A program made the position numbers and the translations under genes. DNA of 63,086 nucleotides, filler included, from an uncultured Candidatus Sumerlaeota bacterium (GTDB taxonomy: Bacteria > CAYMEV01): assembly GCA_964389675.1 (NCBI GenBank). It is 4 parts of 4 records of this genome, joined end to end, with 100 filler letters (N's around TTAATTAATTAA, not from the genome) between each part and the next. Parts side by side here need not be neighbours in the genome. Positions count along the whole stretch, not along the records: positions 34,962 to 59,618 come from CAYMEV010000034.1; 3 more parts are not named here. One strand, 5' to 3'. The notes under the pieces were generated by a model. It was not told the DNA's origin. It searched no databases and saw nothing but the letters and a program-made list of their open reading frames with translations. Positions 1 through 63,086 of this stretch are shown here, piece by piece (the stretch's first letter is position 1; every line of letters starts with the position of its first letter).

Positions 1-55
1 TCGGTGTCATGTGTCCTAATATTGAAAAATATCTTTGCTATAAGAGATTTTTAGG
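1..55. mobile_element. End of a multicopy insertion sequence (terminal repeat CCTAAAAATCTCTTATA read inward; IS1380-like by its CCT end)
   Basis: Bases 1-55 are identical to 34962-35016, and TATAAGAGATTTTTAGG is also at 59755-59771. All three lie at contig starts. The family is inferred only from the CCT terminus. Confidence 0.65.
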
Positions 56-226
56 AACTAAGGTATTTAGCATTGGAATAGGTTCTTATACTATAATTAT
101 TTTTGGAAAATAATGTAATAATACAGTGAAAAGAGACTATCATCTTAATTATTTTAAAATAATTGGCTCTTAGTGTCAAGCGATTTTGTATATTACTTGT
201 AAAATATTTTTAAATAATATTAAATT

Positions 227-1006
227 ATGATTATGGAACCAAACAAATTTTATTTCAAAAAGGCTCTTGGGCAGAATTTTTTAACAGACAAAAACATTAT
301 AAGAAAGATTGCAGGAATCATTAATGATTTAAATCCCGGCAGAATATTTGAAATAGGCCCTGGCAGGGGAGATATTGCAATGCTTTTTGAGGACAGGATA
401 GATCTGGTGCTGATAGAAAAGGATGAAAGGCTTATAGATGATCTCAGAAAAAAACTGAAATCAGCTGAGATTATTAACTCTGATATCAGGGATATCCATC
501 TGGAGGATTATTCAGTCTCTGATAATGACCTTCTTTTTTCCAACCTTCCCTATTCCTCCTCAACTTCAATCCTTCAGCATCTTCTTTCAGCTCAGCCACC
601 ATTTGGAAATTATCTGCTGATGTTCCAGAAGGAGGTTGCAGAAAGGATCAGGGCTGATGCAAACGACAGGGATTACGGATATATTTCCATTTTCACCAGT
701 CTTTTCTGCAGTATCAGAAAGCTTTTCACACTTCCTCCCTCAGTATTTTTCCCAAGGCCAAAAGTATTTTCTGAGCTTCTGCTTCTAACCCCCCATAAAA
801 AAAGGTACTTCAGCACCAGAAGAGATATTGAAAGGTTCTGCACCTTCATTAAAACAGCATTTTCTAAAAAGAGAAAAAAGCTAAAATCCAATCTGTGTCC
901 ATTTTACCATTTTTGCGGGGATATCAGCGGATTAGTTGATCTTCGCCCTCACCAGCTTTCAATGGAGGAGTATATTGAGCTGTTCAATCGATTGCAAGAT
1001 CAATGA
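227..1006 (+). CDS. rsmA: 16S rRNA m6,2A1518/1519 dimethyltransferase (KsgA)
   Basis: KKALGQNFL, EIGPGRG, SNLPY, MFQKEVAERI, FFPRPKV motifs. Confidence 0.95.
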   Translation: MIMEPNKFYFKKALGQNFLTDKNIIRKIAGIINDLNPGRIFEIGPGRGDIAMLFEDRIDLVLIEKDERLIDDLRKKLKSAEIINSDIRDIHLEDYSVSDNDLLFSNLPYSSSTSILQHLLSAQPPFGNYLLMFQKEVAERIRADANDRDYGYISIFTSLFCSIRKLFTLPPSVFFPRPKVFSELLLLTPHKKRYFSTRRDIERFCTFIKTAFSKKRKKLKSNLCPFYHFCGDISGLVDLRPHQLSMEEYIELFNRLQDQ

Positions 1007-2042
1007 GCCGGTCAAGCAGCCTGTGATAATCTATACCTGTAATCTCCATGAGTTTTGGATACATGCTTATTTTTGTAAAACCAGGGATTGTATTCAATTC
1101 ATTTACAAATAAGGTACCGTCTTCCCTTAAAAAGAAATCGACCCTTGCCATACCCTTGCAGCAGAGTGCCTGAAAAGCTTCCATGGCAAGCTCCCTTATC
1201 CTCTCTGCAACCGATACATCAAGTAAGGCTGGATAGGAAAGGACAGCACCATCAGGATCGATATACTTGGCATTATAGCTGTAGAATTCGTCATTTGCAA
1301 TTATTTCCCCGGGGACTGATGCAATAAGGGTGGTGTTCCCAAGGACAGAACATTCTATTTCCCTGCCGGATATCCCCTCCTCGATGATTATCTTCTCATC
1401 ATAATTGAATGCTGTTATCAATGCATTGCTGAAATTCGCCTCTGAACTCACCTTGCTTATGCCGACAGAGCTCCCGAGGCTGGCAGGCTTTATGAAAAAA
1501 GGCACGCCCAGTTTCGCGCTTATGCCATCGTATTTTATCAATCTTTCCTGTTCTTTTGTATAGTATAGGAAAGAGGGTGTAGGGATTCCTGCATGCTGAA
1601 GGAGTTTTTTTGTAATGACCTTATCCATGCATATTGCTGAACCCAGGACATCACATCCAACAAATGGCACTCCCATCATCTTAAACAATCCCTGAACAGT
1701 GCCATCCTCGCCATACGGCCCGTGAAGAACCGGGAAAACCACATCAACAGGCTCCAGAAGCTTCTTATCATGCAGGTCATAGATCAGCAGCTTATTGATA
1801 TCAGGAACCAGAGCTGCTTTGTGAACGTTCTCTTTCAGGCTTATTGAATCAGGATCATCAGGGTTTTCAAGATAATCCTCTCCATGGATGAACCATTGCC
1901 CCTTTATATCTATGCCTATCCTTGTTATATCGTATCTGCCCCTGTCCAGATTCTCTAATACGCTCCTGGATGATAAAAGGGATATTCTGTGTTCGGCGGA
2001 TTTTCCCCCGAATATCACTGCCACCCTTATCTTTCTTTTCAC
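984..2042 (-). CDS. ddl: D-alanine--D-alanine ligase
   Basis: FGGKSAEH, PVLHGPYGEDG, GSSVG, FYSYNAKY (Tyr omega loop), NELNTIPGFT..SMYP. Confidence 0.95.
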   Translation of the reverse strand: MKRKIRVAVIFGGKSAEHRISLLSSRSVLENLDRGRYDITRIGIDIKGQWFIHGEDYLENPDDPDSISLKENVHKAALVPDINKLLIYDLHDKKLLEPVDVVFPVLHGPYGEDGTVQGLFKMMGVPFVGCDVLGSAICMDKVITKKLLQHAGIPTPSFLYYTKEQERLIKYDGISAKLGVPFFIKPASLGSSVGISKVSSEANFSNALITAFNYDEKIIIEEGISGREIECSVLGNTTLIASVPGEIIANDEFYSYNAKYIDPDGAVLSYPALLDVSVAERIRELAMEAFQALCCKGMARVDFFLREDGTLFVNELNTIPGFTKISMYPKLMEITGIDYHRLLDRLIDLAID

Positions 2043-2053
2043 AAAAGGCTCCT

Positions 2054-3088
2054 TTATGTAAATATTTCCGTAACCTTTTTCAATTCTTCCATCTGTTCTT
2101 TATTTATTATAAGCGTTCTATTGCCTGCCCTTACGACAACCAGGTCATTCACGCCAAGCATCACGATCTCCTGGCCTTTGTCAGAGCTGTATACAATATT
2201 GCCTGATGAATTATGAAGATGAGGTTTATGGTTAAAATAGTTGCCTGATTTATCACAATTGAGAAAATCCTTAAGTGATATCCAGCCTCCCATGTCATTC
2301 CATGAAAAGGATGCCGGAAGAGTATATATGTTACTCAGCTTCTCCATGACTGCATAATCTATGCTTATCTTTGGCAGGTCATAGAGGATCCTGCCCAGTT
2401 CTGACAAAGAATCGCCGCTTTCAAATACTGACCTCAATTCATCATGTGAAGGCAAAAACCGGCTGATGTATTCAGCCATGGTTTTTGCCCTGAATATAAA
2501 AATTCCGCTGTTCCATAAATAATTGCCGCTTTCAATATAGAGCCTGGCCTTTGCAATATCGGGCTTCTCCCTGAAAGAGCTGACCCGGTACAGCAGATCC
2601 CGGGATACTTTGCCTGCAAGCTCAAGGTAACCATAGCCTGTCGCAGGGTATGAAGGCTTTATGCCTATTGTAAATACTGCTTCTTTGGTATCCAGGTGAT
2701 TAAATATTGTCCGCAGGTCATTGTAAAAATCCCCTGGACTCTCAATAATATGATCAGAAGGCATTATAACGCATACAGGATCCTCTTCTGCCTTAAGGCT
2801 GTAATAGACTGCAATAGCAACAGAGGCGGCAGTGTCTCTGGGATATTTCTCGCCTATGATATTTCCGGGTCTGATTCGGTAATTATTCTTTATATATTCA
2901 ATATATGATTCTCTTGTAAGGACATATATATCATTCCTGTTAAAATGCGCTTCTATTCTGTCCAATGTCATTTCCATGAGGCTTTTACCATTGAATATTG
3001 GAAGGAATTGCTTCGGCATATCTTTGGTGCTGAGCGGCCAGAACCTTGTTCCGGCTCCCCCGGCCATTACAAAAAACAGAGGCTTCAC
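2054..3088 (-). CDS. manC: Mannose-1-phosphate guanylyltransferase
   Basis: MAGGAGTRFWPLS..PKQF, PSDH, TGYGY, FREKP, WNSGIF, SIDYAVME, WNDMG. Confidence 0.92.
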   Translation of the reverse strand: MKPLFFVMAGGAGTRFWPLSTKDMPKQFLPIFNGKSLMEMTLDRIEAHFNRNDIYVLTRESYIEYIKNNYRIRPGNIIGEKYPRDTAASVAIAVYYSLKAEEDPVCVIMPSDHIIESPGDFYNDLRTIFNHLDTKEAVFTIGIKPSYPATGYGYLELAGKVSRDLLYRVSSFREKPDIAKARLYIESGNYLWNSGIFIFRAKTMAEYISRFLPSHDELRSVFESGDSLSELGRILYDLPKISIDYAVMEKLSNIYTLPASFSWNDMGGWISLKDFLNCDKSGNYFNHKPHLHNSSGNIVYSSDKGQEIVMLGVNDLVVVRAGNRTLIINKEQMEELKKVTEIFT

Positions 3089-3089
3089 A

Positions 3090-3443
3090 TCAGCACCTGC
3101 CTATGCGGTTAAAATCATCATGAAGACGCACTATATCATCTTCTTCAAGGTATAGGCCTGTCTGTACTTCTATGAATGTAAGAATAGATTCCCTGTCTGT
3201 ATTATGAATACGGTGATTCTGTTCTTTAGGTATATCAAGCGAATCCCCCCTCTTTACCAGAATCTCATCCTCTCCTATGGTTGCGATACCTGACCCTTCC
3301 ACTACAAACCAGTGTTCATTTCGATGTTCATGGTACTGAAGGCTTATCCTTTTTTCAGGTTTTATCCTGATCCTTTTAACCTTATAGTTTGAATTCTCAT
3401 ATAACACTTCATAGCTTCCCCATGGTGTTTCTACTTCTTTCAT
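3090..3443 (-). CDS. Stand-alone mannose-6-phosphate isomerase type II C-terminal cupin
   Basis: PWGSY, ISLQYHEHRNEHW, IEVQTG.YLEEDDIVR; adjacent to manC. Confidence 0.88.
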   Translation of the reverse strand: MKEVETPWGSYEVLYENSNYKVKRIRIKPEKRISLQYHEHRNEHWFVVEGSGIATIGEDEILVKRGDSLDIPKEQNHRIHNTDRESILTFIEVQTGLYLEEDDIVRLHDDFNRIGRC

Positions 3444-3459
3444 ATCATTACCCTCTCTA

Positions 3460-4329
3460 TCAAATGAAAATTAATCCTAGGTATTGATCATGCCCATTAT
3501 ATAACAAAAGGAAATAGAGTGAAGAAATAATACCAGCTAAAATGCAATAAACAGAAAAGAATATCAATTTATCTTTCTCGAGCATTTTCCGAAAAAGTTT
3601 AAGCGCAAAAATACCTGACAGGGCTGCAGAAAGGGCTCCGGCAATATATGGAATAATCAGTTCCGGATTTATCCCTGCAGAGATTACATTCCTCATTTCC
3701 AGTATAACAGCACCCAGTATTGCAGGTATTGATAGCAGAAAAGAAAACCTGAATGCTGTATCTTTCCCCATTCCCCTCAGAAGAGAGCCTGCAACAGTAG
3801 CACCGCTTCTGGATATACCTGGAATTACTGCAATTCCCTGGCATGCTCCCACCAGGATGCTGTCAAATACCCTTATCCTGTCAATGTTTTTTGATCCAAT
3901 TTTTAATTTTGAAGCAACCATCAGGATAATTCCTGTGACTATCAGCATAAGACCAATAAGAACAGGCCTGCTGTAGAATGATTTGAAAAACCCCTTAAAG
4001 GGAATTACTATTACAGCTGTTGTTATGGTGGAGCAGATAAGCATCAGCAAAAGATGCTGAAAGATATTTGATTTTTCTCCTCCTTTACTACCCATTAATC
4101 TCGAAGGCAGGGAAAAAAGACCGGCAGTCAGGCCAAGTATATCTTTGTGAAAAACATAAAATACAGCAAACAGGGACCCGAAATGAACAAATACTTCAAA
4201 TGCAACACCTGATTCTTTTACATTAAAAAGATACTGGGCAATGACGATATGGCCTGAACTGCTTACCGGCAAAAATTCAGTCAGGCCCTGAATTATGCCA
4301 ATTATTATCGCCTGAATGACTGACATCAA
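3460..4329 (-). CDS. uppP: Undecaprenyl-diphosphate phosphatase
   Basis: QGLTEFLPVSSSGH and PGISRSGAT signature motifs; hydrophobic. Confidence 0.95.
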   Translation of the reverse strand: MMSVIQAIIIGIIQGLTEFLPVSSSGHIVIAQYLFNVKESGVAFEVFVHFGSLFAVFYVFHKDILGLTAGLFSLPSRLMGSKGGEKSNIFQHLLLMLICSTITTAVIVIPFKGFFKSFYSRPVLIGLMLIVTGIILMVASKLKIGSKNIDRIRVFDSILVGACQGIAVIPGISRSGATVAGSLLRGMGKDTAFRFSFLLSIPAILGAVILEMRNVISAGINPELIIPYIAGALSAALSGIFALKLFRKMLEKDKLIFFSVYCILAGIISSLYFLLLYNGHDQYLGLIFI

Positions 4330-5258
4330 ACTGCACCAAACCTTTCTTCATTTCTATACAGGATCTTCATCCTGTCATCGCGTTCTTTCTGAACAATCAT
4401 CAATACATCCCTTTCTTTATCTCCAATGATAAAAAACTCGCTATCTCTCCCATAGCAAGGCAAACCGCTGCCTGCAGAAGACAGATTATCAGGCAATACT
4501 ATCCTTTCTGCACTGCCGGGCCTTCCTTCTTTAAGGTCTGCATGGCTTGTACAGCACGGGTAAAGGACTTCGCTTACATGCCTTATATGATCCATAAAAG
4601 CCCCCTCTTTGATATTAGCCTGATTGCACGCGCCTGTTACATTAAAATCGCCTATGGATATCCGCCTGAGCTCTTTCATTATGCAGCCGTACCCGCTAAT
4701 ATCACCAATATCCCTCGCAATGCTTCTGATATAAGTCCCCTTTGAAACTTCAAATTCAAGTTCAGCAATAAAACCGCTGACTTTCAGGACCTGGGATCTG
4801 TATATCATGTTTCTTGTCTCCTCAAGCGCTACTTTTATATTTTTCCTTGCATAGTAATATGCAGGCTTCCCTTTTATTTTTTTTGCTGAGTACTCCGGAG
4901 GTCTGGTCTGGTATACTCCCTCGAAGCCTTTCAGCATCTCCTTCAGGTCATCTGCTGACAGGCAGATTCTCCCTGAATACCTTTTTTTTATCTCACCCTG
5001 TACATCATGAGTATCAGTTTCAAGGCCAAACTGGAAGACTGCCCTGTAGGTTTTTGGAAAACAGTGGAATAGATCAGAGATCTTTGTGGCTTTGCCAAGC
5101 AGTATAATAACAAGCCCTGTTGCTATAGGATCAAGCGTTCCTGTGTGCCCTGCCTTGATTTTTCCCTTGATCTGCTTTTTTACCTGCCGAATAATATCAA
5201 AGGTAGTGCATCCGGACTCTTTGTCGACAAAGAGAATACCATTCAGACTATCTGGCAT
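4326..5258 (-). CDS. truB: tRNA pseudouridine(55) synthase
   Basis: GHTGTLDPIATG, PPEYSAKK, SKGTYIRSIARDIG; follows rbfA. Confidence 0.93.
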   Translation of the reverse strand: MPDSLNGILFVDKESGCTTFDIIRQVKKQIKGKIKAGHTGTLDPIATGLVIILLGKATKISDLFHCFPKTYRAVFQFGLETDTHDVQGEIKKRYSGRICLSADDLKEMLKGFEGVYQTRPPEYSAKKIKGKPAYYYARKNIKVALEETRNMIYRSQVLKVSGFIAELEFEVSKGTYIRSIARDIGDISGYGCIMKELRRISIGDFNVTGACNQANIKEGAFMDHIRHVSEVLYPCCTSHADLKEGRPGSAERIVLPDNLSSAGSGLPCYGRDSEFFIIGDKERDVLMIVQKERDDRMKILYRNEERFGAV

Positions 5259-5616
5259 CCTTGTCAGCGATTTCCTTCAAAATCTTTTCAATCTTCTCGA
5301 TCTTGTCCAGAGAATCATCAAAGATAAATATGAGTTCGGGAGAGACCCTCCATCTCAATGCTTTTCCCAATGTGCTTCTGATGAAGCCCTTGGCTTTTTC
5401 AAGTCCCCTGCCTGCCTGGATCATGGTATCCTGGTATGTATCATCATATTTAGATGTAATCGAGTAATAAACCTTTACAACAGATTTATCAGGCGAAACA
5501 TCAACTTTTGTAAAGAAGAGGCCTTCCAGCCTGGGATCTTTAATAACCTTTGTGAACAGCAGTTCAGATAATAAAGAGCGAACCCTTTCGGAAGCCCTTT
5601 TATTCCCATACATCAT
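5248..5616 (-). CDS. rbfA: 30S ribosome-binding factor A
   Basis: KDPRL, VSPD, PELIFIFDDS; located between infB and truB. Confidence 0.9.
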   Translation of the reverse strand: MMYGNKRASERVRSLLSELLFTKVIKDPRLEGLFFTKVDVSPDKSVVKVYYSITSKYDDTYQDTMIQAGRGLEKAKGFIRSTLGKALRWRVSPELIFIFDDSLDKIEKIEKILKEIADKDAR

Positions 5617-5630
5617 ATTCTCCCGTAATT

Positions 5631-7733
5631 CTAAAGTTCCTGCTTCTTTTCGATAGTATCATAGCTTTCGATAATATCACCCTCCTTGATATCCTGAAAG
5701 CTCTCAATAGCAAGACCGCATTCATACCCCTGAACTACCTCTTTTGCATCATCCTTGAACCTTTTCAGTGAGGAAAGCCTGCCTTCATAAATCTGTATAT
5801 TTTCTCTGAGTATCTTTACAAGGCTATTACGGGTAATCTTGCCGTCAAGCACATAACATCCTGCAATCTTTCCAATCTTGGGAAGTTTATAAATCTTCCT
5901 TATCTCAGTTGTCCCCTGATAAACCTTTTCAATTATTGGTTCAAGCAGACCTGACATAGCCGCCCTGACTTCATTTATGAGCTCATATATAATATTGTAT
6001 ATCTGAACGGAAACGCCTTCCCTTTCTGCAGCTTTTCTTGCATTTATATCCATTCGGTTATTGAACCCGACAACAACAGCATCTGATGCCTGGGCCAGAA
6101 TTATATCATTTTCAGTTATGGGCCCTACTCCTGTTGATATAATATTTATCTCAACCTTCTCGGTGGAAAGCTTCTTCAAAGAATCCTGTATAGCCTGAAC
6201 AGAACCCTGAACATCACATTTAAGAACAATATTCAAATACTTCAGTTTGCCTTTATTGATCTCATCAAAAAGGCTTTCAAGTGATATTCTCACCGGCTTT
6301 TTGAAACTGGCTTCCCTGAGCTTTGAACATCTCTGGTCAGCAATGTTTTTTGAGAGCTTTTCGCTCTCAACTACAGTAAATGTATCACCAGGCTGGCATA
6401 CTCCGCTAAAACCCAGTATCTCAACAGGTATTGAAGGTCCTACGCAGTCATATCTTTCCCCCCTGCTTCCTGTCATGGCTTTAACCCTGCCGCAGTTGAC
6501 ACCAGCCACAAAAGGATCTCCTATATGAAGGGTCCCTTCCTGTACCAGGACTGTGGCGACAGGCCCTCTTTTCGGATCCATCTTGCTCTCAACTACGATA
6601 CCCTTTGCTGGGGCATCAGCAATTGCTTTAAGCTCCATCATTTCTGACTGAAGCAGTATCATTTCAAGCAGTTCGTCAATTCCCTCGCCTGTAATTGCGA
6701 CTACAGGTACAAAAATATTATCTCCTCCCCATTCTTCGGGTAATACACCATAATTGGAAAGCTCTTTTTTTACGCTGTCAATATTGGCCCCTGCTTTGTC
6801 CATTTTATTCACAGCTACAATTATTGGCACATTAGCTGCTTTGGAATGATTTATGGCTTCAATGGTCTGAGGCTTTACGCCCTCATCGCCAGCAACAACC
6901 AGAACAACTATATCAGTTGCCTGAGCTCCTCTTGCCCTCATGCTTGTAAACGCCTCATGGCCGGGTGTATCGAGAAAAGCAATCTTTTTATCACCTACAG
7001 GAACATAATAAGCACCTATATGCTGAGTAATCCCGCCTTTTTCTCCCTGAACAATACTTGATTTCCTGATAAAATCCAAAAGCGATGTTTTGCCATGATC
7101 GACATGGCCCATTATAGTAACAACCGGGGGCCTTGGCAGCAGTGCGCCTTTTGGTGCTTCTCCGCTGCATGCAGCTGACTCAGCCTGCTCGCTCTTTCTG
7201 AACGCTTCATATCCATATTCGCTTGCAATGTTCTTGGCAATATCGAAATCCAGGACATAGTTTATATTTGCAGGGATACCCTTTTTTATAAGCTCTTTCA
7301 GTATTCCTGCAGGAGATTCCTTAATAATTTCTGCAAACTCCTTAACAGTAAGTGCTTCATCAAGATAGATCTCTCCTTCTTCACCCGCTTTTTCCTCTTC
7401 TTCTTCAATCATGACATCATCAGCAGGCTCGACATCTCCTCTGCCTTTCCGCTTCTTTCTTTTGGATTTCTTCCCGGCTTGAGCATATTCTGCAGAAGCT
7501 TTTGCTTTTCTTTCTGCAGTACTCTTTTCTTTTGAAGCCGGCCCGGGTTCCTTTTCCTTCTTCTGTTCGGCTTTTTCAAGTTCGAAGGCTTCTTTCAGCA
7601 TGCTGACGGTCTGAGGATCTAAGGACACCATGTGATTATTTGCTATAAAACCTAATTCTTTAAGCTTATCGATAATGACTGTGCTTTTGATGTTCATTAC
7701 TTTTGCAAGTTCATAAATTCTTGTTTTCCCCAT
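5631..7733 (-). CDS. infB: Translation initiation factor IF-2
   Basis: MGHVDHGKT, GGITQHIGAY, DTPGHEAF, NKMD, SLKRFKDD. Likely start MGKTRIYELAK at 7733, next to the nusA stop. Confidence 0.97.
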   Translation of the reverse strand: MGKTRIYELAKVMNIKSTVIIDKLKELGFIANNHMVSLDPQTVSMLKEAFELEKAEQKKEKEPGPASKEKSTAERKAKASAEYAQAGKKSKRKKRKGRGDVEPADDVMIEEEEEKAGEEGEIYLDEALTVKEFAEIIKESPAGILKELIKKGIPANINYVLDFDIAKNIASEYGYEAFRKSEQAESAACSGEAPKGALLPRPPVVTIMGHVDHGKTSLLDFIRKSSIVQGEKGGITQHIGAYYVPVGDKKIAFLDTPGHEAFTSMRARGAQATDIVVLVVAGDEGVKPQTIEAINHSKAANVPIIVAVNKMDKAGANIDSVKKELSNYGVLPEEWGGDNIFVPVVAITGEGIDELLEMILLQSEMMELKAIADAPAKGIVVESKMDPKRGPVATVLVQEGTLHIGDPFVAGVNCGRVKAMTGSRGERYDCVGPSIPVEILGFSGVCQPGDTFTVVESEKLSKNIADQRCSKLREASFKKPVRISLESLFDEINKGKLKYLNIVLKCDVQGSVQAIQDSLKKLSTEKVEINIISTGVGPITENDIILAQASDAVVVGFNNRMDINARKAAEREGVSVQIYNIIYELINEVRAAMSGLLEPIIEKVYQGTTEIRKIYKLPKIGKIAGCYVLDGKITRNSLVKILRENIQIYEGRLSSLKRFKDDAKEVVQGYECGLAIESFQDIKEGDIIESYDTIEKKQEL

Positions 7734-7734
7734 A

Positions 7735-8991
7735 TCAATTCTCCTCTTCTGTGCTGAAATGGCCAAGAATTTTCTCTGCGATCCTGTCAGTGATTCCCCT
7801 GATCTTTATCAAATCTTCCTTAGTTGCATTTCTAAGGGAATTATAGGTATACCCTGCCTTGACCATGGAAGCTGCCAGTTTTTCATTGATTCCCTTGATG
7901 TTCTGAATCTCTTTTATTTCATTCTTTTCAGAGAAAAACCGTTTCATTTCCTTCTTTTTCTTATCACTCTCAGAAATGATATCAATCCTCTTTTTTACAA
8001 GCTTAGCAGCAAGCTTTACATTTTTGCCGCCCTTTCCAATAGCCAGGGAGAGCTGTTTATCCGCGACAACAACCTCATATACTGAATCAGGCTCTATTTC
8101 ATTTATAGAGATTATTGTAGCAGGGGATATGGCATTCTTAATAAATTCCTTTATATCTTCAGAATACTGAACAATATCTATTTTTTCTCCCCCTACTTCT
8201 TTTTTCACACTCTGGATCCTTACGCCTCTCATCCCAACGCAGGCACCTACACTGTCAATCCTTGGATCATTGCTCTTAACAGCTATTTTGGCCCTATTAC
8301 CAGCATCTCTAACTGTATTAATTATTTCTATTATTCCATCCTGAATCTCCGGAACCTCCAGCTCTATCAGCCTGGCTAAAAATTCTGGGTTTGTTCTTGA
8401 TAAAAATATTTCAACCTCTTTTTTATCATGACGTACTGCAACAATATTTGCCTTGACTATATCGCCTATTCTGAAATTTTCACCATAAACAGTATCTCTT
8501 TTGAGCATGATTGCCTCAATCTGGTCAAATTTAACTATATAGGCGTCATTTTCAATTCTATGAAGAGTTCCGGTTACATTTCTTTTCAGTTTTTCCTTAT
8601 ATATATCATAAAGACTATCCTTTTCAGCTTCGGAAATCTTCTGGTAAATAACCTGTTTGGCGATCTGGGCAGCAATTCTCCCGAATCTTTCCTTGTCAAT
8701 CGGTATATTAAGATATTCGCCAGCCTTTACAGTATCATCATAGGCCTTAGCTTCCTCCAGGGATATTTCAATCTGTTCATCAGGGTTTTCCTCAACAACC
8801 TTTTTCCTTGTGTAAAGATGAATATCCCCTTCCTCCCTGTCAATTTCAACAATCAGATCCTTATCCTTTCCATATGTTCTATAGGCAGCTTTTAATAAGG
8901 CATCCTCAAGTGCTTCGAAAAGGATCTCTCTTTTGATATTTTTATCATTTTCAATATAGTTTATTACCCTTATAAGCTCGCTTTTAATCAT
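7735..8991 (-). CDS. nusA: Transcription termination/antitermination factor NusA with C-terminal HhH extension
   Basis: FGRIAAQIAKQVI, EVPEI, GACVGMRG, LSLAIGKGGKNVKLA. Confidence 0.96.
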   Translation of the reverse strand: MIKSELIRVINYIENDKNIKREILFEALEDALLKAAYRTYGKDKDLIVEIDREEGDIHLYTRKKVVEENPDEQIEISLEEAKAYDDTVKAGEYLNIPIDKERFGRIAAQIAKQVIYQKISEAEKDSLYDIYKEKLKRNVTGTLHRIENDAYIVKFDQIEAIMLKRDTVYGENFRIGDIVKANIVAVRHDKKEVEIFLSRTNPEFLARLIELEVPEIQDGIIEIINTVRDAGNRAKIAVKSNDPRIDSVGACVGMRGVRIQSVKKEVGGEKIDIVQYSEDIKEFIKNAISPATIISINEIEPDSVYEVVVADKQLSLAIGKGGKNVKLAAKLVKKRIDIISESDKKKKEMKRFFSEKNEIKEIQNIKGINEKLAASMVKAGYTYNSLRNATKEDLIKIRGITDRIAEKILGHFSTEEEN

Positions 8992-9464
8992 CTCTTTGTC
9001 CTTTCCTCCATAACAAGCTGAATTTTCTTTATATTATCGTAATCTACGGAGAATATCCTGCCATCCTTATCTTCAATACTTACCAGGCAGTCTTTGATAG
9101 CTTTTATATAACCATCAAATGCTATATTTCCATCAATTTCCTTCCTTAAAGTAAACCTCGCAAGCTTGCCAGCATTCTTCTCTATTTCCCAGTCATGCTT
9201 CAAAACCCGTGTTAATCCGCATGAAGTAACCTCGAGGGCAAAATAGTTCAACGGTTCCTCTTCCTTAAACAGGTTTATAATCAGTCTGTGCACATTCATG
9301 CACTCCTCAACTGATACACCTGACTTCTTATCCAGAGTGACTATTATCTTTGGCATAGCAGCGCTTCCAGCTTCTTCCACAGAATACAGGACTACATCGC
9401 TACCAAGCACACCCTTTAGATATTCTTCAATCCTGACAACATATTCTTTCAAGCCTGTCTTCAT
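8988..9464 (-). CDS. rimP: Ribosome maturation factor RimP
   Basis: GVSVEEC, LEVTSCGLTR.L; first gene before nusA. Confidence 0.85.
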   Translation of the reverse strand: MKTGLKEYVVRIEEYLKGVLGSDVVLYSVEEAGSAAMPKIIVTLDKKSGVSVEECMNVHRLIINLFKEEEPLNYFALEVTSCGLTRVLKHDWEIEKNAGKLARFTLRKEIDGNIAFDGYIKAIKDCLVSIEDKDGRIFSVDYDNIKKIQLVMEERTKR

Positions 9465-9477
9465 TCCTTTTACTAAA

Positions 9478-9523
9478 TAAAAAAGTCACTTCTAGCCCTC
9501 CTTTTAGGGATATAAGAAGTGAC
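9478..9523 (-). promoter_or_regulatory. rimP-leader hairpin / attenuator-like terminator
   Basis: GTCACTTCT (9485-9493) pairs with AGAAGTGAC (9515-9523). On the minus strand the stem is followed by a U tract, just upstream of rimP. Confidence 0.65.
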
Positions 9524-9606
9524 CCCTCCTTTTTTAAGTAAACTTTGTCTTATTTAGAAATAAAGATAATATACTTTGAATAATTTGACAAGAAAAAAAA
9601 TTAATT

Positions 9607-9993
9607 TTAATCCTGCTTGATCCTGCCGGCTCTTTTCAGAAGTGCATTGACCCTTAGAACAAATTCTTCAGTATTAAAAGGCTTTGGGACATAATCATCA
9701 GCCCCGGCTTTGAAGCTCTCAATCCTTTCGTGCGGGGAATTATGGGCTGAAAGGATAATAAAGGGAATGTCCTTTGTGGAAGCCATCTGCCTGACAGTTT
9801 TACATAGCTGTCTTCCATTTATCTTGGGCATATCCAGATCCGAAATTATAAGGTCTGGGGTATTGCTTCTCAGGTATCTGATAGCATCGATTCCGTTTTT
9901 TTGTGTGCTGACCTCGTATCCTTCCGCTGAAAAAAGGTTCTGAACAAGGTTCAATAAAGCTTCATCATCATCTACTATCAGAATTTGCAGCAC
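9607..9993 (-). CDS. Single-domain response regulator (REC)
   Basis: ILIVDDD, DLDMP, ILSA, GADDYVPKPF. Confidence 0.9.
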   Translation of the reverse strand: MLQILIVDDDEALLNLVQNLFSAEGYEVSTQKNGIDAIRYLRSNTPDLIISDLDMPKINGRQLCKTVRQMASTKDIPFIILSAHNSPHERIESFKAGADDYVPKPFNTEEFVLRVNALLKRAGRIKQD

Positions 9994-10026
9994 TTTTACA
10001 CCCTTTTATTTATTATCCATATAATA

Positions 10027-11091
10027 TTATTTAATTTTCAGGTATCTATCAACATATTTTTTTACTATGTCAGTAACTTCAGCCTCTGGTACAATGCACT
10101 TTTTTTCCCCTTTATACCAGACCGCAGCTTTATCCTTCCCTATACCGCATACACCTATATCCGCATATTTTGATTCGTCTATGCCATTTACAGGGCATCC
10201 CATCACTGCAATCCTGACAGTTTCTGCAATATCTCTCATTTCATCCTCAAGAAGCTTTGCAATATTAAATACATCAATGTTCTTCCTGCCGCAGGTAGGA
10301 CAACTTACCAGACATATGCCCCTTTTCCTGAGCCCGAGGATCTTCAGGATATCCCACCCTACCATGACTTCTGTAACCGGATCGCATGACAGGGAAACCC
10401 TGATCGTCTCTCCGATGCCATCCCTCAGGAGCTCATGATATGCAATACTATGTTTGATCGTTCCTGCTCTTTCTGTCCCGGCTTCAGTCACGCCGATATG
10501 AAGAGGGTAATCAAAATCTTTCCTGAATATCCTGTTGCTTTCCACTGTCCTTTTTACATCATTTGCCTTGATTGATACTACAATATCATAAAACCCCATC
10601 TCTTCCAGGATCTTAACATTCTTGCAGGCAGATTCAACCATAGCTTCAGGCGTCACGCCCCCATGTATATTAAATTCCTTCTCAAGCGATCCTGCATTGA
10701 TTCCGACTCTGATAGGCTTATTGAAACTCTGTGCATATTCACATACCCTCTGCAGCTTTTCCTTTCCTCCCAGGTTTCCAGGATTTATCCGCAGTTTATC
10801 AGCACCATTTTTCAGAGCAGCAATGGCAAGCCTGTAATTATAGTGTATATCTGCAACAACAGGGATGCTGATACCCTTTTTTATCTCCCTGATAGCCTCC
10901 GCATCCTTTTCATCAAGAATACTCACCCTTATAATTTCAGCACCAGCTTTCGCACACTCCTGTATCTGTTCCTGAACTTCCTTTATATTCTTTGTCGGTA
11001 TGGTGGTCATGGTCTGTACCCTGACCGGTTCATCTCCACCTATAAGAATATCACCAACCCTTACAGTCCTAATATTTTTCTTATCAGTCAT
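10027..11091 (-). CDS. ispG: (E)-4-hydroxy-3-methylbut-2-enyl-diphosphate synthase
   Basis: VADIH, LRINPGN, IRVGINAGSL, HIGVTEAG, SCPTCGR, AVMGCPVNG. Confidence 0.96.
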   Translation of the reverse strand: MTDKKNIRTVRVGDILIGGDEPVRVQTMTTIPTKNIKEVQEQIQECAKAGAEIIRVSILDEKDAEAIREIKKGISIPVVADIHYNYRLAIAALKNGADKLRINPGNLGGKEKLQRVCEYAQSFNKPIRVGINAGSLEKEFNIHGGVTPEAMVESACKNVKILEEMGFYDIVVSIKANDVKRTVESNRIFRKDFDYPLHIGVTEAGTERAGTIKHSIAYHELLRDGIGETIRVSLSCDPVTEVMVGWDILKILGLRKRGICLVSCPTCGRKNIDVFNIAKLLEDEMRDIAETVRIAVMGCPVNGIDESKYADIGVCGIGKDKAAVWYKGEKKCIVPEAEVTDIVKKYVDRYLKIK

Positions 11092-12292
11092 ATCTCTTTA
11101 TAATGTATGAAATACCTTCACCACCGTTAGAAAAGCTGTTAACAAGAATATAATCCAGTCTTTTTTTAAGTGGCCTGGGCCTGAAAACATCGATCCCGAT
11201 CTTAGGATCACTCTTAATCCAGCTATGAGGGTAAATAGTATTATTCTCCAATGAAAGAAGAGCAATTGCAAGCCTCATAATGCCGGAGCCATAAAATTCT
11301 CCGATATATCCCTTAGGCGCAAAAACAGGTATATCTGTATGATTCTTCCTGTTAAGATATCTAAGGGCATTTATCTCATAATTATCAAGCCGGCTGGAAT
11401 TTGCACATGAAATAATAAGGCTTATATCTTTATAGTCAATACCTGCTTTTTTAACTGCATCTTCCATGACCCTAATATAAAAGTCATTATCATCGGGATA
11501 TGCATAGCTTCTGCAAGGGGCAGATGAAATATTTACAGATAAAATTTCAGCAATGGGCGATCCACCCCTGCCTGAGGCTCTTTCTGATGATTCCAGTACA
11601 GCGGTTGCGCTTCCTTCACCCATTAAAAAGCCGCTGTCGCAGATAAAAGGGCAGTACATACAGTCAGGTTTCAGCAGTACTCCCATTTTTTCAAAAGCAA
11701 GCATTATGAATAGGCCCAGTTCCTCAAACCCGGCCACAAAACATGATTCAGACCCTTTATATCCTAAATCTCTTATGGCTGTGTATAAGGCTAACTCTCC
11801 AGATACTTCCTTGTGGCAGAAAGTATGGTTTTTCTGAGTATTTCCAAGGATAATGCTCAGCTGGCCTGCTGCTGCGTTTGGAACGGATGGAGGAAAATAC
11901 TGAGGGTTAGCAAACTTGGGGCCTTTTGATAAAATATCCACAAAAAAGCGTTCTGTCCAGTCTGTACCCCCGAATGATGTACCTACAAATATCGATGGCT
12001 CTTTTGCTTCGATTTCACTTAAACCTGCATCTTCAATAGCCTTCTTTGTGGAATATATAAGATATTTCTGAGGGTTATCCATTTTTCGGAACAGGGAAGG
12101 AGGTATATACTTGATATAATCAACATTTTCTACAATCTCAAAAGCTGAATCCTGTTCCAGCTTCTCCGGTGCAAACCTTTTAATCCTTCTTTCTGCTGAT
12201 ATGCCCCTGCTCAGGTTTTTATGCATTTCCTCCTTATTTTCGCCAAGACAGCTTAAGAACCCATACCCTGTTATAAATATCCTTTTCACCAA
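11084..12292 (-). CDS. Ketosynthase-like protein lacking the catalytic triad (chain-length-factor-like)
   Basis: KS fold motifs (FPPSVPNAAAGQ, GEGS, NSFSNGG). The Cys-His-His positions are replaced (HKEVSG, SCANSS, GEFYGS). Confidence 0.75.
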   Translation of the reverse strand: MVKRIFITGYGFLSCLGENKEEMHKNLSRGISAERRIKRFAPEKLEQDSAFEIVENVDYIKYIPPSLFRKMDNPQKYLIYSTKKAIEDAGLSEIEAKEPSIFVGTSFGGTDWTERFFVDILSKGPKFANPQYFPPSVPNAAAGQLSIILGNTQKNHTFCHKEVSGELALYTAIRDLGYKGSESCFVAGFEELGLFIMLAFEKMGVLLKPDCMYCPFICDSGFLMGEGSATAVLESSERASGRGGSPIAEILSVNISSAPCRSYAYPDDNDFYIRVMEDAVKKAGIDYKDISLIISCANSSRLDNYEINALRYLNRKNHTDIPVFAPKGYIGEFYGSGIMRLAIALLSLENNTIYPHSWIKSDPKIGIDVFRPRPLKKRLDYILVNSFSNGGEGISYIIKRYD

Positions 12293-13506
12293 TTACCCTC
12301 CCACCTTTTGATTACAATAGAGGTATTATTGCCGCCAAAACCAAATGAATTGGATAAAACATGAGTCATATCTCTCTCTTTTATCGTGCCTCCAATTATA
12401 TTGCCCTTTATTGCCTCATCTATTTCATCTAATCTGAGAGTAGGGGGAATAATGCTGTTATTAATCGAAAGGATGGTAAAAACAGCTTCAATAGCCCCTG
12501 CTGCACCCAGGCAGTGCCCTATATAGCTCTTATTGGAACTGATAGGAACATCGGGATTTTTCTCATTAAATATCTCATAAACAGCTTTGCACTCCGAAAT
12601 ATCATTAAGTTTGGTCCCGGTTCCATGAGCATTTATGTAATCTATATCTTCAATGTCCAGGCCGGATCCTTTTATGGCTTTCATCATTGATTGTTTTGCC
12701 CCTTCACCGCCTGGATGAGGAGTAGTCATATGGTGTGCATCTGAAGAACATCCATAATCAAGCATCTCCGCAAAAACAGGGGCATTTCGTTTCTTTGCGT
12801 GTTCCAGCTCTTCCAGAATAAGGACTGCCCCGCATTCACCCAGGCTTAATCCTTTCCTGCTCTTATCGAATGGCCTGCAGGGGGCTTTATCCATGTTTTT
12901 CAGGTTGTGGAAACCTGCAAATGTCAGTTCGCTTAAAGCTTCTGCACCACCGGTCAGGCATATATCATAGCCTTCATATCTTATGTGGTCTGCAGCTATG
13001 CCTATGGCTGAATTGCTGCTGGAGCAGGCAGTTGCTATGGTAGTTCTTGGTCCGTACAAACCGAAATAATTGCCGATGGTATCAGTAGTGACACTGGTAG
13101 GTGTTGCAGCCAGATATTTAAGTGAAGCCCTTCTGCCGTTAAAATAGGCTCTTCTGTAAATCTCTGCAGAAAGCATGCCGCTGGCACCTGCCCCCAGGAC
13201 AATACATGAATCCTTCAGGCATTCACAATCAAGCAATCCTGCCATCCTCAGTGCTTCATCAGCAGCTGTAAGGCCCAGGACATCATTCCTTGACAGGTTT
13301 CTATTCATATGCTCTGGAATTGAAGAATATCGGTAGAGATCATATACTTCTGAAGCAATATGAACATTATATGCTGTTGTATCCATTACACTGACATCCT
13401 TTATACCGGATTTCAGCGAAAGGATATTCTCCAGTACCTCCCTGCTGTTATAGCCTATTCCACAGATAATCCCATAACCTGTTATTACAACTCTTTTTTT
13501 TGCCAT
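12286..13506 (-). CDS. fabF: Beta-ketoacyl-ACP synthase II family (active KS)
   Basis: TACSSS, NAHGTGT, GHCLGAAG, SNSFGFGG. Confidence 0.88.
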   Translation of the reverse strand: MAKKRVVITGYGIICGIGYNSREVLENILSLKSGIKDVSVMDTTAYNVHIASEVYDLYRYSSIPEHMNRNLSRNDVLGLTAADEALRMAGLLDCECLKDSCIVLGAGASGMLSAEIYRRAYFNGRRASLKYLAATPTSVTTDTIGNYFGLYGPRTTIATACSSSNSAIGIAADHIRYEGYDICLTGGAEALSELTFAGFHNLKNMDKAPCRPFDKSRKGLSLGECGAVLILEELEHAKKRNAPVFAEMLDYGCSSDAHHMTTPHPGGEGAKQSMMKAIKGSGLDIEDIDYINAHGTGTKLNDISECKAVYEIFNEKNPDVPISSNKSYIGHCLGAAGAIEAVFTILSINNSIIPPTLRLDEIDEAIKGNIIGGTIKERDMTHVLSNSFGFGGNNTSIVIKRWEGNW

Positions 13507-13517
13507 AATCTTCCTCT

Positions 13518-14243
13518 TTATGAGATGCTTAAGCCACCATCCACCTTAATGACAGAACCGGATATATAGGCTGATTCTTCCCTCAGGAGGTATTCTACGA
13601 CCCCGGCAACTTCTTCAGGTTCTCCAGGCCTTTTAAGGGGTATGGTATCTATAAACTGGTCTTTTATTTCCTTTTTAAGGTCCTCATACATCCTTGTCTT
13701 GATAACACCAGGACAGACCGCATTGGATGTTATGCCGAGCTGTCCAACTTCCCTTGCAACAGATTTTGTCAATGCAATGAGCCCCCCTTTTGATGCTGAA
13801 TAATTTGCCTGCCCTTCACGGCCAAGAATTCCGGATGGGCTTACTATGTTTATTATTCTCCCTCTTTTTTTAGGGATCATAAGGGACAATGCATTTTTTA
13901 TGCAGAAGAAAGATCCCTTCAGATTGACATCCATAACCTCATCCCAGTCATTCTCATTCATCCACAGGATCATTTTATCCCTGACAATCCCGGCATTATT
14001 TACCAGGCCGTAAAGCTCGATGCCTTTCTTCCTTATAAAGCCGAACATTTCCTTTATGGCTTTTATATCCCTTAAATCTGCCTTAAATTTAAGATGATTA
14101 TTATCTGAGTCCGCATATAATCTTTCAATATTCTGACATTCCGAGCGATAATGGGCAATTACACCATAACCCGCTTTTATCAAAAAACCTATAATTCCTA
14201 AGCCTATCCCTCTGTTTGATCCTGTAACCAGCACATATTTCAT
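13518..14243 (-). CDS. fabG: 3-oxoacyl-ACP reductase (SDR)
   Basis: TGSNRGIG, NNAGI, YSASK, VDGG. Confidence 0.88.
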   Translation of the reverse strand: MKYVLVTGSNRGIGLGIIGFLIKAGYGVIAHYRSECQNIERLYADSDNNHLKFKADLRDIKAIKEMFGFIRKKGIELYGLVNNAGIVRDKMILWMNENDWDEVMDVNLKGSFFCIKNALSLMIPKKRGRIINIVSPSGILGREGQANYSASKGGLIALTKSVAREVGQLGITSNAVCPGVIKTRMYEDLKKEIKDQFIDTIPLKRPGEPEEVAGVVEYLLREESAYISGSVIKVDGGLSIS

Positions 14244-14409
14244 ATCCTGAATCTCCCTGTAAAAATCTAAACCGTTGCTTTAAGGCATTCCTTAAAAAAT
14301 ATCCCTGTTATGTTAATCAATGCTTGAAAATAAATCAAAATAAAAAATATAATTGACATTGCTAAGGATTTTAATCAATGATTTTATCAATCTGCTATGG
14401 AGGATTATT

Positions 14410-15423
14410 ATGAAAATTACTGATATTACATGTGAAGAGATATATATACCGCTGAAAAAGCCATTCAGGATATCCTACGGTACCCAGAGAGCCTATAAGG
14501 GTGTAATAATAAAAATAGATACTGATGAAAACATTTCTGGCCTTGGTGAAGCCCCAATATCACCGCATATTACCGGGGATACCATCAGTTCAATAACTGG
14601 TGCCATTGAAATATTTAAAGAGCTTCTGCTGGGTGAAAACCCTCTTCTTATACCAAAGTTGATCGGGCTTATCAATAATTCTATTCTTTATAACTACAGT
14701 GCAAAAAAGGCTGTGGACAATGCATTATATGATATATTGACAAAGGTCACAGGAATAACAGTGAGGGAGATGCTTGGTGCAAGCCTTCAACAACTTGAGA
14801 CATCTCTTACAGTGAGCATTGGAACCAGAAAAGACTGCCTGAGGGATGCCGAAGCGCTTATTGAGATGGGAGCAAAGGTTATAAAGGCAAAAATTGGACT
14901 GTCCCCAAAAGAAGATATAGACAGGGTAAAGGCACTGTGCAGTAATTTTGATGTACCGGTAAGGCTGGATGCAAATGGAGGATATACCTTAAAAGAGGCA
15001 ATCCATGTCCTCCGGGAACTGGAAGGACTGAATATCCAGTTTATTGAACAGCCTGTCAGGCATGATCTGTATGAAGAGCTTGGCGAACTCAGAAAGCAGA
15101 CTATAATACCGGTTATGGCCGATGAATCAGTCAGAACATGTATTGATCTGCTAAGGGTCATAGACCATGTTGATATGGTTAACATAAAGCTTGCAAAAAC
15201 CGGCGGGATACACGAAGCAGTCATTATGGCAAATATCCTGAAAAAGAAAAATAAGAAATTCATGGTCGGATGCATGATAGAGACCAAACTTTCTATAGCA
15301 GCCGGCCTCAATTTCAGCCTGGGCGTCGGAGCAGATTATATTGACCTCGATGGGTTTATTGATCTTGAGACCCAGGTTCACGATGATCTTGTAACTTTCC
15401 GGGATGGTTTCCTGAGCCTTTAG
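14410..15423 (+). CDS. L-Ala-D/L-Glu dipeptide epimerase (enolase superfamily)
   Basis: KAK, DANGG, EQP, ADES, NIKLAK, GCMIE, DLD. GGAGG RBS precedes ATG 14410. Confidence 0.85.
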   Translation: MKITDITCEEIYIPLKKPFRISYGTQRAYKGVIIKIDTDENISGLGEAPISPHITGDTISSITGAIEIFKELLLGENPLLIPKLIGLINNSILYNYSAKKAVDNALYDILTKVTGITVREMLGASLQQLETSLTVSIGTRKDCLRDAEALIEMGAKVIKAKIGLSPKEDIDRVKALCSNFDVPVRLDANGGYTLKEAIHVLRELEGLNIQFIEQPVRHDLYEELGELRKQTIIPVMADESVRTCIDLLRVIDHVDMVNIKLAKTGGIHEAVIMANILKKKNKKFMVGCMIETKLSIAAGLNFSLGVGADYIDLDGFIDLETQVHDDLVTFRDGFLSL

Positions 15424-15437
15424 ATTGAGGAAAAGAT

Positions 15438-16451
15438 ATGAGAGTTGTGGTACTTGCCCATAATTTCTTTACCAGACAGGGTGGAAAAACAGCCAGGGGC
15501 ATATACCTTTATTCAGACTTTGATATTGTCGGGATCCTTGATAAAACTCTTAAAGTAGATAATGCAAAGCACATTTTCCATTCTGGCAGGAATGTACCTG
15601 TTTACTCACATTTGAGCCAGATAAGCTCTGATTATGATGCACTGATAATAGGGGTTTCGCCAATTGGGGGAAAACTGCCCTATGAATGGAAGGAAGAGAT
15701 AAAACTGGCTCTTAATAATGGCAAGGACATAATAAATGGGCTGCATCAGTTTTTATCTGATGATGATGAGCTGATGTCGGTCTGCAGATCAAAGATAATA
15801 GATATCAGGAAGCCGGATCCTTCAAAATTCCGTATCCTTGATGGTTCCGGAAGAGATGCAAATACATTGATGATAAGCGGGACTGACTGCTCCTGCGGGA
15901 AAATGGTGACAGCTTTAGAACTGAGAAATTCCATGAGAAGTTCAGGCATAAATGTCGGCTTTATTGCTACAGGACAGACAGGAATGCTTTGTTCGCCGGA
16001 TGAATGGGCAGTAATAGACAGGATGCCCGGAGATTTCATGGCAGGGGTCCTTGAAGGCATGATAAACAATATTAAAAAAAAGAGAGATATCATCATAGTT
16101 GAGGGTCAGGGTTCCCTTCATCATCCTGCCTACAGCGGGGTAACCCTTGCAATACTGCATGGAAGCAATGCAAAAAAAATAATTATGTGCCATAATCCCA
16201 AAAGACAGGAACATCACGATTTCCCCGGTTCAAAAATACCTCCGTTAAGGGATATTGTAAAGCTTACTGAAGAGATTGCATGCCCTGTTTCAGGCGGCAA
16301 AGTTGTCGGATTTTCCATTATTGGTGAGAGTATGTCCGATAAAGAGCTCTGCAGCTATATAAAAAAGACAGAGGACAGCTTTGGGCTTCCAGCAACTGAC
16401 GTATGGAGATTCGGCTGTAAAAAGCTTATTGATCATATATTGCAGATTTAA
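15438..16451 (+). CDS. DUF1611 family P-loop protein
   Basis: GKTARG, GTDCSCGKM, ATGQTG, VEGQGSL.HPAYSGV; typical epimerase neighbour. Confidence 0.85.
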   Translation: MRVVVLAHNFFTRQGGKTARGIYLYSDFDIVGILDKTLKVDNAKHIFHSGRNVPVYSHLSQISSDYDALIIGVSPIGGKLPYEWKEEIKLALNNGKDIINGLHQFLSDDDELMSVCRSKIIDIRKPDPSKFRILDGSGRDANTLMISGTDCSCGKMVTALELRNSMRSSGINVGFIATGQTGMLCSPDEWAVIDRMPGDFMAGVLEGMINNIKKKRDIIIVEGQGSLHHPAYSGVTLAILHGSNAKKIIMCHNPKRQEHHDFPGSKIPPLRDIVKLTEEIACPVSGGKVVGFSIIGESMSDKELCSYIKKTEDSFGLPATDVWRFGCKKLIDHILQI

Positions 16452-16477
16452 TTTCCAATCATCACTTTTACTGTAAA

Positions 16478-16494
16478 GTGTAAACTGTTTACAC
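16478..16494. promoter_or_regulatory. Palindromic candidate activator site upstream of the sigma-54 promoter
   Basis: Perfect inverted repeat GTGTAAAC-T-GTTTACAC about 55 bp upstream of the -24/-12 element. Confidence 0.5.
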
Positions 16495-16548
16495 TGTTTA
16501 CCATTTCAGGCCCCTGCATAGAATGCGGAAAATCCAGATTCCTTTGTT

Positions 16549-16564
16549 TGGCACAATATTTGCA
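16549..16564 (+). promoter_or_regulatory. Sigma-54 (-24/-12) promoter of comEA
   Basis: TGGCAC-AATAT-TTGCA, an exact TGGCAC-N5-TTGCW consensus 38 nt before the ATG. Confidence 0.8.
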
Positions 16565-16602
16565 GTACTAATCTGCAACCAAATAAAAAGGAGGAACAAA
16601 AA

Positions 16603-16878
16603 ATGGTACAGAAAAGACTAAACACACTAACAGCAATGCTGGCAATAGCAGCAATTCTCATGCTTACACCGGTATTAGCAGCTTCAGGCAAAATCAATAT
16701 CAATTCAGCCACTTCAGAGCAGCTGTCTGAGATCAAGGGGATAGGCCCTTCACTTGCTGAGAGGATAATCGAATTCAGGAATCAGAATGGGCCTTTTAAT
16801 GCTATCGATGAGCTTCTTATGGTAAAAGGCATAGGACCCAAGCTTCTTGATAAGATCAAGCCCATGCTGACTGTCTGA
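16603..16878 (+). CDS. comEA: ComEA family helix-hairpin-helix DNA-binding protein with signal peptide
   Basis: KININSAT.EQL..IKGIGP..A..II..R...GPF...L..VKGIG; GGAGG RBS. Confidence 0.9.
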   Translation: MVQKRLNTLTAMLAIAAILMLTPVLAASGKININSATSEQLSEIKGIGPSLAERIIEFRNQNGPFNAIDELLMVKGIGPKLLDKIKPMLTV

Positions 16879-16890
16879 GAGTCCCGGCAC

Positions 16891-16926
16891 AATATTAGCC
16901 CCGGTATTGCAGCCGGGGCTAATATT
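16891..16926. terminator. Bidirectional intrinsic terminator between comEA and PP2C
   Basis: Perfect 14-bp inverted repeat AATATTAGCCCCGG / CCGGGGCTAATATT with 8-nt loop, between convergent genes. Confidence 0.8.
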
Positions 16927-17764
16927 TTTCTGTCTTTATCCTTTTATATTTCAGCCTTATTTTTGGCTTCTTTTTATATATTTCAGCATCAAATCTGCCT
17001 CTCTGGATGATTATAACCGTTATATTGTCCTCTCCGCCATTTTTATTTGCAAGTTTTACAAGAGAACTGCAAATATTCTCTATATCATCATCCCTGGAGA
17101 TCATGCTGCTTATAACCTTATCACTGACCATATCAGTCAGCCCGTCCGTGGACAGAATAATCCTGTCGCTGTCCCTGAAAGGTAATCTGTATACATCCGG
17201 TATCTGATCCTCTTCCATACCAATATGCCTTGTGATAATATGCTTCATAGGATGTTTCCTGGCTTGTGCAGGTGTTATCTGGCCTGCCAGGACAAGATTC
17301 CCTACCAGTGAATGGTCAATAGTAACCTGCTTAAAAAGGTTTTTCCTCAGAAGATATGCTCTGCTGTCGCCTATATTGGCTATGTAAATGCTGTTTTTAT
17401 TGGCAAGGGCAGAGACCAGGGTGCATCCCATTCCGTTATATTCGGATTTTCTAAGGCTCTGCTTAAATACTTCACGGTTTAGGCTGGATATAATATTCTT
17501 TATATTGCTGATAATTTCATTTTCAGAAAGGCTGTCTATTCTTTTTCCAAGCTCTTTGAAATGCTGTGAAAGGATTGAAATTGCCAGGCCTGAAGCCATT
17601 TCTCCTGCCTGATGCCCTCCAATGCCATCAGCGACAATAAATATCCCTGAATCTTTATCAAGGAAATAATTGTCCTCATTATGGTCCCTTTTTATACCTT
17701 CATCTGTCATTCCGCAGGAGCGTATCTCCCCGCTGGATTTCCTGTCATCTGTATCTTTATTCAT
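16919..17764 (-). CDS. PP2C/Stp1 family Ser/Thr phosphatase
   Basis: RDHNED, VADGIGG, GDSRAY, STDGL, GGEDNIT. Confidence 0.92.
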   Translation of the reverse strand: MNKDTDDRKSSGEIRSCGMTDEGIKRDHNEDNYFLDKDSGIFIVADGIGGHQAGEMASGLAISILSQHFKELGKRIDSLSENEIISNIKNIISSLNREVFKQSLRKSEYNGMGCTLVSALANKNSIYIANIGDSRAYLLRKNLFKQVTIDHSLVGNLVLAGQITPAQARKHPMKHIITRHIGMEEDQIPDVYRLPFRDSDRIILSTDGLTDMVSDKVISSMISRDDDIENICSSLVKLANKNGGEDNITVIIIQRGRFDAEIYKKKPKIRLKYKRIKTEKY

Positions 17765-18038
17765 TGACTGGCTAAAACCCCTTTATTTAAGTTAATTATT
17801 ATCTTTACAGGAATATGCATTTTTTTCAATAAATATATTCCAGTATCAGAAATAATAATCTAAATTAAGATAAAATGAAAATTAGTATTTCCTGCATCTT
17901 TTAAATCATAAATGCATACCTGATATTAAGTATTTTTTGATTTCCTTATTCCATATTGCTTTACCAGGCTGAAAAGCAATATAAACCTGTTTTGAAAATT
18001 ATGGTTTTTATGGAATGATTTTTGCTTCATATTTAGAT

Positions 18039-19577
18039 ATGATATCCTATACACATAGTATCTGCACTCATTCACTGGATGGAATAATTGTAAGCATCGA
18101 AACCGATATATCAAAAAGCGGCCTTCCGGGATTCTGTATTGTTGGCCTTGCGGATACATCAGTCAAGGAAAGCAAGGAAAGAATATTCACCGCATTAAAA
18201 AATAATAATTTTGGACCGGTAAGAAGAAAGATTGTTATCAATATGGCCCCTGCTGATATCAGAAAGGAGGGGTCACAGTATGACCTGCCAATAGCCCTGG
18301 GTATAATTGATTCTGGTATAAAAAGATTTGAGAGGAACCTGCAGGAATATGTAATAATAGGCGAATTGTCATTAAACGGCAGACTAAAGGGTGTCCCGGG
18401 AGTCCTGCCGGCACTCCTGGCAGCTAAAAAGCACGGATTCTCAAAGGCAATCATCCCTGAAGAAAACAAGTTTGAGGCATCCCTGATAAGGGGGATTGAA
18501 ATAATAGCATCCGACAGCCTGATATCCACTGCCAGGCATCTCTGGAAACTCAAAGATATTAAAGTATTAGACCCGTTAGATTTTTCAGATTTTAATCATA
18601 ATGGGCAAAATGATGAGTTTCCGCTCGATATAATTGACATAAAAGGCCAGGTCAATGCAAAAAGAGCAATTATGATAGCCTGCAGCGGAAGGCATAATAT
18701 TCTGTTCTATGGGCCTCCCGGAACTGGAAAATCTATGATATCCAAAAGAATTCCGTATTTGCTGCCTCCAATGACATATAGTGAATATATTTCAACTCTT
18801 TCAGTCTATTCACTCTATGATCAGATCAACAATACAACTCTAAAAACCCTGCTGAAACGTCCGTTTCGGTCTCCTCACCATACTATTTCGACAGTAGGAC
18901 TCATTGGAGGAGGCTCATCGCCGAAGCCGGGGGAAATAAGCCTTGCTCATAATGGCGTTCTATTCCTGGATGAGCTTCCGGAATTTTCAAAAAAGATGCT
19001 GGATTCTCTGCGACAGCCCATGGAGGACAGGTATGTAAACATAAGCAGGGCGAGATACAGTATTCACATGCCCTCTGATTTCATGCTTATAGCATCAATG
19101 AATCCCTGCCCCTGCGGTTATTTTGGAAGTAATGTCAAAGACTGCATATGTTCAATAGCAAATATCAGGAGATACCGTTCGAAGCTTTCAGGGCCTCTTC
19201 TTGACAGAATAGACCTGTTTGTCGAAATGTCAGATGTTTCAGAGGAAGAATTGATGAAGAGCAACAAAATAGATTCACGATCAGTAAGGGACAGGATAGA
19301 GTCTGCATATCTGATTCAGAAGGATAGATATAAAAATGATTGCTTCGTATTCAATTCGCAGATATCTGATGATAAGATCAGCCATTACTGCCAATTAAAG
19401 AGGGATTCAGGGATATTTTTCAGGCAGGTCATAAAGCATCTGAACCTGTCCGCCCGCTCAGTTATAAAACTGCTTAAGGTTTGCAGGACAATTGCAGATA
19501 TTGAAAACTCGGAAGATATAAATTCAAGTCATATTGCTGAAGGAAGCAGTTATTTCAGGTTTTTTGAATCAGTGTAA
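18039..19577 (+). CDS. comM: YifB/ComM family Mg-chelatase-like AAA ATPase
   Basis: VGLAD..VKES, GPPGTGKS, RPFRSPHHT, GVLFLDE, NPCPCG, SGPLLDRID. Probable start at ATG 18039. Confidence 0.92.
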   Translation: MISYTHSICTHSLDGIIVSIETDISKSGLPGFCIVGLADTSVKESKERIFTALKNNNFGPVRRKIVINMAPADIRKEGSQYDLPIALGIIDSGIKRFERNLQEYVIIGELSLNGRLKGVPGVLPALLAAKKHGFSKAIIPEENKFEASLIRGIEIIASDSLISTARHLWKLKDIKVLDPLDFSDFNHNGQNDEFPLDIIDIKGQVNAKRAIMIACSGRHNILFYGPPGTGKSMISKRIPYLLPPMTYSEYISTLSVYSLYDQINNTTLKTLLKRPFRSPHHTISTVGLIGGGSSPKPGEISLAHNGVLFLDELPEFSKKMLDSLRQPMEDRYVNISRARYSIHMPSDFMLIASMNPCPCGYFGSNVKDCICSIANIRRYRSKLSGPLLDRIDLFVEMSDVSEEELMKSNKIDSRSVRDRIESAYLIQKDRYKNDCFVFNSQISDDKISHYCQLKRDSGIFFRQVIKHLNLSARSVIKLLKVCRTIADIENSEDINSSHIAEGSSYFRFFESV

Positions 19578-19795
19578 TATAATTTGACAGTTTCTCTAAA
19601 AATGAATTTCAAAAAATTTTTATGCAAGCCGGAAGAAAATTGCCTGTAAATACAGGATCATAGCTGAAGATTGCTTAATCGTTCTGCAATAAACAAAGGG
19701 GCTGTACTGGATATTTATATCATCGCTGAAAACCATATATTAAATATTCTGCTTTTTAAGCATCCCTTTTCCCTAAATGCAGATCTGTCCAAATA

Positions 19796-20725
19796 TTAAT
19801 TGTTCCTGAGGTTATATGCATCTCTGTCATCTCTAAAATATGGTTCGGTATGAACTGTGATAAAAGTATCAGGCCCAAAATCTGATCTTATTTTTCTTTC
19901 CACATCGGATGCAATATTATGGGCATGAACGATATTAAGGTCCTTATCTACCAGAATATGCAATTCTACAGCTATATTATTGCCAATCTTCCTTGTTTTG
20001 AGCTTATGCATTCCTATTACTCCATCCGCTGACAGGACTGCCATACGTATTTTCTCGATATCATCCGCAGGAATTGACTTTTCAAGAAGCTCATTTATAG
20101 CATTAAGCACAATATTAACAGAAACCTTTATTACGAAAAGGCTTACTATAATTGCCGATAATGGGTCAAGTATGTAAAAGCTATCCCCAAGGAGGAATAT
20201 TGATCCGATTCCTATAAAGACTGCTAATGATGATAATACATCTGTACGGTGATGCCATGCATTTGCTATAAGCACCTGGCTTTTAAGCTTTTTGCCGTAG
20301 AATGATGTAAGCCTGTACATCCATTCCTTTATAATAATGGAAAGCAATACTGCAGACAGCACAATTAATCTTGGAGATTCAACATCCTTACCGCTTAATA
20401 TTGCTGAAAACTTCATTACAGATGTATAACCAATCCCCATTCCTGCTGCAAATATCAGCAGTCCGATTATAGCTGCTGCAAGTGTTTCAAATTTTCCATG
20501 TCCGTAGTGATGAGAATCATCCTGCGGCTTTTGGGATATTTTAAGGCCCATTATCGCAACAATATCGCTTATTGTATCTGATAATGTGTGGATGCCGTCA
20601 GCTACAACAGCTATGCTCATACCAGCAGAACCGGCAACTATTTTTATCACAGCCAAAGCAATATTAAACCACAACCCAAGAAGTGTAATCCTTATTGCCC
20701 TGGTATTTTTGTGAGTATCCAGCAT
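19796..20725 (-). CDS. Cation diffusion facilitator transporter
   Basis: DGIHTLSD, HHYGHGKFE, WHHRTD, VHTEP. Confidence 0.92.
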   Translation of the reverse strand: MLDTHKNTRAIRITLLGLWFNIALAVIKIVAGSAGMSIAVVADGIHTLSDTISDIVAIMGLKISQKPQDDSHHYGHGKFETLAAAIIGLLIFAAGMGIGYTSVMKFSAILSGKDVESPRLIVLSAVLLSIIIKEWMYRLTSFYGKKLKSQVLIANAWHHRTDVLSSLAVFIGIGSIFLLGDSFYILDPLSAIIVSLFVIKVSVNIVLNAINELLEKSIPADDIEKIRMAVLSADGVIGMHKLKTRKIGNNIAVELHILVDKDLNIVHAHNIASDVERKIRSDFGPDTFITVHTEPYFRDDRDAYNLRNN

Positions 20726-20732
20726 TAAAAGA

Positions 20733-22019
20733 TCATTTATATCTCATCCATTTTATAATATCCTTGAAATTTGCCTTCTTTCCATACATCAGAATACCTA
20801 CTCTGTAGATCTTTGAAGCGATGAAAGTTGATATAATGATTGCCAGGACCAATAGCGCTATTGAAAGGAGTATCTGCCATAGGGGAGGCTGCATAACAGT
20901 AATCCTCAGGAACATCAGGATAGGTGCAAAGAATGGAAATAAAGACAATATCACGGATATAGTGCTGTCAGGACTCTGGATTACCATCGGCATCAGCAGC
21001 ATAGGTACCACAAGGAACATGACCAGAGGTGTCTGTATGGAATTAGCCTCCTGCTCATTATCCACCATTGAACCAATAGCCGCATAAAGAGTCGAATAAA
21101 GAAAATATCCGAGGATGAAGAAAATGACGAAATATAAAAAGACTGAGAAGGGAATGTTAATCATATCTGCTGATAATGGTGATTCTTCTCCAGCAAAACC
21201 CATTTTACCCGAAAAGCTTGTTATGTTATTGAAAAAGAAATAACCCAGCAGCAGCCATACAACATATTGTGTAAGCCCTACCAGTCCAATTCCCAGAACT
21301 TTGCCCATAAGCAGCTGGAAAGGCTTGACATTTGATATCACAACCTCAATTACTCTTGAGGTCTTTTCCTGTATAACCCCTCTTAACACTGAAACCCCGT
21401 ACATCAGGATAGTCATATAGATAAGAAGCATGAATACATAACTGATTATAAATCCCTGTCCTTTATCTAAAGTTTCACCTTCTTTTGTCACCTTTATAAC
21501 CTGAAAATCAATATTTTTCAGGTTCTTTTCAAGTATTCCCTCGTCAATATCCAGGGCCTTGAATCTATTAACAAGTACAATCCTGTTGACAGTATCCCGC
21601 AAAATCTTCTGTGTACTGAAATTAGCAACATTTTTCGAATAGTATGAGATATTTCCGTTTTCAAGTATGTCCTTCTCAACAAGGATAAAACCATCCAGCT
21701 CCCTTGAGAGAACCCTTTCTTTCAGTTTTTCAAGCCCTTCCACCTGCTCATAGAGGTTATATTTTTCCTTATACAGCTCATATCCAGGTTTGAGGCTGTC
21801 ATCTTCCAATTGTTTCTTAAGTTCTTCATAGATTGAAAGGTCAGTATTATCAACAACTGCTATCTTTTCCGGCTTGCCTGTCTTAAATTGCGTTAAAAGC
21901 ATAGGGACAAGAAGTATGCCGGCCATAAGCAACGGGGTCAGGAGCGTAGAAATAATAAATAATTTGGTTTTAACAATCTGCAGGTATTCCCTTTGCAGTA
22001 CAAGCAGTATCTTATTCAT
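20733..22019 (-). CDS. ABC-2 type exporter permease (NatB/YhaP-like)
   Basis: EKTSRVIE, GKVLG, YRVGILMYGK; multiple TM helices. Confidence 0.88.
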   Translation of the reverse strand: MNKILLVLQREYLQIVKTKLFIISTLLTPLLMAGILLVPMLLTQFKTGKPEKIAVVDNTDLSIYEELKKQLEDDSLKPGYELYKEKYNLYEQVEGLEKLKERVLSRELDGFILVEKDILENGNISYYSKNVANFSTQKILRDTVNRIVLVNRFKALDIDEGILEKNLKNIDFQVIKVTKEGETLDKGQGFIISYVFMLLIYMTILMYGVSVLRGVIQEKTSRVIEVVISNVKPFQLLMGKVLGIGLVGLTQYVVWLLLGYFFFNNITSFSGKMGFAGEESPLSADMINIPFSVFLYFVIFFILGYFLYSTLYAAIGSMVDNEQEANSIQTPLVMFLVVPMLLMPMVIQSPDSTISVILSLFPFFAPILMFLRITVMQPPLWQILLSIALLVLAIIISTFIASKIYRVGILMYGKKANFKDIIKWMRYK

Positions 22020-22917
22020 TTTCCCCCTCCACTACGTTGATAAAGATATCATTAAGTGATGGTTCGTAAATCTCAAACCTGCTTATATTATTTTCCCTGA
22101 CAATCTCAGACAGTATCTTATTCATATCCGCATCATTCTTGAGATATACCTCCACACAGCCGTCTTTCTTCCTTACCTCTTCCACAGATTCATGCTTGTC
22201 CAGGTTGATGGCCTTATCCTCCTCCAAAAATATCCTGAATGCATTCTTCCTGAATTTTTTCTTTATTTCCCGGAGCCTGCCGTCAAGTATATTTTTCCCT
22301 TTATTGATAAGAAGAATATTATCGCATAATTTCTCAACCTGTTCCATTATATGAGTGGAGAAGATTATAGATTTGCCATTATTTTTCATCTCAAGTATAA
22401 TATCCTTGATCATTTTTGTATTAATAGGGTCAAGCCCAGTGAAAGGTTCATCAAGAATAATAAGATCAGGATCATTTATCACAGTTGTAATAAATTGTAT
22501 CTTCTGCTGCATTCCCCTTGAAAGGTCCTGTATCTTGTTCATTTTCCATTTTTCAAGGTCTAGCCTCTTAAGCCAGTATTCAGCCTTCTGGACAGCAGAA
22601 ACCCTTTCCAGGCCCTTAAGCCTGCCGAAGAATGTAAGCACATCAAGAATCTTCATCTTCGGATATAGGCCGCGTTCTTCAGGCAGATAGCCTATATTAT
22701 GCAGGGCTTTAATGGTAATTTTATCACCATTAAAAAGGATTTCCCCGTTGTCGGGAAGTATAATGGTCATAATCATCCTTATGGTCGTAGTTTTGCCAGC
22801 ACCATTAGGGCCGAGCAGGCCGAATATGCTTCCCTTTTCTGTTGCAAAAGTCAGGGAATCAACAGCTTTGAAACTGCCATAAGACTTTGTAACATCAGAT
22901 AACTCTAGAACATTCAT
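22012..22917 (-). CDS. ABC transporter ATP-binding protein
   Basis: GPNGAGKTT, GYLPEERGLY, LSRGMQQK, ILDEPF, STH. Confidence 0.93.
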   Translation of the reverse strand: MNVLELSDVTKSYGSFKAVDSLTFATEKGSIFGLLGPNGAGKTTTIRMIMTIILPDNGEILFNGDKITIKALHNIGYLPEERGLYPKMKILDVLTFFGRLKGLERVSAVQKAEYWLKRLDLEKWKMNKIQDLSRGMQQKIQFITTVINDPDLIILDEPFTGLDPINTKMIKDIILEMKNNGKSIIFSTHIMEQVEKLCDNILLINKGKNILDGRLREIKKKFRKNAFRIFLEEDKAINLDKHESVEEVRKKDGCVEVYLKNDADMNKILSEIVRENNISRFEIYEPSLNDIFINVVEGENE

Positions 22918-23102
22918 TCATTTTTATACCTCTTTGAAAAATTAAGTTGATTATAACCTAGTTATACGACAATATAAAATAAATGTTTATAAAATATAGA
23001 AATGTTTAATTATTACATATAAAAATATAATTTTCTTGAAAATTTGAAAATTTTATGGATAATTATTAACAAACTGGAAATAATATATATAATTAGGGCT
23101 TT

Positions 23103-24140
23103 ATGTCTATGGAAAAAAATATGGATTTCAGTATTCTTTCAATGGAAAGCTTTAAGGACCTTAACAAGGTACTTCTGCTGGATGATGACAGGGATTTCCT
23201 GCATTCACTGGGTTCCCTGCTGAAACTCAAGGGATATTCTATTTCCGAATTTACACAGGTTGAAGAGGCAATTGACGAATTTGCAAGATCCCCTTATCCT
23301 ATAAATATTATTGATTACAGACTGAGAGATGGTAATGGAAATATAGATACCCTGGGAATTGATGTATTGAAAAATCTTAAAATAATTGAGCCACTCAGTG
23401 AAATAATACTTATTACAGCATATGGAGAGCTTAACGTAGCAATTAAAGCTCTTGAGGAAGGGGCATCAGATTTTCTTCTGAAGCCTTTTAATACCGATGC
23501 TCTGATAGTAGCAATTGAAAGAGCAAAAGACAGGCTTAATAAAAATATGTCACTGATGTATTATACCAAGAAGCTTAAGGATGAAGTTACAAAAAGAACA
23601 ATTGAGCTTGAGATAACAAATAAGAAGCTTCTTCAGCTGAGCCTGACAGACGAGCTTACAGGAGTGCTGAACTACAGGGCATTTGACGAACGGATCAAGA
23701 AGGAATTTATAAGATCAAAGAGGTTCAGAAGACACCTTGCACTTGTCATGTTCGACATTGACAACTTCAAGGGATTTAATGACAGCTTAGGACATTTGGA
23801 GGGGAATAAGCTGCTGCAGAAAATGGCAATCATATTTAAGAACAAGATAAGAAAGGATATAGACATAGTATTTCGCTATGGGGGCGATGAATTTGTAATT
23901 TTGCTCCCTGAATCAGATGTAACAGGAGCCTATAAGGCTGCTGAAAGGATAAAATATTTCGTGGAATTTTCCCTTGAAGGAATTACCCTGAGCGGTGGGA
24001 TATCAAGCCTTATCGAGAATAACCCCGGAGATGTTAATTCCTTTATCAATATGGCTGACACTGCCCTTTACAGGTCAAAGACCTTAAAAAACACAATAAC
24101 AGTATACTCAAAGAGCCTGGAGAGTCCTAAAAAGGAATAA
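23103..24140 (+). CDS. Response-regulator diguanylate cyclase (REC-GGDEF)
   Basis: REC domain (LLDDD, IIDY, KPF), then DELTG, DIDNFK, RYGGDEF. Confidence 0.9.
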   Translation: MSMEKNMDFSILSMESFKDLNKVLLLDDDRDFLHSLGSLLKLKGYSISEFTQVEEAIDEFARSPYPINIIDYRLRDGNGNIDTLGIDVLKNLKIIEPLSEIILITAYGELNVAIKALEEGASDFLLKPFNTDALIVAIERAKDRLNKNMSLMYYTKKLKDEVTKRTIELEITNKKLLQLSLTDELTGVLNYRAFDERIKKEFIRSKRFRRHLALVMFDIDNFKGFNDSLGHLEGNKLLQKMAIIFKNKIRKDIDIVFRYGGDEFVILLPESDVTGAYKAAERIKYFVEFSLEGITLSGGISSLIENNPGDVNSFINMADTALYRSKTLKNTITVYSKSLESPKKE

Positions 24141-24158
24141 TAGAACCCCCCTTTTTTG

Positions 24159-25607
24159 CTAATCCAGCTCAATTATTTCTGCAGCAATACCCTTTTCAGT
24201 AAACTGAGGTAGTATAATATCCTTGTTTCCAACAATAACTGTTATAAATCTATCCGGATAGGTATATTCATTAAAGACTTTCTGGGCTATATCCTCATTA
24301 AGGCTGTTATATTCTGAAATATATTCATTGATATAATTATCTGAACGCCCCATAAATTCCTTATTAAAAAGGATATAAAACAGAAGATTGCTCATATTTA
24401 CATAATATTTCGGAAATGTGCCATTCAGCCTGTTTACTTCATCAAAAAGCTCCCCTTCTGTAATAGGCCTGTCCCCGCTTTTAATCCTTTCCATTTCTTC
24501 CTTTATTATCTCAACAGAATGAAGTACATTTTCGCTCTTGACCTGTGTGCTTACAACATACTCCCCTGCAAACAGATTATGGCCGGCAAATGAATACACA
24601 GAATATACATAGCCTTTCTCAGTCCTGAGGTTATCTACCAGCCTTGAGCTGAAACCTCCCCCACCATACACCCTGTTTGCAAAGCTGAATTTTGTATCAT
24701 CACTGAAACTGCTGTCAAAAAAATCATATCCCATCTTGATCCTCGCACCTGTTGCATCTGGCTTATTGACTATGACTACCTTGCCATAATTGCTGTTTTC
24801 GCCAGGGACAGGCTTTTTAAGCTCCTTCTCTATGGCTTCCCACGCATTAAAGTGTTTTTCCAGCAACATAATCATTTCTTCTGGTACAAAGTCCCCGCAT
24901 ACAGCTATAGCTGTCAGATTAGGTAGAATAGAATCCTGATAGCAGCTCTTAAGATTCTCTCTTGTAAGATTATCCCTCGTTTTCAAAAGAAGATCAATGT
25001 CCTTTTCAAAGGAATATGGGTGATCGGGGAATACAAGCGGGTAGAAATAGCTGTCCAGAAGGCTTTGGTCCTGTGTCTTTGCCTGCATAAGCGAATTCTG
25101 GTATGTCTGCATAAGCCTGTCATAATACGGGCCATCAAAATCAGGTTTCAGGAGGGTCTGCGACATCAGATTAATGAGGTGGTCATAATCATCAGCCAGC
25201 GAATTGCCTGAAATGTATATATAATCCCTTTCAGTTCTCATGTCGAAACTCAGCCCATGCAATCCCTTATACCTTGCATATTGCTCCTCATCCATTTCCT
25301 GAGTACCTGTAAGCATCATACCAAGCATCATATCTGTAATCCCTGCATTCTGGGCCTGCTCCTGAGAGAGGCCACCCCTGATAAAACCCGAAATTTCCAC
25401 AACAGGGTATTGATTATCAACTGAAAGCAGCACTACCATGCCATTATCAAGCTCCACCCTGGTAAAGTCAGGGACCTGTATGGAAGGTACCTTGTTTGTC
25501 CCGCCGGAAAGCTTCTCAAAAAGCTCTTTATTAAATTCAACCTCTGAATAGGCATAAATCCCTGCAAAAATAGTTAAAATTAAGAATAAGCATATTTTCT
25601 TTTTCAT
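24159..25607 (-). CDS. M16 peptidase-like subunit lacking HXXEH (non-catalytic partner)
   Basis: LDNGM, GGGFSSRL..NLR..KGY.Y; signal peptide; no zinc motif. Confidence 0.82.
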   Translation of the reverse strand: MKKKICLFLILTIFAGIYAYSEVEFNKELFEKLSGGTNKVPSIQVPDFTRVELDNGMVVLLSVDNQYPVVEISGFIRGGLSQEQAQNAGITDMMLGMMLTGTQEMDEEQYARYKGLHGLSFDMRTERDYIYISGNSLADDYDHLINLMSQTLLKPDFDGPYYDRLMQTYQNSLMQAKTQDQSLLDSYFYPLVFPDHPYSFEKDIDLLLKTRDNLTRENLKSCYQDSILPNLTAIAVCGDFVPEEMIMLLEKHFNAWEAIEKELKKPVPGENSNYGKVVIVNKPDATGARIKMGYDFFDSSFSDDTKFSFANRVYGGGGFSSRLVDNLRTEKGYVYSVYSFAGHNLFAGEYVVSTQVKSENVLHSVEIIKEEMERIKSGDRPITEGELFDEVNRLNGTFPKYYVNMSNLLFYILFNKEFMGRSDNYINEYISEYNSLNEDIAQKVFNEYTYPDRFITVIVGNKDIILPQFTEKGIAAEIIELD

Positions 25608-27004
25608 AGGTTTTCCCCCTCTGAATTAACCTTTTTAGGGACAATATAAGCAAGGGTTCTTCCAGATTCAGTAAAATATTGCTCTGCAACCCTTATTATA
25701 TCATCCTTGGCAAGGTTTTTATATCTTTTGATCTCAGTCTTGGCAAAATCAGGGTCCTGGTATTTTACTGTATTCATACCTATAGTCCTTGCAAGCATTC
25801 CCATCCTCTTCTGGGAGAATATCTCCCTCTTAATGATACTTTTCTTTACTATCTCCAGCTCATCATCCTCAATACCGTTTTCAATAATATTCCTTATTTC
25901 AGCATCAAATGCGTCCCTGACCATATCCATCATTTTTTCATCCATTGTAACGATATTGCCAAATACATAGCCCGGGCACCTTAAAGTCATGGCATATGCC
26001 ATTCCACCCAAAATGATCCTTGCCTGGTTCTTCAGTTTCTTGTTCACCCTTGAATTTGCATCATTAACAAGAATATCCAGAAATGCCTTTATTGCTGGTA
26101 TATCAGGATGATTACCTTCAGGAATCTTATATACCATTGCTATCATCGGCAGCTTTGTTGTTTTCTCAATCCTCATAAATCTCTCTTCCGTTTGCGGAGG
26201 TTCATTTGATACATATCTGTCAATATCCTGCGGCTCATAGTCGCCAAAATATTTTTTAACAAGGCTTAGTACCTCTTCTGGGTCTGCATCACCGGATACT
26301 ACTATTACAGCATTATTTGGCGAATAGAACTGCTTATAATGCTTTTTCATATCCTCGACGGTAATGGATTCAATATCTTCCATCCAGCCAATGATGCCGT
26401 GATTCAGAGATCCTTCCCTGAAGGCTTCTCCCATAAGCTCTTCAAATACTGAGGACCACAGATTGTTCTCGACAGTCTGTCTCCTTTCCTGTATTACTAC
26501 CTGTCTTTCCCTTTCAAACTCATCGGGATCAATACGTAGATTACCCATTCTGTCAGCCTCAATAGCCACAAGGAGCTCTAACTTGGATGAAGGGACTTCT
26601 GCAAAATATGTCGTAAAATCATATGAGGTTGCTGCATTATTTGAACCTCCGACATCCCTTACAAGATCAAAGACCTCTTCCTTTCCAAGAGAATCTGTCC
26701 CCAGAAACATCACGTGTTCCAGAAAATGTGAAATCCCGGAAATGCCACTCTTTTCATCAATAGAACCTACATTGTATGTTACTGAAAATGTCACCAGAGG
26801 AACCCTGTGATCTTCAACAATAAAGATTCTTATACCGTTTGGAAGCTTAAAATAACTGTAATCCTCAGCATTTTCATTATCAATGGCCTGCATATCCGTG
26901 GTCTCTGTGACATTTACAGCTTTTGGAGCTGTACATGAGACTGCAAATACCAGAATGCCGCATAAAATAAATAAAACAGCCTTTACTGAATATCTTGTTT
27001 TCAT
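25604..27004 (-). CDS. M16 zinc peptidase, catalytic subunit, probable lipoprotein
   Basis: HFLEH, NAATSYD, ERQVVIQER; lipobox-like AVSC. Confidence 0.9.
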   Translation of the reverse strand: MKTRYSVKAVLFILCGILVFAVSCTAPKAVNVTETTDMQAIDNENAEDYSYFKLPNGIRIFIVEDHRVPLVTFSVTYNVGSIDEKSGISGISHFLEHVMFLGTDSLGKEEVFDLVRDVGGSNNAATSYDFTTYFAEVPSSKLELLVAIEADRMGNLRIDPDEFERERQVVIQERRQTVENNLWSSVFEELMGEAFREGSLNHGIIGWMEDIESITVEDMKKHYKQFYSPNNAVIVVSGDADPEEVLSLVKKYFGDYEPQDIDRYVSNEPPQTEERFMRIEKTTKLPMIAMVYKIPEGNHPDIPAIKAFLDILVNDANSRVNKKLKNQARIILGGMAYAMTLRCPGYVFGNIVTMDEKMMDMVRDAFDAEIRNIIENGIEDDELEIVKKSIIKREIFSQKRMGMLARTIGMNTVKYQDPDFAKTEIKRYKNLAKDDIIRVAEQYFTESGRTLAYIVPKKVNSEGENL

Positions 27005-27216
27005 CCGCTACCTCCTTGCTTTTTCTGGAATAGATAAATTAAAATATATATCTGGTGTCAATATATCTACGATATGAAATCTAAATTGTTTATAGAAATA
27101 AAATAAGATTTAAAAATTGTTGATTTTAAAAATTAATTCTATAAAAACACTCAAAATTATAATTTAAGGAAGATAAAAACCATGAAATTATTTATACAAT
27201 TCGGAATACTAAGAAG

Positions 27217-27316
27217 NNNNNNNNNNNNNNNNNNNNNNNNNNNNNNNNNNNNNNNNNNNNTTAATTAATTAANNNNNNNNNNNNNNNNNNNNNNNNNNNN
27301 NNNNNNNNNNNNNNNN
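27217..27316. other. Artificial contig linker
   Basis: 44 N + TTAATTAATTAA + 44 N; stops in all six frames. Confidence 0.97.
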
Positions 27317-29203
27317 ATGAAGGAGCTGTATGATGCATTTTTTGTATCAAGGCTGGCTTTCAAGAGGCTGGATAAATCATTCTCTCTGCTTGCTCAGGAG
27401 AATGCAGATAATATAAGGTGGACATTCAGAATGAACAAATATTACCTGATACCCCTTATATTTGTAATTATATTCCTGTCCATGGTTTTATTCTACCAGA
27501 ATAAGGTTGTTAATAAAAAGATAGAGGACCTGAACGAGTATATTCTTTCATATGAGATCGGCAGGGCTGTGGAGAAAAAGGAATACCCGTATGATGATGA
27601 ATTCGTTTCCATTGTTGCTTCATACAAAAAGATAATAAAGACGGCAAAACAGTATATTTTCGAGGTTGAATACCTCAGAAGCTATTTGATGAATATAATA
27701 GATTCAATGCCTTCCATGCTTGTTTCCATTGATAAGAACGGCGTAACGACACAGATAAACAAATGCTCTGAGAAGTACATCGGCATATCAAGGTATGATA
27801 TGCTCGGTAAACAGTTCTGGGCCCTGAATACACCTTTCAATAAGTTCAGGAGGGATTGTGACGATATTATTATCTCAGGGTCTGATCACAAGATTTTCAA
27901 AAGCAATCATTTTTACGGGAGATACTGGGATGTTCATATCTTTCCTATTATCCAGAAGGAATTGCTTGGCATTGTGATAAGGGCAGATGATATTACAGAA
28001 AAGGAAAAGACAGAGCAGTCTTTAAGGAGAGCACAGCAGATGGAGCTTATCGGGACCATGGCAGGAGGCCTAGCCCATGATTTCAATAATACTTTAAGCG
28101 GTATAATAGGAACCCTCTCTTTAATAAAATTCAAGATAAAGAACAAAATCCTTACCGATATTAATGATCCTGAATTTGTAAATTACCTTGGGATAATTCA
28201 AAATTCAGCAGATAATGCATCAAAGATTGTAAAAAGGCTTCTAGCACTGGCTGAACAGCAGGATGCTGAATTTAAAAATATAGACCTCTTAAAATCAGTT
28301 GATAATGTAATCTCCGTATGCAGAAACACATTTGAGAAAAGCATAAGCATTGAGCTTGATACAAACTGCGGGAATGCATGTATTACCGGCGATTCTATGC
28401 AGATAGAGCAGGTACTTCTCAATATTGCTGTAAATGGCTATCATTCCATGACGATCCAGAGGACTGATGGAGGGACAGGGGGATCTCTGATAATTAAGCT
28501 GGAAAAGATATTCAGTGATGATAAATTCTGTGAAAAGCATCCCAAAGCTGAGAAGGGCTCCTATTTTAAGGTTTCCATCATAGATTCGGGCATCGGGATG
28601 GACCAGCAGACACTTGAAAAGATATTCACACCCTTTTACACAAAAAAGAATAAGGAAAACGGGATTGGCCTGGGACTGTCAATGGTATACAGCATAGTCA
28701 GCAAGCATAATGGCTTTATTGAGGTTTCTTCCGAGATCAACAAGGGTTCCAGGTTTGATCTGTATTTTCCGGAATGCATGTATGCCGATAATGAAGTCGC
28801 TGATATAAAAGATGAGGCTGTTTCCTCCGGTGAGGGGACTATCCTGATAATCGATGATGAGGAGAGCATAAGGCATATAACAGGGGATATCCTGAAGGAA
28901 TGCGGCTATGAAGTAATGCTTGCAAAAAACGGCAATGAAGGAATAGAGATCTATAAGAAACACAGAAAATCCATTGACCTTATTATCATGGATGTAATCA
29001 TGCCTGAGAAGTCCGGTAAGGAGACATATATTGAACTGAAGGAAATAGATAAGGATGTAAAGGTAATAGTAATATCAGGTTTCAAGAAGGATAAGAAAGC
29101 TGAATTTCTTCTGGAACAGGGTTGCATGGCCTTTCTGCAGAAACCTTTCAGTTTTCATGCACTTGCCGATGAGGTTTTCAATGCCATGAATAAAAAAGCA
29201 TGA
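27317..29203 (+). CDS. PAS-domain hybrid histidine kinase (HisKA-HATPase-REC), 5' end cut by the contig edge
   Basis: AHDFNN, NIAVN, DSGIGM, PFYTKK, GIGLGL, REC IIDDE...MDVIMP..KPF. The ORF begins at the first base of the contig. Confidence 0.88.
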   Translation: MKELYDAFFVSRLAFKRLDKSFSLLAQENADNIRWTFRMNKYYLIPLIFVIIFLSMVLFYQNKVVNKKIEDLNEYILSYEIGRAVEKKEYPYDDEFVSIVASYKKIIKTAKQYIFEVEYLRSYLMNIIDSMPSMLVSIDKNGVTTQINKCSEKYIGISRYDMLGKQFWALNTPFNKFRRDCDDIIISGSDHKIFKSNHFYGRYWDVHIFPIIQKELLGIVIRADDITEKEKTEQSLRRAQQMELIGTMAGGLAHDFNNTLSGIIGTLSLIKFKIKNKILTDINDPEFVNYLGIIQNSADNASKIVKRLLALAEQQDAEFKNIDLLKSVDNVISVCRNTFEKSISIELDTNCGNACITGDSMQIEQVLLNIAVNGYHSMTIQRTDGGTGGSLIIKLEKIFSDDKFCEKHPKAEKGSYFKVSIIDSGIGMDQQTLEKIFTPFYTKKNKENGIGLGLSMVYSIVSKHNGFIEVSSEINKGSRFDLYFPECMYADNEVADIKDEAVSSGEGTILIIDDEESIRHITGDILKECGYEVMLAKNGNEGIEIYKKHRKSIDLIIMDVIMPEKSGKETYIELKEIDKDVKVIVISGFKKDKKAEFLLEQGCMAFLQKPFSFHALADEVFNAMNKKA

Positions 29204-29281
29204 TATATTCTGATGGTTTATAATGAGGAACCATCTTTCTGGCAAGAAGATGCCTTCTAATTTTAATATAGCCTGGAATAA

Positions 29282-30094
29282 ATGAGATATATTTATAGAA
29301 AAGCAGCAAAATTCCTTATCCTTTTATTATGTATAATCATTGCTATACTAATATTCTTTGCTTACAGAAAAAGAATAGAAACAAGAGCCAGAAAATTATA
29401 TATATATGCATCAAATTTGTATTTAAGTCATTACCTTAGCATAGAAAAAGAACTTGATAAGAATTTCCCTGACGAAAACAGCCAGAAAGAAAAATATCTG
29501 GAATATAAGCTGCTTTGGGAAAAGAAAGAAAAGATATATAATGAAGCTAGCCAGGTATTTCTGGAGATTCATGGAAGATTTCCTTCAACGATATATGGGG
29601 AAAGATCGCTTTATAACATAGCTTATATGAATTTCCAGAGGAGAAACTACAAGGCTTGTATGAAAATGCTTAAACGTTACATTGAAATGTATAAAGAAAG
29701 CTCCATTTTCTTTATTGCAAGCATAAAGAATTTAGCATGCCTGTATGTTATAACGGGGGATAATGCAAGGGCATATGATTTTATAGACGGATTTATCTCA
29801 AGAGATAATTTCATTCAAGACTTCCCTGCAGAAATATTACTTTTCCAATCAGGACTTTTATTATTTGGGAAGGATTCTGGCAGCGCATCTGAAATATTCA
29901 GGTTTATATATAATGAATATTCTGGGAATAATATTGCAGAGATTGCATCAAAATATATTACTATTGAAAGAAACATCATAAATAATGCAGATAATGAAGC
30001 AGATATTCAGGATATTATTCCTACTAAGTCTGTATTTGAAGATATGGTTTTTGATGAGGTAAAATGCATAGAGGATTTCTTAAGGCCAATATGA
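29282..30094 (+). CDS. Membrane-anchored TPR-like protein
   Basis: N-terminal TM helix; YfiO/TPR-like repeats (FPST.YGERSLYNIAY..F...NY..C...L..YI..Y). Confidence 0.6.
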   Translation: MRYIYRKAAKFLILLLCIIIAILIFFAYRKRIETRARKLYIYASNLYLSHYLSIEKELDKNFPDENSQKEKYLEYKLLWEKKEKIYNEASQVFLEIHGRFPSTIYGERSLYNIAYMNFQRRNYKACMKMLKRYIEMYKESSIFFIASIKNLACLYVITGDNARAYDFIDGFISRDNFIQDFPAEILLFQSGLLLFGKDSGSASEIFRFIYNEYSGNNIAEIASKYITIERNIINNADNEADIQDIIPTKSVFEDMVFDEVKCIEDFLRPI

Positions 30095-31665
30095 GGATTT
30101 GTCGAAAAGAGCATCTGCCATTTATAATTGCAACAGTATTTGTCATAGCTATTTTTATAAAAAATTCATGGGTATCCGAGGATGCTTATATTTTGTTCAG
30201 AAGTCTTGAACAGTTGTTTGCAGGAAACGGGCCTGTCTGGAACCCTCATGAAAGGGTGCAGGTATTTACCAGCCCCCTGTGGTATATTCTGCTTGCAATA
30301 ATCCGGGTCTTTTCGGGAGATTATTTTCTAAATTCAATATTATTATCATTAGCATTGCTTATCACTGTTTTAATCATTTTAAGATTAATGTTTAAGGATA
30401 ATACTGCATTTTTATTTTCAGTTTTATTTTTATCTGCTTCTAATGCCTTTTTTGATTATACCAGCTCTGGGCTGGAAAATATACTGGGTTATGTGGTAAT
30501 TGCCTTTTTCCTATATTTTTATTTTTGCATATTTGATAATAATATAAGTAAAAGCAATATCAATTTCCTGATCCTGTTATCAGGATTGATCATCCTTGTC
30601 AGGCATGACCTGTTGCTTCTTCTTTTGCCTCCGGTATTATACACAATAAGCAAAAATTTTAAGCTGTATTCGCGAAAGCAATGGACTATTATTATTCTAT
30701 TATCTCTTTTTCCCGTCTTTCTTTTTACATGCTTCTCTGTCATATACTATGGCTTTCCTTTCCCAAATACTGCCTATGCAAAGATCAATACAGGAATTGA
30801 TAAGATAGATATATTCAAACAGGGTATCTGCTATTTTTATTCTTCCCTGATCCATGATACCATTACTCTTTTAGTGATCATTGTTGCCATCTGCATATCA
30901 ATGATCTCATGTATGAGGCATATTCGTTATCTGGCATATGGAATTATCTTGAATCTTTTATATATAATTTATGTAGGGGGAGACTTTATGCAGGGAAGGT
31001 TTCTCTCCTATTCTTATCTGATATCCGTTATCATTATAATAGCCAATCTGCAAAGGTCTGCAGTAAAAAAAATTAAGATATTTTCCTTGATCATGGTATT
31101 AATCTATTCAGTATTCTATTTCCATACACCGTTGAATTCCGGATTTGATTATAAAAACACAGAGATTGATATGGGGATTGCCGATGAAAGAGGTTTCTAT
31201 TTCCAGTGGCTTTCATTGGATGAATATCTGTTCTCAGACCTTGAAGACAATCTGTTTCGCAATCCTGGATTGGCCAGGGATGCTATAAGATTTAAATCCA
31301 GCGATAAAAAGATAATTGCTGCCTGCAATATTGGTATATTCGGCTATTATTCAGGTACAGACAAAATAATAATAGATCAATATGCATTATCAGATCCCCT
31401 GCTGGCAAGGATGCCAGTCTCAGGGATATGGCGCATCGGCCATTTTAAGAGAAGGATACCCGATGGATACATAGAGAGCATTTTACAGAATAAAAATGTT
31501 ATAAAAGAAAAGAACCTCAATCAATATTACAGAATACTAAAGATAATAACCCAAGATGATCAGCTATTATCCATAAAAAGGCTTAAAACCATACTGATGT
31601 TTAATCTGAATTATTATGATCACCTGCTTGAGAGGGAATGTTATTACCTTATAGAAGATGATTGA
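30091..31665 (+). CDS. GT-C fold membrane glycosyltransferase (AftB-like)
   Basis: WVSEDAYI.FR, NGPVWN..ERVQ.FTSPLW, SGLEN, PNTAYAK, GGDFM.GRF; ATGA overlap with the upstream stop. Confidence 0.7.
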   Translation: MRICRKEHLPFIIATVFVIAIFIKNSWVSEDAYILFRSLEQLFAGNGPVWNPHERVQVFTSPLWYILLAIIRVFSGDYFLNSILLSLALLITVLIILRLMFKDNTAFLFSVLFLSASNAFFDYTSSGLENILGYVVIAFFLYFYFCIFDNNISKSNINFLILLSGLIILVRHDLLLLLLPPVLYTISKNFKLYSRKQWTIIILLSLFPVFLFTCFSVIYYGFPFPNTAYAKINTGIDKIDIFKQGICYFYSSLIHDTITLLVIIVAICISMISCMRHIRYLAYGIILNLLYIIYVGGDFMQGRFLSYSYLISVIIIIANLQRSAVKKIKIFSLIMVLIYSVFYFHTPLNSGFDYKNTEIDMGIADERGFYFQWLSLDEYLFSDLEDNLFRNPGLARDAIRFKSSDKKIIAACNIGIFGYYSGTDKIIIDQYALSDPLLARMPVSGIWRIGHFKRRIPDGYIESILQNKNVIKEKNLNQYYRILKIITQDDQLLSIKRLKTILMFNLNYYDHLLERECYYLIEDD

Positions 31666-31800
31666 GCAATTCCAAAAAAGGAGATTAAGTGTCTTGGTAT
31701 AGTATGTGCTAATTTTAATAGCAATTAAAAATACACCTTCCATGGAAAATAATTTTGCAACTTTTAAAGGAAAAAAGAAATCTTTAATATCATAGAGAAA

Positions 31801-33147
31801 TCAGTCTTTGGGAAACTGAATATCCATTATTTCTAACTTATCATCTACAATAATAACAGGATATCCAGGTTCATCTTTATTGTAAAGCCTGAATCTTGTA
31901 TTAGTATCCCTGAAAACATAATTCAGTGCTTTGCCCCTTCCCAGGTGCCACCAGAAGGGGGGTATGTCCCACAGAGGTACCTGTGTAAAATTAGTATGGT
32001 TTTCTTTTCCTTTAATAAATACCATTGAATACTTCCCTAAATCTAATTGATTAAGCTCTGATAGAAATAGCCTTACATTCTGCCCTAAGGGTTCTCTCAA
32101 ATTAAAGACCACCCTGTCGATACTCCAATAGAGATTTATACCCAATAATAGGATTAGAACAATTGCCAATACCCTGGGTTTTGCGTATTTTTCATATGCA
32201 TATACTAACGAGCAGATATAGAAAATAAATGGCAATGCTATGTAGTTAACATATTTCTGATAAACCAGAAAAGCAAAGGGAAGAAAAAAGGAAAAGGATA
32301 GTATAATTGGAGTAATTAGTAATTTGTCTTTTTTAACAATTGCAAAAGCTGTTATGGTAATTATGGACAAAGCGACTATTACTGAAAAGTGCCCGGTATA
32401 AAAAATAAAATTAGAGATAAATTGATTGGTTGATAGATTAGCACTGTAAGGATTTGTCTCTTGTGTTATACTGAAGGTACAGGCAAAAAATGCAATATAG
32501 ATTAATCCAAAGGCCAGTAATAGCAGGACAGGTTTTACAGATTTATTTATAAAAAAGAAGAAGATAGCCCCAGGAAGTACAAAAATAAAAAATGCATTAC
32601 TAAATATACCAATAAAAAAAAGTACAGATAAAAGCAATAATTTCACGCCAAACCTTAGATTCTCAACTACAGCAATATATAAGAATAAAAATACAAATAA
32701 ATGTCCGATAAGATGCTGTGAATTTGAAATCCATGAGAAATTGGAAATGGTAGGGTATCCGATAAAATATACCAGAGAAACTAAATATGGCAAATATACC
32801 AGTCGGAACATATGCTTGCTAATATTGAAAAGAAGACAAGTATTGAGTAAAATTATCAGAAAATTTAGCAAATAGTATAGAGATGCATTGATATGAAATA
32901 TTCTCTGCAGACTGAACCAGTATATGTTCCTGGAAAAAAACCGTGTAATATAGTGAAACTGGTTAAATCCCCTGGAGTGAGTATTAAGCACCCTCTGAAA
33001 TCCAGTATTATTTTTGAATTCCCACAAAAATGAAAAATCATCCTGGTAAAACCAGGCACAGTTTGAGTATAAGATATAAAAAAATGAGAAAGCAATAAGT
33101 AATAATAAAAATAATACCTTATAGTATTTAATACACATAAACCCCAA
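31801..33147 (-). CDS. Polytopic membrane protein, possible GT-C glycosyltransferase
   Basis: DD motif after the first TM helix (WFYQDDF); many TM segments. Confidence 0.5.
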   Translation of the reverse strand: MGFMCIKYYKVLFLLLLIAFSFFYILYSNCAWFYQDDFSFLWEFKNNTGFQRVLNTHSRGFNQFHYITRFFSRNIYWFSLQRIFHINASLYYLLNFLIILLNTCLLFNISKHMFRLVYLPYLVSLVYFIGYPTISNFSWISNSQHLIGHLFVFLFLYIAVVENLRFGVKLLLLSVLFFIGIFSNAFFIFVLPGAIFFFFINKSVKPVLLLLAFGLIYIAFFACTFSITQETNPYSANLSTNQFISNFIFYTGHFSVIVALSIITITAFAIVKKDKLLITPIILSFSFFLPFAFLVYQKYVNYIALPFIFYICSLVYAYEKYAKPRVLAIVLILLLGINLYWSIDRVVFNLREPLGQNVRLFLSELNQLDLGKYSMVFIKGKENHTNFTQVPLWDIPPFWWHLGRGKALNYVFRDTNTRFRLYNKDEPGYPVIIVDDKLEIMDIQFPKD

Positions 33148-33197
33148 TATTACATTGAAATTTTGAATTTAAAATTAATTTGCTGTTTATAATTCAT

Positions 33198-34616
33198 CTA
33201 TTCTGATTCTATAAGCACAAGCTTAGGCTGAGCAGTTATTTGAATACTTAGAGAGCTAATATTATCATAATATGTATGATCCATGTTAACAAGGTTAATG
33301 ACTACAGCGCTCTGAATATTGTCTATCTGATATATATTAGGTGGTATGCATTGAATATCGCTCCATAAAATATCGAAACTATCATAATTATTGTATTCAT
33401 ATATGAGATTTTTTTGAAAATGGTATATATCATAATTTGAATCTTTTGATAAAAACATTGAGTTGCTGACTATTTCAGAAAGCATTTTATAGGTATAATA
33501 TCCGAGTTTTCTTTCATTGTCTTCTCCTTCGCAATCACAATCATTGCAGTTGCATGATTCTGGTGGGTATATAGTTTCATCGCGATATATGCCATCAAAA
33601 ATTAATGCATTATGTGCATGCATGGATGTTTGTTCAAAGATTGTTGTTTCCTTTAAACCATAAGCCCAACAAATAGCATTAATATTCCCAAATTGTAATG
33701 GATAGATAAACCTCCTTACAACATCTATCGCCTGATCCTCCTGTGATTTAAATTGATCTTGAAAAAAAATATTGCAACATGTATATGTACTTGTTTCGCC
33801 GATTATTATATTTATGTCTGAAAGGTTAGCAGAACTTAAATATGAAAATAAATCATTGTATAAATCTTTCATATTAAGGTAAACATAGTTAGGATTGCTG
33901 ATATCATCATGATAGTGGGTAAAGCTATGAAGGTCCAAGTGTGTAATTTCTCCTCCTAAAGACAAATAATAATCTATAAAATCTCTATAAGAATTATAAT
34001 CGTTGCTATCCTTGTTGACATGAGCTATGCTTACTTCAATCAGATTTATATCAAAATTGTTATCTTCTATTATCTCTTGTGCAATATTTGCACTCTAGTA
34101 TACTCTTTTACAGGCAAATTGCCATGTGTGATTTCTTTTGTTATTCATCTCATTTCCAATAGAATAATACTTAACTGCTGAAGAATACAACGGACTAGAT
34201 GGATTGGAATATCTATTCATAATGCAGGCCACTCCGTTTCTATAGTTATTCTCTAAATATTGGTTTGGAGGCCAGAATATTGGTGTAGTATAAACAGGTG
34301 AAATTTCAAATATTATATTAATGTTATTGTTTGAACAAAATTGCACAAAATTATCATAAAAAGCCCAATTAAATGATGCATTACAGGGGTGCTCGCTATC
34401 CTCAATGTCTAAGCTAGGATTTATTGCAAAGCCACTTTGCTTATACAATCTAATACCAATATTTATTATCTCGGGATGCAATTGAGGATAATATACATCC
34501 GTTCCATGTAATCCAAAATAATCAGCTGGAACTAAATGAGCGCAATAAATTAGGTTCCCATTAATAATAAAGCAAAAAGAAATCAAAAATAATATAATAT
34601 AGACATATTCTTTCAT
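33198..34616 (-). pseudogene. Secreted clan GH-A-like glycoside hydrolase interrupted by one in-frame TAG (34095-34097)
   Basis: ORFs 34095-34616 and 33198-33965 share a frame. The 43 codons between them are open (SANIAQEIIEDN...). GNE (acid/base) lies before the stop; LDLHSF and IIIGETS (nucleophile) lie after it. Confidence 0.6.
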
Positions 34617-34756
34617 TTATAATATATCCTCCTTATTTCTATAATATTGAATCATAAAATATAGCCTGCTTAATGTCAATGAAAACGTAATTTTTTTATT
34701 AAATTATGCAATTCATATATAATTGTCCTGGACATATAGCAGAATGTTTTCATTAT

Positions 34757-34830
34757 TGATCAGCGACAACTATTAATGAACACTGGCAAAATCTAAAAAT
34801 ACCCGGCGACGACAATTATAAATACCCATT
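34757..34830. mobile_element. IS21-like terminal repeat region
   Basis: TGATCAGCGACAACTATTAATGAACACTGGC...AAAAATACCC is shared with 59569-59616. TG terminus and tandem subterminal repeats; near the contig end. Confidence 0.6.
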
Positions 34831-34861
34831 TGGAAAAAGATGTTAGTTATTCAAGATAACT

Positions 34862-34961
34862 NNNNNNNNNNNNNNNNNNNNNNNNNNNNNNNNNNNNNNN
34901 NNNNNTTAATTAATTAANNNNNNNNNNNNNNNNNNNNNNNNNNNNNNNNNNNNNNNNNNNN
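34862..34961. other. Artificial contig linker
   Basis: 44 N + TTAATTAATTAA + 44 N. Confidence 0.97.
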
Positions 34962-35016
34962 TCGGTGTCATGTGTCCTAATATTGAAAAATATCTTTGCT
35001 ATAAGAGATTTTTAGG
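34962..35016. mobile_element. IS end (same as 1-55) inserted in the RT gene
   Basis: 55/55 identity with 1-55; the RT reading frame is open right up to the junction. Confidence 0.7.
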
Positions 35017-36888
35017 GAATACTACAACAGATATATTGCTACGGATGCATTCTATGCATTCCCTGAATTATTTTCAACCGATATAGTAAATATACCCAAA
35101 AATCTTACCGGAGTGAGAGAATACAGATTTTTCAGCACTTTCTCCTATATTCTTTATACAGCCATAGGGCTTCTTTTTGTAGACTGCACCTATGACCTGA
35201 CAGGAGAGCTTGATTTTAAGGGGAAAAGCATATATTCCTTCTATCCCACCCATTTCTACAAATCAAGGAAATTTAACGAAACAGGCAATACCAGGCATAA
35301 GTGGAAAACACAGAACAACTACAAGATGGAATACAGAAATTTCCTTAAAAGCATAAAAGATAACCTTTCCACTGATAATATAGTGCTAAACCTGGATATA
35401 TCATCCTATTTTGAATCAGTAAGCCATGAGAAGCTTATAAGCCTGCTTAGTAAATTTTCACCTGAATCAAACCTGAAGTATCACAACTACGTGGATGATT
35501 CCGGTGCAATCCTTGAGTTTTATTTTGAATCCCTGATGAAACAGAAGCATTCAATACCCCAGGGAAGGAAGAATCTGGTATCTGATTATTTTGGCTATCT
35601 CTATCTAATTCCTTTTGACATAGAGATAAGCAGCCTGGTCAGAAACAATGCCCTGTCCTTTAAATGCCTGATAAGGTATGTAGATGATATATACATCATA
35701 TTTGAGAAAAACAGCAGGAAGATATCCAGTAATGATGTATTAAAGGAGCTTCTCTCCATTGAGGGCAGGATAAATTCCTGGCTTTACAGGAAACTGGGCC
35801 TGCTTATAAGCAACAGCAAAACAGTAAGAAAAATTATCACAGATGATTCGTGCAAGAGGGAATTCCTGGAAATTACAAAAAAAGCAATATCAAGCAGTGA
35901 GGTCCAGGATGACAGCAATGTATCCAAAGCCCCCAGGGAAAAGCTTCTTGAGTATTATCTCTCAGCTCTGGAAAGGTTCAGGCTGGCCGGTGATAAAAAC
36001 CTTAATTTTATAATTCCCAGAGAAAATAAGGAAGACCTGAAAATAATCTTTGACAGGAATTTCCAGAAATACCTCTTTAAGCCTGCAGTGAAAAACAGGG
36101 TAAAAAGGGCATTAAAGGCCTTTGAATTTGAACTGATGTCTGACTGCATAAATATCCTGATCGTCCTTTTCTATCTGAAAAATAAGAAAAATGAAACGCC
36201 CTATCTAAGCGACTTTATAAATTTCCTTAAATCCATAAAAGACCTCTCAGACAAAAGGTTTATCCATATTCTCCTTATGGCTGTATCTTCAAAAGAACGC
36301 TTCCCGGCCTTTGAAAAACTCATAAACAAGAACCATGATATACTGAAGCAGGATGATTACGGAAAATACCTGGCTTTAATATACCGACACAGGATAGAGG
36401 AGGACTTTTCAGGCTATTCTTCAATTGCTGTATATAATCGTATCGCAGATGAATTTCTTAATAAAAAGCTACCCAGGGCAAGCTTTATATTCAATAAGAA
36501 GGATGTTTTCTGCACCACTATTCAAAGCATAATAGCCCAATACCCTGATAATGCATTATTGATAAACTCACTGAAGAATTTCATATATTATTACAGGTCA
36601 AAAAAATGGGACCAGGCCTTTACCTTTTTTCACAGCCTTTTTTATGAACTTTGCAGATCATCCTGCAGATTAGCCGGCTCGCCTGATATTGACATCATAT
36701 CCAGAAGGATAAAGGACCTGAGTATATCAGAAGAGATAACCCTGAGAAAATTCTATAAACGAAAAAGATATACAGAGAATCCCTCTGCATCCCATAAGCC
36801 TGCGTTATCATTCAGTATAAGCAGATCAGAACTTGATAGTTATATTTCCAGTATACTGCCTATTATGGGAAAGATACCTGGAAGATAG
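35017..36888 (+). CDS. abiA: AbiA-like abortive-infection reverse transcriptase (RT, helical repeats, HEPN-like tail), 5'-truncated
   Basis: IPKNLTGVREYRFF, LDISSYFESV, SIPQG, RYVDD, K..NSKT, C-terminal RKRYTENPSASH. The frame extends 32 codons upstream of the annotated GTG to the IS end, with no ATG. Confidence 0.72.
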   Translation, partial: EYYNRYIATDAFYAFPELFSTDIVNIPKNLTGVREYRFFSTFSYILYTAIGLLFVDCTYDLTGELDFKGKSIYSFYPTHFYKSRKFNETGNTRHKWKTQNNYKMEYRNFLKSIKDNLSTDNIVLNLDISSYFESVSHEKLISLLSKFSPESNLKYHNYVDDSGAILEFYFESLMKQKHSIPQGRKNLVSDYFGYLYLIPFDIEISSLVRNNALSFKCLIRYVDDIYIIFEKNSRKISSNDVLKELLSIEGRINSWLYRKLGLLISNSKTVRKIITDDSCKREFLEITKKAISSSEVQDDSNVSKAPREKLLEYYLSALERFRLAGDKNLNFIIPRENKEDLKIIFDRNFQKYLFKPAVKNRVKRALKAFEFELMSDCINILIVLFYLKNKKNETPYLSDFINFLKSIKDLSDKRFIHILLMAVSSKERFPAFEKLINKNHDILKQDDYGKYLALIYRHRIEEDFSGYSSIAVYNRIADEFLNKKLPRASFIFNKKDVFCTTIQSIIAQYPDNALLINSLKNFIYYYRSKKWDQAFTFFHSLFYELCRSSCRLAGSPDIDIISRRIKDLSISEEITLRKFYKRKRYTENPSASHKPALSFSISRSELDSYISSILPIMGKIPGR

Positions 36889-36945
36889 ACACTCTTATAA
36901 ATTGCACGGTACTTTTATGGCAGATTATACAAAGGAATTATCCCC

Positions 36946-37365
36946 CTACTTTTCTTTTATAAAGAAAAGCACATAGCCGCTGGTACCTTTGCTGGAAACA
37001 GTAGATCTTTTATCCATAAACGAATTTATTGGAATTAGCTTTATGAAAATGCTTCCTTTTTCAGCTTCCTCTGCTATTATTTCATTGATCTTATCACATG
37101 CATCCTTATCATTCTTTAAGCTGCATACTGTTAATGAGGTCTTTTTGTCCGAAGGCATAAAAATTATCATGGCATATTTTACTGCAACTCCAAATACTGT
37201 ATTATTAAAAAAGCTGCTGTATCTGTCGTAACAGGGTATTATATCCTTTATTTCATATCCTTCATCCAATATATTATTAATCTCCTCATTCTGTGGTTTG
37301 CCTATAATACTCTCGCCCGGTATAAACCTCAGCTCATGTACCTTCGGCAGATTGGCTTTACTCAT
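36946..37365 (-). CDS. Hypothetical protein
   Basis: 139-aa ORF with GGAGGA RBS; no recognisable motif. Confidence 0.6.
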   Translation of the reverse strand: MSKANLPKVHELRFIPGESIIGKPQNEEINNILDEGYEIKDIIPCYDRYSSFFNNTVFGVAVKYAMIIFMPSDKKTSLTVCSLKNDKDACDKINEIIAEEAEKGSIFIKLIPINSFMDKRSTVSSKGTSGYVLFFIKEK

Positions 37366-37998
37366 TCTCCAATCCTCCTATATATTTAATGTATTTATGA
37401 AATCTATAATTTATAAAAACCCGCTGGAAAATCTGTTCATTATCTTCTTTCCCCATATTAGACAATATAAGATAAATCAGAGTATTTTTCAAGGTAAAAA
37501 CTTATAAAATTTTCCCATTATTTCTTTGATATTTTTTAAAAATCGCATATATTATTTCTATGGAGTAGCTTTGATTCTTGGGAGGAGATTATCGGAATTT
37601 TTCCTTTCATATTATATTCTCCCCGAGATCTTTTATTATGGTAAAAAGCATATAAGAATCATATAGAAAGGAGATAATATGAATACCCTTATTAACATCA
37701 ATCCAACATGCATCACCTTTTTCAAGTCATCATATAGTTTGCCTGAAAGAATGATTACTGGCAATCGTACTTACATTTTGCTTACTATCGCAAAAAATAA
37801 GTTAGCCTCATTATATAATGCTTTTTTAATTTGGGATGTAAGATATTATAAAGCAGATAATAAACTGAATCAAAGGATGATGCATAAAGAGTGTGGCTGA
37901 GATTTAGATTATCAAAGCGCATTATATACAAAATTTTATGAATTTTATGAATATGATGCAAATATTATTACTTTATGTAAGGAGGAGATGAATACTGA

Positions 37999-39321
37999 AT
38001 GAGTAATATCTTTAATAGGGTATTCAAGAGAACTAGAATCATGAATTTTGGCAGCCGCTATGAGGGATGGAAGGAAGATGTCAGACATATGCTTGCAGAA
38101 TTTGATACATGGGAAGATAATGCATTTCCCTCTATTCCGGGAAAAGATATGGTAAAGCGGCTTAAAGAGCTTAAGTATGTATGTCTGGTTCCAAGGCTTG
38201 TAATTGTTAAGACAAGAGAGAAATATCCTAAGGTAGGCAATGGGGAAAAAGAGCCTGAAGAGGAGATGGGACTGGATGATCTGCTAGATGATCTTCTGGA
38301 TGCTGTTATGAGGGATGAAGACGAACTTGAAGACATTGAAAGAGAAGAAGAGCCTGAGATCGGCCATGATGACATGCCGCGAAATAGAGAGGAAGAACAG
38401 AGAGATGATGGCATATCAGGCCAGGAACCCCACCACGGAGAATGCGAGGGCGGCGGAACAGTTATTGTTGACTGCTATGGGATCTATGTTGGCTCTCTTA
38501 ATAGTTGGCTGGACTGGCTAAGTTATTATATTCCACAAAGCAAAGAAATAATAGCCTGCAGGAATGACTTCAAATCTGGCAAGATTAAAGATGGACCGGC
38601 CGTCCTGATCTGTCCTGAACTCATTGAGACTCTTTACAGAGATGTAATAAGAAAATCTTCAAAATCAGTACGAAATGCCCTCACCCTTGAATCTAATCCT
38701 CTGCAGATATTTCTGAGATTTGTTCTGCTTCATGAGATTGGGCATCATGTTTTTCCGGTTTTTGGCAGCAGGTCGGTTATTAATCTCTCAGAAGCATTGG
38801 CCAATTGGTTTGTCTATTGGATAATAACGCCTAAGGAGAGAGAAATTCTTCATGCCGAGTCGCAGATGCAATCGCTCCCCTATCAGATGTACCATGGGAT
38901 GCTGCCGCTCTATTTCCCTTACGAAGCAGGAGATTTTAGCATTCTGCCTCTGCTTTTTCCTACAGTGGGAACCATAGCTCAGTGGATTGAAGAGACAGCC
39001 TTTAAGGGAAAAATTGGCAGGCATACGGTAACTCTAGGGTATTGGGAGGAATTTGCTGAATTTATAGACTATTATTATCATAAGCACTATTTTCATCATT
39101 TCTTTAGACATCCAGCCTTTGGACATAGTATGGGGGCTCATCCATCGCATATGATGTCTCTTAGGCTCATTAGAGAGGCAATACCTCAAACCCACGGGCG
39201 TATACTGAGAATTATACGAAACATTGCTATTGATCTTAAGGGGAATATTCGCCCGATGTCGAAGACAAATAAGCAAAGATGGCTAGATAAAATGTGGCAG
39301 CAGCCCAGGGGACTAAGATAA
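37999..39321 (+). CDS. Hypothetical zincin-like metallopeptidase with acidic insert
   Basis: LLHEIGHH followed by SEALANW (HEXXH...E); AGGAGG RBS. Confidence 0.6.
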   Translation: MSNIFNRVFKRTRIMNFGSRYEGWKEDVRHMLAEFDTWEDNAFPSIPGKDMVKRLKELKYVCLVPRLVIVKTREKYPKVGNGEKEPEEEMGLDDLLDDLLDAVMRDEDELEDIEREEEPEIGHDDMPRNREEEQRDDGISGQEPHHGECEGGGTVIVDCYGIYVGSLNSWLDWLSYYIPQSKEIIACRNDFKSGKIKDGPAVLICPELIETLYRDVIRKSSKSVRNALTLESNPLQIFLRFVLLHEIGHHVFPVFGSRSVINLSEALANWFVYWIITPKEREILHAESQMQSLPYQMYHGMLPLYFPYEAGDFSILPLLFPTVGTIAQWIEETAFKGKIGRHTVTLGYWEEFAEFIDYYYHKHYFHHFFRHPAFGHSMGAHPSHMMSLRLIREAIPQTHGRILRIIRNIAIDLKGNIRPMSKTNKQRWLDKMWQQPRGLR

Positions 39322-39494
39322 ATTGTAGTGCTTTTTGATATTTTGTTGTATAGTTATCTAATATAATTGTTTATTTGATAAATACATCTTAAGACAAGCA
39401 ATATTCTCTAAGATCTAATTAAATCTTGCTCATATAATGGAGGGATAGTTATGAATGCTCCAAGAAAATTTATAACCATTCAGGAGGGAAAAGT

Positions 39495-40244
39495 ATGATT
39501 AAAAACAAATTATCCGATTCTAGTCACTTTATTTTTCAGATTTATCAGTATGATTCATGGGGGTATGACACTAACTTTAAGTTTATGGCTGGTTTTGATG
39601 ATAACTGGACAAATATGAAGCTTTCAAAAGATGGTAAGATCAGTATTACAAATTTTCCATCAGAAGAACATAGAATGTCTTTTCTAAGATTGCTTAAATT
39701 ATTTAGAAAGCAGGGCATATGCAAACTGCTGGATGACTATTGTGAAGCCCTGCGGGATAATTGCTGGACTCCACATCCAGCAGAATACAAGATTATCTTT
39801 CTTGAGAATGGGAAAACCTTGGCTGACTGGAAAAATTACATAGGCCATATAGGCGCGCATCTTCCAGACGGAATTTTTGCTGAGATTGTCAAAACCATAA
39901 AAGCAATCTCTGATAAGAGGGATGTATATCTACTTCCAGATCATTACAATGACTCCTTCGAAAAGGTCAATTATGTAAAAAAGGTAATTCTTAATAAGAA
40001 GGGTGAGCCCAAGTGGATAGGTGATGATCTAATCGATGCGGTCTCTATAAAGCTTTTCAACGAACACAGGAAGGATTGGTGGAAAGGATTATTCCAAAAG
40101 TCCCTCGAACTTGAATTTGAAAGATTCTTAAAAAGTCTGGACGATAATCTTATTGACTGGAGGGAAGGCCTCACTGATGAAGAGGCAAAAGAGGCAGAGA
40201 ACTATATTATAGAATACCTTGGAAAAGATTCTAAATATCTTTAA
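39495..40244 (+). CDS. Hypothetical protein
   Basis: 249-aa ORF with AGGAGG RBS. Confidence 0.6.
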   Translation: MIKNKLSDSSHFIFQIYQYDSWGYDTNFKFMAGFDDNWTNMKLSKDGKISITNFPSEEHRMSFLRLLKLFRKQGICKLLDDYCEALRDNCWTPHPAEYKIIFLENGKTLADWKNYIGHIGAHLPDGIFAEIVKTIKAISDKRDVYLLPDHYNDSFEKVNYVKKVILNKKGEPKWIGDDLIDAVSIKLFNEHRKDWWKGLFQKSLELEFERFLKSLDDNLIDWREGLTDEEAKEAENYIIEYLGKDSKYL

Positions 40245-40639
40245 TTCATATTTTTGCTAGAAAAAGAGTATTACTGATTATTACCTAGGCATAAATATTT
40301 ATTTGCCTGTCGGGATTCTCGATTAATTTAATCCCAACATAAAAGATTACATGCAAAATATAATATTCAATGATCTTAGTACAGCACAGGCATAGGGTTG
40401 ATAGGAAGAATTTGTATCAGATATGAGGTAATAAAAAGCACTAAATAAAAGAAGAGTACTGATAAGAAGATGGATATTCTGCTTATGTTAGAGATATAGA
40501 TCGGACTCCAAAACAAGGCACAGATTTATCCAACTTACAGAATCGGATACTTGCATGAATTGTATGATAATATGCCCTTTATCTAAATGTGGGATATATA
40601 TTTGCACATAGGGATAGTGCCTATTTATTTAGGGCTAGT

Positions 40640-41389
40640 TCAAAGCGTGTAATATGTCCATCCATTGTTGCTACTTATATTGTTTTTATTATAACTGAAT
40701 TTAAAAAATGTATCAATTATAGGATAGGATTGCCATGTATTGTTTACATTCATTATTTTATATAAATAAAACGAAGGCTTTAACGATACTATAAAAAAGA
40801 GCATGTGCTTTTCTAACTGTGTATTAAAGTTGTTTATTCTAGATATTTTTAACAGAGAATCTCTGTATTTTGTCAGGATACCTTTCTCATTTGGATTATT
40901 AACTAGATTTCTAGAATACCCAGCAGCCAGTGTATTATTATCAACAGACTGAATAAGATGAAAAAACAGGCCGTTACCATCATCTGCAATCAGCTTTAGT
41001 AGATCTTTCTCTATAGAGTGCTGTGGTTTGTTGTGAGCTTTGAATTCGATGTTTATCTCATTCATAATGCTTTTGCAGTCTGATGGCCTGTCTTTAAAAA
41101 TTGCCAAGTCAAATATTGCCGATCGATATCCTTTTGTGGATTCGCAGCATAGAGACGGGTTTCCGGTGCTGAACCCTTTGTAATAATTTTTTGTAGGTAC
41201 CTCAACACCATAGATTTTGCGCTCTTTTTCAAGCTGCTGTGTAAAGACCAGACGAGCCTCCTGCTCGCTTATTCTCCTCTTTCCTGATTTATAGCAGGGA
41301 AAGATAAGGTTCTTTAGATTATTATTTACCTTTTTAATTTCTTCAGCTGTCCTGATGCATAGACCAAGCAGGTTTTTCATATCCGTCAT
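40640..41389 (-). CDS. Putative PD-(D/E)XK nuclease-like protein
   Basis: SEQE...VEVPT...FDLAIF...IEFK...KDLLKL pattern. Confidence 0.5.
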   Translation of the reverse strand: MTDMKNLLGLCIRTAEEIKKVNNNLKNLIFPCYKSGKRRISEQEARLVFTQQLEKERKIYGVEVPTKNYYKGFSTGNPSLCCESTKGYRSAIFDLAIFKDRPSDCKSIMNEINIEFKAHNKPQHSIEKDLLKLIADDGNGLFFHLIQSVDNNTLAAGYSRNLVNNPNEKGILTKYRDSLLKISRINNFNTQLEKHMLFFIVSLKPSFYLYKIMNVNNTWQSYPIIDTFFKFSYNKNNISSNNGWTYYTL

Positions 41390-41522
41390 ATATTGTCCTT
41401 TTTCTCTTTAAAATATGATTTTTTTGCAGATTGTCCACACTATTTTATGATAGTGAAGATTATATGTTTATTTTAAGAATGTACCGGCCCCAATTAATTG
41501 GACACTAATTAAGCATATAAAC

Positions 41523-42140
41523 CTAAGCAGCTTTTTTGTCAATAAAACCATTAAATTCATTCCTTTTCTCAATAGGAGATAGATATCCATTTTTCTCCAG
41601 CATCCAATGATTATTATAACTATCAATAAATATTCTTATAGCATTCGATAAATCCTCCACATTGCGATAGGCCCTTACATATATTACCTGTTCTTTCAAT
41701 GTTCTGTTGAAGCATTCCACAACTCCATTAATTTCTGGTTCTCTCGGGTACCCAAAGCCGGGAGTAATTCCCCAGTATCTATTCTGATTTATAAAGTGAT
41801 CTGATGTATACTGGCATCCATTATCCATTCTTAACTGAATGCATCTGGTGCAATTAGCTCGTGACCCATGTAAATATTTCTCTAATGCATGAATTATGGG
41901 CTCTAAGGAAGCATACCTGGTACATCTCTTAGCCACATGCCAGCCAACAATTTCCCCATGACAATGATCTATTGCTGTAAATAACCAGACGCAGACCTGA
42001 TCCCAGGTCCATATTTTTGACGCATCTGTTCTATACATTATATCAGGACTATCTGTCGTAATAGTCCCATCATGAAGCTTCTTATCCCCTCTTAATGACC
42101 TGCGGGGGGATAACAGATTATTAAGCCTCATAATATTCAA
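41523..42140 (-). CDS. IS3 transposase OrfB (rve DDE core; N-terminal part appears missing)
   Basis: TD...IDH..GEIVGW...DNG.QYTS...NG.VE.FNRTLKE. Confidence 0.8.
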   Translation of the reverse strand: MNIMRLNNLLSPRRSLRGDKKLHDGTITTDSPDIMYRTDASKIWTWDQVCVWLFTAIDHCHGEIVGWHVAKRCTRYASLEPIIHALEKYLHGSRANCTRCIQLRMDNGCQYTSDHFINQNRYWGITPGFGYPREPEINGVVECFNRTLKEQVIYVRAYRNVEDLSNAIRIFIDSYNNHWMLEKNGYLSPIEKRNEFNGFIDKKAA

Positions 42141-42498
42141 TACTCTTCTTCTGCTTCCTTAATTGGAAAAGCGCTTCCTTTTTTTGAGCCCTTTCTCTTA
42201 AGAGTTCATTGTCCATTGTTAGTTCACCGATATGTTTCTTTGCTTTATCAAGCTGCAATTTTAATGGATCTGTATTTCTTTGCTTAAGAGAAGCCTCTAT
42301 TCCAATCAGGGCCTTTTCTTTCCACTCTGAGATAATATATGACTCTATACCCAATTCTCTTGATAGTGATTCAATAGATTCTCCTCTCAATGCCCTAAGA
42401 ACTACTTCTTTTTTCATTTTGGCACTATATCTCTTTGCCGCCTTACATTTATTTGCTTGATTATCAGCCTTATTAGGGTTTTTGTTCTGATCAGACAT
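42121..42498 (-). CDS. IS3 transposase OrfA (HTH + coiled coil)
   Basis: KKEVVLR.LRGESIESLSRELG, KHIGELTMDNELL; A7G slippery run near the 3' end. Confidence 0.8.
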   Translation of the reverse strand: MSDQNKNPNKADNQANKCKAAKRYSAKMKKEVVLRALRGESIESLSRELGIESYIISEWKEKALIGIEASLKQRNTDPLKLQLDKAKKHIGELTMDNELLRERAQKKEALFQLRKQKKSIEYYEA

Positions 42499-42969
42499 AC
42501 AGCACTCCTATTTTGATATTTTGCTTGATAATACAGAAATTTAATTTTCCTGAAAGCATAAAATACATTAGGTTTTTTAAGTGATTCACACTAGGGACGA
42601 CAACAACAGGTGACACAGCTGATTCGCCTCCGTGGATCCACCCCCATGGGGGTGGAGTGTTACTTTTTCTTTCTCTTCTGAACATAAAATATAGCCTCCT
42701 TCTTTTCAAATTTAAGCTAATTTTGTGTCCAAGATAATTGGTGGCAGTATAATAGCATGTAATTATATAGCTAGAGCTGTTAATTACAATTACCGCGGAC
42801 AAATATCTTGACGATAAGTCTGAATTGTATAATAATATTCTGAGATGATAATTGCTCTAAACCATATTTATATTAGAATTGGTAAAAATAATTTATTTTT
42901 TAATCTATTGACTTTAAGAATAAAATTTGCATTACCAAAAAATGATAATAATGCAAAAAACCACAAATT

Positions 42970-44403
42970 ATGAAAAACAAGTTTAACAATCTTACTTCAA
43001 AAGAATGGCTACCCTTCCAGAAATCATGGTTTAGACATATTTCAGATAGATTCCTATATCGCGATAATATAAGGTTCTTCACTAAGATCGAGAATACTGA
43101 TGAACATGTATTGTACTTTGGTGATAAAATGGAGATTTTCAATAATATTGCTCATGAATATCAACTCAAAGTTAGTCCATTAGTAGAGTTCAAGGGTAAA
43201 ACACAATATATATTTATTGATATGCGTACTGAATTAGATAGGTGCAAGAATATTGATGAGTACTATCGATTTAAGCATCTAATAATTTCCGAAGTACAGA
43301 AACAGCTAACAAACCTAACCGAAAGGCGTTTTGTTTCTATTATTGCAAAAAATTTCCAATATTATGGGACCTATTACCCTTATGCATGGGACATCGCAAA
43401 AAGTATTAGTTGTATATTAAGTCTCAAAGATGAGAAAATTGGCTGTTTAGACTCAGATCAATCAGAAGAAAAAACTAATAAATTTTTTGCACCAAAGCAA
43501 AATATATATTACTGTCTTTACTTTCGAAAAGATGAGTACTCAAGCATAAATAATAAATATTCAGATTTCGATTTTTTTCAAAACAATACACAAGATATTA
43601 GTAGAAGAAAATTTGATAAGTCTATACCCTTTTGGTTTATACTTAAACCTCAGCCACGAAAAAAGGATGAGATTCTACACCCAGCAAAATTCCCAGAGGA
43701 CCTAGCTGAAATATTCATAAATACATTCTCTAATGAGAACGAAAACATAATTGATCCGATGGCAGGTACAGGAAGTTCCCAATTGGCAGCTTTAAAACTG
43801 AAAAGGAATGGCTACGGTACTGAGCTAAGTGAATTCTTTGCAGGAATTACAGACAGAAGATGCAGGGAATATATTGAACCAAAACAAAGGACATTAATAT
43901 TTGAAGAAAAAAAACAAAAATTCAAAATATTAAACAAGGATGCGCGTCTAATTCAAAAAGATGATTTTCCGATAATACACTATATGATTACATCACCGCC
44001 CTATTGGGACATGCTAAATGTAAAAGGAGCAGAAAACCAGGCAAAGCGTATCGAAAAAGGACTGCAAACAAACTATTCCGACTCGCCTAATGATCTAGGA
44101 AATATTGAAAACTACACTGAATTTATACATACATTAAAAGATATATACTTAAATATAGCATTAATAATGGAGACAGGAAGCTATATGACTATTGTAGTTA
44201 AAAACATAAAGAAAAAGGGAAGAAACTATCCACTTGCATGGGATCTTAGCCTAGTACTCCAGGAAAAGCTCATATTCTTACCAGAAGTTATGTGGTGTCA
44301 AGATGATATTAGAATAGCTCCATATGGATATGGCAATACTTTTGTTAGCAATACTTTCCACCAGTACTGCCTGAATTTTCAAATACCAGAAAACTTTATC
44401 TAA
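42970..44403 (+). CDS. Amino-DNA methyltransferase (SPPY, probably m4C) with a degenerate duplicated N-terminal MTase half
   Basis: C half: HPAKFP, DPMAGTGS, TSPPYW. The N half repeats flanking segments but lacks both motifs. Confidence 0.8.
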   Translation: MKNKFNNLTSKEWLPFQKSWFRHISDRFLYRDNIRFFTKIENTDEHVLYFGDKMEIFNNIAHEYQLKVSPLVEFKGKTQYIFIDMRTELDRCKNIDEYYRFKHLIISEVQKQLTNLTERRFVSIIAKNFQYYGTYYPYAWDIAKSISCILSLKDEKIGCLDSDQSEEKTNKFFAPKQNIYYCLYFRKDEYSSINNKYSDFDFFQNNTQDISRRKFDKSIPFWFILKPQPRKKDEILHPAKFPEDLAEIFINTFSNENENIIDPMAGTGSSQLAALKLKRNGYGTELSEFFAGITDRRCREYIEPKQRTLIFEEKKQKFKILNKDARLIQKDDFPIIHYMITSPPYWDMLNVKGAENQAKRIEKGLQTNYSDSPNDLGNIENYTEFIHTLKDIYLNIALIMETGSYMTIVVKNIKKKGRNYPLAWDLSLVLQEKLIFLPEVMWCQDDIRIAPYGYGNTFVSNTFHQYCLNFQIPENFI

Positions 44404-44404
44404 T

Positions 44405-47005
44405 CTATTGTAATTTGATACAATACTTACATATATTTCTATACGCACAGCTGGCACAATGCGCACCGGGGGTAGGTTCAAATTTATTATCTCTAATTGC
44501 ATTAGCAACTGTTTCTATTTTTTTCATTACTTTATCTTTATTTTCAGGCTCAATATAATCGTATAATCCGTCATTGAGATAATAGTTAGCTAGTCTTACT
44601 TTTTTGCTAGGGCTATATTTCTGATTAAAACACAATGAATAAAAAGATAGCTGGGTATTGTCTCTTTTTATTTTCCCAGTTTTAAAATCAACTATTATAA
44701 ACTCATTATTTTCTTGAAATACGACATCAAACCTGCCAGTAATAAAGTTATTTTTAATACTTATATTAAATTGATCTTCCACTGCAAATATCTTCTCTTG
44801 TTTGAGTAGATGCCTGCTATTCTTTAATAAATTATTTATCTGTTCAAGTGCAGCTTTTTTAAATTTGTTGTTCTCACTATCGCTCCTAAAATTTGTGTTT
44901 TTCCAGTTTGATTCAACTAATTTGTTAATAAGTATTGATTCAAGCTTCTTTCCATTTATAATTTCTCTAATTATAATTTCGATGATTTTATGAGTATTCC
45001 TACCAAATTCTATACCTCCAATCCTAACAGTCTCTAGATTCCAGACTTTTGAATATTTATATGCGAGCGGACATAGATTATATAAATTAATTTTATTGTA
45101 GCTTAATATGATGTTTTGATTTTGTTCACCTTTTTTATTTCTGAAATTCTGTTGCTTTAAGATACTTAATGTTAACTCTTCGGATTGTTTAGATTGATGG
45201 GTAAGCTTTTTAATAAATTTGTTAATTTGGTATTTCTTCTTTGTTAATAATAATCTGTCTGATCCTGTTATAATAAGCAGATCCTCAGCTCTAGTACAGC
45301 CAACATATAGAACTCTAATTTCTTCATTATCATCATTTGCATTTTTTTTATATACGGAGTTTAGTCGGTCTATTATGGTCTTCTTCTTTGCTCGCTCTAT
45401 TTGTGAGGGTAGAAAGACAACTGGAAACTCTAGCCCCTTTGACTGATGTATTGTCATTAGATTGATACAATCATTATTGGTGATATCTTCATAGTCAACA
45501 TTCTGGCATTTCTGTAAATAAATAATATAACTAAATAATCCCCATGGATTATAGCTACTAGAGAAATCATCAAATGTTAACACAATATCTGTAAGTTTGC
45601 CTATGTTCTGCCCATCAGCATCATATCTTTCAAAGATATCAGTTGCAATAAAAATATCATATACCAAATCGATACATGAATAGTATTTCTTGCTACTAAA
45701 TAATTTTTCCAGTTTATTTAGGTACTGCTTTTTTTCATATTCTATTCTTAGCTTAACTTTGAATGTCTTATCAATATTCTTTAATCTTTCATAAAAGCAA
45801 TTTTCCTTATTAATCTCTTTGGCGAGGTAATAATCAAGTAAAGCAATGAATTCTAATCCTAGAACACTATCGAAGAAATTTCCAGCCCCAAATAGCCTAA
45901 AGGGAATCTCATTTGCTATCAGATTATTAACTAGATTTATTGAATGGTTCTTCAAACTTCTAAACAATATTGCTATCTGACTATATTTGGTTATTATTTT
46001 TTCAGTTTTCAGCTTGATTATAGTGTTTGTGATAAACTGTATTTCATCTTCTTCATATTCGAAGAGTTTTATTACAGGTTTGTGCGATATTCCTGTTCGA
46101 CTTGCCTCTATGTTTTTATCGGTGCATTTATTTTTTAATTTTAATAATGCGTTGGTATAATCTATTATTTTTGATGTGCTGCGATAGTTTATGTTCAGAA
46201 TATCCTGCTTGACATTTATTCCTTTTTGTTCCAATGTATCTTTAAAATTAATTATATGATCGACGCTAGAGCCCCTAAAACCATAGATACTCTGATCGTC
46301 ATCACCTACCACTGTTATCTTAAATTCTGGTTCAGCAAGCTTAATAAATATCTTATTTTGTATATTGTTAACATCTTGATACTCATCAATCAAAAAAAAT
46401 GCAAAGTCATGACGAATCTTACTATGGAAATCTGCATTAGTATTAAGCTCATTCAGTATTGTTGACTGGATAGTTGCAAAATCGAAGAGCTTGTTATGTT
46501 CTAATAATACACGATAGGTTCTATATACATTACAGGCTTCCTCAAGCTCAATATCATCTCTAAAGTTAATTGATTTTATATCAATTTCCTCATCATTAAT
46601 TTTATTAAAGATTGCTGCAAGATCTTCAGATAAAGCCCATCCATTTTTTCTTATCCTATCATTTGAATATCCTAAAGCTACAAGTTTTGAATGAATAAAA
46701 TGAATCTGACTCTCTTCAGGTAAGATATCATAATCACCATAGTCTTTATCTGAATACCTTGAAAGCAGAGCAAAGCATATTGAATGAATTGTACCTATTA
46801 TAGAATTTACACTGTTTAAATCTCTTATACCAAGCTCTGTATATAGTCTTGTTGTTAATTCTTCCGTTGCTTTTCTTGTAAAGGTACATACTATAATTCC
46901 ATGATTTTTATCTTTTGCATTTCGGAATAATTGTACAGCTTTAGATATAAGAAAAGTAGTCTTTCCTGTTCCTGGTCCTGCTAATATAAGATGAGGCTTA
47001 TTCAT
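44405..47005 (-). CDS. UvrD/PcrA SF1 helicase fused to a C-terminal Fe-S PD-(D/E)XK nuclease (AdnAB/AddB-like)
   Basis: AGPGTGKT, TFT, GTIHS, IDEYQD, GDDDQSIYGFRG, NYRS, TIHQSKGLEF, YVGCTRA; then CP..Y, GRFD, VDFKTG, CASC....C. Probable ATG at 47005. Confidence 0.9.
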   Translation of the reverse strand: MNKPHLILAGPGTGKTTFLISKAVQLFRNAKDKNHGIIVCTFTRKATEELTTRLYTELGIRDLNSVNSIIGTIHSICFALLSRYSDKDYGDYDILPEESQIHFIHSKLVALGYSNDRIRKNGWALSEDLAAIFNKINDEEIDIKSINFRDDIELEEACNVYRTYRVLLEHNKLFDFATIQSTILNELNTNADFHSKIRHDFAFFLIDEYQDVNNIQNKIFIKLAEPEFKITVVGDDDQSIYGFRGSSVDHIINFKDTLEQKGINVKQDILNINYRSTSKIIDYTNALLKLKNKCTDKNIEASRTGISHKPVIKLFEYEEDEIQFITNTIIKLKTEKIITKYSQIAILFRSLKNHSINLVNNLIANEIPFRLFGAGNFFDSVLGLEFIALLDYYLAKEINKENCFYERLKNIDKTFKVKLRIEYEKKQYLNKLEKLFSSKKYYSCIDLVYDIFIATDIFERYDADGQNIGKLTDIVLTFDDFSSSYNPWGLFSYIIYLQKCQNVDYEDITNNDCINLMTIHQSKGLEFPVVFLPSQIERAKKKTIIDRLNSVYKKNANDDNEEIRVLYVGCTRAEDLLIITGSDRLLLTKKKYQINKFIKKLTHQSKQSEELTLSILKQQNFRNKKGEQNQNIILSYNKINLYNLCPLAYKYSKVWNLETVRIGGIEFGRNTHKIIEIIIREIINGKKLESILINKLVESNWKNTNFRSDSENNKFKKAALEQINNLLKNSRHLLKQEKIFAVEDQFNISIKNNFITGRFDVVFQENNEFIIVDFKTGKIKRDNTQLSFYSLCFNQKYSPSKKVRLANYYLNDGLYDYIEPENKDKVMKKIETVANAIRDNKFEPTPGAHCASCAYRNICKYCIKLQ

Positions 47006-47009
47006 ATAT

Positions 47010-47957
47010 TTAATTGCGAAACCTTCCAAATTTAATTGTATTTCTCAGCTTAGGAAATATACTAGAGAATGATGGCAGATAACTTGCAGGTACTGTTGCA
47101 TTTGTAATTGTAGTCCAGAGTGTACCATTCATAAAATTACAAGAACCTGTATAAGTTTTATTATACCATGTTGGTCTAATATATGTACGCCAGTTATTAT
47201 CTCTGTCAAAAGGTCCAGTATCCTTGAAATAATGCCAGTGATTGCTGTTGGCATATCCAGTTATAATCAGATAAGGTCTAAAATTTAACTGAATATAGTT
47301 GCTACCCCCTTTGCTATCAATAATCTGCCAGAACCACTTTTCGGTAAAAGGCTCACTGTCAACAGGAATTCCTTTATAATATTTTTCTAATTGATCAATA
47401 AAATTCAGTTGTTTTTCTGTAATACAAGATCTGTAGAACTCAATCCCTCTCTTACCATACTGTAAATCAGCAGCCTTTAGAAATGAGAAAATATAAGATG
47501 CCCCTTGCAGATTTATACTCGGATTCATTATTTCATTTCTTGTATACCACTGATCTCCAGGTCTCTTGGGTCCTGGATTAAATCGATTGGGTATGAGGCA
47601 TGGCAGATCTATATATCTGTAGCTACCAAGCATATCCAATGAGTGGAAAAGATAATTATTTTTTATATCCCATTCATAGCCATTGAGAATAAAGTCTCTT
47701 TTATCTATCTGCCAAAATGGTGTAGCACAAGTATCCCAGTCTAAGATAATATTATTTGATCTACAAAAGAATTGGAAAATTGCCTCTGCAATCTTTCCTT
47801 TAAAAATATTTATTATAGCTTGTAGTATTGTCTGTTTGTCGATACGTCTGATTGTAAATGGCTTGGATATAATTGCATATCTAATGCATTCATTTACTAT
47901 AGCATCATATTCTTTATCTGGTATGCCGTCGACAATGATAACTTCGTCTTCTGTCAT
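47010..47957 (-). CDS. Putative restriction-endonuclease-like PD-(D/E)XK protein (R2)
   Basis: GKIAE...IDKRD..GYEWDIKNN; paralogous to 47961-49010. Confidence 0.55.
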   Translation of the reverse strand: MTEDEVIIVDGIPDKEYDAIVNECIRYAIISKPFTIRRIDKQTILQAIINIFKGKIAEAIFQFFCRSNNIILDWDTCATPFWQIDKRDFILNGYEWDIKNNYLFHSLDMLGSYRYIDLPCLIPNRFNPGPKRPGDQWYTRNEIMNPSINLQGASYIFSFLKAADLQYGKRGIEFYRSCITEKQLNFIDQLEKYYKGIPVDSEPFTEKWFWQIIDSKGGSNYIQLNFRPYLIITGYANSNHWHYFKDTGPFDRDNNWRTYIRPTWYNKTYTGSCNFMNGTLWTTITNATVPASYLPSFSSIFPKLRNTIKFGRFRN

Positions 47958-47960
47958 AGC

Positions 47961-49010
47961 TTATATTCTGTTCATTGGCTCAAGTAGATTAACTGGACAT
48001 CCCCAATTATCCACTTTTATTTCGGCATATTGTTCAATATTTTTTGTGAATCGTTTATATTCACATCCATTAATTCTAAATTCCTCTTCTTTTATCCATC
48101 CTAGAAGGTAGATATATGCGTCACTGATGGTTAGATTCTGCCAGTTATTGTTGCTAGGCCAGTATCCCTGAGATTTTCTAGTTAGAGTAAATGAACATTG
48201 TGGAGAGATTATTTCTCTTAAATTTAAAGAAGTGGATAGAATTGTCAGATTACCATTAGGCATATTATCTCCAGTCCACTCAAGAGAAAAAACTTGGAAA
48301 AAGTTATTTATTGTTTTTATTTTTGATGAATTTAAATTGACTTCCTCGATACATGCCACATTTGCTTCTGTTGTTCCATAAATTTTAATAGATGAGAATT
48401 TTTTGCTGCCAGTATATTCTATTTCTAATCTACCCAAGTTTGGTAGATTTTTTGATTCAGCTCTCTTAAGCCACTTGTAGTCCCAAAAGGCATGTATTAG
48501 CGGCCTTAGACATCTCTGTTCTTTGAAATATCCTTCAATAAAAGGAAAGACATAGATTCTATCTCTGTTATGAGCTCTTCTCTTTTTATTTCCTGGATTA
48601 AGTTGATCCACTGGAACTAGTGCATGACATTTTAGAAACCACGCAAGTTTGTCATTTCTATTCGATATTTTTTTATATTTGTTATTTATATGAGTAGACG
48701 ATGTATCGAGAAAATTAGATTTAATGTCAACACTATATCCCCTTATCCCTAGATCATATCTATCAATTTCATACCATTTTGTTTTACCAGCTGTTTCGAA
48801 ATTCTTTGCATTATGGGTCAGATAAGACTCTACTGCCTTTTCAGCGATTATTCCGATTAATATTTTTTCAATCCGATTATATGGGTTGGGTTTCCCCATT
48901 CTATTAAAGGTTGAAGTCCATGATATTAGGGAATAGTCCAGCCCAGATCTGAACCAAGAATTATCTATATCCAGTCCAACAATATCTTGTGCTCTAATCA
49001 TTTTCTTCAA
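47961..49010 (-). CDS. Putative restriction-endonuclease-like PD-(D/E)XK protein (R1)
   Basis: GIIAE...IDRYD..GYSVDIKSN; overlaps the C gene. Confidence 0.55.
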   Translation of the reverse strand: MKKMIRAQDIVGLDIDNSWFRSGLDYSLISWTSTFNRMGKPNPYNRIEKILIGIIAEKAVESYLTHNAKNFETAGKTKWYEIDRYDLGIRGYSVDIKSNFLDTSSTHINNKYKKISNRNDKLAWFLKCHALVPVDQLNPGNKKRRAHNRDRIYVFPFIEGYFKEQRCLRPLIHAFWDYKWLKRAESKNLPNLGRLEIEYTGSKKFSSIKIYGTTEANVACIEEVNLNSSKIKTINNFFQVFSLEWTGDNMPNGNLTILSTSLNLREIISPQCSFTLTRKSQGYWPSNNNWQNLTISDAYIYLLGWIKEEEFRINGCEYKRFTKNIEQYAEIKVDNWGCPVNLLEPMNRI

Positions 49011-49218
49011 AGTTTAAGAGGTCAGGTAATGTTACTTTTAGAGCATTGGCAAGTCTTATTAGAGTCTTCAGAGATGGATTTCTCTCACCACGCTCTATCA
49101 TTCCAATGTAGTTCCGATCAAAGAGCCCTCTGTCCGCAAGTGCAGACTGAGTCAACCCATTTTCTAACCTAAGTTTTCTCACATGATTTCCAAAGTCTGA
49201 TAATACCTTATTACCCAT
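48994..49218 (-). CDS. XRE HTH controller (C) protein
   Basis: FG..VRKLR...GLTQ..LA....DRNYIG.IERGERNPSL..L..LA.AL, typical of R-M C proteins. Confidence 0.85.
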   Translation of the reverse strand: MGNKVLSDFGNHVRKLRLENGLTQSALADRGLFDRNYIGMIERGERNPSLKTLIRLANALKVTLPDLLNFEEND

Positions 49219-49266
49219 AAATTCAATTATATATTAATATATTTTACAATCAACCTACAATAAGTA
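49219..49266 (-). promoter_or_regulatory. Leaderless sigma-70 promoter with upstream C-box-like palindrome
   Basis: Minus strand: TACT-TAT-TGTA (49266-49256), TTGATT (49253-49248), 16 nt, TATAAT (49231-49226), 7 nt, ATG; no RBS. Confidence 0.6.
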
Positions 49267-49303
49267 TCTATTTGGCGGAATTTTATATTATTTGAAAAAG
49301 ATC

Positions 49304-50380
49304 TATACTGCAGCTAATTATCCTTTTACACAAAATTAATTTAAGCGTAAATTCTAAAGAGAATTTATTTTAATTTAGGAATAGTAACATTCAGCCCCTT
49401 GGAATAGGTCCGAAGATGCAGATAGGCTGTATATTATGTCTTTATCACCTCTAGTTATAATAGTTTCAAAAGAACACTGTAATTAAAACTTTCATAAAAA
49501 TTTAATTTCTGTAATATTGGGTAGAATATCGAAATAAGCAGACTATATCTCCTATCAAGAAGAATACCTGATAAGGTGCTTAATCGAGCATCTAAATGCA
49601 TGATGGCTAATATATCTAGTACCCAAATTGAAAAAGAAGCAGTTCTTGGGCGATTGTGTTATGAATCAATTTTATCGATATCAATAAAATTAGGTTTCAA
49701 GTCATATATTATATCAGAATAGAAAGAATAGATTATTATATATATAACTATTTCTCTAAATCTTAAAAAAACACAAATCAATTTGAAGTGAAGTTTGACA
49801 AAGCAGAGAAACATATCAGATGTCTGACAATTGAAATTGAACCCCAAAGAGAAATGGCCTAAAATAAAAACCCTTATCAAATTAAAAAAGAAAAGTTGAA
49901 AAATCTTCTATATTACTTGCAGCTAAAAAGCCACATTTCAGAAGAATAGCCTGCAGGTAGCAAGGCAACTGAGAAGATCCCAACTCTGCAGCACTGGAAT
50001 ACATTATGCAGCCATTAGTCATAATATAGTAGAAATCCCTGCGGGCTAATTGCGCTGTTAGTTGTATCCAATTAAAAAATGATAATGGATGCACGTATAC
50101 AGCAGATACTTATCAGTTCCTCCCGACCTTGGGTACATGAGATGACCAGAGACCATTGAAGCTGTAGAACAATACAACAGAACATTATACACACAGATAA
50201 GATATGGGAAGCCCTATCTATATATAGCGCATGTATCAATAGATATAATAGTCATTGGATGTTAGAAAGAAATTGATATCTATTTACCATTGATAGATGG
50301 ATTTAATTTAGTGGCTTTATTGACAGAATACCTGCTTAGGTGTATATACCTAATTAGTTTCCAATTGACTAGCTCTTGCA
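49304..50380 (+). mobile_element. Eroded second copy of the IS3 element at 41480-42751, in opposite orientation
   Basis: Starts TATACTGCAGCTAATTATCCTTTTACACAAAATTA, like the IRL. Translates to EKEAVL..ESILSISIKLG.KSYIISE* and FDKAEKHI..LT, like OrfA. Ends TCATTGGATG...TTTTATTGACA...CTGCTTAGG...TAATTAGTTTCCAATT...CA, like the OrfB end and IRR. Confidence 0.75.
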
Positions 50381-51057
50381 AATGCTCACAGATCTTCTTT
50401 TTTCTTCTCTCTTTATATATTTCTCAAGATTTTTTATAAAGAATAAAGTTATTGGTTGTTCTATAGCACTTGGATATCTCCTCTTCTTTTGATTTATTGT
50501 TGGGCTTATCCGACGGTTTCCGTATATTTTGTCTTTTATCTGAGTGTATGTTCATCTGGTGTTTATGCAGAGATAGCCTATTCATCTACGCCACCAGATT
50601 TATGGCTAGATTGGTGGTATTTATAGCTGCAGAACATTCTCCCCGTATTGTTCACTGCTGTCAACCATAGGTATTAGTTTATTCATTTTGGTGCAGAGTG
50701 CCCATCTCAGATACCGGAGTAATTTAGCAGATCACTATTATTTTCTCGATGTGACTTATCCTCTCTGGATGTATTCCATTTTCCCAGCAGTTACCGGGTG
50801 TAGATATCCCAGGTAATGATGCTCGAACGATATTGGGTCTCAACGAGACAGCCAAAGCGCCCACAATATCTGGCAGTTATGCTTTAATTTTCGATCCTAA
50901 GCTATATAAATATTTTCAAATTCTAGGATTACAACAAATAGCATATCTTTCTCGCACATTCGCTTTGGAAATTGAGTATATTTCTTGATTGGGTGTTATT
51001 ACAAGATATTAGATTTTTGGAATGAAAATTTGGATAGATAATTCTTATAAGATACTA

Positions 51058-52428
51058 TTATCTGATGTGTGCACGTCCCAGTAGATCCAGGACACGTCCT
51101 CCTGGTCTCAGGCTAATAGCTGTGTATTTGTGAGCCAGAGCTATAGGGGCTACCGCATTCTGATACAAATCGGTCTCCACTTCTACAATTAATCGCATAG
51201 CCTTCTCCAAGGTGGAATAATTCCCAATCTTTACTTTATTTGAAATAAAATTATCCCCCCTTTTGCTGCTAAAAGGATAAGGTAATGCGAAAATAAAAAG
51301 TTTTCCCTTAGGTGTTTTGAAAGCAAAATCATGGCCATAATAAGTTTCTGATCCAAAACCATTATCTGACCGTTCAATGCCCAAATAGTCATATCTGAAA
51401 TCATCGGAAATACTGAATAATCGATTTCCCGGGATTCTATTTTGCAAGAGATTCATGTATTCAGCCAGATAGCCGCCCTTCTGCAAACCAATAACAAGCG
51501 GCTCCTTTTTGGATTCTCTTAATTTATTCAAAAATTGCATAATGCTTCGATGCAGCCATGCGGCATGCCCAAATACTGCAAGAGGTCCATCAATCAGTAT
51601 CGCTATTTCGTTTAAGATTTTAGGCGAAAAATCTCGTAGAAACCTTAGATAATGAACTGGAAGCAAATGCTCAATATAGCTCATAAAACGTGATGCTGGC
51701 TCTTGATTTGGGAAAAAGTCATTTACAGCTTCCCATACTCGTAAGCAATCGCTCACATACAACTTTCTTTCACATGAGGGACAAACATTATCGGATTTAG
51801 TTGGGTCTATATAGATGTTCGACTGCTCACAATCTTTCTGGGGACATTTATGAATTTTTATCTTGCCTGGATGTTGTCTATCATCTGGACGCAATAATGC
51901 CAGCTCAATTAACGTGCTAAGCAGACTCGTATTAACATCACTAGATATAAATCTTGTCGCCTCTGATGCAAGAAAATTTTCTGTTTGTCTTCTAAAAGTT
52001 TCTCTTACACCACTATCTCCATCTAATTTTAGGTTAGAGAGCGGTAATACTGCGGATAGGGCATCCCTATTCTTTTGCAATGCAGCCACGCGGAAAGGAT
52101 CTATCATGTTTGTTTTCTGGTCCTGAAGACCATTAAAATCTGATGTCTCAATCAATATGGTGCTGAACTTTAAATATGCGGCTCTAATGCTGGGCAGGCG
52201 ATCATCTATGCCAGAGACATAAATACTGCCATCGGATGCAATAATGTGTTTTATTAAAGGGGCTTGTGCATAATCAGGTGCTTCTTTAAAATTATTCAGC
52301 AATAGATGTTCACCATCACCAGAAGGAGGATGTATAGGCTTACATTTATTGAGAAAATTTTGAACATCAGGATTCCTAACGATATCACTATGCGATGTTT
52401 TACTTCCAAATTGATTATCGTATGGCAT
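51058..52428 (-). CDS. nurA: NurA-like nuclease with zinc-ribbon insert
   Basis: IASDGS, LIDGPL, GLQKGG, YYG, PIALAH; CPQKDC...CPSC insert; downstream of HerA. Confidence 0.72.
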   Translation of the reverse strand: MPYDNQFGSKTSHSDIVRNPDVQNFLNKCKPIHPPSGDGEHLLLNNFKEAPDYAQAPLIKHIIASDGSIYVSGIDDRLPSIRAAYLKFSTILIETSDFNGLQDQKTNMIDPFRVAALQKNRDALSAVLPLSNLKLDGDSGVRETFRRQTENFLASEATRFISSDVNTSLLSTLIELALLRPDDRQHPGKIKIHKCPQKDCEQSNIYIDPTKSDNVCPSCERKLYVSDCLRVWEAVNDFFPNQEPASRFMSYIEHLLPVHYLRFLRDFSPKILNEIAILIDGPLAVFGHAAWLHRSIMQFLNKLRESKKEPLVIGLQKGGYLAEYMNLLQNRIPGNRLFSISDDFRYDYLGIERSDNGFGSETYYGHDFAFKTPKGKLFIFALPYPFSSKRGDNFISNKVKIGNYSTLEKAMRLIVEVETDLYQNAVAPIALAHKYTAISLRPGGRVLDLLGRAHIR

Positions 52429-52447
52429 TATGCACCTTCTAATTTTT

Positions 52448-54424
52448 CTATTTATTTTTTTTATTCTTAGGATTGAACTTATGAATCTGAACAGGAATCA
52501 CAAAAGGGCTGGATAGAGTTTTAATCCTATCAAAACCAACATCTTGTGCGCGTATCAATGATTTGCTGAAATCTGAAAAATCATAAAATTTCGACAACTC
52601 TTTTATCTCTCCTTCATTATTTAAATGAGATACAAAAATATTCTCTGTATTAGCAAGAATGTTTGGATGAATTGAAGAAACTTCCTGGGTTGAGTATACG
52701 GTAGCTATTCTGCATTTTGCACCTTCTTTTGCAATGCGTGGCCAAACATCCGTAATATCATCTTTCTTCCCCATCAAGTTATGTGCTTCTTCAACATAAA
52801 TAACAATGTTAGGTGCAAATTTTCCTTCATTAAAGGTTGCCATTGACCGATTAAAGATATGTCGGGCAATTACTTTGCTTAGACGCTCTCTATGTTCCGG
52901 ATCACCTACGGATAGATCTAGAATAACGATTTTCCCATCCAGAAGGTGATCATATATTTCCTGCGAAACATCCTGATTCCTATCACGAGAATGATAAACC
53001 TTCAGTGGTGATAAATGTCTATGTCCGGTTATATACGCATTGTTGCTATTCTTCTGAGCCAACATATTTAGTAACGCCACCGCATCTGCATCGAACCAGT
53101 CATTTCCTGACGACGATTTAAGGGGATTATTTTTGTTTATGTCCCTTGCCCTTAGCAGCCATCTTACTGCTTGCTCTAAATTTAGAGTTAGCATCTGGCC
53201 TTTTTTTGGGGGGAAACTAGCATCATCATTCACTGTGTTGTGAATATCTTTATTAACCGGAAAAGTTATTTTATGTTCAATTGGAGCAAGAAATCCTGCT
53301 TTGTACAATATCGCTTGATAAATACCCTTTTTGACTTGCCAACGGTTATATTCGCTTATATTTTCATGTTCTGGCTCCTCAAATGATACGTTTAGGAATT
53401 GTTTTAAATCAGCTGAAGGAGTTCCCTTATCTCCTAGAATCTGTCTAATGATGGCGAATCCTTCGTTGATTTGAATATAAAAGTTGTTCTGAATAAGATG
53501 AAATCCCGGAGCTTCCAGCAGACGATATCTTTCTGTGCTATCCGGATATATGTCAGCAAGAGATGATCCTGCATCTTGTTGGTTTGCATTGGCATATTCG
53601 CCATTGAGATCATAGATAATTTGTCCTATTTTCATTTCGGTTTCATCCGCTGTATTCTTTACAACTGAGACAAGCTGTTTGATCATGTTTGACTTACCGG
53701 TTCTTGTCATACCAAATACGCCGGTGCGACGGGCAAGGAAATCGACCGACTGTATTCGAAAGACCACTTTATCCTGCTGGAACTCTCGCTGGAGTCTCTG
53801 TGTCGATGTATACCTGACATTACCTATTGGGAATGACGGAAGCGAAGTTTCCAGATTCATTTTTTCAGCTTCTTCCTTAGCCGAATTCTCTCGTATAGGT
53901 GATATGTAATTGACAATTTCCCCTAATGAATCTCCTACAGGCTTATAGACTTGAAGATGTACAGCGCTATGATATGTTTCAATATCGCTTCCCAGCAACA
54001 ACCTGCCATTAGTGTCAGTATAAAATGTTCCTAATACTCTGCATTCAAGACCACTAAATTGCAACTGATTGCGGGTCAAATCGTCTAGATCTTCACCATT
54101 ACGGATATCTTGTTGCTCCTGAAAATGCTCAATTTTTGTGCGCACAAGATCATCTTCCATGGGCAATCTTGACGAGCCTATGACGCGCAATAGGACAACT
54201 TCTTTCTCGTAGGTCTTTGCTTCTGTATATTTGTCAGGATTAAAAGCAGTCGCTATTAAGAAACAATTATGAGGGATTCCGCCAACCTTCTCTTTCCAAA
54301 TATCGTTAGTCATGACATTGGCCTTCTCATAATCGATATGATATATCCATCCGATAAAATTATCTATCTGCACTAGGCGTGGTAGAGGGTCAGATCTAAA
54401 TATCTTATTCATTATTTGTTCCAT
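52448..54424 (-). CDS. herA: HerA/FtsK-family ATPase (DUF87)
   Basis: GVFGMTRTGKS, YDLNGEY, YVEEAH, RIAKEGAK, STQ. Confidence 0.85.
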   Translation of the reverse strand: MEQIMNKIFRSDPLPRLVQIDNFIGWIYHIDYEKANVMTNDIWKEKVGGIPHNCFLIATAFNPDKYTEAKTYEKEVVLLRVIGSSRLPMEDDLVRTKIEHFQEQQDIRNGEDLDDLTRNQLQFSGLECRVLGTFYTDTNGRLLLGSDIETYHSAVHLQVYKPVGDSLGEIVNYISPIRENSAKEEAEKMNLETSLPSFPIGNVRYTSTQRLQREFQQDKVVFRIQSVDFLARRTGVFGMTRTGKSNMIKQLVSVVKNTADETEMKIGQIIYDLNGEYANANQQDAGSSLADIYPDSTERYRLLEAPGFHLIQNNFYIQINEGFAIIRQILGDKGTPSADLKQFLNVSFEEPEHENISEYNRWQVKKGIYQAILYKAGFLAPIEHKITFPVNKDIHNTVNDDASFPPKKGQMLTLNLEQAVRWLLRARDINKNNPLKSSSGNDWFDADAVALLNMLAQKNSNNAYITGHRHLSPLKVYHSRDRNQDVSQEIYDHLLDGKIVILDLSVGDPEHRERLSKVIARHIFNRSMATFNEGKFAPNIVIYVEEAHNLMGKKDDITDVWPRIAKEGAKCRIATVYSTQEVSSIHPNILANTENIFVSHLNNEGEIKELSKFYDFSDFSKSLIRAQDVGFDRIKTLSSPFVIPVQIHKFNPKNKKNK

Positions 54425-55365
54425 TATTGGACCTCCATGGATCTGTTTTTACTATTTATTTTCGCTACTAATTTCCATCGTGCTGTATTTATTGATTTTT
54501 TACCGGGTAATTTTAGATACTGAGGGGCTATCAGAAGCTCTCTGCCCTTGCTGCTAGACTGCAATGAATAACCTAAAGTAAATATCCACATTTGACATGG
54601 CTCGTACAGATTGCGAATAAGTTGAATATCATCATATGAAGCAACCCAATTAAGGCTTTTCTGATCTAATAAATAGTGTGCCAATTTGCCATGGTCGCTA
54701 TTTTTGTAAAAATTAAAATATAACTTATTCCCCGCAGATACATACGGTGGATCGCAATATACCAGGATTCTTTTGCGTTCTTGGCCACTGGGTAATTGTT
54801 TTTTCAAAAACTCAATTGCATCCATATTAGATATTTTTATATGCTTTTTAAGCATTCCAATCTTAGAGATTCGTTCTGAAAGCATATTCCGGTTAAATCT
54901 AGCGTCTAATTTCCAGCTCCCTTTTTGCTCATACCCTCCAATGGGACCTGCTCCTGCAATAATACCTGACCTATTGCAACGGTTGAGATAGAAAGTCGAA
55001 CAGGCAATTTCAAAAATTTTATATTTATTAGGACTATGATATATTTCTTTATGTTTTCTCCATTCATCAATGGTGAGTGGGACATCTATTAGCCAGTCAA
55101 CGAATTCCTGATTTTTTTCAATAATTATCTTCCAAAAATAATAAATATGACAATCCGCGTCATTTATAATTACTTCGGATGCAATACCGCTTGATAGCAG
55201 TCCAAGAGCTATGCCGCTACCACCTGCAAAAGGCTCAAAATACCTACACCCTTCTAGACTGTTCTGCGTAATCAAGGTTCTAAAATATGATGAGAGTAAT
55301 CCTTTCCCTCCTGGGTATCTTAGAGGACTTATAAGATTTAAATTATTTCTATTTCTTCTATTCAT
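54424..55365 (-). CDS. Dam-like (D12 class) DNA adenine methyltransferase
   Basis: SPLRYPGGK, EPFAGG, IND, YLNR, DPPY, SYD; TAATG coupling to herA. Confidence 0.9.
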   Translation of the reverse strand: MNRRNRNNLNLISPLRYPGGKGLLSSYFRTLITQNSLEGCRYFEPFAGGSGIALGLLSSGIASEVIINDADCHIYYFWKIIIEKNQEFVDWLIDVPLTIDEWRKHKEIYHSPNKYKIFEIACSTFYLNRCNRSGIIAGAGPIGGYEQKGSWKLDARFNRNMLSERISKIGMLKKHIKISNMDAIEFLKKQLPSGQERKRILVYCDPPYVSAGNKLYFNFYKNSDHGKLAHYLLDQKSLNWVASYDDIQLIRNLYEPCQMWIFTLGYSLQSSSKGRELLIAPQYLKLPGKKSINTARWKLVAKINSKNRSMEVQ

Positions 55366-55638
55366 ATCATACCTTTAATGCTCTAAGTAACAGATAAGAT
55401 CAGTAATGACTTTGAAAAATAACTCCAGCAAATTTTCAAGAACAATGTCCAGAGAATTTATATTATTCCTCTGTGGACCGATTTTTTTGTGTTGCCAAAT
55501 GCTATCTTCAGAATATTCTTTCTTACTAGATGAAGTCGTTATAGTCTCTAATGACACCAGATGAAGGTATGTGTTAGATCTTTCACCTGCACTAAAAATT
55601 TCAAGAATATCATTCCTTTCCATGGATCTATCACCCAT

Positions 55639-55872
55639 TTAAATGATGTCCAGCATCTCTATAAAAGTACCCAAGAAGATCTGATCTGGTAGTATCTTTT
55701 TCTCAGCAATAAGATAAACTGCTCTCCATAAAAGCACGCGTGTCTTTCCTGAACCTGGAGCGGCCGTGATAAATATAGGTCTATCTTTACCAAACAGAGT
55801 TGCTTTTTTTTGCTCCTCATTTGGCGAAAAATTCTTAAATTTCCACAATTTTTGTATTAGATCAGTTTCCAT
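55639..55872 (-). pseudogene. Truncated UvrD helicase N-terminus
   Basis: PNEEQKKA, TAAPGSGKTRVL, GTF, then a stop after 77 aa. Confidence 0.7.
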
Positions 55873-56214
55873 TTTTCAAAAAAACATGCTCTTCTGCAGT
55901 ATCAGAAAGATCAATTTTTACCCTTAAATTTAAATATCAATAAATTAATCCAAAATATTCAAATCCTGATAATATCCACCATATATATCGTATTTCTTAA
56001 TAATTATATGAAATAATTTTGGATGAGTCTATATAATTTTTTCCAGATAGCTTGTTAGATAGGATTTCTAACCTGTATAAATGAAAAAATTGTAATAAAT
56101 CCCCCTTGATGATTATATATTATCTCTAAAGTATATTTACATTTACAAGCAAAGAAGATCTGAGATATTCATAAGCTGATGCTCGTTAATCTTTAGAAGG
56201 CATTTTTTAGCATA

Positions 56215-56478
56215 CATACCCATATGTTTTAATATCTTTATAATTTCGCGCCTTCCCTGAATAGCGGCTATTATTGTCATATTAGAGCAACATTCCGGAT
56301 ATTTCAGAGAATTTATTACATACTCACATATATCTTTATTGCCTTGATCTTATATTCAGGGGATCATTAGTTATTTTTTCCATGCTTGTCCTTTTCTATT
56401 GTAAGCAATGTAGTAGTGTATCCATAGTTCTTGTATGGGACTCATAGGAATCTGGTATATGCAGACCTACCCGTGAAC
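56215..56478 (-). pseudogene. Degraded IS91-like (Y2) transposase C-terminal remnant
   Basis: Minus-strand fragments SRVGLHIPD and NSLKYPECCSNMTIIAAIQGRREIIKILKHMG resemble IS91-family HIP...DPLxCPxC..M.IIA.I....I.KIL.H.G; broken by frameshifts. Confidence 0.5.
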
Positions 56479-56652
56479 AAATTAGCATTGTATATTATAA
56501 GTGGTATATTGATTTTAGATGTGTTATAAACCTTGTATGTGAATTAAGATAATTCATTTTATAATTTCTAAGAATTTTATAGACTCAAGATAATACCCAA
56601 ACTATACTATTATAATTCAAATAAGGTAACAACCATCTATGGGGGTGTACAG

Positions 56653-58227
56653 ATGCTATCGTCTTTAACATTAGAGAATTTTAAGGCATTTAGGAAATTA
56701 GATAAACTAAAGGTTAAACCGATCACTGTTCTATGTGGTTCAAACAGCTGTGGAAAAAGCTCAATTCTTCAGAGTATCTTGCTATTAAAACAGACATTGG
56801 AAAGTCAGAACGCTAGCCATATTCTGCTACTAAATGGTAGGCTTGTACATCTTGGAATTCTAAGGAATATTATATACAGCAAAAAACAGAAAAATAATAT
56901 TGTTTTTAAGTTTTCATTTAAAAACCTAAAAAATCAAGGAACAAAGCACCAACAATCGCGCAGTATTCGGATGCATAGACCGCTCTCATACATTATTAGA
57001 TGGTTTGATATTACTAAAGATGATAGGGATAAAGAGATCTATTGTGATTTTAATGTATCTATCAGCGAGCTATCAGAAAATAATGACACAAAAGATGTAT
57101 ATGTGTCAAATATGAAAGTAAATGAGATTAGAATATCAGCATATATAGCGAAAAATAGGGGAAAAAAGATATACAAAGGTAGTATTGAACTTAAATCACT
57201 AGAAAAATCTAATGAATATAAATTATCCTGGGATAATCTGCGTATTGGAGGGCGTATTCAATTTAATGGTAAAGAAAAACAGAAACACATTGAAAAATCA
57301 GGTCATATAATTACTAATATTGAATTTGCAAATATTCTACTACCTCTACTACCATCAATGACAATAGCGAATATCCATAAAAAAGATGGGGGAGATAAAT
57401 CATTCAATCAAGAGTTTATATTAGCTGCTACTCATATAATTTTTGCTGACATTTATTACTGGTTTAAACATCAATTTAGTACATTTAGATATTTAGGTCC
57501 TCTAAGAGAAGAGCCATCAAGAAGATATATATATGAAGATGAGATTGTTGAGATTGGTGTAAAGGGTGAGAATGCAGCATTTATTTACTCAGTGGAAAAG
57601 GATAATGAGATCAAAGACCACTATTATTATGAACCATCTATAGATACATTTCAAAAATCTGACAAACCGATGTCTCTTCACAAAGCTATTAATAAATGGC
57701 TTAATGTTATGAATATTCAAGATTTCAATGCTGAATCATCCGATCAGCTTATTAAGCTGTTCCTAAATAGTAATACTACATCGAAGAAAACAATGGTCAA
57801 TATTGCAGATGTAGGTTTTGGTGTTAGTCAGATATTTCCAATAATTCTGGAAGGACTTAGAATGGAAAAACATAATACATTATTATTAGAACAGCCAGAG
57901 ATACACCTGCATCCTAGTTTACAGATGCAGCTTTCAGATTTCTTTATTTCAATGGCTCTATCCGGGAAAAATCTCATTATTGAGACTCATAGTGATCATA
58001 TGGTTAACCGCTTCATTAGGAGAATTGTCGAGGATACTGAGTATAATATCAGTGATCTTGTAGGTATTTATTTTATAAGTCCTTCTAGTTCTGGATCGAA
58101 AGTTGAGGAGATTCAAATTAGTGAAGAAAGTGGAATTGTAAATTGGCCAAAAGGCTTTTTTGATCAGTCAGCAGATGAACAAGAAAAGATACTCCGATCT
58201 GCAATTAATAATCGTCGTAAGATATAA
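56653..58227 (+). CDS. ABC-type ATPase (AAA_15/AAA_21) with DUF3696-like C-terminus
   Basis: LENFKAF, GSNSCGKS, YLGPLR, DVGFGVSQ, LEQPEIHLHP, ETHS, NWPKGFFDQ. Confidence 0.85.
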   Translation: MLSSLTLENFKAFRKLDKLKVKPITVLCGSNSCGKSSILQSILLLKQTLESQNASHILLLNGRLVHLGILRNIIYSKKQKNNIVFKFSFKNLKNQGTKHQQSRSIRMHRPLSYIIRWFDITKDDRDKEIYCDFNVSISELSENNDTKDVYVSNMKVNEIRISAYIAKNRGKKIYKGSIELKSLEKSNEYKLSWDNLRIGGRIQFNGKEKQKHIEKSGHIITNIEFANILLPLLPSMTIANIHKKDGGDKSFNQEFILAATHIIFADIYYWFKHQFSTFRYLGPLREEPSRRYIYEDEIVEIGVKGENAAFIYSVEKDNEIKDHYYYEPSIDTFQKSDKPMSLHKAINKWLNVMNIQDFNAESSDQLIKLFLNSNTTSKKTMVNIADVGFGVSQIFPIILEGLRMEKHNTLLLEQPEIHLHPSLQMQLSDFFISMALSGKNLIIETHSDHMVNRFIRRIVEDTEYNISDLVGIYFISPSSSGSKVEEIQISEESGIVNWPKGFFDQSADEQEKILRSAINNRRKI

Positions 58228-58240
58228 TAGGTAGGATTCA

Positions 58241-59173
58241 ATGATGTCAATTGTTGTTGATCCATCCTTATTCTGCATTTCAAAAAAAGATAGTAGCAGT
58301 GACTATGATAAGGATGATTTCTTGGAACATTTGTTGAACAATCTAAAAATGCTCTCAGATGAGATTACACCAGATGTATATCATATTGATGAATTCATTT
58401 ATTCTATAATGGATCTCCAAAAAAATATTTCTTTTACTAAATATTTTAATGGTTGCACAATAAATAAATATATCAGCTTAATTTTACAAAAGACCAAAAA
58501 AATTAAAAATAATCTAAATTTGGATAAAATGAAATTAGATCCGTGCAAATCAGAGCCTGTTATGACTTGTAATGATTTAGAAGCATTAAAATATTTTCAT
58601 ATATTAATGCATTATCTAATTATAAAGAAAGAGGATGTATGGATTACTTTAGGCCTAGAGAACAAAAGAAAACTTACAAAAAATAATATGAATTTTGAAT
58701 TTAAATGTAATTGTCATACATATAGATTGAAACCAGAAATACTGAGAAATGTTAAAGATTTTTATAAAGATATTAAATATTTCAATGAATTTTGGCCAAA
58801 AAAAAGTACAAATTGCAAGGAAAGCTTAGAAACGTTATTGTCAATTCATAATGAATACTGCATGGGGAAAGAAATAATAAACGAAGAATATTCATTTTCT
58901 GATGATTTTATTAAGGATTTACTGGGTGTGACCAATGATAAAGAACGGGAAAAAATAATAGAGAGTATGATTTTGAGATTATCGCTTACAGCAGCGGCAG
59001 CAGGTGCTGACAATCATCTGCGGGATGAGGAAGTGAAAAATGAAAAGAATTCAAAAACCTATAGATTTAGAGTAAAAAATGAAACTAGAATTCATTATAA
59101 GTTTGTTAATAAAGCTATATGTTTTATTAACTATTTCGGTCCGGGAAAACATGATAAAGGATTAAAAAAATAA
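58241..59173 (+). CDS. ATPase partner protein with possible RelE-like C-terminal domain
   Basis: 13 nt after the ATPase stop; C-terminus YRFRVKNETRIHY....I.FINY...KHD. Confidence 0.5.
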   Translation: MMSIVVDPSLFCISKKDSSSDYDKDDFLEHLLNNLKMLSDEITPDVYHIDEFIYSIMDLQKNISFTKYFNGCTINKYISLILQKTKKIKNNLNLDKMKLDPCKSEPVMTCNDLEALKYFHILMHYLIIKKEDVWITLGLENKRKLTKNNMNFEFKCNCHTYRLKPEILRNVKDFYKDIKYFNEFWPKKSTNCKESLETLLSIHNEYCMGKEIINEEYSFSDDFIKDLLGVTNDKEREKIIESMILRLSLTAAAAGADNHLRDEEVKNEKNSKTYRFRVKNETRIHYKFVNKAICFINYFGPGKHDKGLKK

Positions 59174-59345
59174 ATTGGAAATTATAGCCTGTGGATGCCA
59201 GCCTTATATATGGAAGATCACTTTGGGAAGCATGCCTAATTGTCATTATAGCATAACTATTTCTTAATAGTAAGCCATCTTTTCTGTATATATTATACCC
59301 ATCATTATATATCTCGTATCTCGATCTTTTTTAGTATATTGAGCC

Positions 59346-59568
59346 TCATTCTATCTTTTCATAGTAGTCTTCTATATCTTTTAGCATCTGCTCCCGTAGC
59401 CTTTCTATACCATTATTCCTTGTAAGATCGTCCCAAATCTTATGGTGAATGGATATCTTAGATAGATCTCTTGCATAATACATGAATCTTTTTCTTTCAA
59501 ATTTTTCAAATGGATTTCTCAGGATGCTTCCTATCAGGATATTATCATCCTGAATATACTCCTTATTG
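59346..59568 (-). pseudogene. C-terminal fragment of a gene interrupted by an IS21-like end
   Basis: Open frame HNKEYIQDD...LRNPFEKFERKRF...EKIE* abuts the repeat at 59569. Confidence 0.5.
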
Positions 59569-59618
59569 TGATCAGCGACAACTATTAATGAACACTGGCG
59601 AAATTTAAAAATACCCAC
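59569..59618. mobile_element. IS21-like terminal repeat
   Basis: Near-identical to 34757-34804 (2 mismatches); at the contig end. Confidence 0.6.
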
Positions 59619-59718
59619 NNNNNNNNNNNNNNNNNNNNNNNNNNNNNNNNNNNNNNNNNNNNTTAATTAATTAANNNNNNNNNNNNNNNNNNNNNNNNNN
59701 NNNNNNNNNNNNNNNNNN
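59619..59718. other. Artificial contig linker
   Basis: 44 N + TTAATTAATTAA + 44 N. Confidence 0.97.
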
Positions 59719-59771
59719 TCTTGATTTTTGCTCGGATTTATCGTATAAATGTTTTATAAGAGATTTTTAGG
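59719..59771. mobile_element. Opposite end (or variant) of the IS seen at 1-55, with an outward-facing promoter
   Basis: Same terminal 17 bp TATAAGAGATTTTTAGG with a different interior; TTGATT-17-TATAAA at 59721-59749. Confidence 0.55.
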
Positions 59772-59818
59772 TAGTTATAAATTTAACCACAAAATACTAT
59801 AAAAATGGAGATGGTATT

Positions 59819-62599
59819 ATGAAAAAAAGATTTTTGCTACTGTTCCTCTGTATTTTTCTTATTGGTTCAGCATCAGTATTTGCCCAGCTCAGAGGTTCAG
59901 TCGAGGGTTCGGTTACTGATGAGACCGGAGAACCTCTGCCTGGAGTAGTTGTAAAGGCAGAATCATCAACACTTATTCAGCCGAGATACTATACAACCGA
60001 TGAAAATGGCCTATACAGGCTGATAGAACTGCCTCCCGGGTCTGATTACCAGATAGAATTCAAAATGATGGGTTTTCAGACCATACTGAGAACAGGAATA
60101 ACAGTTCAGGTTAACAAAATTACAAGGGTTGATGTTCAGCTGAAGGAAGTTGCTTTCGAAGAACAGGTTATCATTACAGGTGCAGCTCCCGTACTGGATA
60201 CGACATCCTCAATATCCGGTATAAATGTTGACAGGGATTTCACAGAAAGGCTTCCCAGCTCGCACAGCTATCAGACAGCCCTTGAGATGCAGGGCGGCAG
60301 TACAGGTACTACCGGTAATCCCAGCGTAAGAGGCGGTGGAATGACAAGCAACCTTTATATGTTCGACGGTGTTGACCAGACAGATCCTCTGACAAGCACA
60401 TTCGGGTCCAACCTCAATGCAGATGTTGTTGCTGAGGTAGAGGTTATGACCGGGGGTCTGCCCGCTGAATTTGGAAGATCATCAGGTGGTGTAATCAATA
60501 CTGTTACAAAATCTGGAGGTAATGAATTCTCAGTATTCTTCAGGTTAAGGCTGGATGACCCGTCATGGCAGCTTGAAGACCGTGAAGGCAATAAACCTGA
60601 CTCTGACCTTGAATATCACCCAACACTTTCTGTAGGTGGCCCTATCATAAAGGACAAGCTCTGGTTCTTCCTTTCCTACTATTATAAGAAAGGCCCCTGG
60701 ATGCAGGGTGGCTACAATTACTACAGGTACAACTGGACCAATGGTGAAAGAGAGACCCTTCACTGGGATGATGAGGTTTTTACTCAGTACTTTTATGGCA
60801 AGCTGACATGGTCTATTACACCAGAGCACCAGGTATTTGTAACATACAACATGGACCCTATGGAATGGGATGATGACCCTTATCAGGCATCAGGCATGAC
60901 TATCTCAACAGATACTTTCTCTTACTGGGATCAGGGCGGAGAATCCTATGGACTTAACTATACCTGGATTGCAGGCACCAACCTTTTCTTTGAAGCAAAA
61001 CTGGGCATGGTCGAGGGGCGCCTTAACTACGGTCCAATGATGGCAGGCGATGACTATTACCGTGTTCGCCATTCAAACCCTGACTATACTGATATAGAAT
61101 GGGGAAGCTTCCCATTGGAATCACTGACGGATAGGAATAAGAACACTTATGACCTGTCTGCAAAATACTTTTTATCAGACATGTACGGAAACCACGAGTT
61201 TAAGACTGGTATTTCCTATCATAAGCTTGAGGCAATAATAGGTGATTTCTGGGTACTGAACCAGTATGATATACAGCTCAGCGAGGACTACACCGGTGAT
61301 GAATGGGGTGACTGGGATAATTCAATCTACTGGACATCTGACACAACACTTACCGAAACCTATGACCAGTCAAAAGCACCGAGCACAACTGACTATTATG
61401 CATTTTACATCCAGGATAAATGGAGACCTGATTTTATCGAAGGATTTACAGCAAATATAGGTGTCAGGTTTGAAAGCCAGAGCGGTGAAAATAATATGGG
61501 TACAGAGATATTTGATAACGGCTGGGGCGACATGATTGCACCGAGGCTCGGATTTGTATGGGATATCGGCAATACAGGCAAGCATAAAATAAATATGTTC
61601 TGGGGAAGGTTTTATACCGCCTGGACAACAATGCTTGTATATATATTTAACATAGATAATTCCTATGAGAGAAATTATACATGGAATCCCGATACCATGA
61701 GCTGGGATTTCGATTATCAGACAGAGCCTGGTGAAAACCTGACCCAGATCGATCCAGACCTGGAACCTGACTATACTGACGAATTTACCATTGGTTACGA
61801 AAGAGAGATCTCTGATAACTGGTCTGCAGGTATAAGCTATACCAAGAAGGAAAGCAGGGATTGCATGGATGCTTACAGGGTAATTATCGCTGAAGATGGT
61901 ACAATACTCTGGAATGGCCCGGGAAGTGAAGATAATGGCGTTAATGTAATAGATGCTGATCCTTCACAAAGCTATGATTATTATGCAAATATACCGGGTA
62001 ATAACAGGGATTACTGGGGTGTTGAGCTTTATACAAATGCAAAGATAAGCAATTTTACACTGCTGGGTTCCTATACTCTTTCTGAAGCAAAGGGTACTAC
62101 ATTTGACTCACCCGGTAGAAATGCATCAGGTGTCTGGTATGACAGCCCGTATTATGGGACCCCTGATCTTTCTGAAGACCTCTACGGCTATTCCATATAT
62201 CATGTCAAGCACTATGTTAAGCTTAATGCCACATATCAGTTCTCATGGGGGACAGTCCTAGGGCTTTCAGGAATATGGAGATCCGGATACCATTATTCAA
62301 AGCTTGATTTTGCACCTCTTTTAGGTTATCCCGCAAACAGGGACCCAAACGGCAGGTATCTGATCATTGGCGAGAGGGGAGAATATGAACTGCCCAGCTA
62401 CTATAATATTGACCTGTCAATCCAGCAGGACATAGATTTTGGCAAATATGGCATGATCACACTCATTGCTGATATATTCAATATTACCAATAATGAGGGC
62501 GTTTTAGGCCATGTTGAGGCAAATACTGCTAATTTCGGCGAGCCTAATTCATATGCAGCTCCGATGAGATGGAGCCTGTCACTGCTGTATAAATTCTAA
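59819..62599 (+). CDS. TonB-dependent receptor (Oar-like, N-terminal carboxypeptidase-regulatory-like domain)
   Basis: Signal peptide, GSVEGSVTD.TGEPLPGV, plug (DGVD.TDP, AEFGRSSGGVIN.VTKSG), APRLG, DIFNITN, terminal Phe. Confidence 0.9.
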   Translation: MKKRFLLLFLCIFLIGSASVFAQLRGSVEGSVTDETGEPLPGVVVKAESSTLIQPRYYTTDENGLYRLIELPPGSDYQIEFKMMGFQTILRTGITVQVNKITRVDVQLKEVAFEEQVIITGAAPVLDTTSSISGINVDRDFTERLPSSHSYQTALEMQGGSTGTTGNPSVRGGGMTSNLYMFDGVDQTDPLTSTFGSNLNADVVAEVEVMTGGLPAEFGRSSGGVINTVTKSGGNEFSVFFRLRLDDPSWQLEDREGNKPDSDLEYHPTLSVGGPIIKDKLWFFLSYYYKKGPWMQGGYNYYRYNWTNGERETLHWDDEVFTQYFYGKLTWSITPEHQVFVTYNMDPMEWDDDPYQASGMTISTDTFSYWDQGGESYGLNYTWIAGTNLFFEAKLGMVEGRLNYGPMMAGDDYYRVRHSNPDYTDIEWGSFPLESLTDRNKNTYDLSAKYFLSDMYGNHEFKTGISYHKLEAIIGDFWVLNQYDIQLSEDYTGDEWGDWDNSIYWTSDTTLTETYDQSKAPSTTDYYAFYIQDKWRPDFIEGFTANIGVRFESQSGENNMGTEIFDNGWGDMIAPRLGFVWDIGNTGKHKINMFWGRFYTAWTTMLVYIFNIDNSYERNYTWNPDTMSWDFDYQTEPGENLTQIDPDLEPDYTDEFTIGYEREISDNWSAGISYTKKESRDCMDAYRVIIAEDGTILWNGPGSEDNGVNVIDADPSQSYDYYANIPGNNRDYWGVELYTNAKISNFTLLGSYTLSEAKGTTFDSPGRNASGVWYDSPYYGTPDLSEDLYGYSIYHVKHYVKLNATYQFSWGTVLGLSGIWRSGYHYSKLDFAPLLGYPANRDPNGRYLIIGERGEYELPSYYNIDLSIQQDIDFGKYGMITLIADIFNITNNEGVLGHVEANTANFGEPNSYAAPMRWSLSLLYKF

Positions 62600-62615
62600 G
62601 CATCAAGATAAAGAT

Positions 62616-62650
62616 AAAAAGGGCTTCCCTTAATGGGGAGCCCTTTTTTT
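62616..62650. terminator. Intrinsic terminator (likely bidirectional)
   Basis: AAAAAGGGCTTCCC-TTAAT-GGGGAGCCCTTTTTTT. Confidence 0.88.
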
Positions 62651-63032
62651 ATATCAATAAGAATTTCAGTTATTCCTTTTTGAGAACATCAGGTACAGCA
62701 TTGACAATCCTCCGTAGAACAGTATCTTTAAGCCATACCTGTTGGTGATCAAATTCCTTAATTTGTTCAGTAAGGCCCCGGGCCTTAAATAAAAGGATGT
62801 ATATGCCTTCTTCTGCAGATAAAAAAAAATCTCTCGAATAAACGAATAATCGAATTAAAATAAAGTAACAGCAGAATAAATGATGAATCATTAGACAGCT
62901 TTAATGTCTAATAGCATATTTTTCCGCCAGCTTTTTTTGATCTTATTACCTAAAATACCCATTTCAGCCTGGCCTTATATTCATCAGTGATTATTCCTGA
63001 TGTGGATATGCACTCAAGCAAATAGAAATAAT

Positions 63033-63086
63033 TATACTGCCACCAATTATCTTGGACACAAAATTAGCTTAAATTTGAAAAAGAAG
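63033..63086 (+). mobile_element. Left end of another copy of the IS3 element
   Basis: Reverse complement of 42699-42751 with one indel; at the window end. Confidence 0.85.

What the first reader, a model, noticed from the sequence alone, without database searches (positions are those of the whole stretch)
42970..49218. Candidate new restriction system: C + two paralogous nucleases + helicase-nuclease, convergent with a pseudo-dimeric MTase
Seen: a tightly coupled operon C-R1-R2-UvrD/Fe-S nuclease (17-nt overlap, then 3- and 4-nt gaps) ending 1 nt from the MTase stop. R1 and R2 align (YSLIS/YAIIS, GIIAE/GKIAE, IDRYD/IDKRD, GYSVDIKSN/GYEWDIKNN). Established: heterodimeric type IIT enzymes (BbvCI, Bpu10I) have two R subunits but no helicase, and types I/III use SF2 motors. 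I know of no described R-M system with a co-translated SF1 helicase-AddB-like nuclease. Inference: an R1/R2 heterodimer nicks or cuts an asymmetric unmethylated site, then the helicase-nuclease degrades DNA from the break.
Basis: partly seen in the sequence, partly recalled or inferred. Interest (0 to 1): 0.85.

Follow-up and report, generated by a model that had tools for sequence, protein, structure and literature searches.

The report
Restriction cassette with helicase-nuclease partner
This is a real, conserved bacterial restriction-modification gene cassette in which two related DNA-cutting proteins of an uncatalogued family always travel with a RecB-like helicase-nuclease; that partnership was predicted in print for other restriction systems but has never been tested.

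Summary
The five genes are at the stated coordinates and are tightly packed. C is a controller-type HTH protein. M is an N4/N6-type methyltransferase with SPPY. H is a UvrD-type SF1 helicase fused to a Cas4/AddB-like four-cysteine nuclease. R1 and R2 match no Pfam, NCBIfam, PADLOC or PDB sequence. They share a homologous N-terminal domain of about 155 aa (hhalign 99.4%) with invariant E...D...DxK residues. Their models resemble PD-(D/E)xK nucleases only weakly (Z 5-7).

Among 36 related loci, 27 of 28 with enough DNA have R2 and 25 of 25 have H; 19 hold all four genes. The four genes diverge together (r 0.85-0.96). Five distant loci carry only an R1-like gene and a shorter M.

It is not unprecedented. 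Hudaiberdiev et al. 2017 reported UvrD-Cas4 fusions beside type III and Dcm/type II systems, and REBASE lists type II "H" helicase proteins. I rate it a new variant of a known kind.

The proposed mechanism is inference: R1/R2 cut unmethylated DNA and H degrades from the break. The MTase is not pseudo-dimeric; it has one catalytic set and an inserted partial duplicate.

The parts
42970..44403 (+). M: DNA N4/N6-type methyltransferase, 477 aa. Motif I (DPMAGTGSS, about residues 262-270) precedes SPPY (342-345). An insert of about 200 aa (residues ~20-222) is a degenerate partial duplicate of the C-terminal part.
   Evidence: Pfam N6_N4_Mtase 1.3e-15. PADLOC MTase_II 1.4e-26. PDB 2zie aligns SPPY and motif I in permuted order. 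Internal repeat E 8e-6. The insert is absent from 6 shorter relatives.
44405..47029 (-). H: UvrD-type SF1 helicase fused to a C-terminal Cas4/AddB-like PD-(D/E)xK nuclease with four cysteines. The likely start is the ATG at 47005.
   Evidence: Pfam UvrD-helicase 4e-52, UvrD_C 1.7e-32, PDDEXK_1 2.3e-26. NCBIfam cas4 1.2e-14; recB and addA hits lie far below their cut-offs. Walker A, DEYQD and the 4 Cys are kept in 20 of 20 sequences and the nuclease D/DxK in 19 of 20.
47010..47957 (-). R2: 315-aa predicted PD-(D/E)xK nuclease, a paralog of R1 in the N-terminal ~160 aa. E58, D85, D88, D97 and K99 are invariant.
   Evidence: No family hit. Alignment A2. hhalign to R1 99.4%. AF2 pLDDT 90.8. Best fold matches are Hjc (Z 5.3), I-Ssp6803I (5.2), DpnI (5.0) and PvuII (4.4).
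47961..49010 (-). R1: 349-aa (346 from the ATG at 49001) predicted PD-(D/E)xK nuclease with a beta-sandwich insert (~165-300). E57, D83, D86, D95 and K97 are invariant.
   Evidence: No family hit. 83 homologous clusters, none with an informative name: the few names given are 'hypothetical protein' or a bare gene-call line, and one Pfam tag each sits on two partial-coverage hits. Alignment A1. AF2 pLDDT 89.2. Best fold matches are Hjc (Z 7.4, rmsd 3.4, 108 aa), D212 (6.3), NhoI (6.0) and DpnI (5.2).
48994..49218 (-). C: 74-aa HTH controller protein
   Evidence: Pfam HTH_3 4.3e-17. PADLOC Control_protein 4.5e-17. A homolog lies upstream of R1 in 15 of 30 loci with at least 300 nt upstream.
49255..49268 (-). 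Operator-like box GATACTTATTGTAG upstream of C. In most related loci a second copy follows 9-10 nt downstream. In the window that second position (about 49232-49245) is degenerate (6 of 14 by my reading).
   Evidence: Alignment A3 of 12 upstream regions: the first box is nearly invariant, and the second is clearly kept in about 7 of 12 by eye. Sequence.

Best explanation
This is a C-protein-regulated restriction-modification cassette of a type II-like kind with four working parts.

Shown: M is a methyltransferase with a single catalytic set (motif I then SPPY). R1 and R2 are ancient paralogs that share one catalytic domain and each keep an intact E...D...DxK site. H is a RecB/AddA-like single-chain helicase-nuclease (UvrD motor plus Cas4-like Fe-S nuclease). 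The four genes are inherited together.

Inferred: M marks host DNA, probably as N4-methylcytosine (the link from SPPY to m4C is recalled, not tested). R1 and R2 act together, most simply as a heterodimer with one active site per strand, on unmethylated sites. H then loads at the resulting nick or break and unwinds and degrades the foreign DNA with ATP. Restriction would then be irreversible and would not depend on the host's own RecBCD/AddAB.

Inferred: C and its conserved operator boxes delay nuclease expression after transfer.
For: - Domains and motifs.
- R1/R2 paralogy: E 4e-7; 99.4%.
- Catalytic residues are invariant in 23 of 23 R1 and 24 of 24 R2 sequences.
- The top fold matches for both models are PD-(D/E)xK nucleases, several of them type II enzymes: NhoI, DpnI, EcoRV, PvuII, HincII, MspI, SfiI, SwaI, BglI.
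- Synteny: R2 in 27 of 28, H in 25 of 25, all four genes in 19 loci, including loci where the order is rearranged (L013, L014 and L018 have M upstream; L023 has R2 after M; L030 has the paralog upstream).
- Co-divergence: r 0.85-0.96 over 120 pairs from 16 cassettes.
- Short gaps or overlaps at R1/R2 and R2/H in most loci (coordinates).
- H helicase motifs are kept in 20 of 20 and nuclease motifs in 19 of 20.
- Operator-like boxes are conserved upstream of C.
- Other full-length UvrD-Cas4 proteins sit beside R-M genes (PMC5704561 passages).
Against: - There is no biochemical or genetic evidence at all.
- The fold Z-scores (at most 7.4 and 5.3) lie in the range the tool calls common for unrelated models.
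- Five distant loci have an R1-like gene with a short M and no R2 or H within the DNA held (up to 7 kb downstream in L035). The R fold may therefore restrict without H, and H may be dispensable.
- L010 has both nuclease catalytic residues of H replaced (N for D, N for K) while its helicase motifs are intact. This does not fit a role that needs the H nuclease.
- A single catalytic MTase is unusual for an asymmetric site that a heterodimer would imply.
- One full-length H relative lies beside SbcCD in a housekeeping context, so the family is not exclusively defensive.
- All loci were fetched by similarity to R1. Cassettes with R2 and H but no R1 could not have been seen.
Confidence: 0.5

Rival explanations
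1. Two modules share one operon. R1 plus M is an ordinary type II R-M system in which R1 is a homodimer. R2 plus H is a separate nuclease-NTPase defence module, like the PD-(D/E)xK-plus-helicase pairs of Hachiman, Gabija or Nhi-like systems, that has become genetically linked. It may sense damage or DNA ends rather than unmethylated sites.
For: - Simple R-plus-short-M loci exist without R2 or H (5 loci).
- R2 and H always appear together in my sample.
- R2 evolves partly on its own. L003 and L004 share 96% R1 but only 60% R2, and about 300 nt in the middle of R2 do not align. R2 also gives the lowest mirror-tree correlations.
- Nuclease-NTPase pairs are a recognised class (10.1101/2025.07.10.664194, passages read).
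Against: - R2 is a paralog of R1 over the whole catalytic domain, which is the pattern of two-subunit restriction enzymes.
- R1/R2 and R2/H are translationally coupled in most loci.
- No PADLOC model of any nuclease-NTPase system matches R2.
- The sample cannot show R2 and H standing alone because loci were fetched through R1.
Confidence: 0.2
2. H is a motor for long-range communication, as in CglI/NgoAVII (R plus H subunits) or type III enzymes. ATP-driven movement from a recognition site activates cleavage by R1/R2. H does not act after the cut.
For: - ATP-dependent R-M enzymes with a separate helicase-like H subunit exist (CglI; abstracts in the search listing only).
- A single-strand or single-catalytic MTase fits systems that need two sites.
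- L010 keeps the helicase motifs but has lost the nuclease residues of H.
Against: - H is an SF1 UvrD-type helicase. The known R-M motors are SF2 and move on double-stranded DNA (CglI abstract; the rest is established knowledge).
- The Cas4-like nuclease site and the four cysteines are kept in 19 of 20 and 20 of 20 sequences. A pure motor would not need them.
Confidence: 0.15
3. H protects the host. It processes accidental self-cuts made by R1/R2 into substrates for recombinational repair. It would be a private RecB-like repair function or an addiction-softening device, not a weapon against phage.
For: - The family has RecB/AddA-like architecture.
- One full-length relative lies beside SbcCD in a housekeeping neighbourhood.
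- PMC5704561 suggests redundancy with RecB (passage).
Against: - Strict co-inheritance with the nucleases on a mobile, IS-flanked cassette in a defence island fits a defence component better.
- Simple R+M relatives manage without it.
Confidence: 0.1

Closest known systems
UvrD-Cas4 helicase-nuclease fusions next to R-M genes (Hudaiberdiev et al. 2017, PMC5704561; passages read)
   Same: The architecture of H is the same: an SF1 UvrD helicase with a C-terminal pfam12705 Cas4-like nuclease and four cysteines. It also sits beside a methyltransferase, PD-DExK nuclease genes and an HTH gene. An ancillary defence role was predicted for these fusions.
   Different: The published contexts are type III Mod/Res and Dcm (m5C) with Vsr. 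Here the MTase is of the N4/N6 SPPY type, and the nucleases are two paralogs of a family with no Pfam, PADLOC or NCBIfam model. H is only 24-28% identical to the plasmid examples I found. The paper's supplementary tables, which I could not open, may list further contexts.
Type IIT heterodimeric restriction enzymes (BbvCI, Bpu10I)
   Same: Two related subunit genes lie side by side, and each has its own PD-(D/E)xK catalytic site. [quoted passage not shown]
   Different: There is no detectable sequence similarity to any PDB chain. The cassette has one MTase gene, whereas BbvCI has two (recalled). A helicase-nuclease gene is obligatorily linked. R1 and R2 differ in their C-terminal halves.
CglI / NgoAVII ATP-dependent R-M systems (R + H + M); REBASE 'H' type II helicase domain proteins
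   Same: These are R-M systems with a separate helicase-family subunit encoded beside R and M. That REBASE has this category is taken from PMC10855626 (one passage).
   Different: H.CglI is an SF2 DEAD-Z1 motor and R.CglI/R.NgoAVII are a different kind of nuclease with a separate DNA-binding domain (abstracts). Here H is SF1 with its own nuclease, and R1/R2 are predicted PD-(D/E)xK proteins.
RecB / AddA / AddB end-processing helicase-nucleases
   Same: The domain order is the same: an SF1A helicase followed by a PD-(D/E)xK nuclease. The Fe-S cysteine pattern is that of AddB/Cas4.
   Different: H scores far below the family cut-offs (recB 128 bits against 696; addA 106 against 708). It is a single chain of about 870 aa with no partner subunit gene of that family.
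Gabija (GajA + GajB)
   Same: H matches the GajB (UvrD helicase) models strongly (1.7e-57).
   Different: No GajA/OLD nuclease gene belongs to the cassette. GajB has no fused nuclease domain (recalled). Here an MTase and a C protein are present.

Membership tests
Type II restriction-modification system | Separate methyltransferase and endonuclease genes side by side | tested here: met
   M (Pfam N6_N4_Mtase, PADLOC MTase_II) is convergent with the R1-R2 operon. The linkage is kept in 19 loci.
Type II restriction-modification system | Endonuclease with a PD-(D/E)xK (or other known) catalytic fold | tested here: inconclusive
   E...D...DxK is invariant in R1 and R2. The best fold matches are PD-(D/E)xK nucleases, but Z is only 7.4 and 5.3. 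No sequence model matches.
Type II restriction-modification system | Site-specific cleavage blocked by the cognate methylation, without ATP | not testable with these tools
   This needs cloning, a methylome and cleavage assays.
Type IIT (heterodimeric) restriction enzymes | Two different subunits form the active enzyme | not testable with these tools
   Only gene adjacency, paralogy and co-inheritance are shown.
BbvCI/Bpu10I family | Sequence homology to the BbvCI or Bpu10I subunits | tested here: inconclusive
   No PDB chain was matched by sequence or profile at E up to 10 apart from chance hits. BbvCI was not among the 50 listed fold matches, which does not exclude it.
UvrD-Cas4 fusion family (pfam12705 branch of Hudaiberdiev 2017) | UvrD-like SF1 helicase fused to a Cas4-like nuclease with four conserved cysteines | tested here: met
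   Pfam UvrD-helicase, UvrD_C and PDDEXK_1. NCBIfam cas4 1.2e-14. Cysteines 653, 858, 861 and 867, conserved in 20 of 20 sequences.
UvrD-Cas4 fusion family (pfam12705 branch of Hudaiberdiev 2017) | Placement inside the monophyletic helicase clade of the fusion proteins | not tested
   No tree with the published set was made. The best full-length plasmid matches (24-28% identity) have the same architecture and include R-M contexts.
CglI/NgoAVII-type ATP-dependent R-M | H subunit is an SF2 DEAD-Z1 helicase-like motor | tested here: not met
   H is an SF1 UvrD/REP helicase (Pfam 4e-52).
Gabija | GajA (ATPase-OLD/Toprim nuclease) encoded with GajB | tested here: not met
   None of the five cassette proteins matches GajA. 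Only H matches GajB models. GajA-like hits in the window belong to a different gene at 56653-58227, whose best match is NsnB.
C-protein-controlled R-M | Small HTH controller gene upstream of R, with repeated operator boxes before it | tested here: met
   PADLOC Control_protein 4.5e-17. The GATACTTATTGTAG boxes are conserved in the 12 aligned upstream regions; the window keeps the first box only.

The most novel reading that the evidence does not exclude
This is a self-contained two-stage restriction machine. A methylation-sensitive pair of paralogous nucleases from a previously uncatalogued family makes the first nick or cut. It hands the DNA to its own dedicated RecB-like helicase-nuclease, which destroys it processively. 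Restriction would then not depend on host RecBCD/AddAB and would resist phage inhibitors of those enzymes. The same logic would explain why UvrD-Cas4 proteins recur beside unrelated type II and type III systems.
Probability: 0.35. Interest if true: 0.75.

Novelty: new variant of a known kind. Interest (0 to 1): 0.55.

Why it matters
UvrD-Cas4 helicase-nucleases were predicted in 2017 to assist R-M systems. In the library I searched, the term 'UvrD-Cas4' appears in that one paper only, and I found no experimental test of the prediction.

This cassette is compact at about 6.5 kb, intact in the window, and has many natural variants. Those variants include one with a nuclease-dead H, some with an added McrB-N reader protein, and simple R+M relatives without H. 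That makes it a good system for asking what a dedicated end-processing motor adds to restriction.

It also adds a nuclease family to the restriction repertoire: 294 representatives among 1.84 billion proteins, with no Pfam or PADLOC model. Current defence-finding tools would call only the MTase, C and a 'GajB-like' helicase here.

Tried and rejected
- Complex prediction of R1 with R2, using alignments A1 and A2, gave no verdict (score 0.01, mark 0.32). It counts neither for nor against binding.
- Foldseek of the R1 model against the PDB gave only meaningless beta-sandwich matches. The wide VIA search was used instead.
- PDB sequence and profile searches for R1 and R2 found nothing beyond chance.
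- Fused forms were sought among longer proteins (R2-H, R1-R2). None was found for R2 or R1, and the tool calls this weak evidence. An apparent R2-H fusion in L016 came from my own ORF script; a stop codon separates the two genes.
- The profile search of 1.84 billion representatives found 294 relatives. I scanned 61 of the more distant full-length ones. None of the 61 had a Pfam family and none had a PADLOC model, so no bridge to a named REase family was found.
- The ESM Atlas returned only unnamed clusters.
- R1 has no match in the plasmid collection. H has no full-length match in the phage collection. One viral contig (L041) carries the cassette.
- REBASE and DefenseFinder could not be queried, and supplements of PMC5704561 could not be opened.
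- Chance adjacency in a defence island was rejected on synteny and co-divergence.
Full report
**What is there**

The window carries five tightly packed genes at 42970-49218:
- M, 42970-44403, plus strand, 477 aa.
- On the minus strand, converging on M: C (48994-49218, 74 aa), R1 (47961-49010), R2 (47010-47957) and H (44405-47029).

Junctions were read directly from the sequence:
- C and R1 overlap by 17 nt if R1 starts at the TTG, or by 8 nt (ATGATTAG) if it starts at the ATG at 49001. The ATG gives the 346-aa form present in the database (P0001).
- R1 stop to R2 ATG is 3 nt.
- R2 stop to the H ATG at 47005 is 4 nt.
- The stops of H and M are 1 nt apart.

**The proteins**

- C is an HTH_3 protein (4e-17) and matches PADLOC 'Control_protein' (4.5e-17).
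- M matches N6_N4_Mtase (1e-15) and PADLOC type II MTase models (1e-26).
- H matches UvrD-helicase (4e-52), UvrD_C (2e-32) and PDDEXK_1 (2e-26), and NCBIfam cas4 (1e-14). Its recB and addA hits are far below their cut-offs. It has Walker A (AGPGTGKT), DEYQD, a D...DxK/QxxxY nuclease site, and Cys653 plus C858-x2-C861-x5-C867.
- R1 and R2 match nothing in Pfam, PADLOC or NCBIfam at E up to 0.1. They match nothing meaningful among PDB sequences, alone or as profiles.

**R1 and R2 are paralogous nucleases**

- BLASTP gives 30% identity over 122 aa (E 4e-7).
- Profiles of 23 R1 and 24 R2 sequences align at 99.4% probability (E 9e-22), but only over the N-terminal ~155 residues. The C-terminal halves differ.
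- E57, D83, D86, D95 and K97 of R1 are invariant, as are E58, D85, D88, D97 and K99 of R2.
- AlphaFold models are confident: pLDDT 89.2 for R1 and 90.8 for R2.
- Foldseek found nothing useful.
- The Foldseek-independent search put PD-(D/E)xK nucleases on top for both.
  - R1: Hjc Z 7.4 (rmsd 3.4 over 108 aa), D212 6.3, NhoI 6.0, I-Ssp6803I 5.5, DpnI 5.2, then EcoRV, PvuII, HincII and MspI at about 4-4.5. R1 residues ~165-300 form a separate beta-sandwich.
  - R2: Hjc 5.3, I-Ssp6803I 5.2, DpnI 5.0, PvuII 4.4, then ThaI-like 3ndh, SfiI, SwaI, BglI and EcoRV.
- These Z values fall in the range the tool warns is common. The nuclease fold therefore rests on the motif together with a consistent list of matches, not on a strong single match.

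**It is a conserved unit**

R1 has 83 homologous clusters at 90% identity, none with an informative name: the few names given are 'hypothetical protein' or a bare gene-call line. Pattern scans returned 41 related loci: 1 from 185,579 species genomes (a Bacteroidales MAG with frameshifts), 39 from metagenome contigs and 1 viral contig.

Thirty-six of the 41 loci have R1 at 35% identity or more. Among these:
- 27 of the 28 with at least 1 kb downstream have R2. The exception, L030, has a divergent paralog upstream instead.
- 25 of the 25 with at least 1.5 kb downstream have H.
- 19 hold R1, R2, H and M together.
- The four loci counted as lacking M have at most about 1 kb downstream, so the usual place of M is not covered.

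Gene order varies while the gene set is kept. M lies upstream in L013, L014 and L018, and R2 lies beyond M in L023.

Pairwise distances of the four proteins across 16 cassettes correlate at r 0.85-0.96 (120 pairs). A shared host history could add to this correlation.

In H, Walker A, DEYQD and the four cysteines are kept in 20 of 20 sequences. The nuclease residues are kept in 19 of 20; L010 has N in place of both D and K.

C is found in only 15 of the 30 loci with enough upstream DNA. Where C is present, a box GATACTTATTGTAG precedes it, usually twice. The window keeps the first copy (49255-49268), and the second position is degenerate.

**Simple relatives**

Five distant loci (R at 27-34% identity, aligned over the full length in four of them) have only the R gene and a shorter M of 283-332 aa. 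L034 and L035 are flanked by oxidoreductase and DsbD genes, and L035 has 7 kb downstream without a helicase.

In a tree of the shared domain, 14 R2 sequences form one clade (100/98). The single R proteins fall with R1 (89/99). The L030 paralog sits on a long branch. R1 therefore has the architecture of the stand-alone enzyme, and R2 is the old, diverged partner. Whether the simple systems are ancestral or reduced is not resolved.

**The methyltransferase**

Against PDB 2zie, the SPPY region (335-419) aligns to the chain's N-terminal part and motif I (236-298) to its C-terminal part. The order here is therefore motif I and then motif IV, permuted relative to the beta class.

Residues ~20-222 are an insert that is missing from the six short relatives. 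Inside the insert, 94-161 weakly repeats 378-445 (E 8e-6). The place of SPPY in that repeat reads DMRT.

M therefore has one catalytic set and a degenerate partial duplicate. 'Pseudo-dimeric' overstates this. L030 has H and two R paralogs with a short M, so the insert is not tied to H.

**What is already known**

- Hudaiberdiev et al. 2017 (PMC5704561; passages read) describe UvrD-Cas4-like fusions as the largest pfam12705 branch and as monophyletic. They report them most often beside type III Mod/Res, and also beside Dcm with Vsr, HTH and PD-DExK genes. They conclude that these fusions are ancillary parts of several defence systems.
- CglI and NgoAVII are studied R+H+M systems with an SF2 H subunit (abstracts only).
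- My own search of plasmids found three full-length H relatives at 24-28% identity. One lies beside a DNA methyltransferase and a DEAD/DEAH helicase. One lies beside Dcm, an MspI-family enzyme and Vsr. One lies beside SbcCD, RlmN and a PBP.
- Nuclease-plus-helicase pairs are a recognised class of defence system (10.1101/2025.07.10.664194, passages).
- I found no paper describing this particular combination in seven literature searches. 'UvrD-Cas4' occurs in one paper only. REBASE, DefenseFinder and the papers' supplements were not available to me.

**How it most likely works**

Shown: a methyltransferase, two catalytically intact paralogous nucleases and an intact helicase-nuclease are inherited as one cassette under a controller protein.

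Inferred: M protects host sites. R1 and R2 act together on unmethylated sites, most simply as a heterodimer with one active site per strand as in BbvCI (abstract). H loads at the nick or end and unwinds and degrades the DNA, as RecBCD does with restriction fragments in E. coli (established knowledge).

I give this reading about 0.5. The rivals are:
- a two-module reading, with R1+M as a plain R-M system and R2+H as a nuclease-NTPase module (0.2);
- a motor-for-communication role for H (0.15);
- a host-repair role for H (0.1).

Points against my reading: the simple R+M relatives, the nuclease-dead H of L010, the single catalytic MTase, and the bias of fetching loci through R1.

**Verdict**

It extends a theme already in print rather than founding a new one, so I rate it a new variant of a known kind with interest 0.55.

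Noticed in passing
window 41523-42498 (-) and 49567-50336 (+): The cassette is bracketed by two inverted IS3-family relics. On the M side are orfA (HTH_Tnp_1) and a 205-aa rve integrase-core ORF. On the C side is a frame-broken copy with 37-62% protein identity in pieces and about 68-70% nucleotide identity. This looks like a composite-transposon-like setting or an insertion hot spot.
   Followed up: partly
window 35113-36888 (+): A 591-aa reverse transcriptase (RVT_1 5e-8; PADLOC AbiA/DRT models up to 5e-16) lies in a low-GC stretch (27-37% between 27 and 38 kb). It is probably another defence gene.
   Followed up: partly
window 51058-55365 (-): A three-gene run. The Dam-type D12 methyltransferase matches PADLOC PD-Lambda-5_B (2e-100). 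It is followed by a 658-aa HerA/DUF87-like ATPase and a 456-aa protein with no family. This may be a second methylase-linked defence system.
   Followed up: partly
window 56653-59173 (+): An AAA_15/AAA_21 ATPase matches PADLOC NsnB of Menshen (1e-67). It is followed by a 310-aa ORF with no family. A SusC-like TonB-dependent receptor at 59819-62599 suggests a Bacteroidota host.
   Followed up: partly
L006 2853-3314 (the same gap of about 430 nt is present in L002 and L007): In L006 an extra 153-aa ORF with a McrB N-terminal (MrcB_N, PF12102, 5e-8) DNA-reader domain sits between R2 and H. L002 and L007 have the same ~430-nt gap, but their ORFs were not examined. This hints at an added modified-DNA sensing function.
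   Followed up: partly
L010 8000-10723: In this cassette the H nuclease site reads RFN...DFN instead of RFD...DFK. The helicase motifs and the four cysteines are intact, and R1, R2 and M are full length.
   Followed up: no
L003 against L004 (R2, about L003 3123-3417): These two cassettes have 96-97% identical C and R1 but only 60% identical R2. About 300 nt in the middle of R2 do not align, while H is 83% and M 78% identical. The middle of R2 appears to be exchanged between cassettes. The window's R2 is of the L003 type.
   Followed up: partly
L001 7780-14053: This is the only copy found in 185,579 species genomes (a Bacteroidales MAG). R1, R2, H and M are each split into several ORFs. This could be decay or long-read frameshift errors; I could not tell which.
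   Followed up: no
L023 1819-4902: A 1027-aa PLD-ResIII-Helicase_C-DUF3427 protein lies about 2 kb upstream of this rearranged cassette, with an amidohydrolase gene in between. It is another defence-type gene nearby.
   Followed up: no
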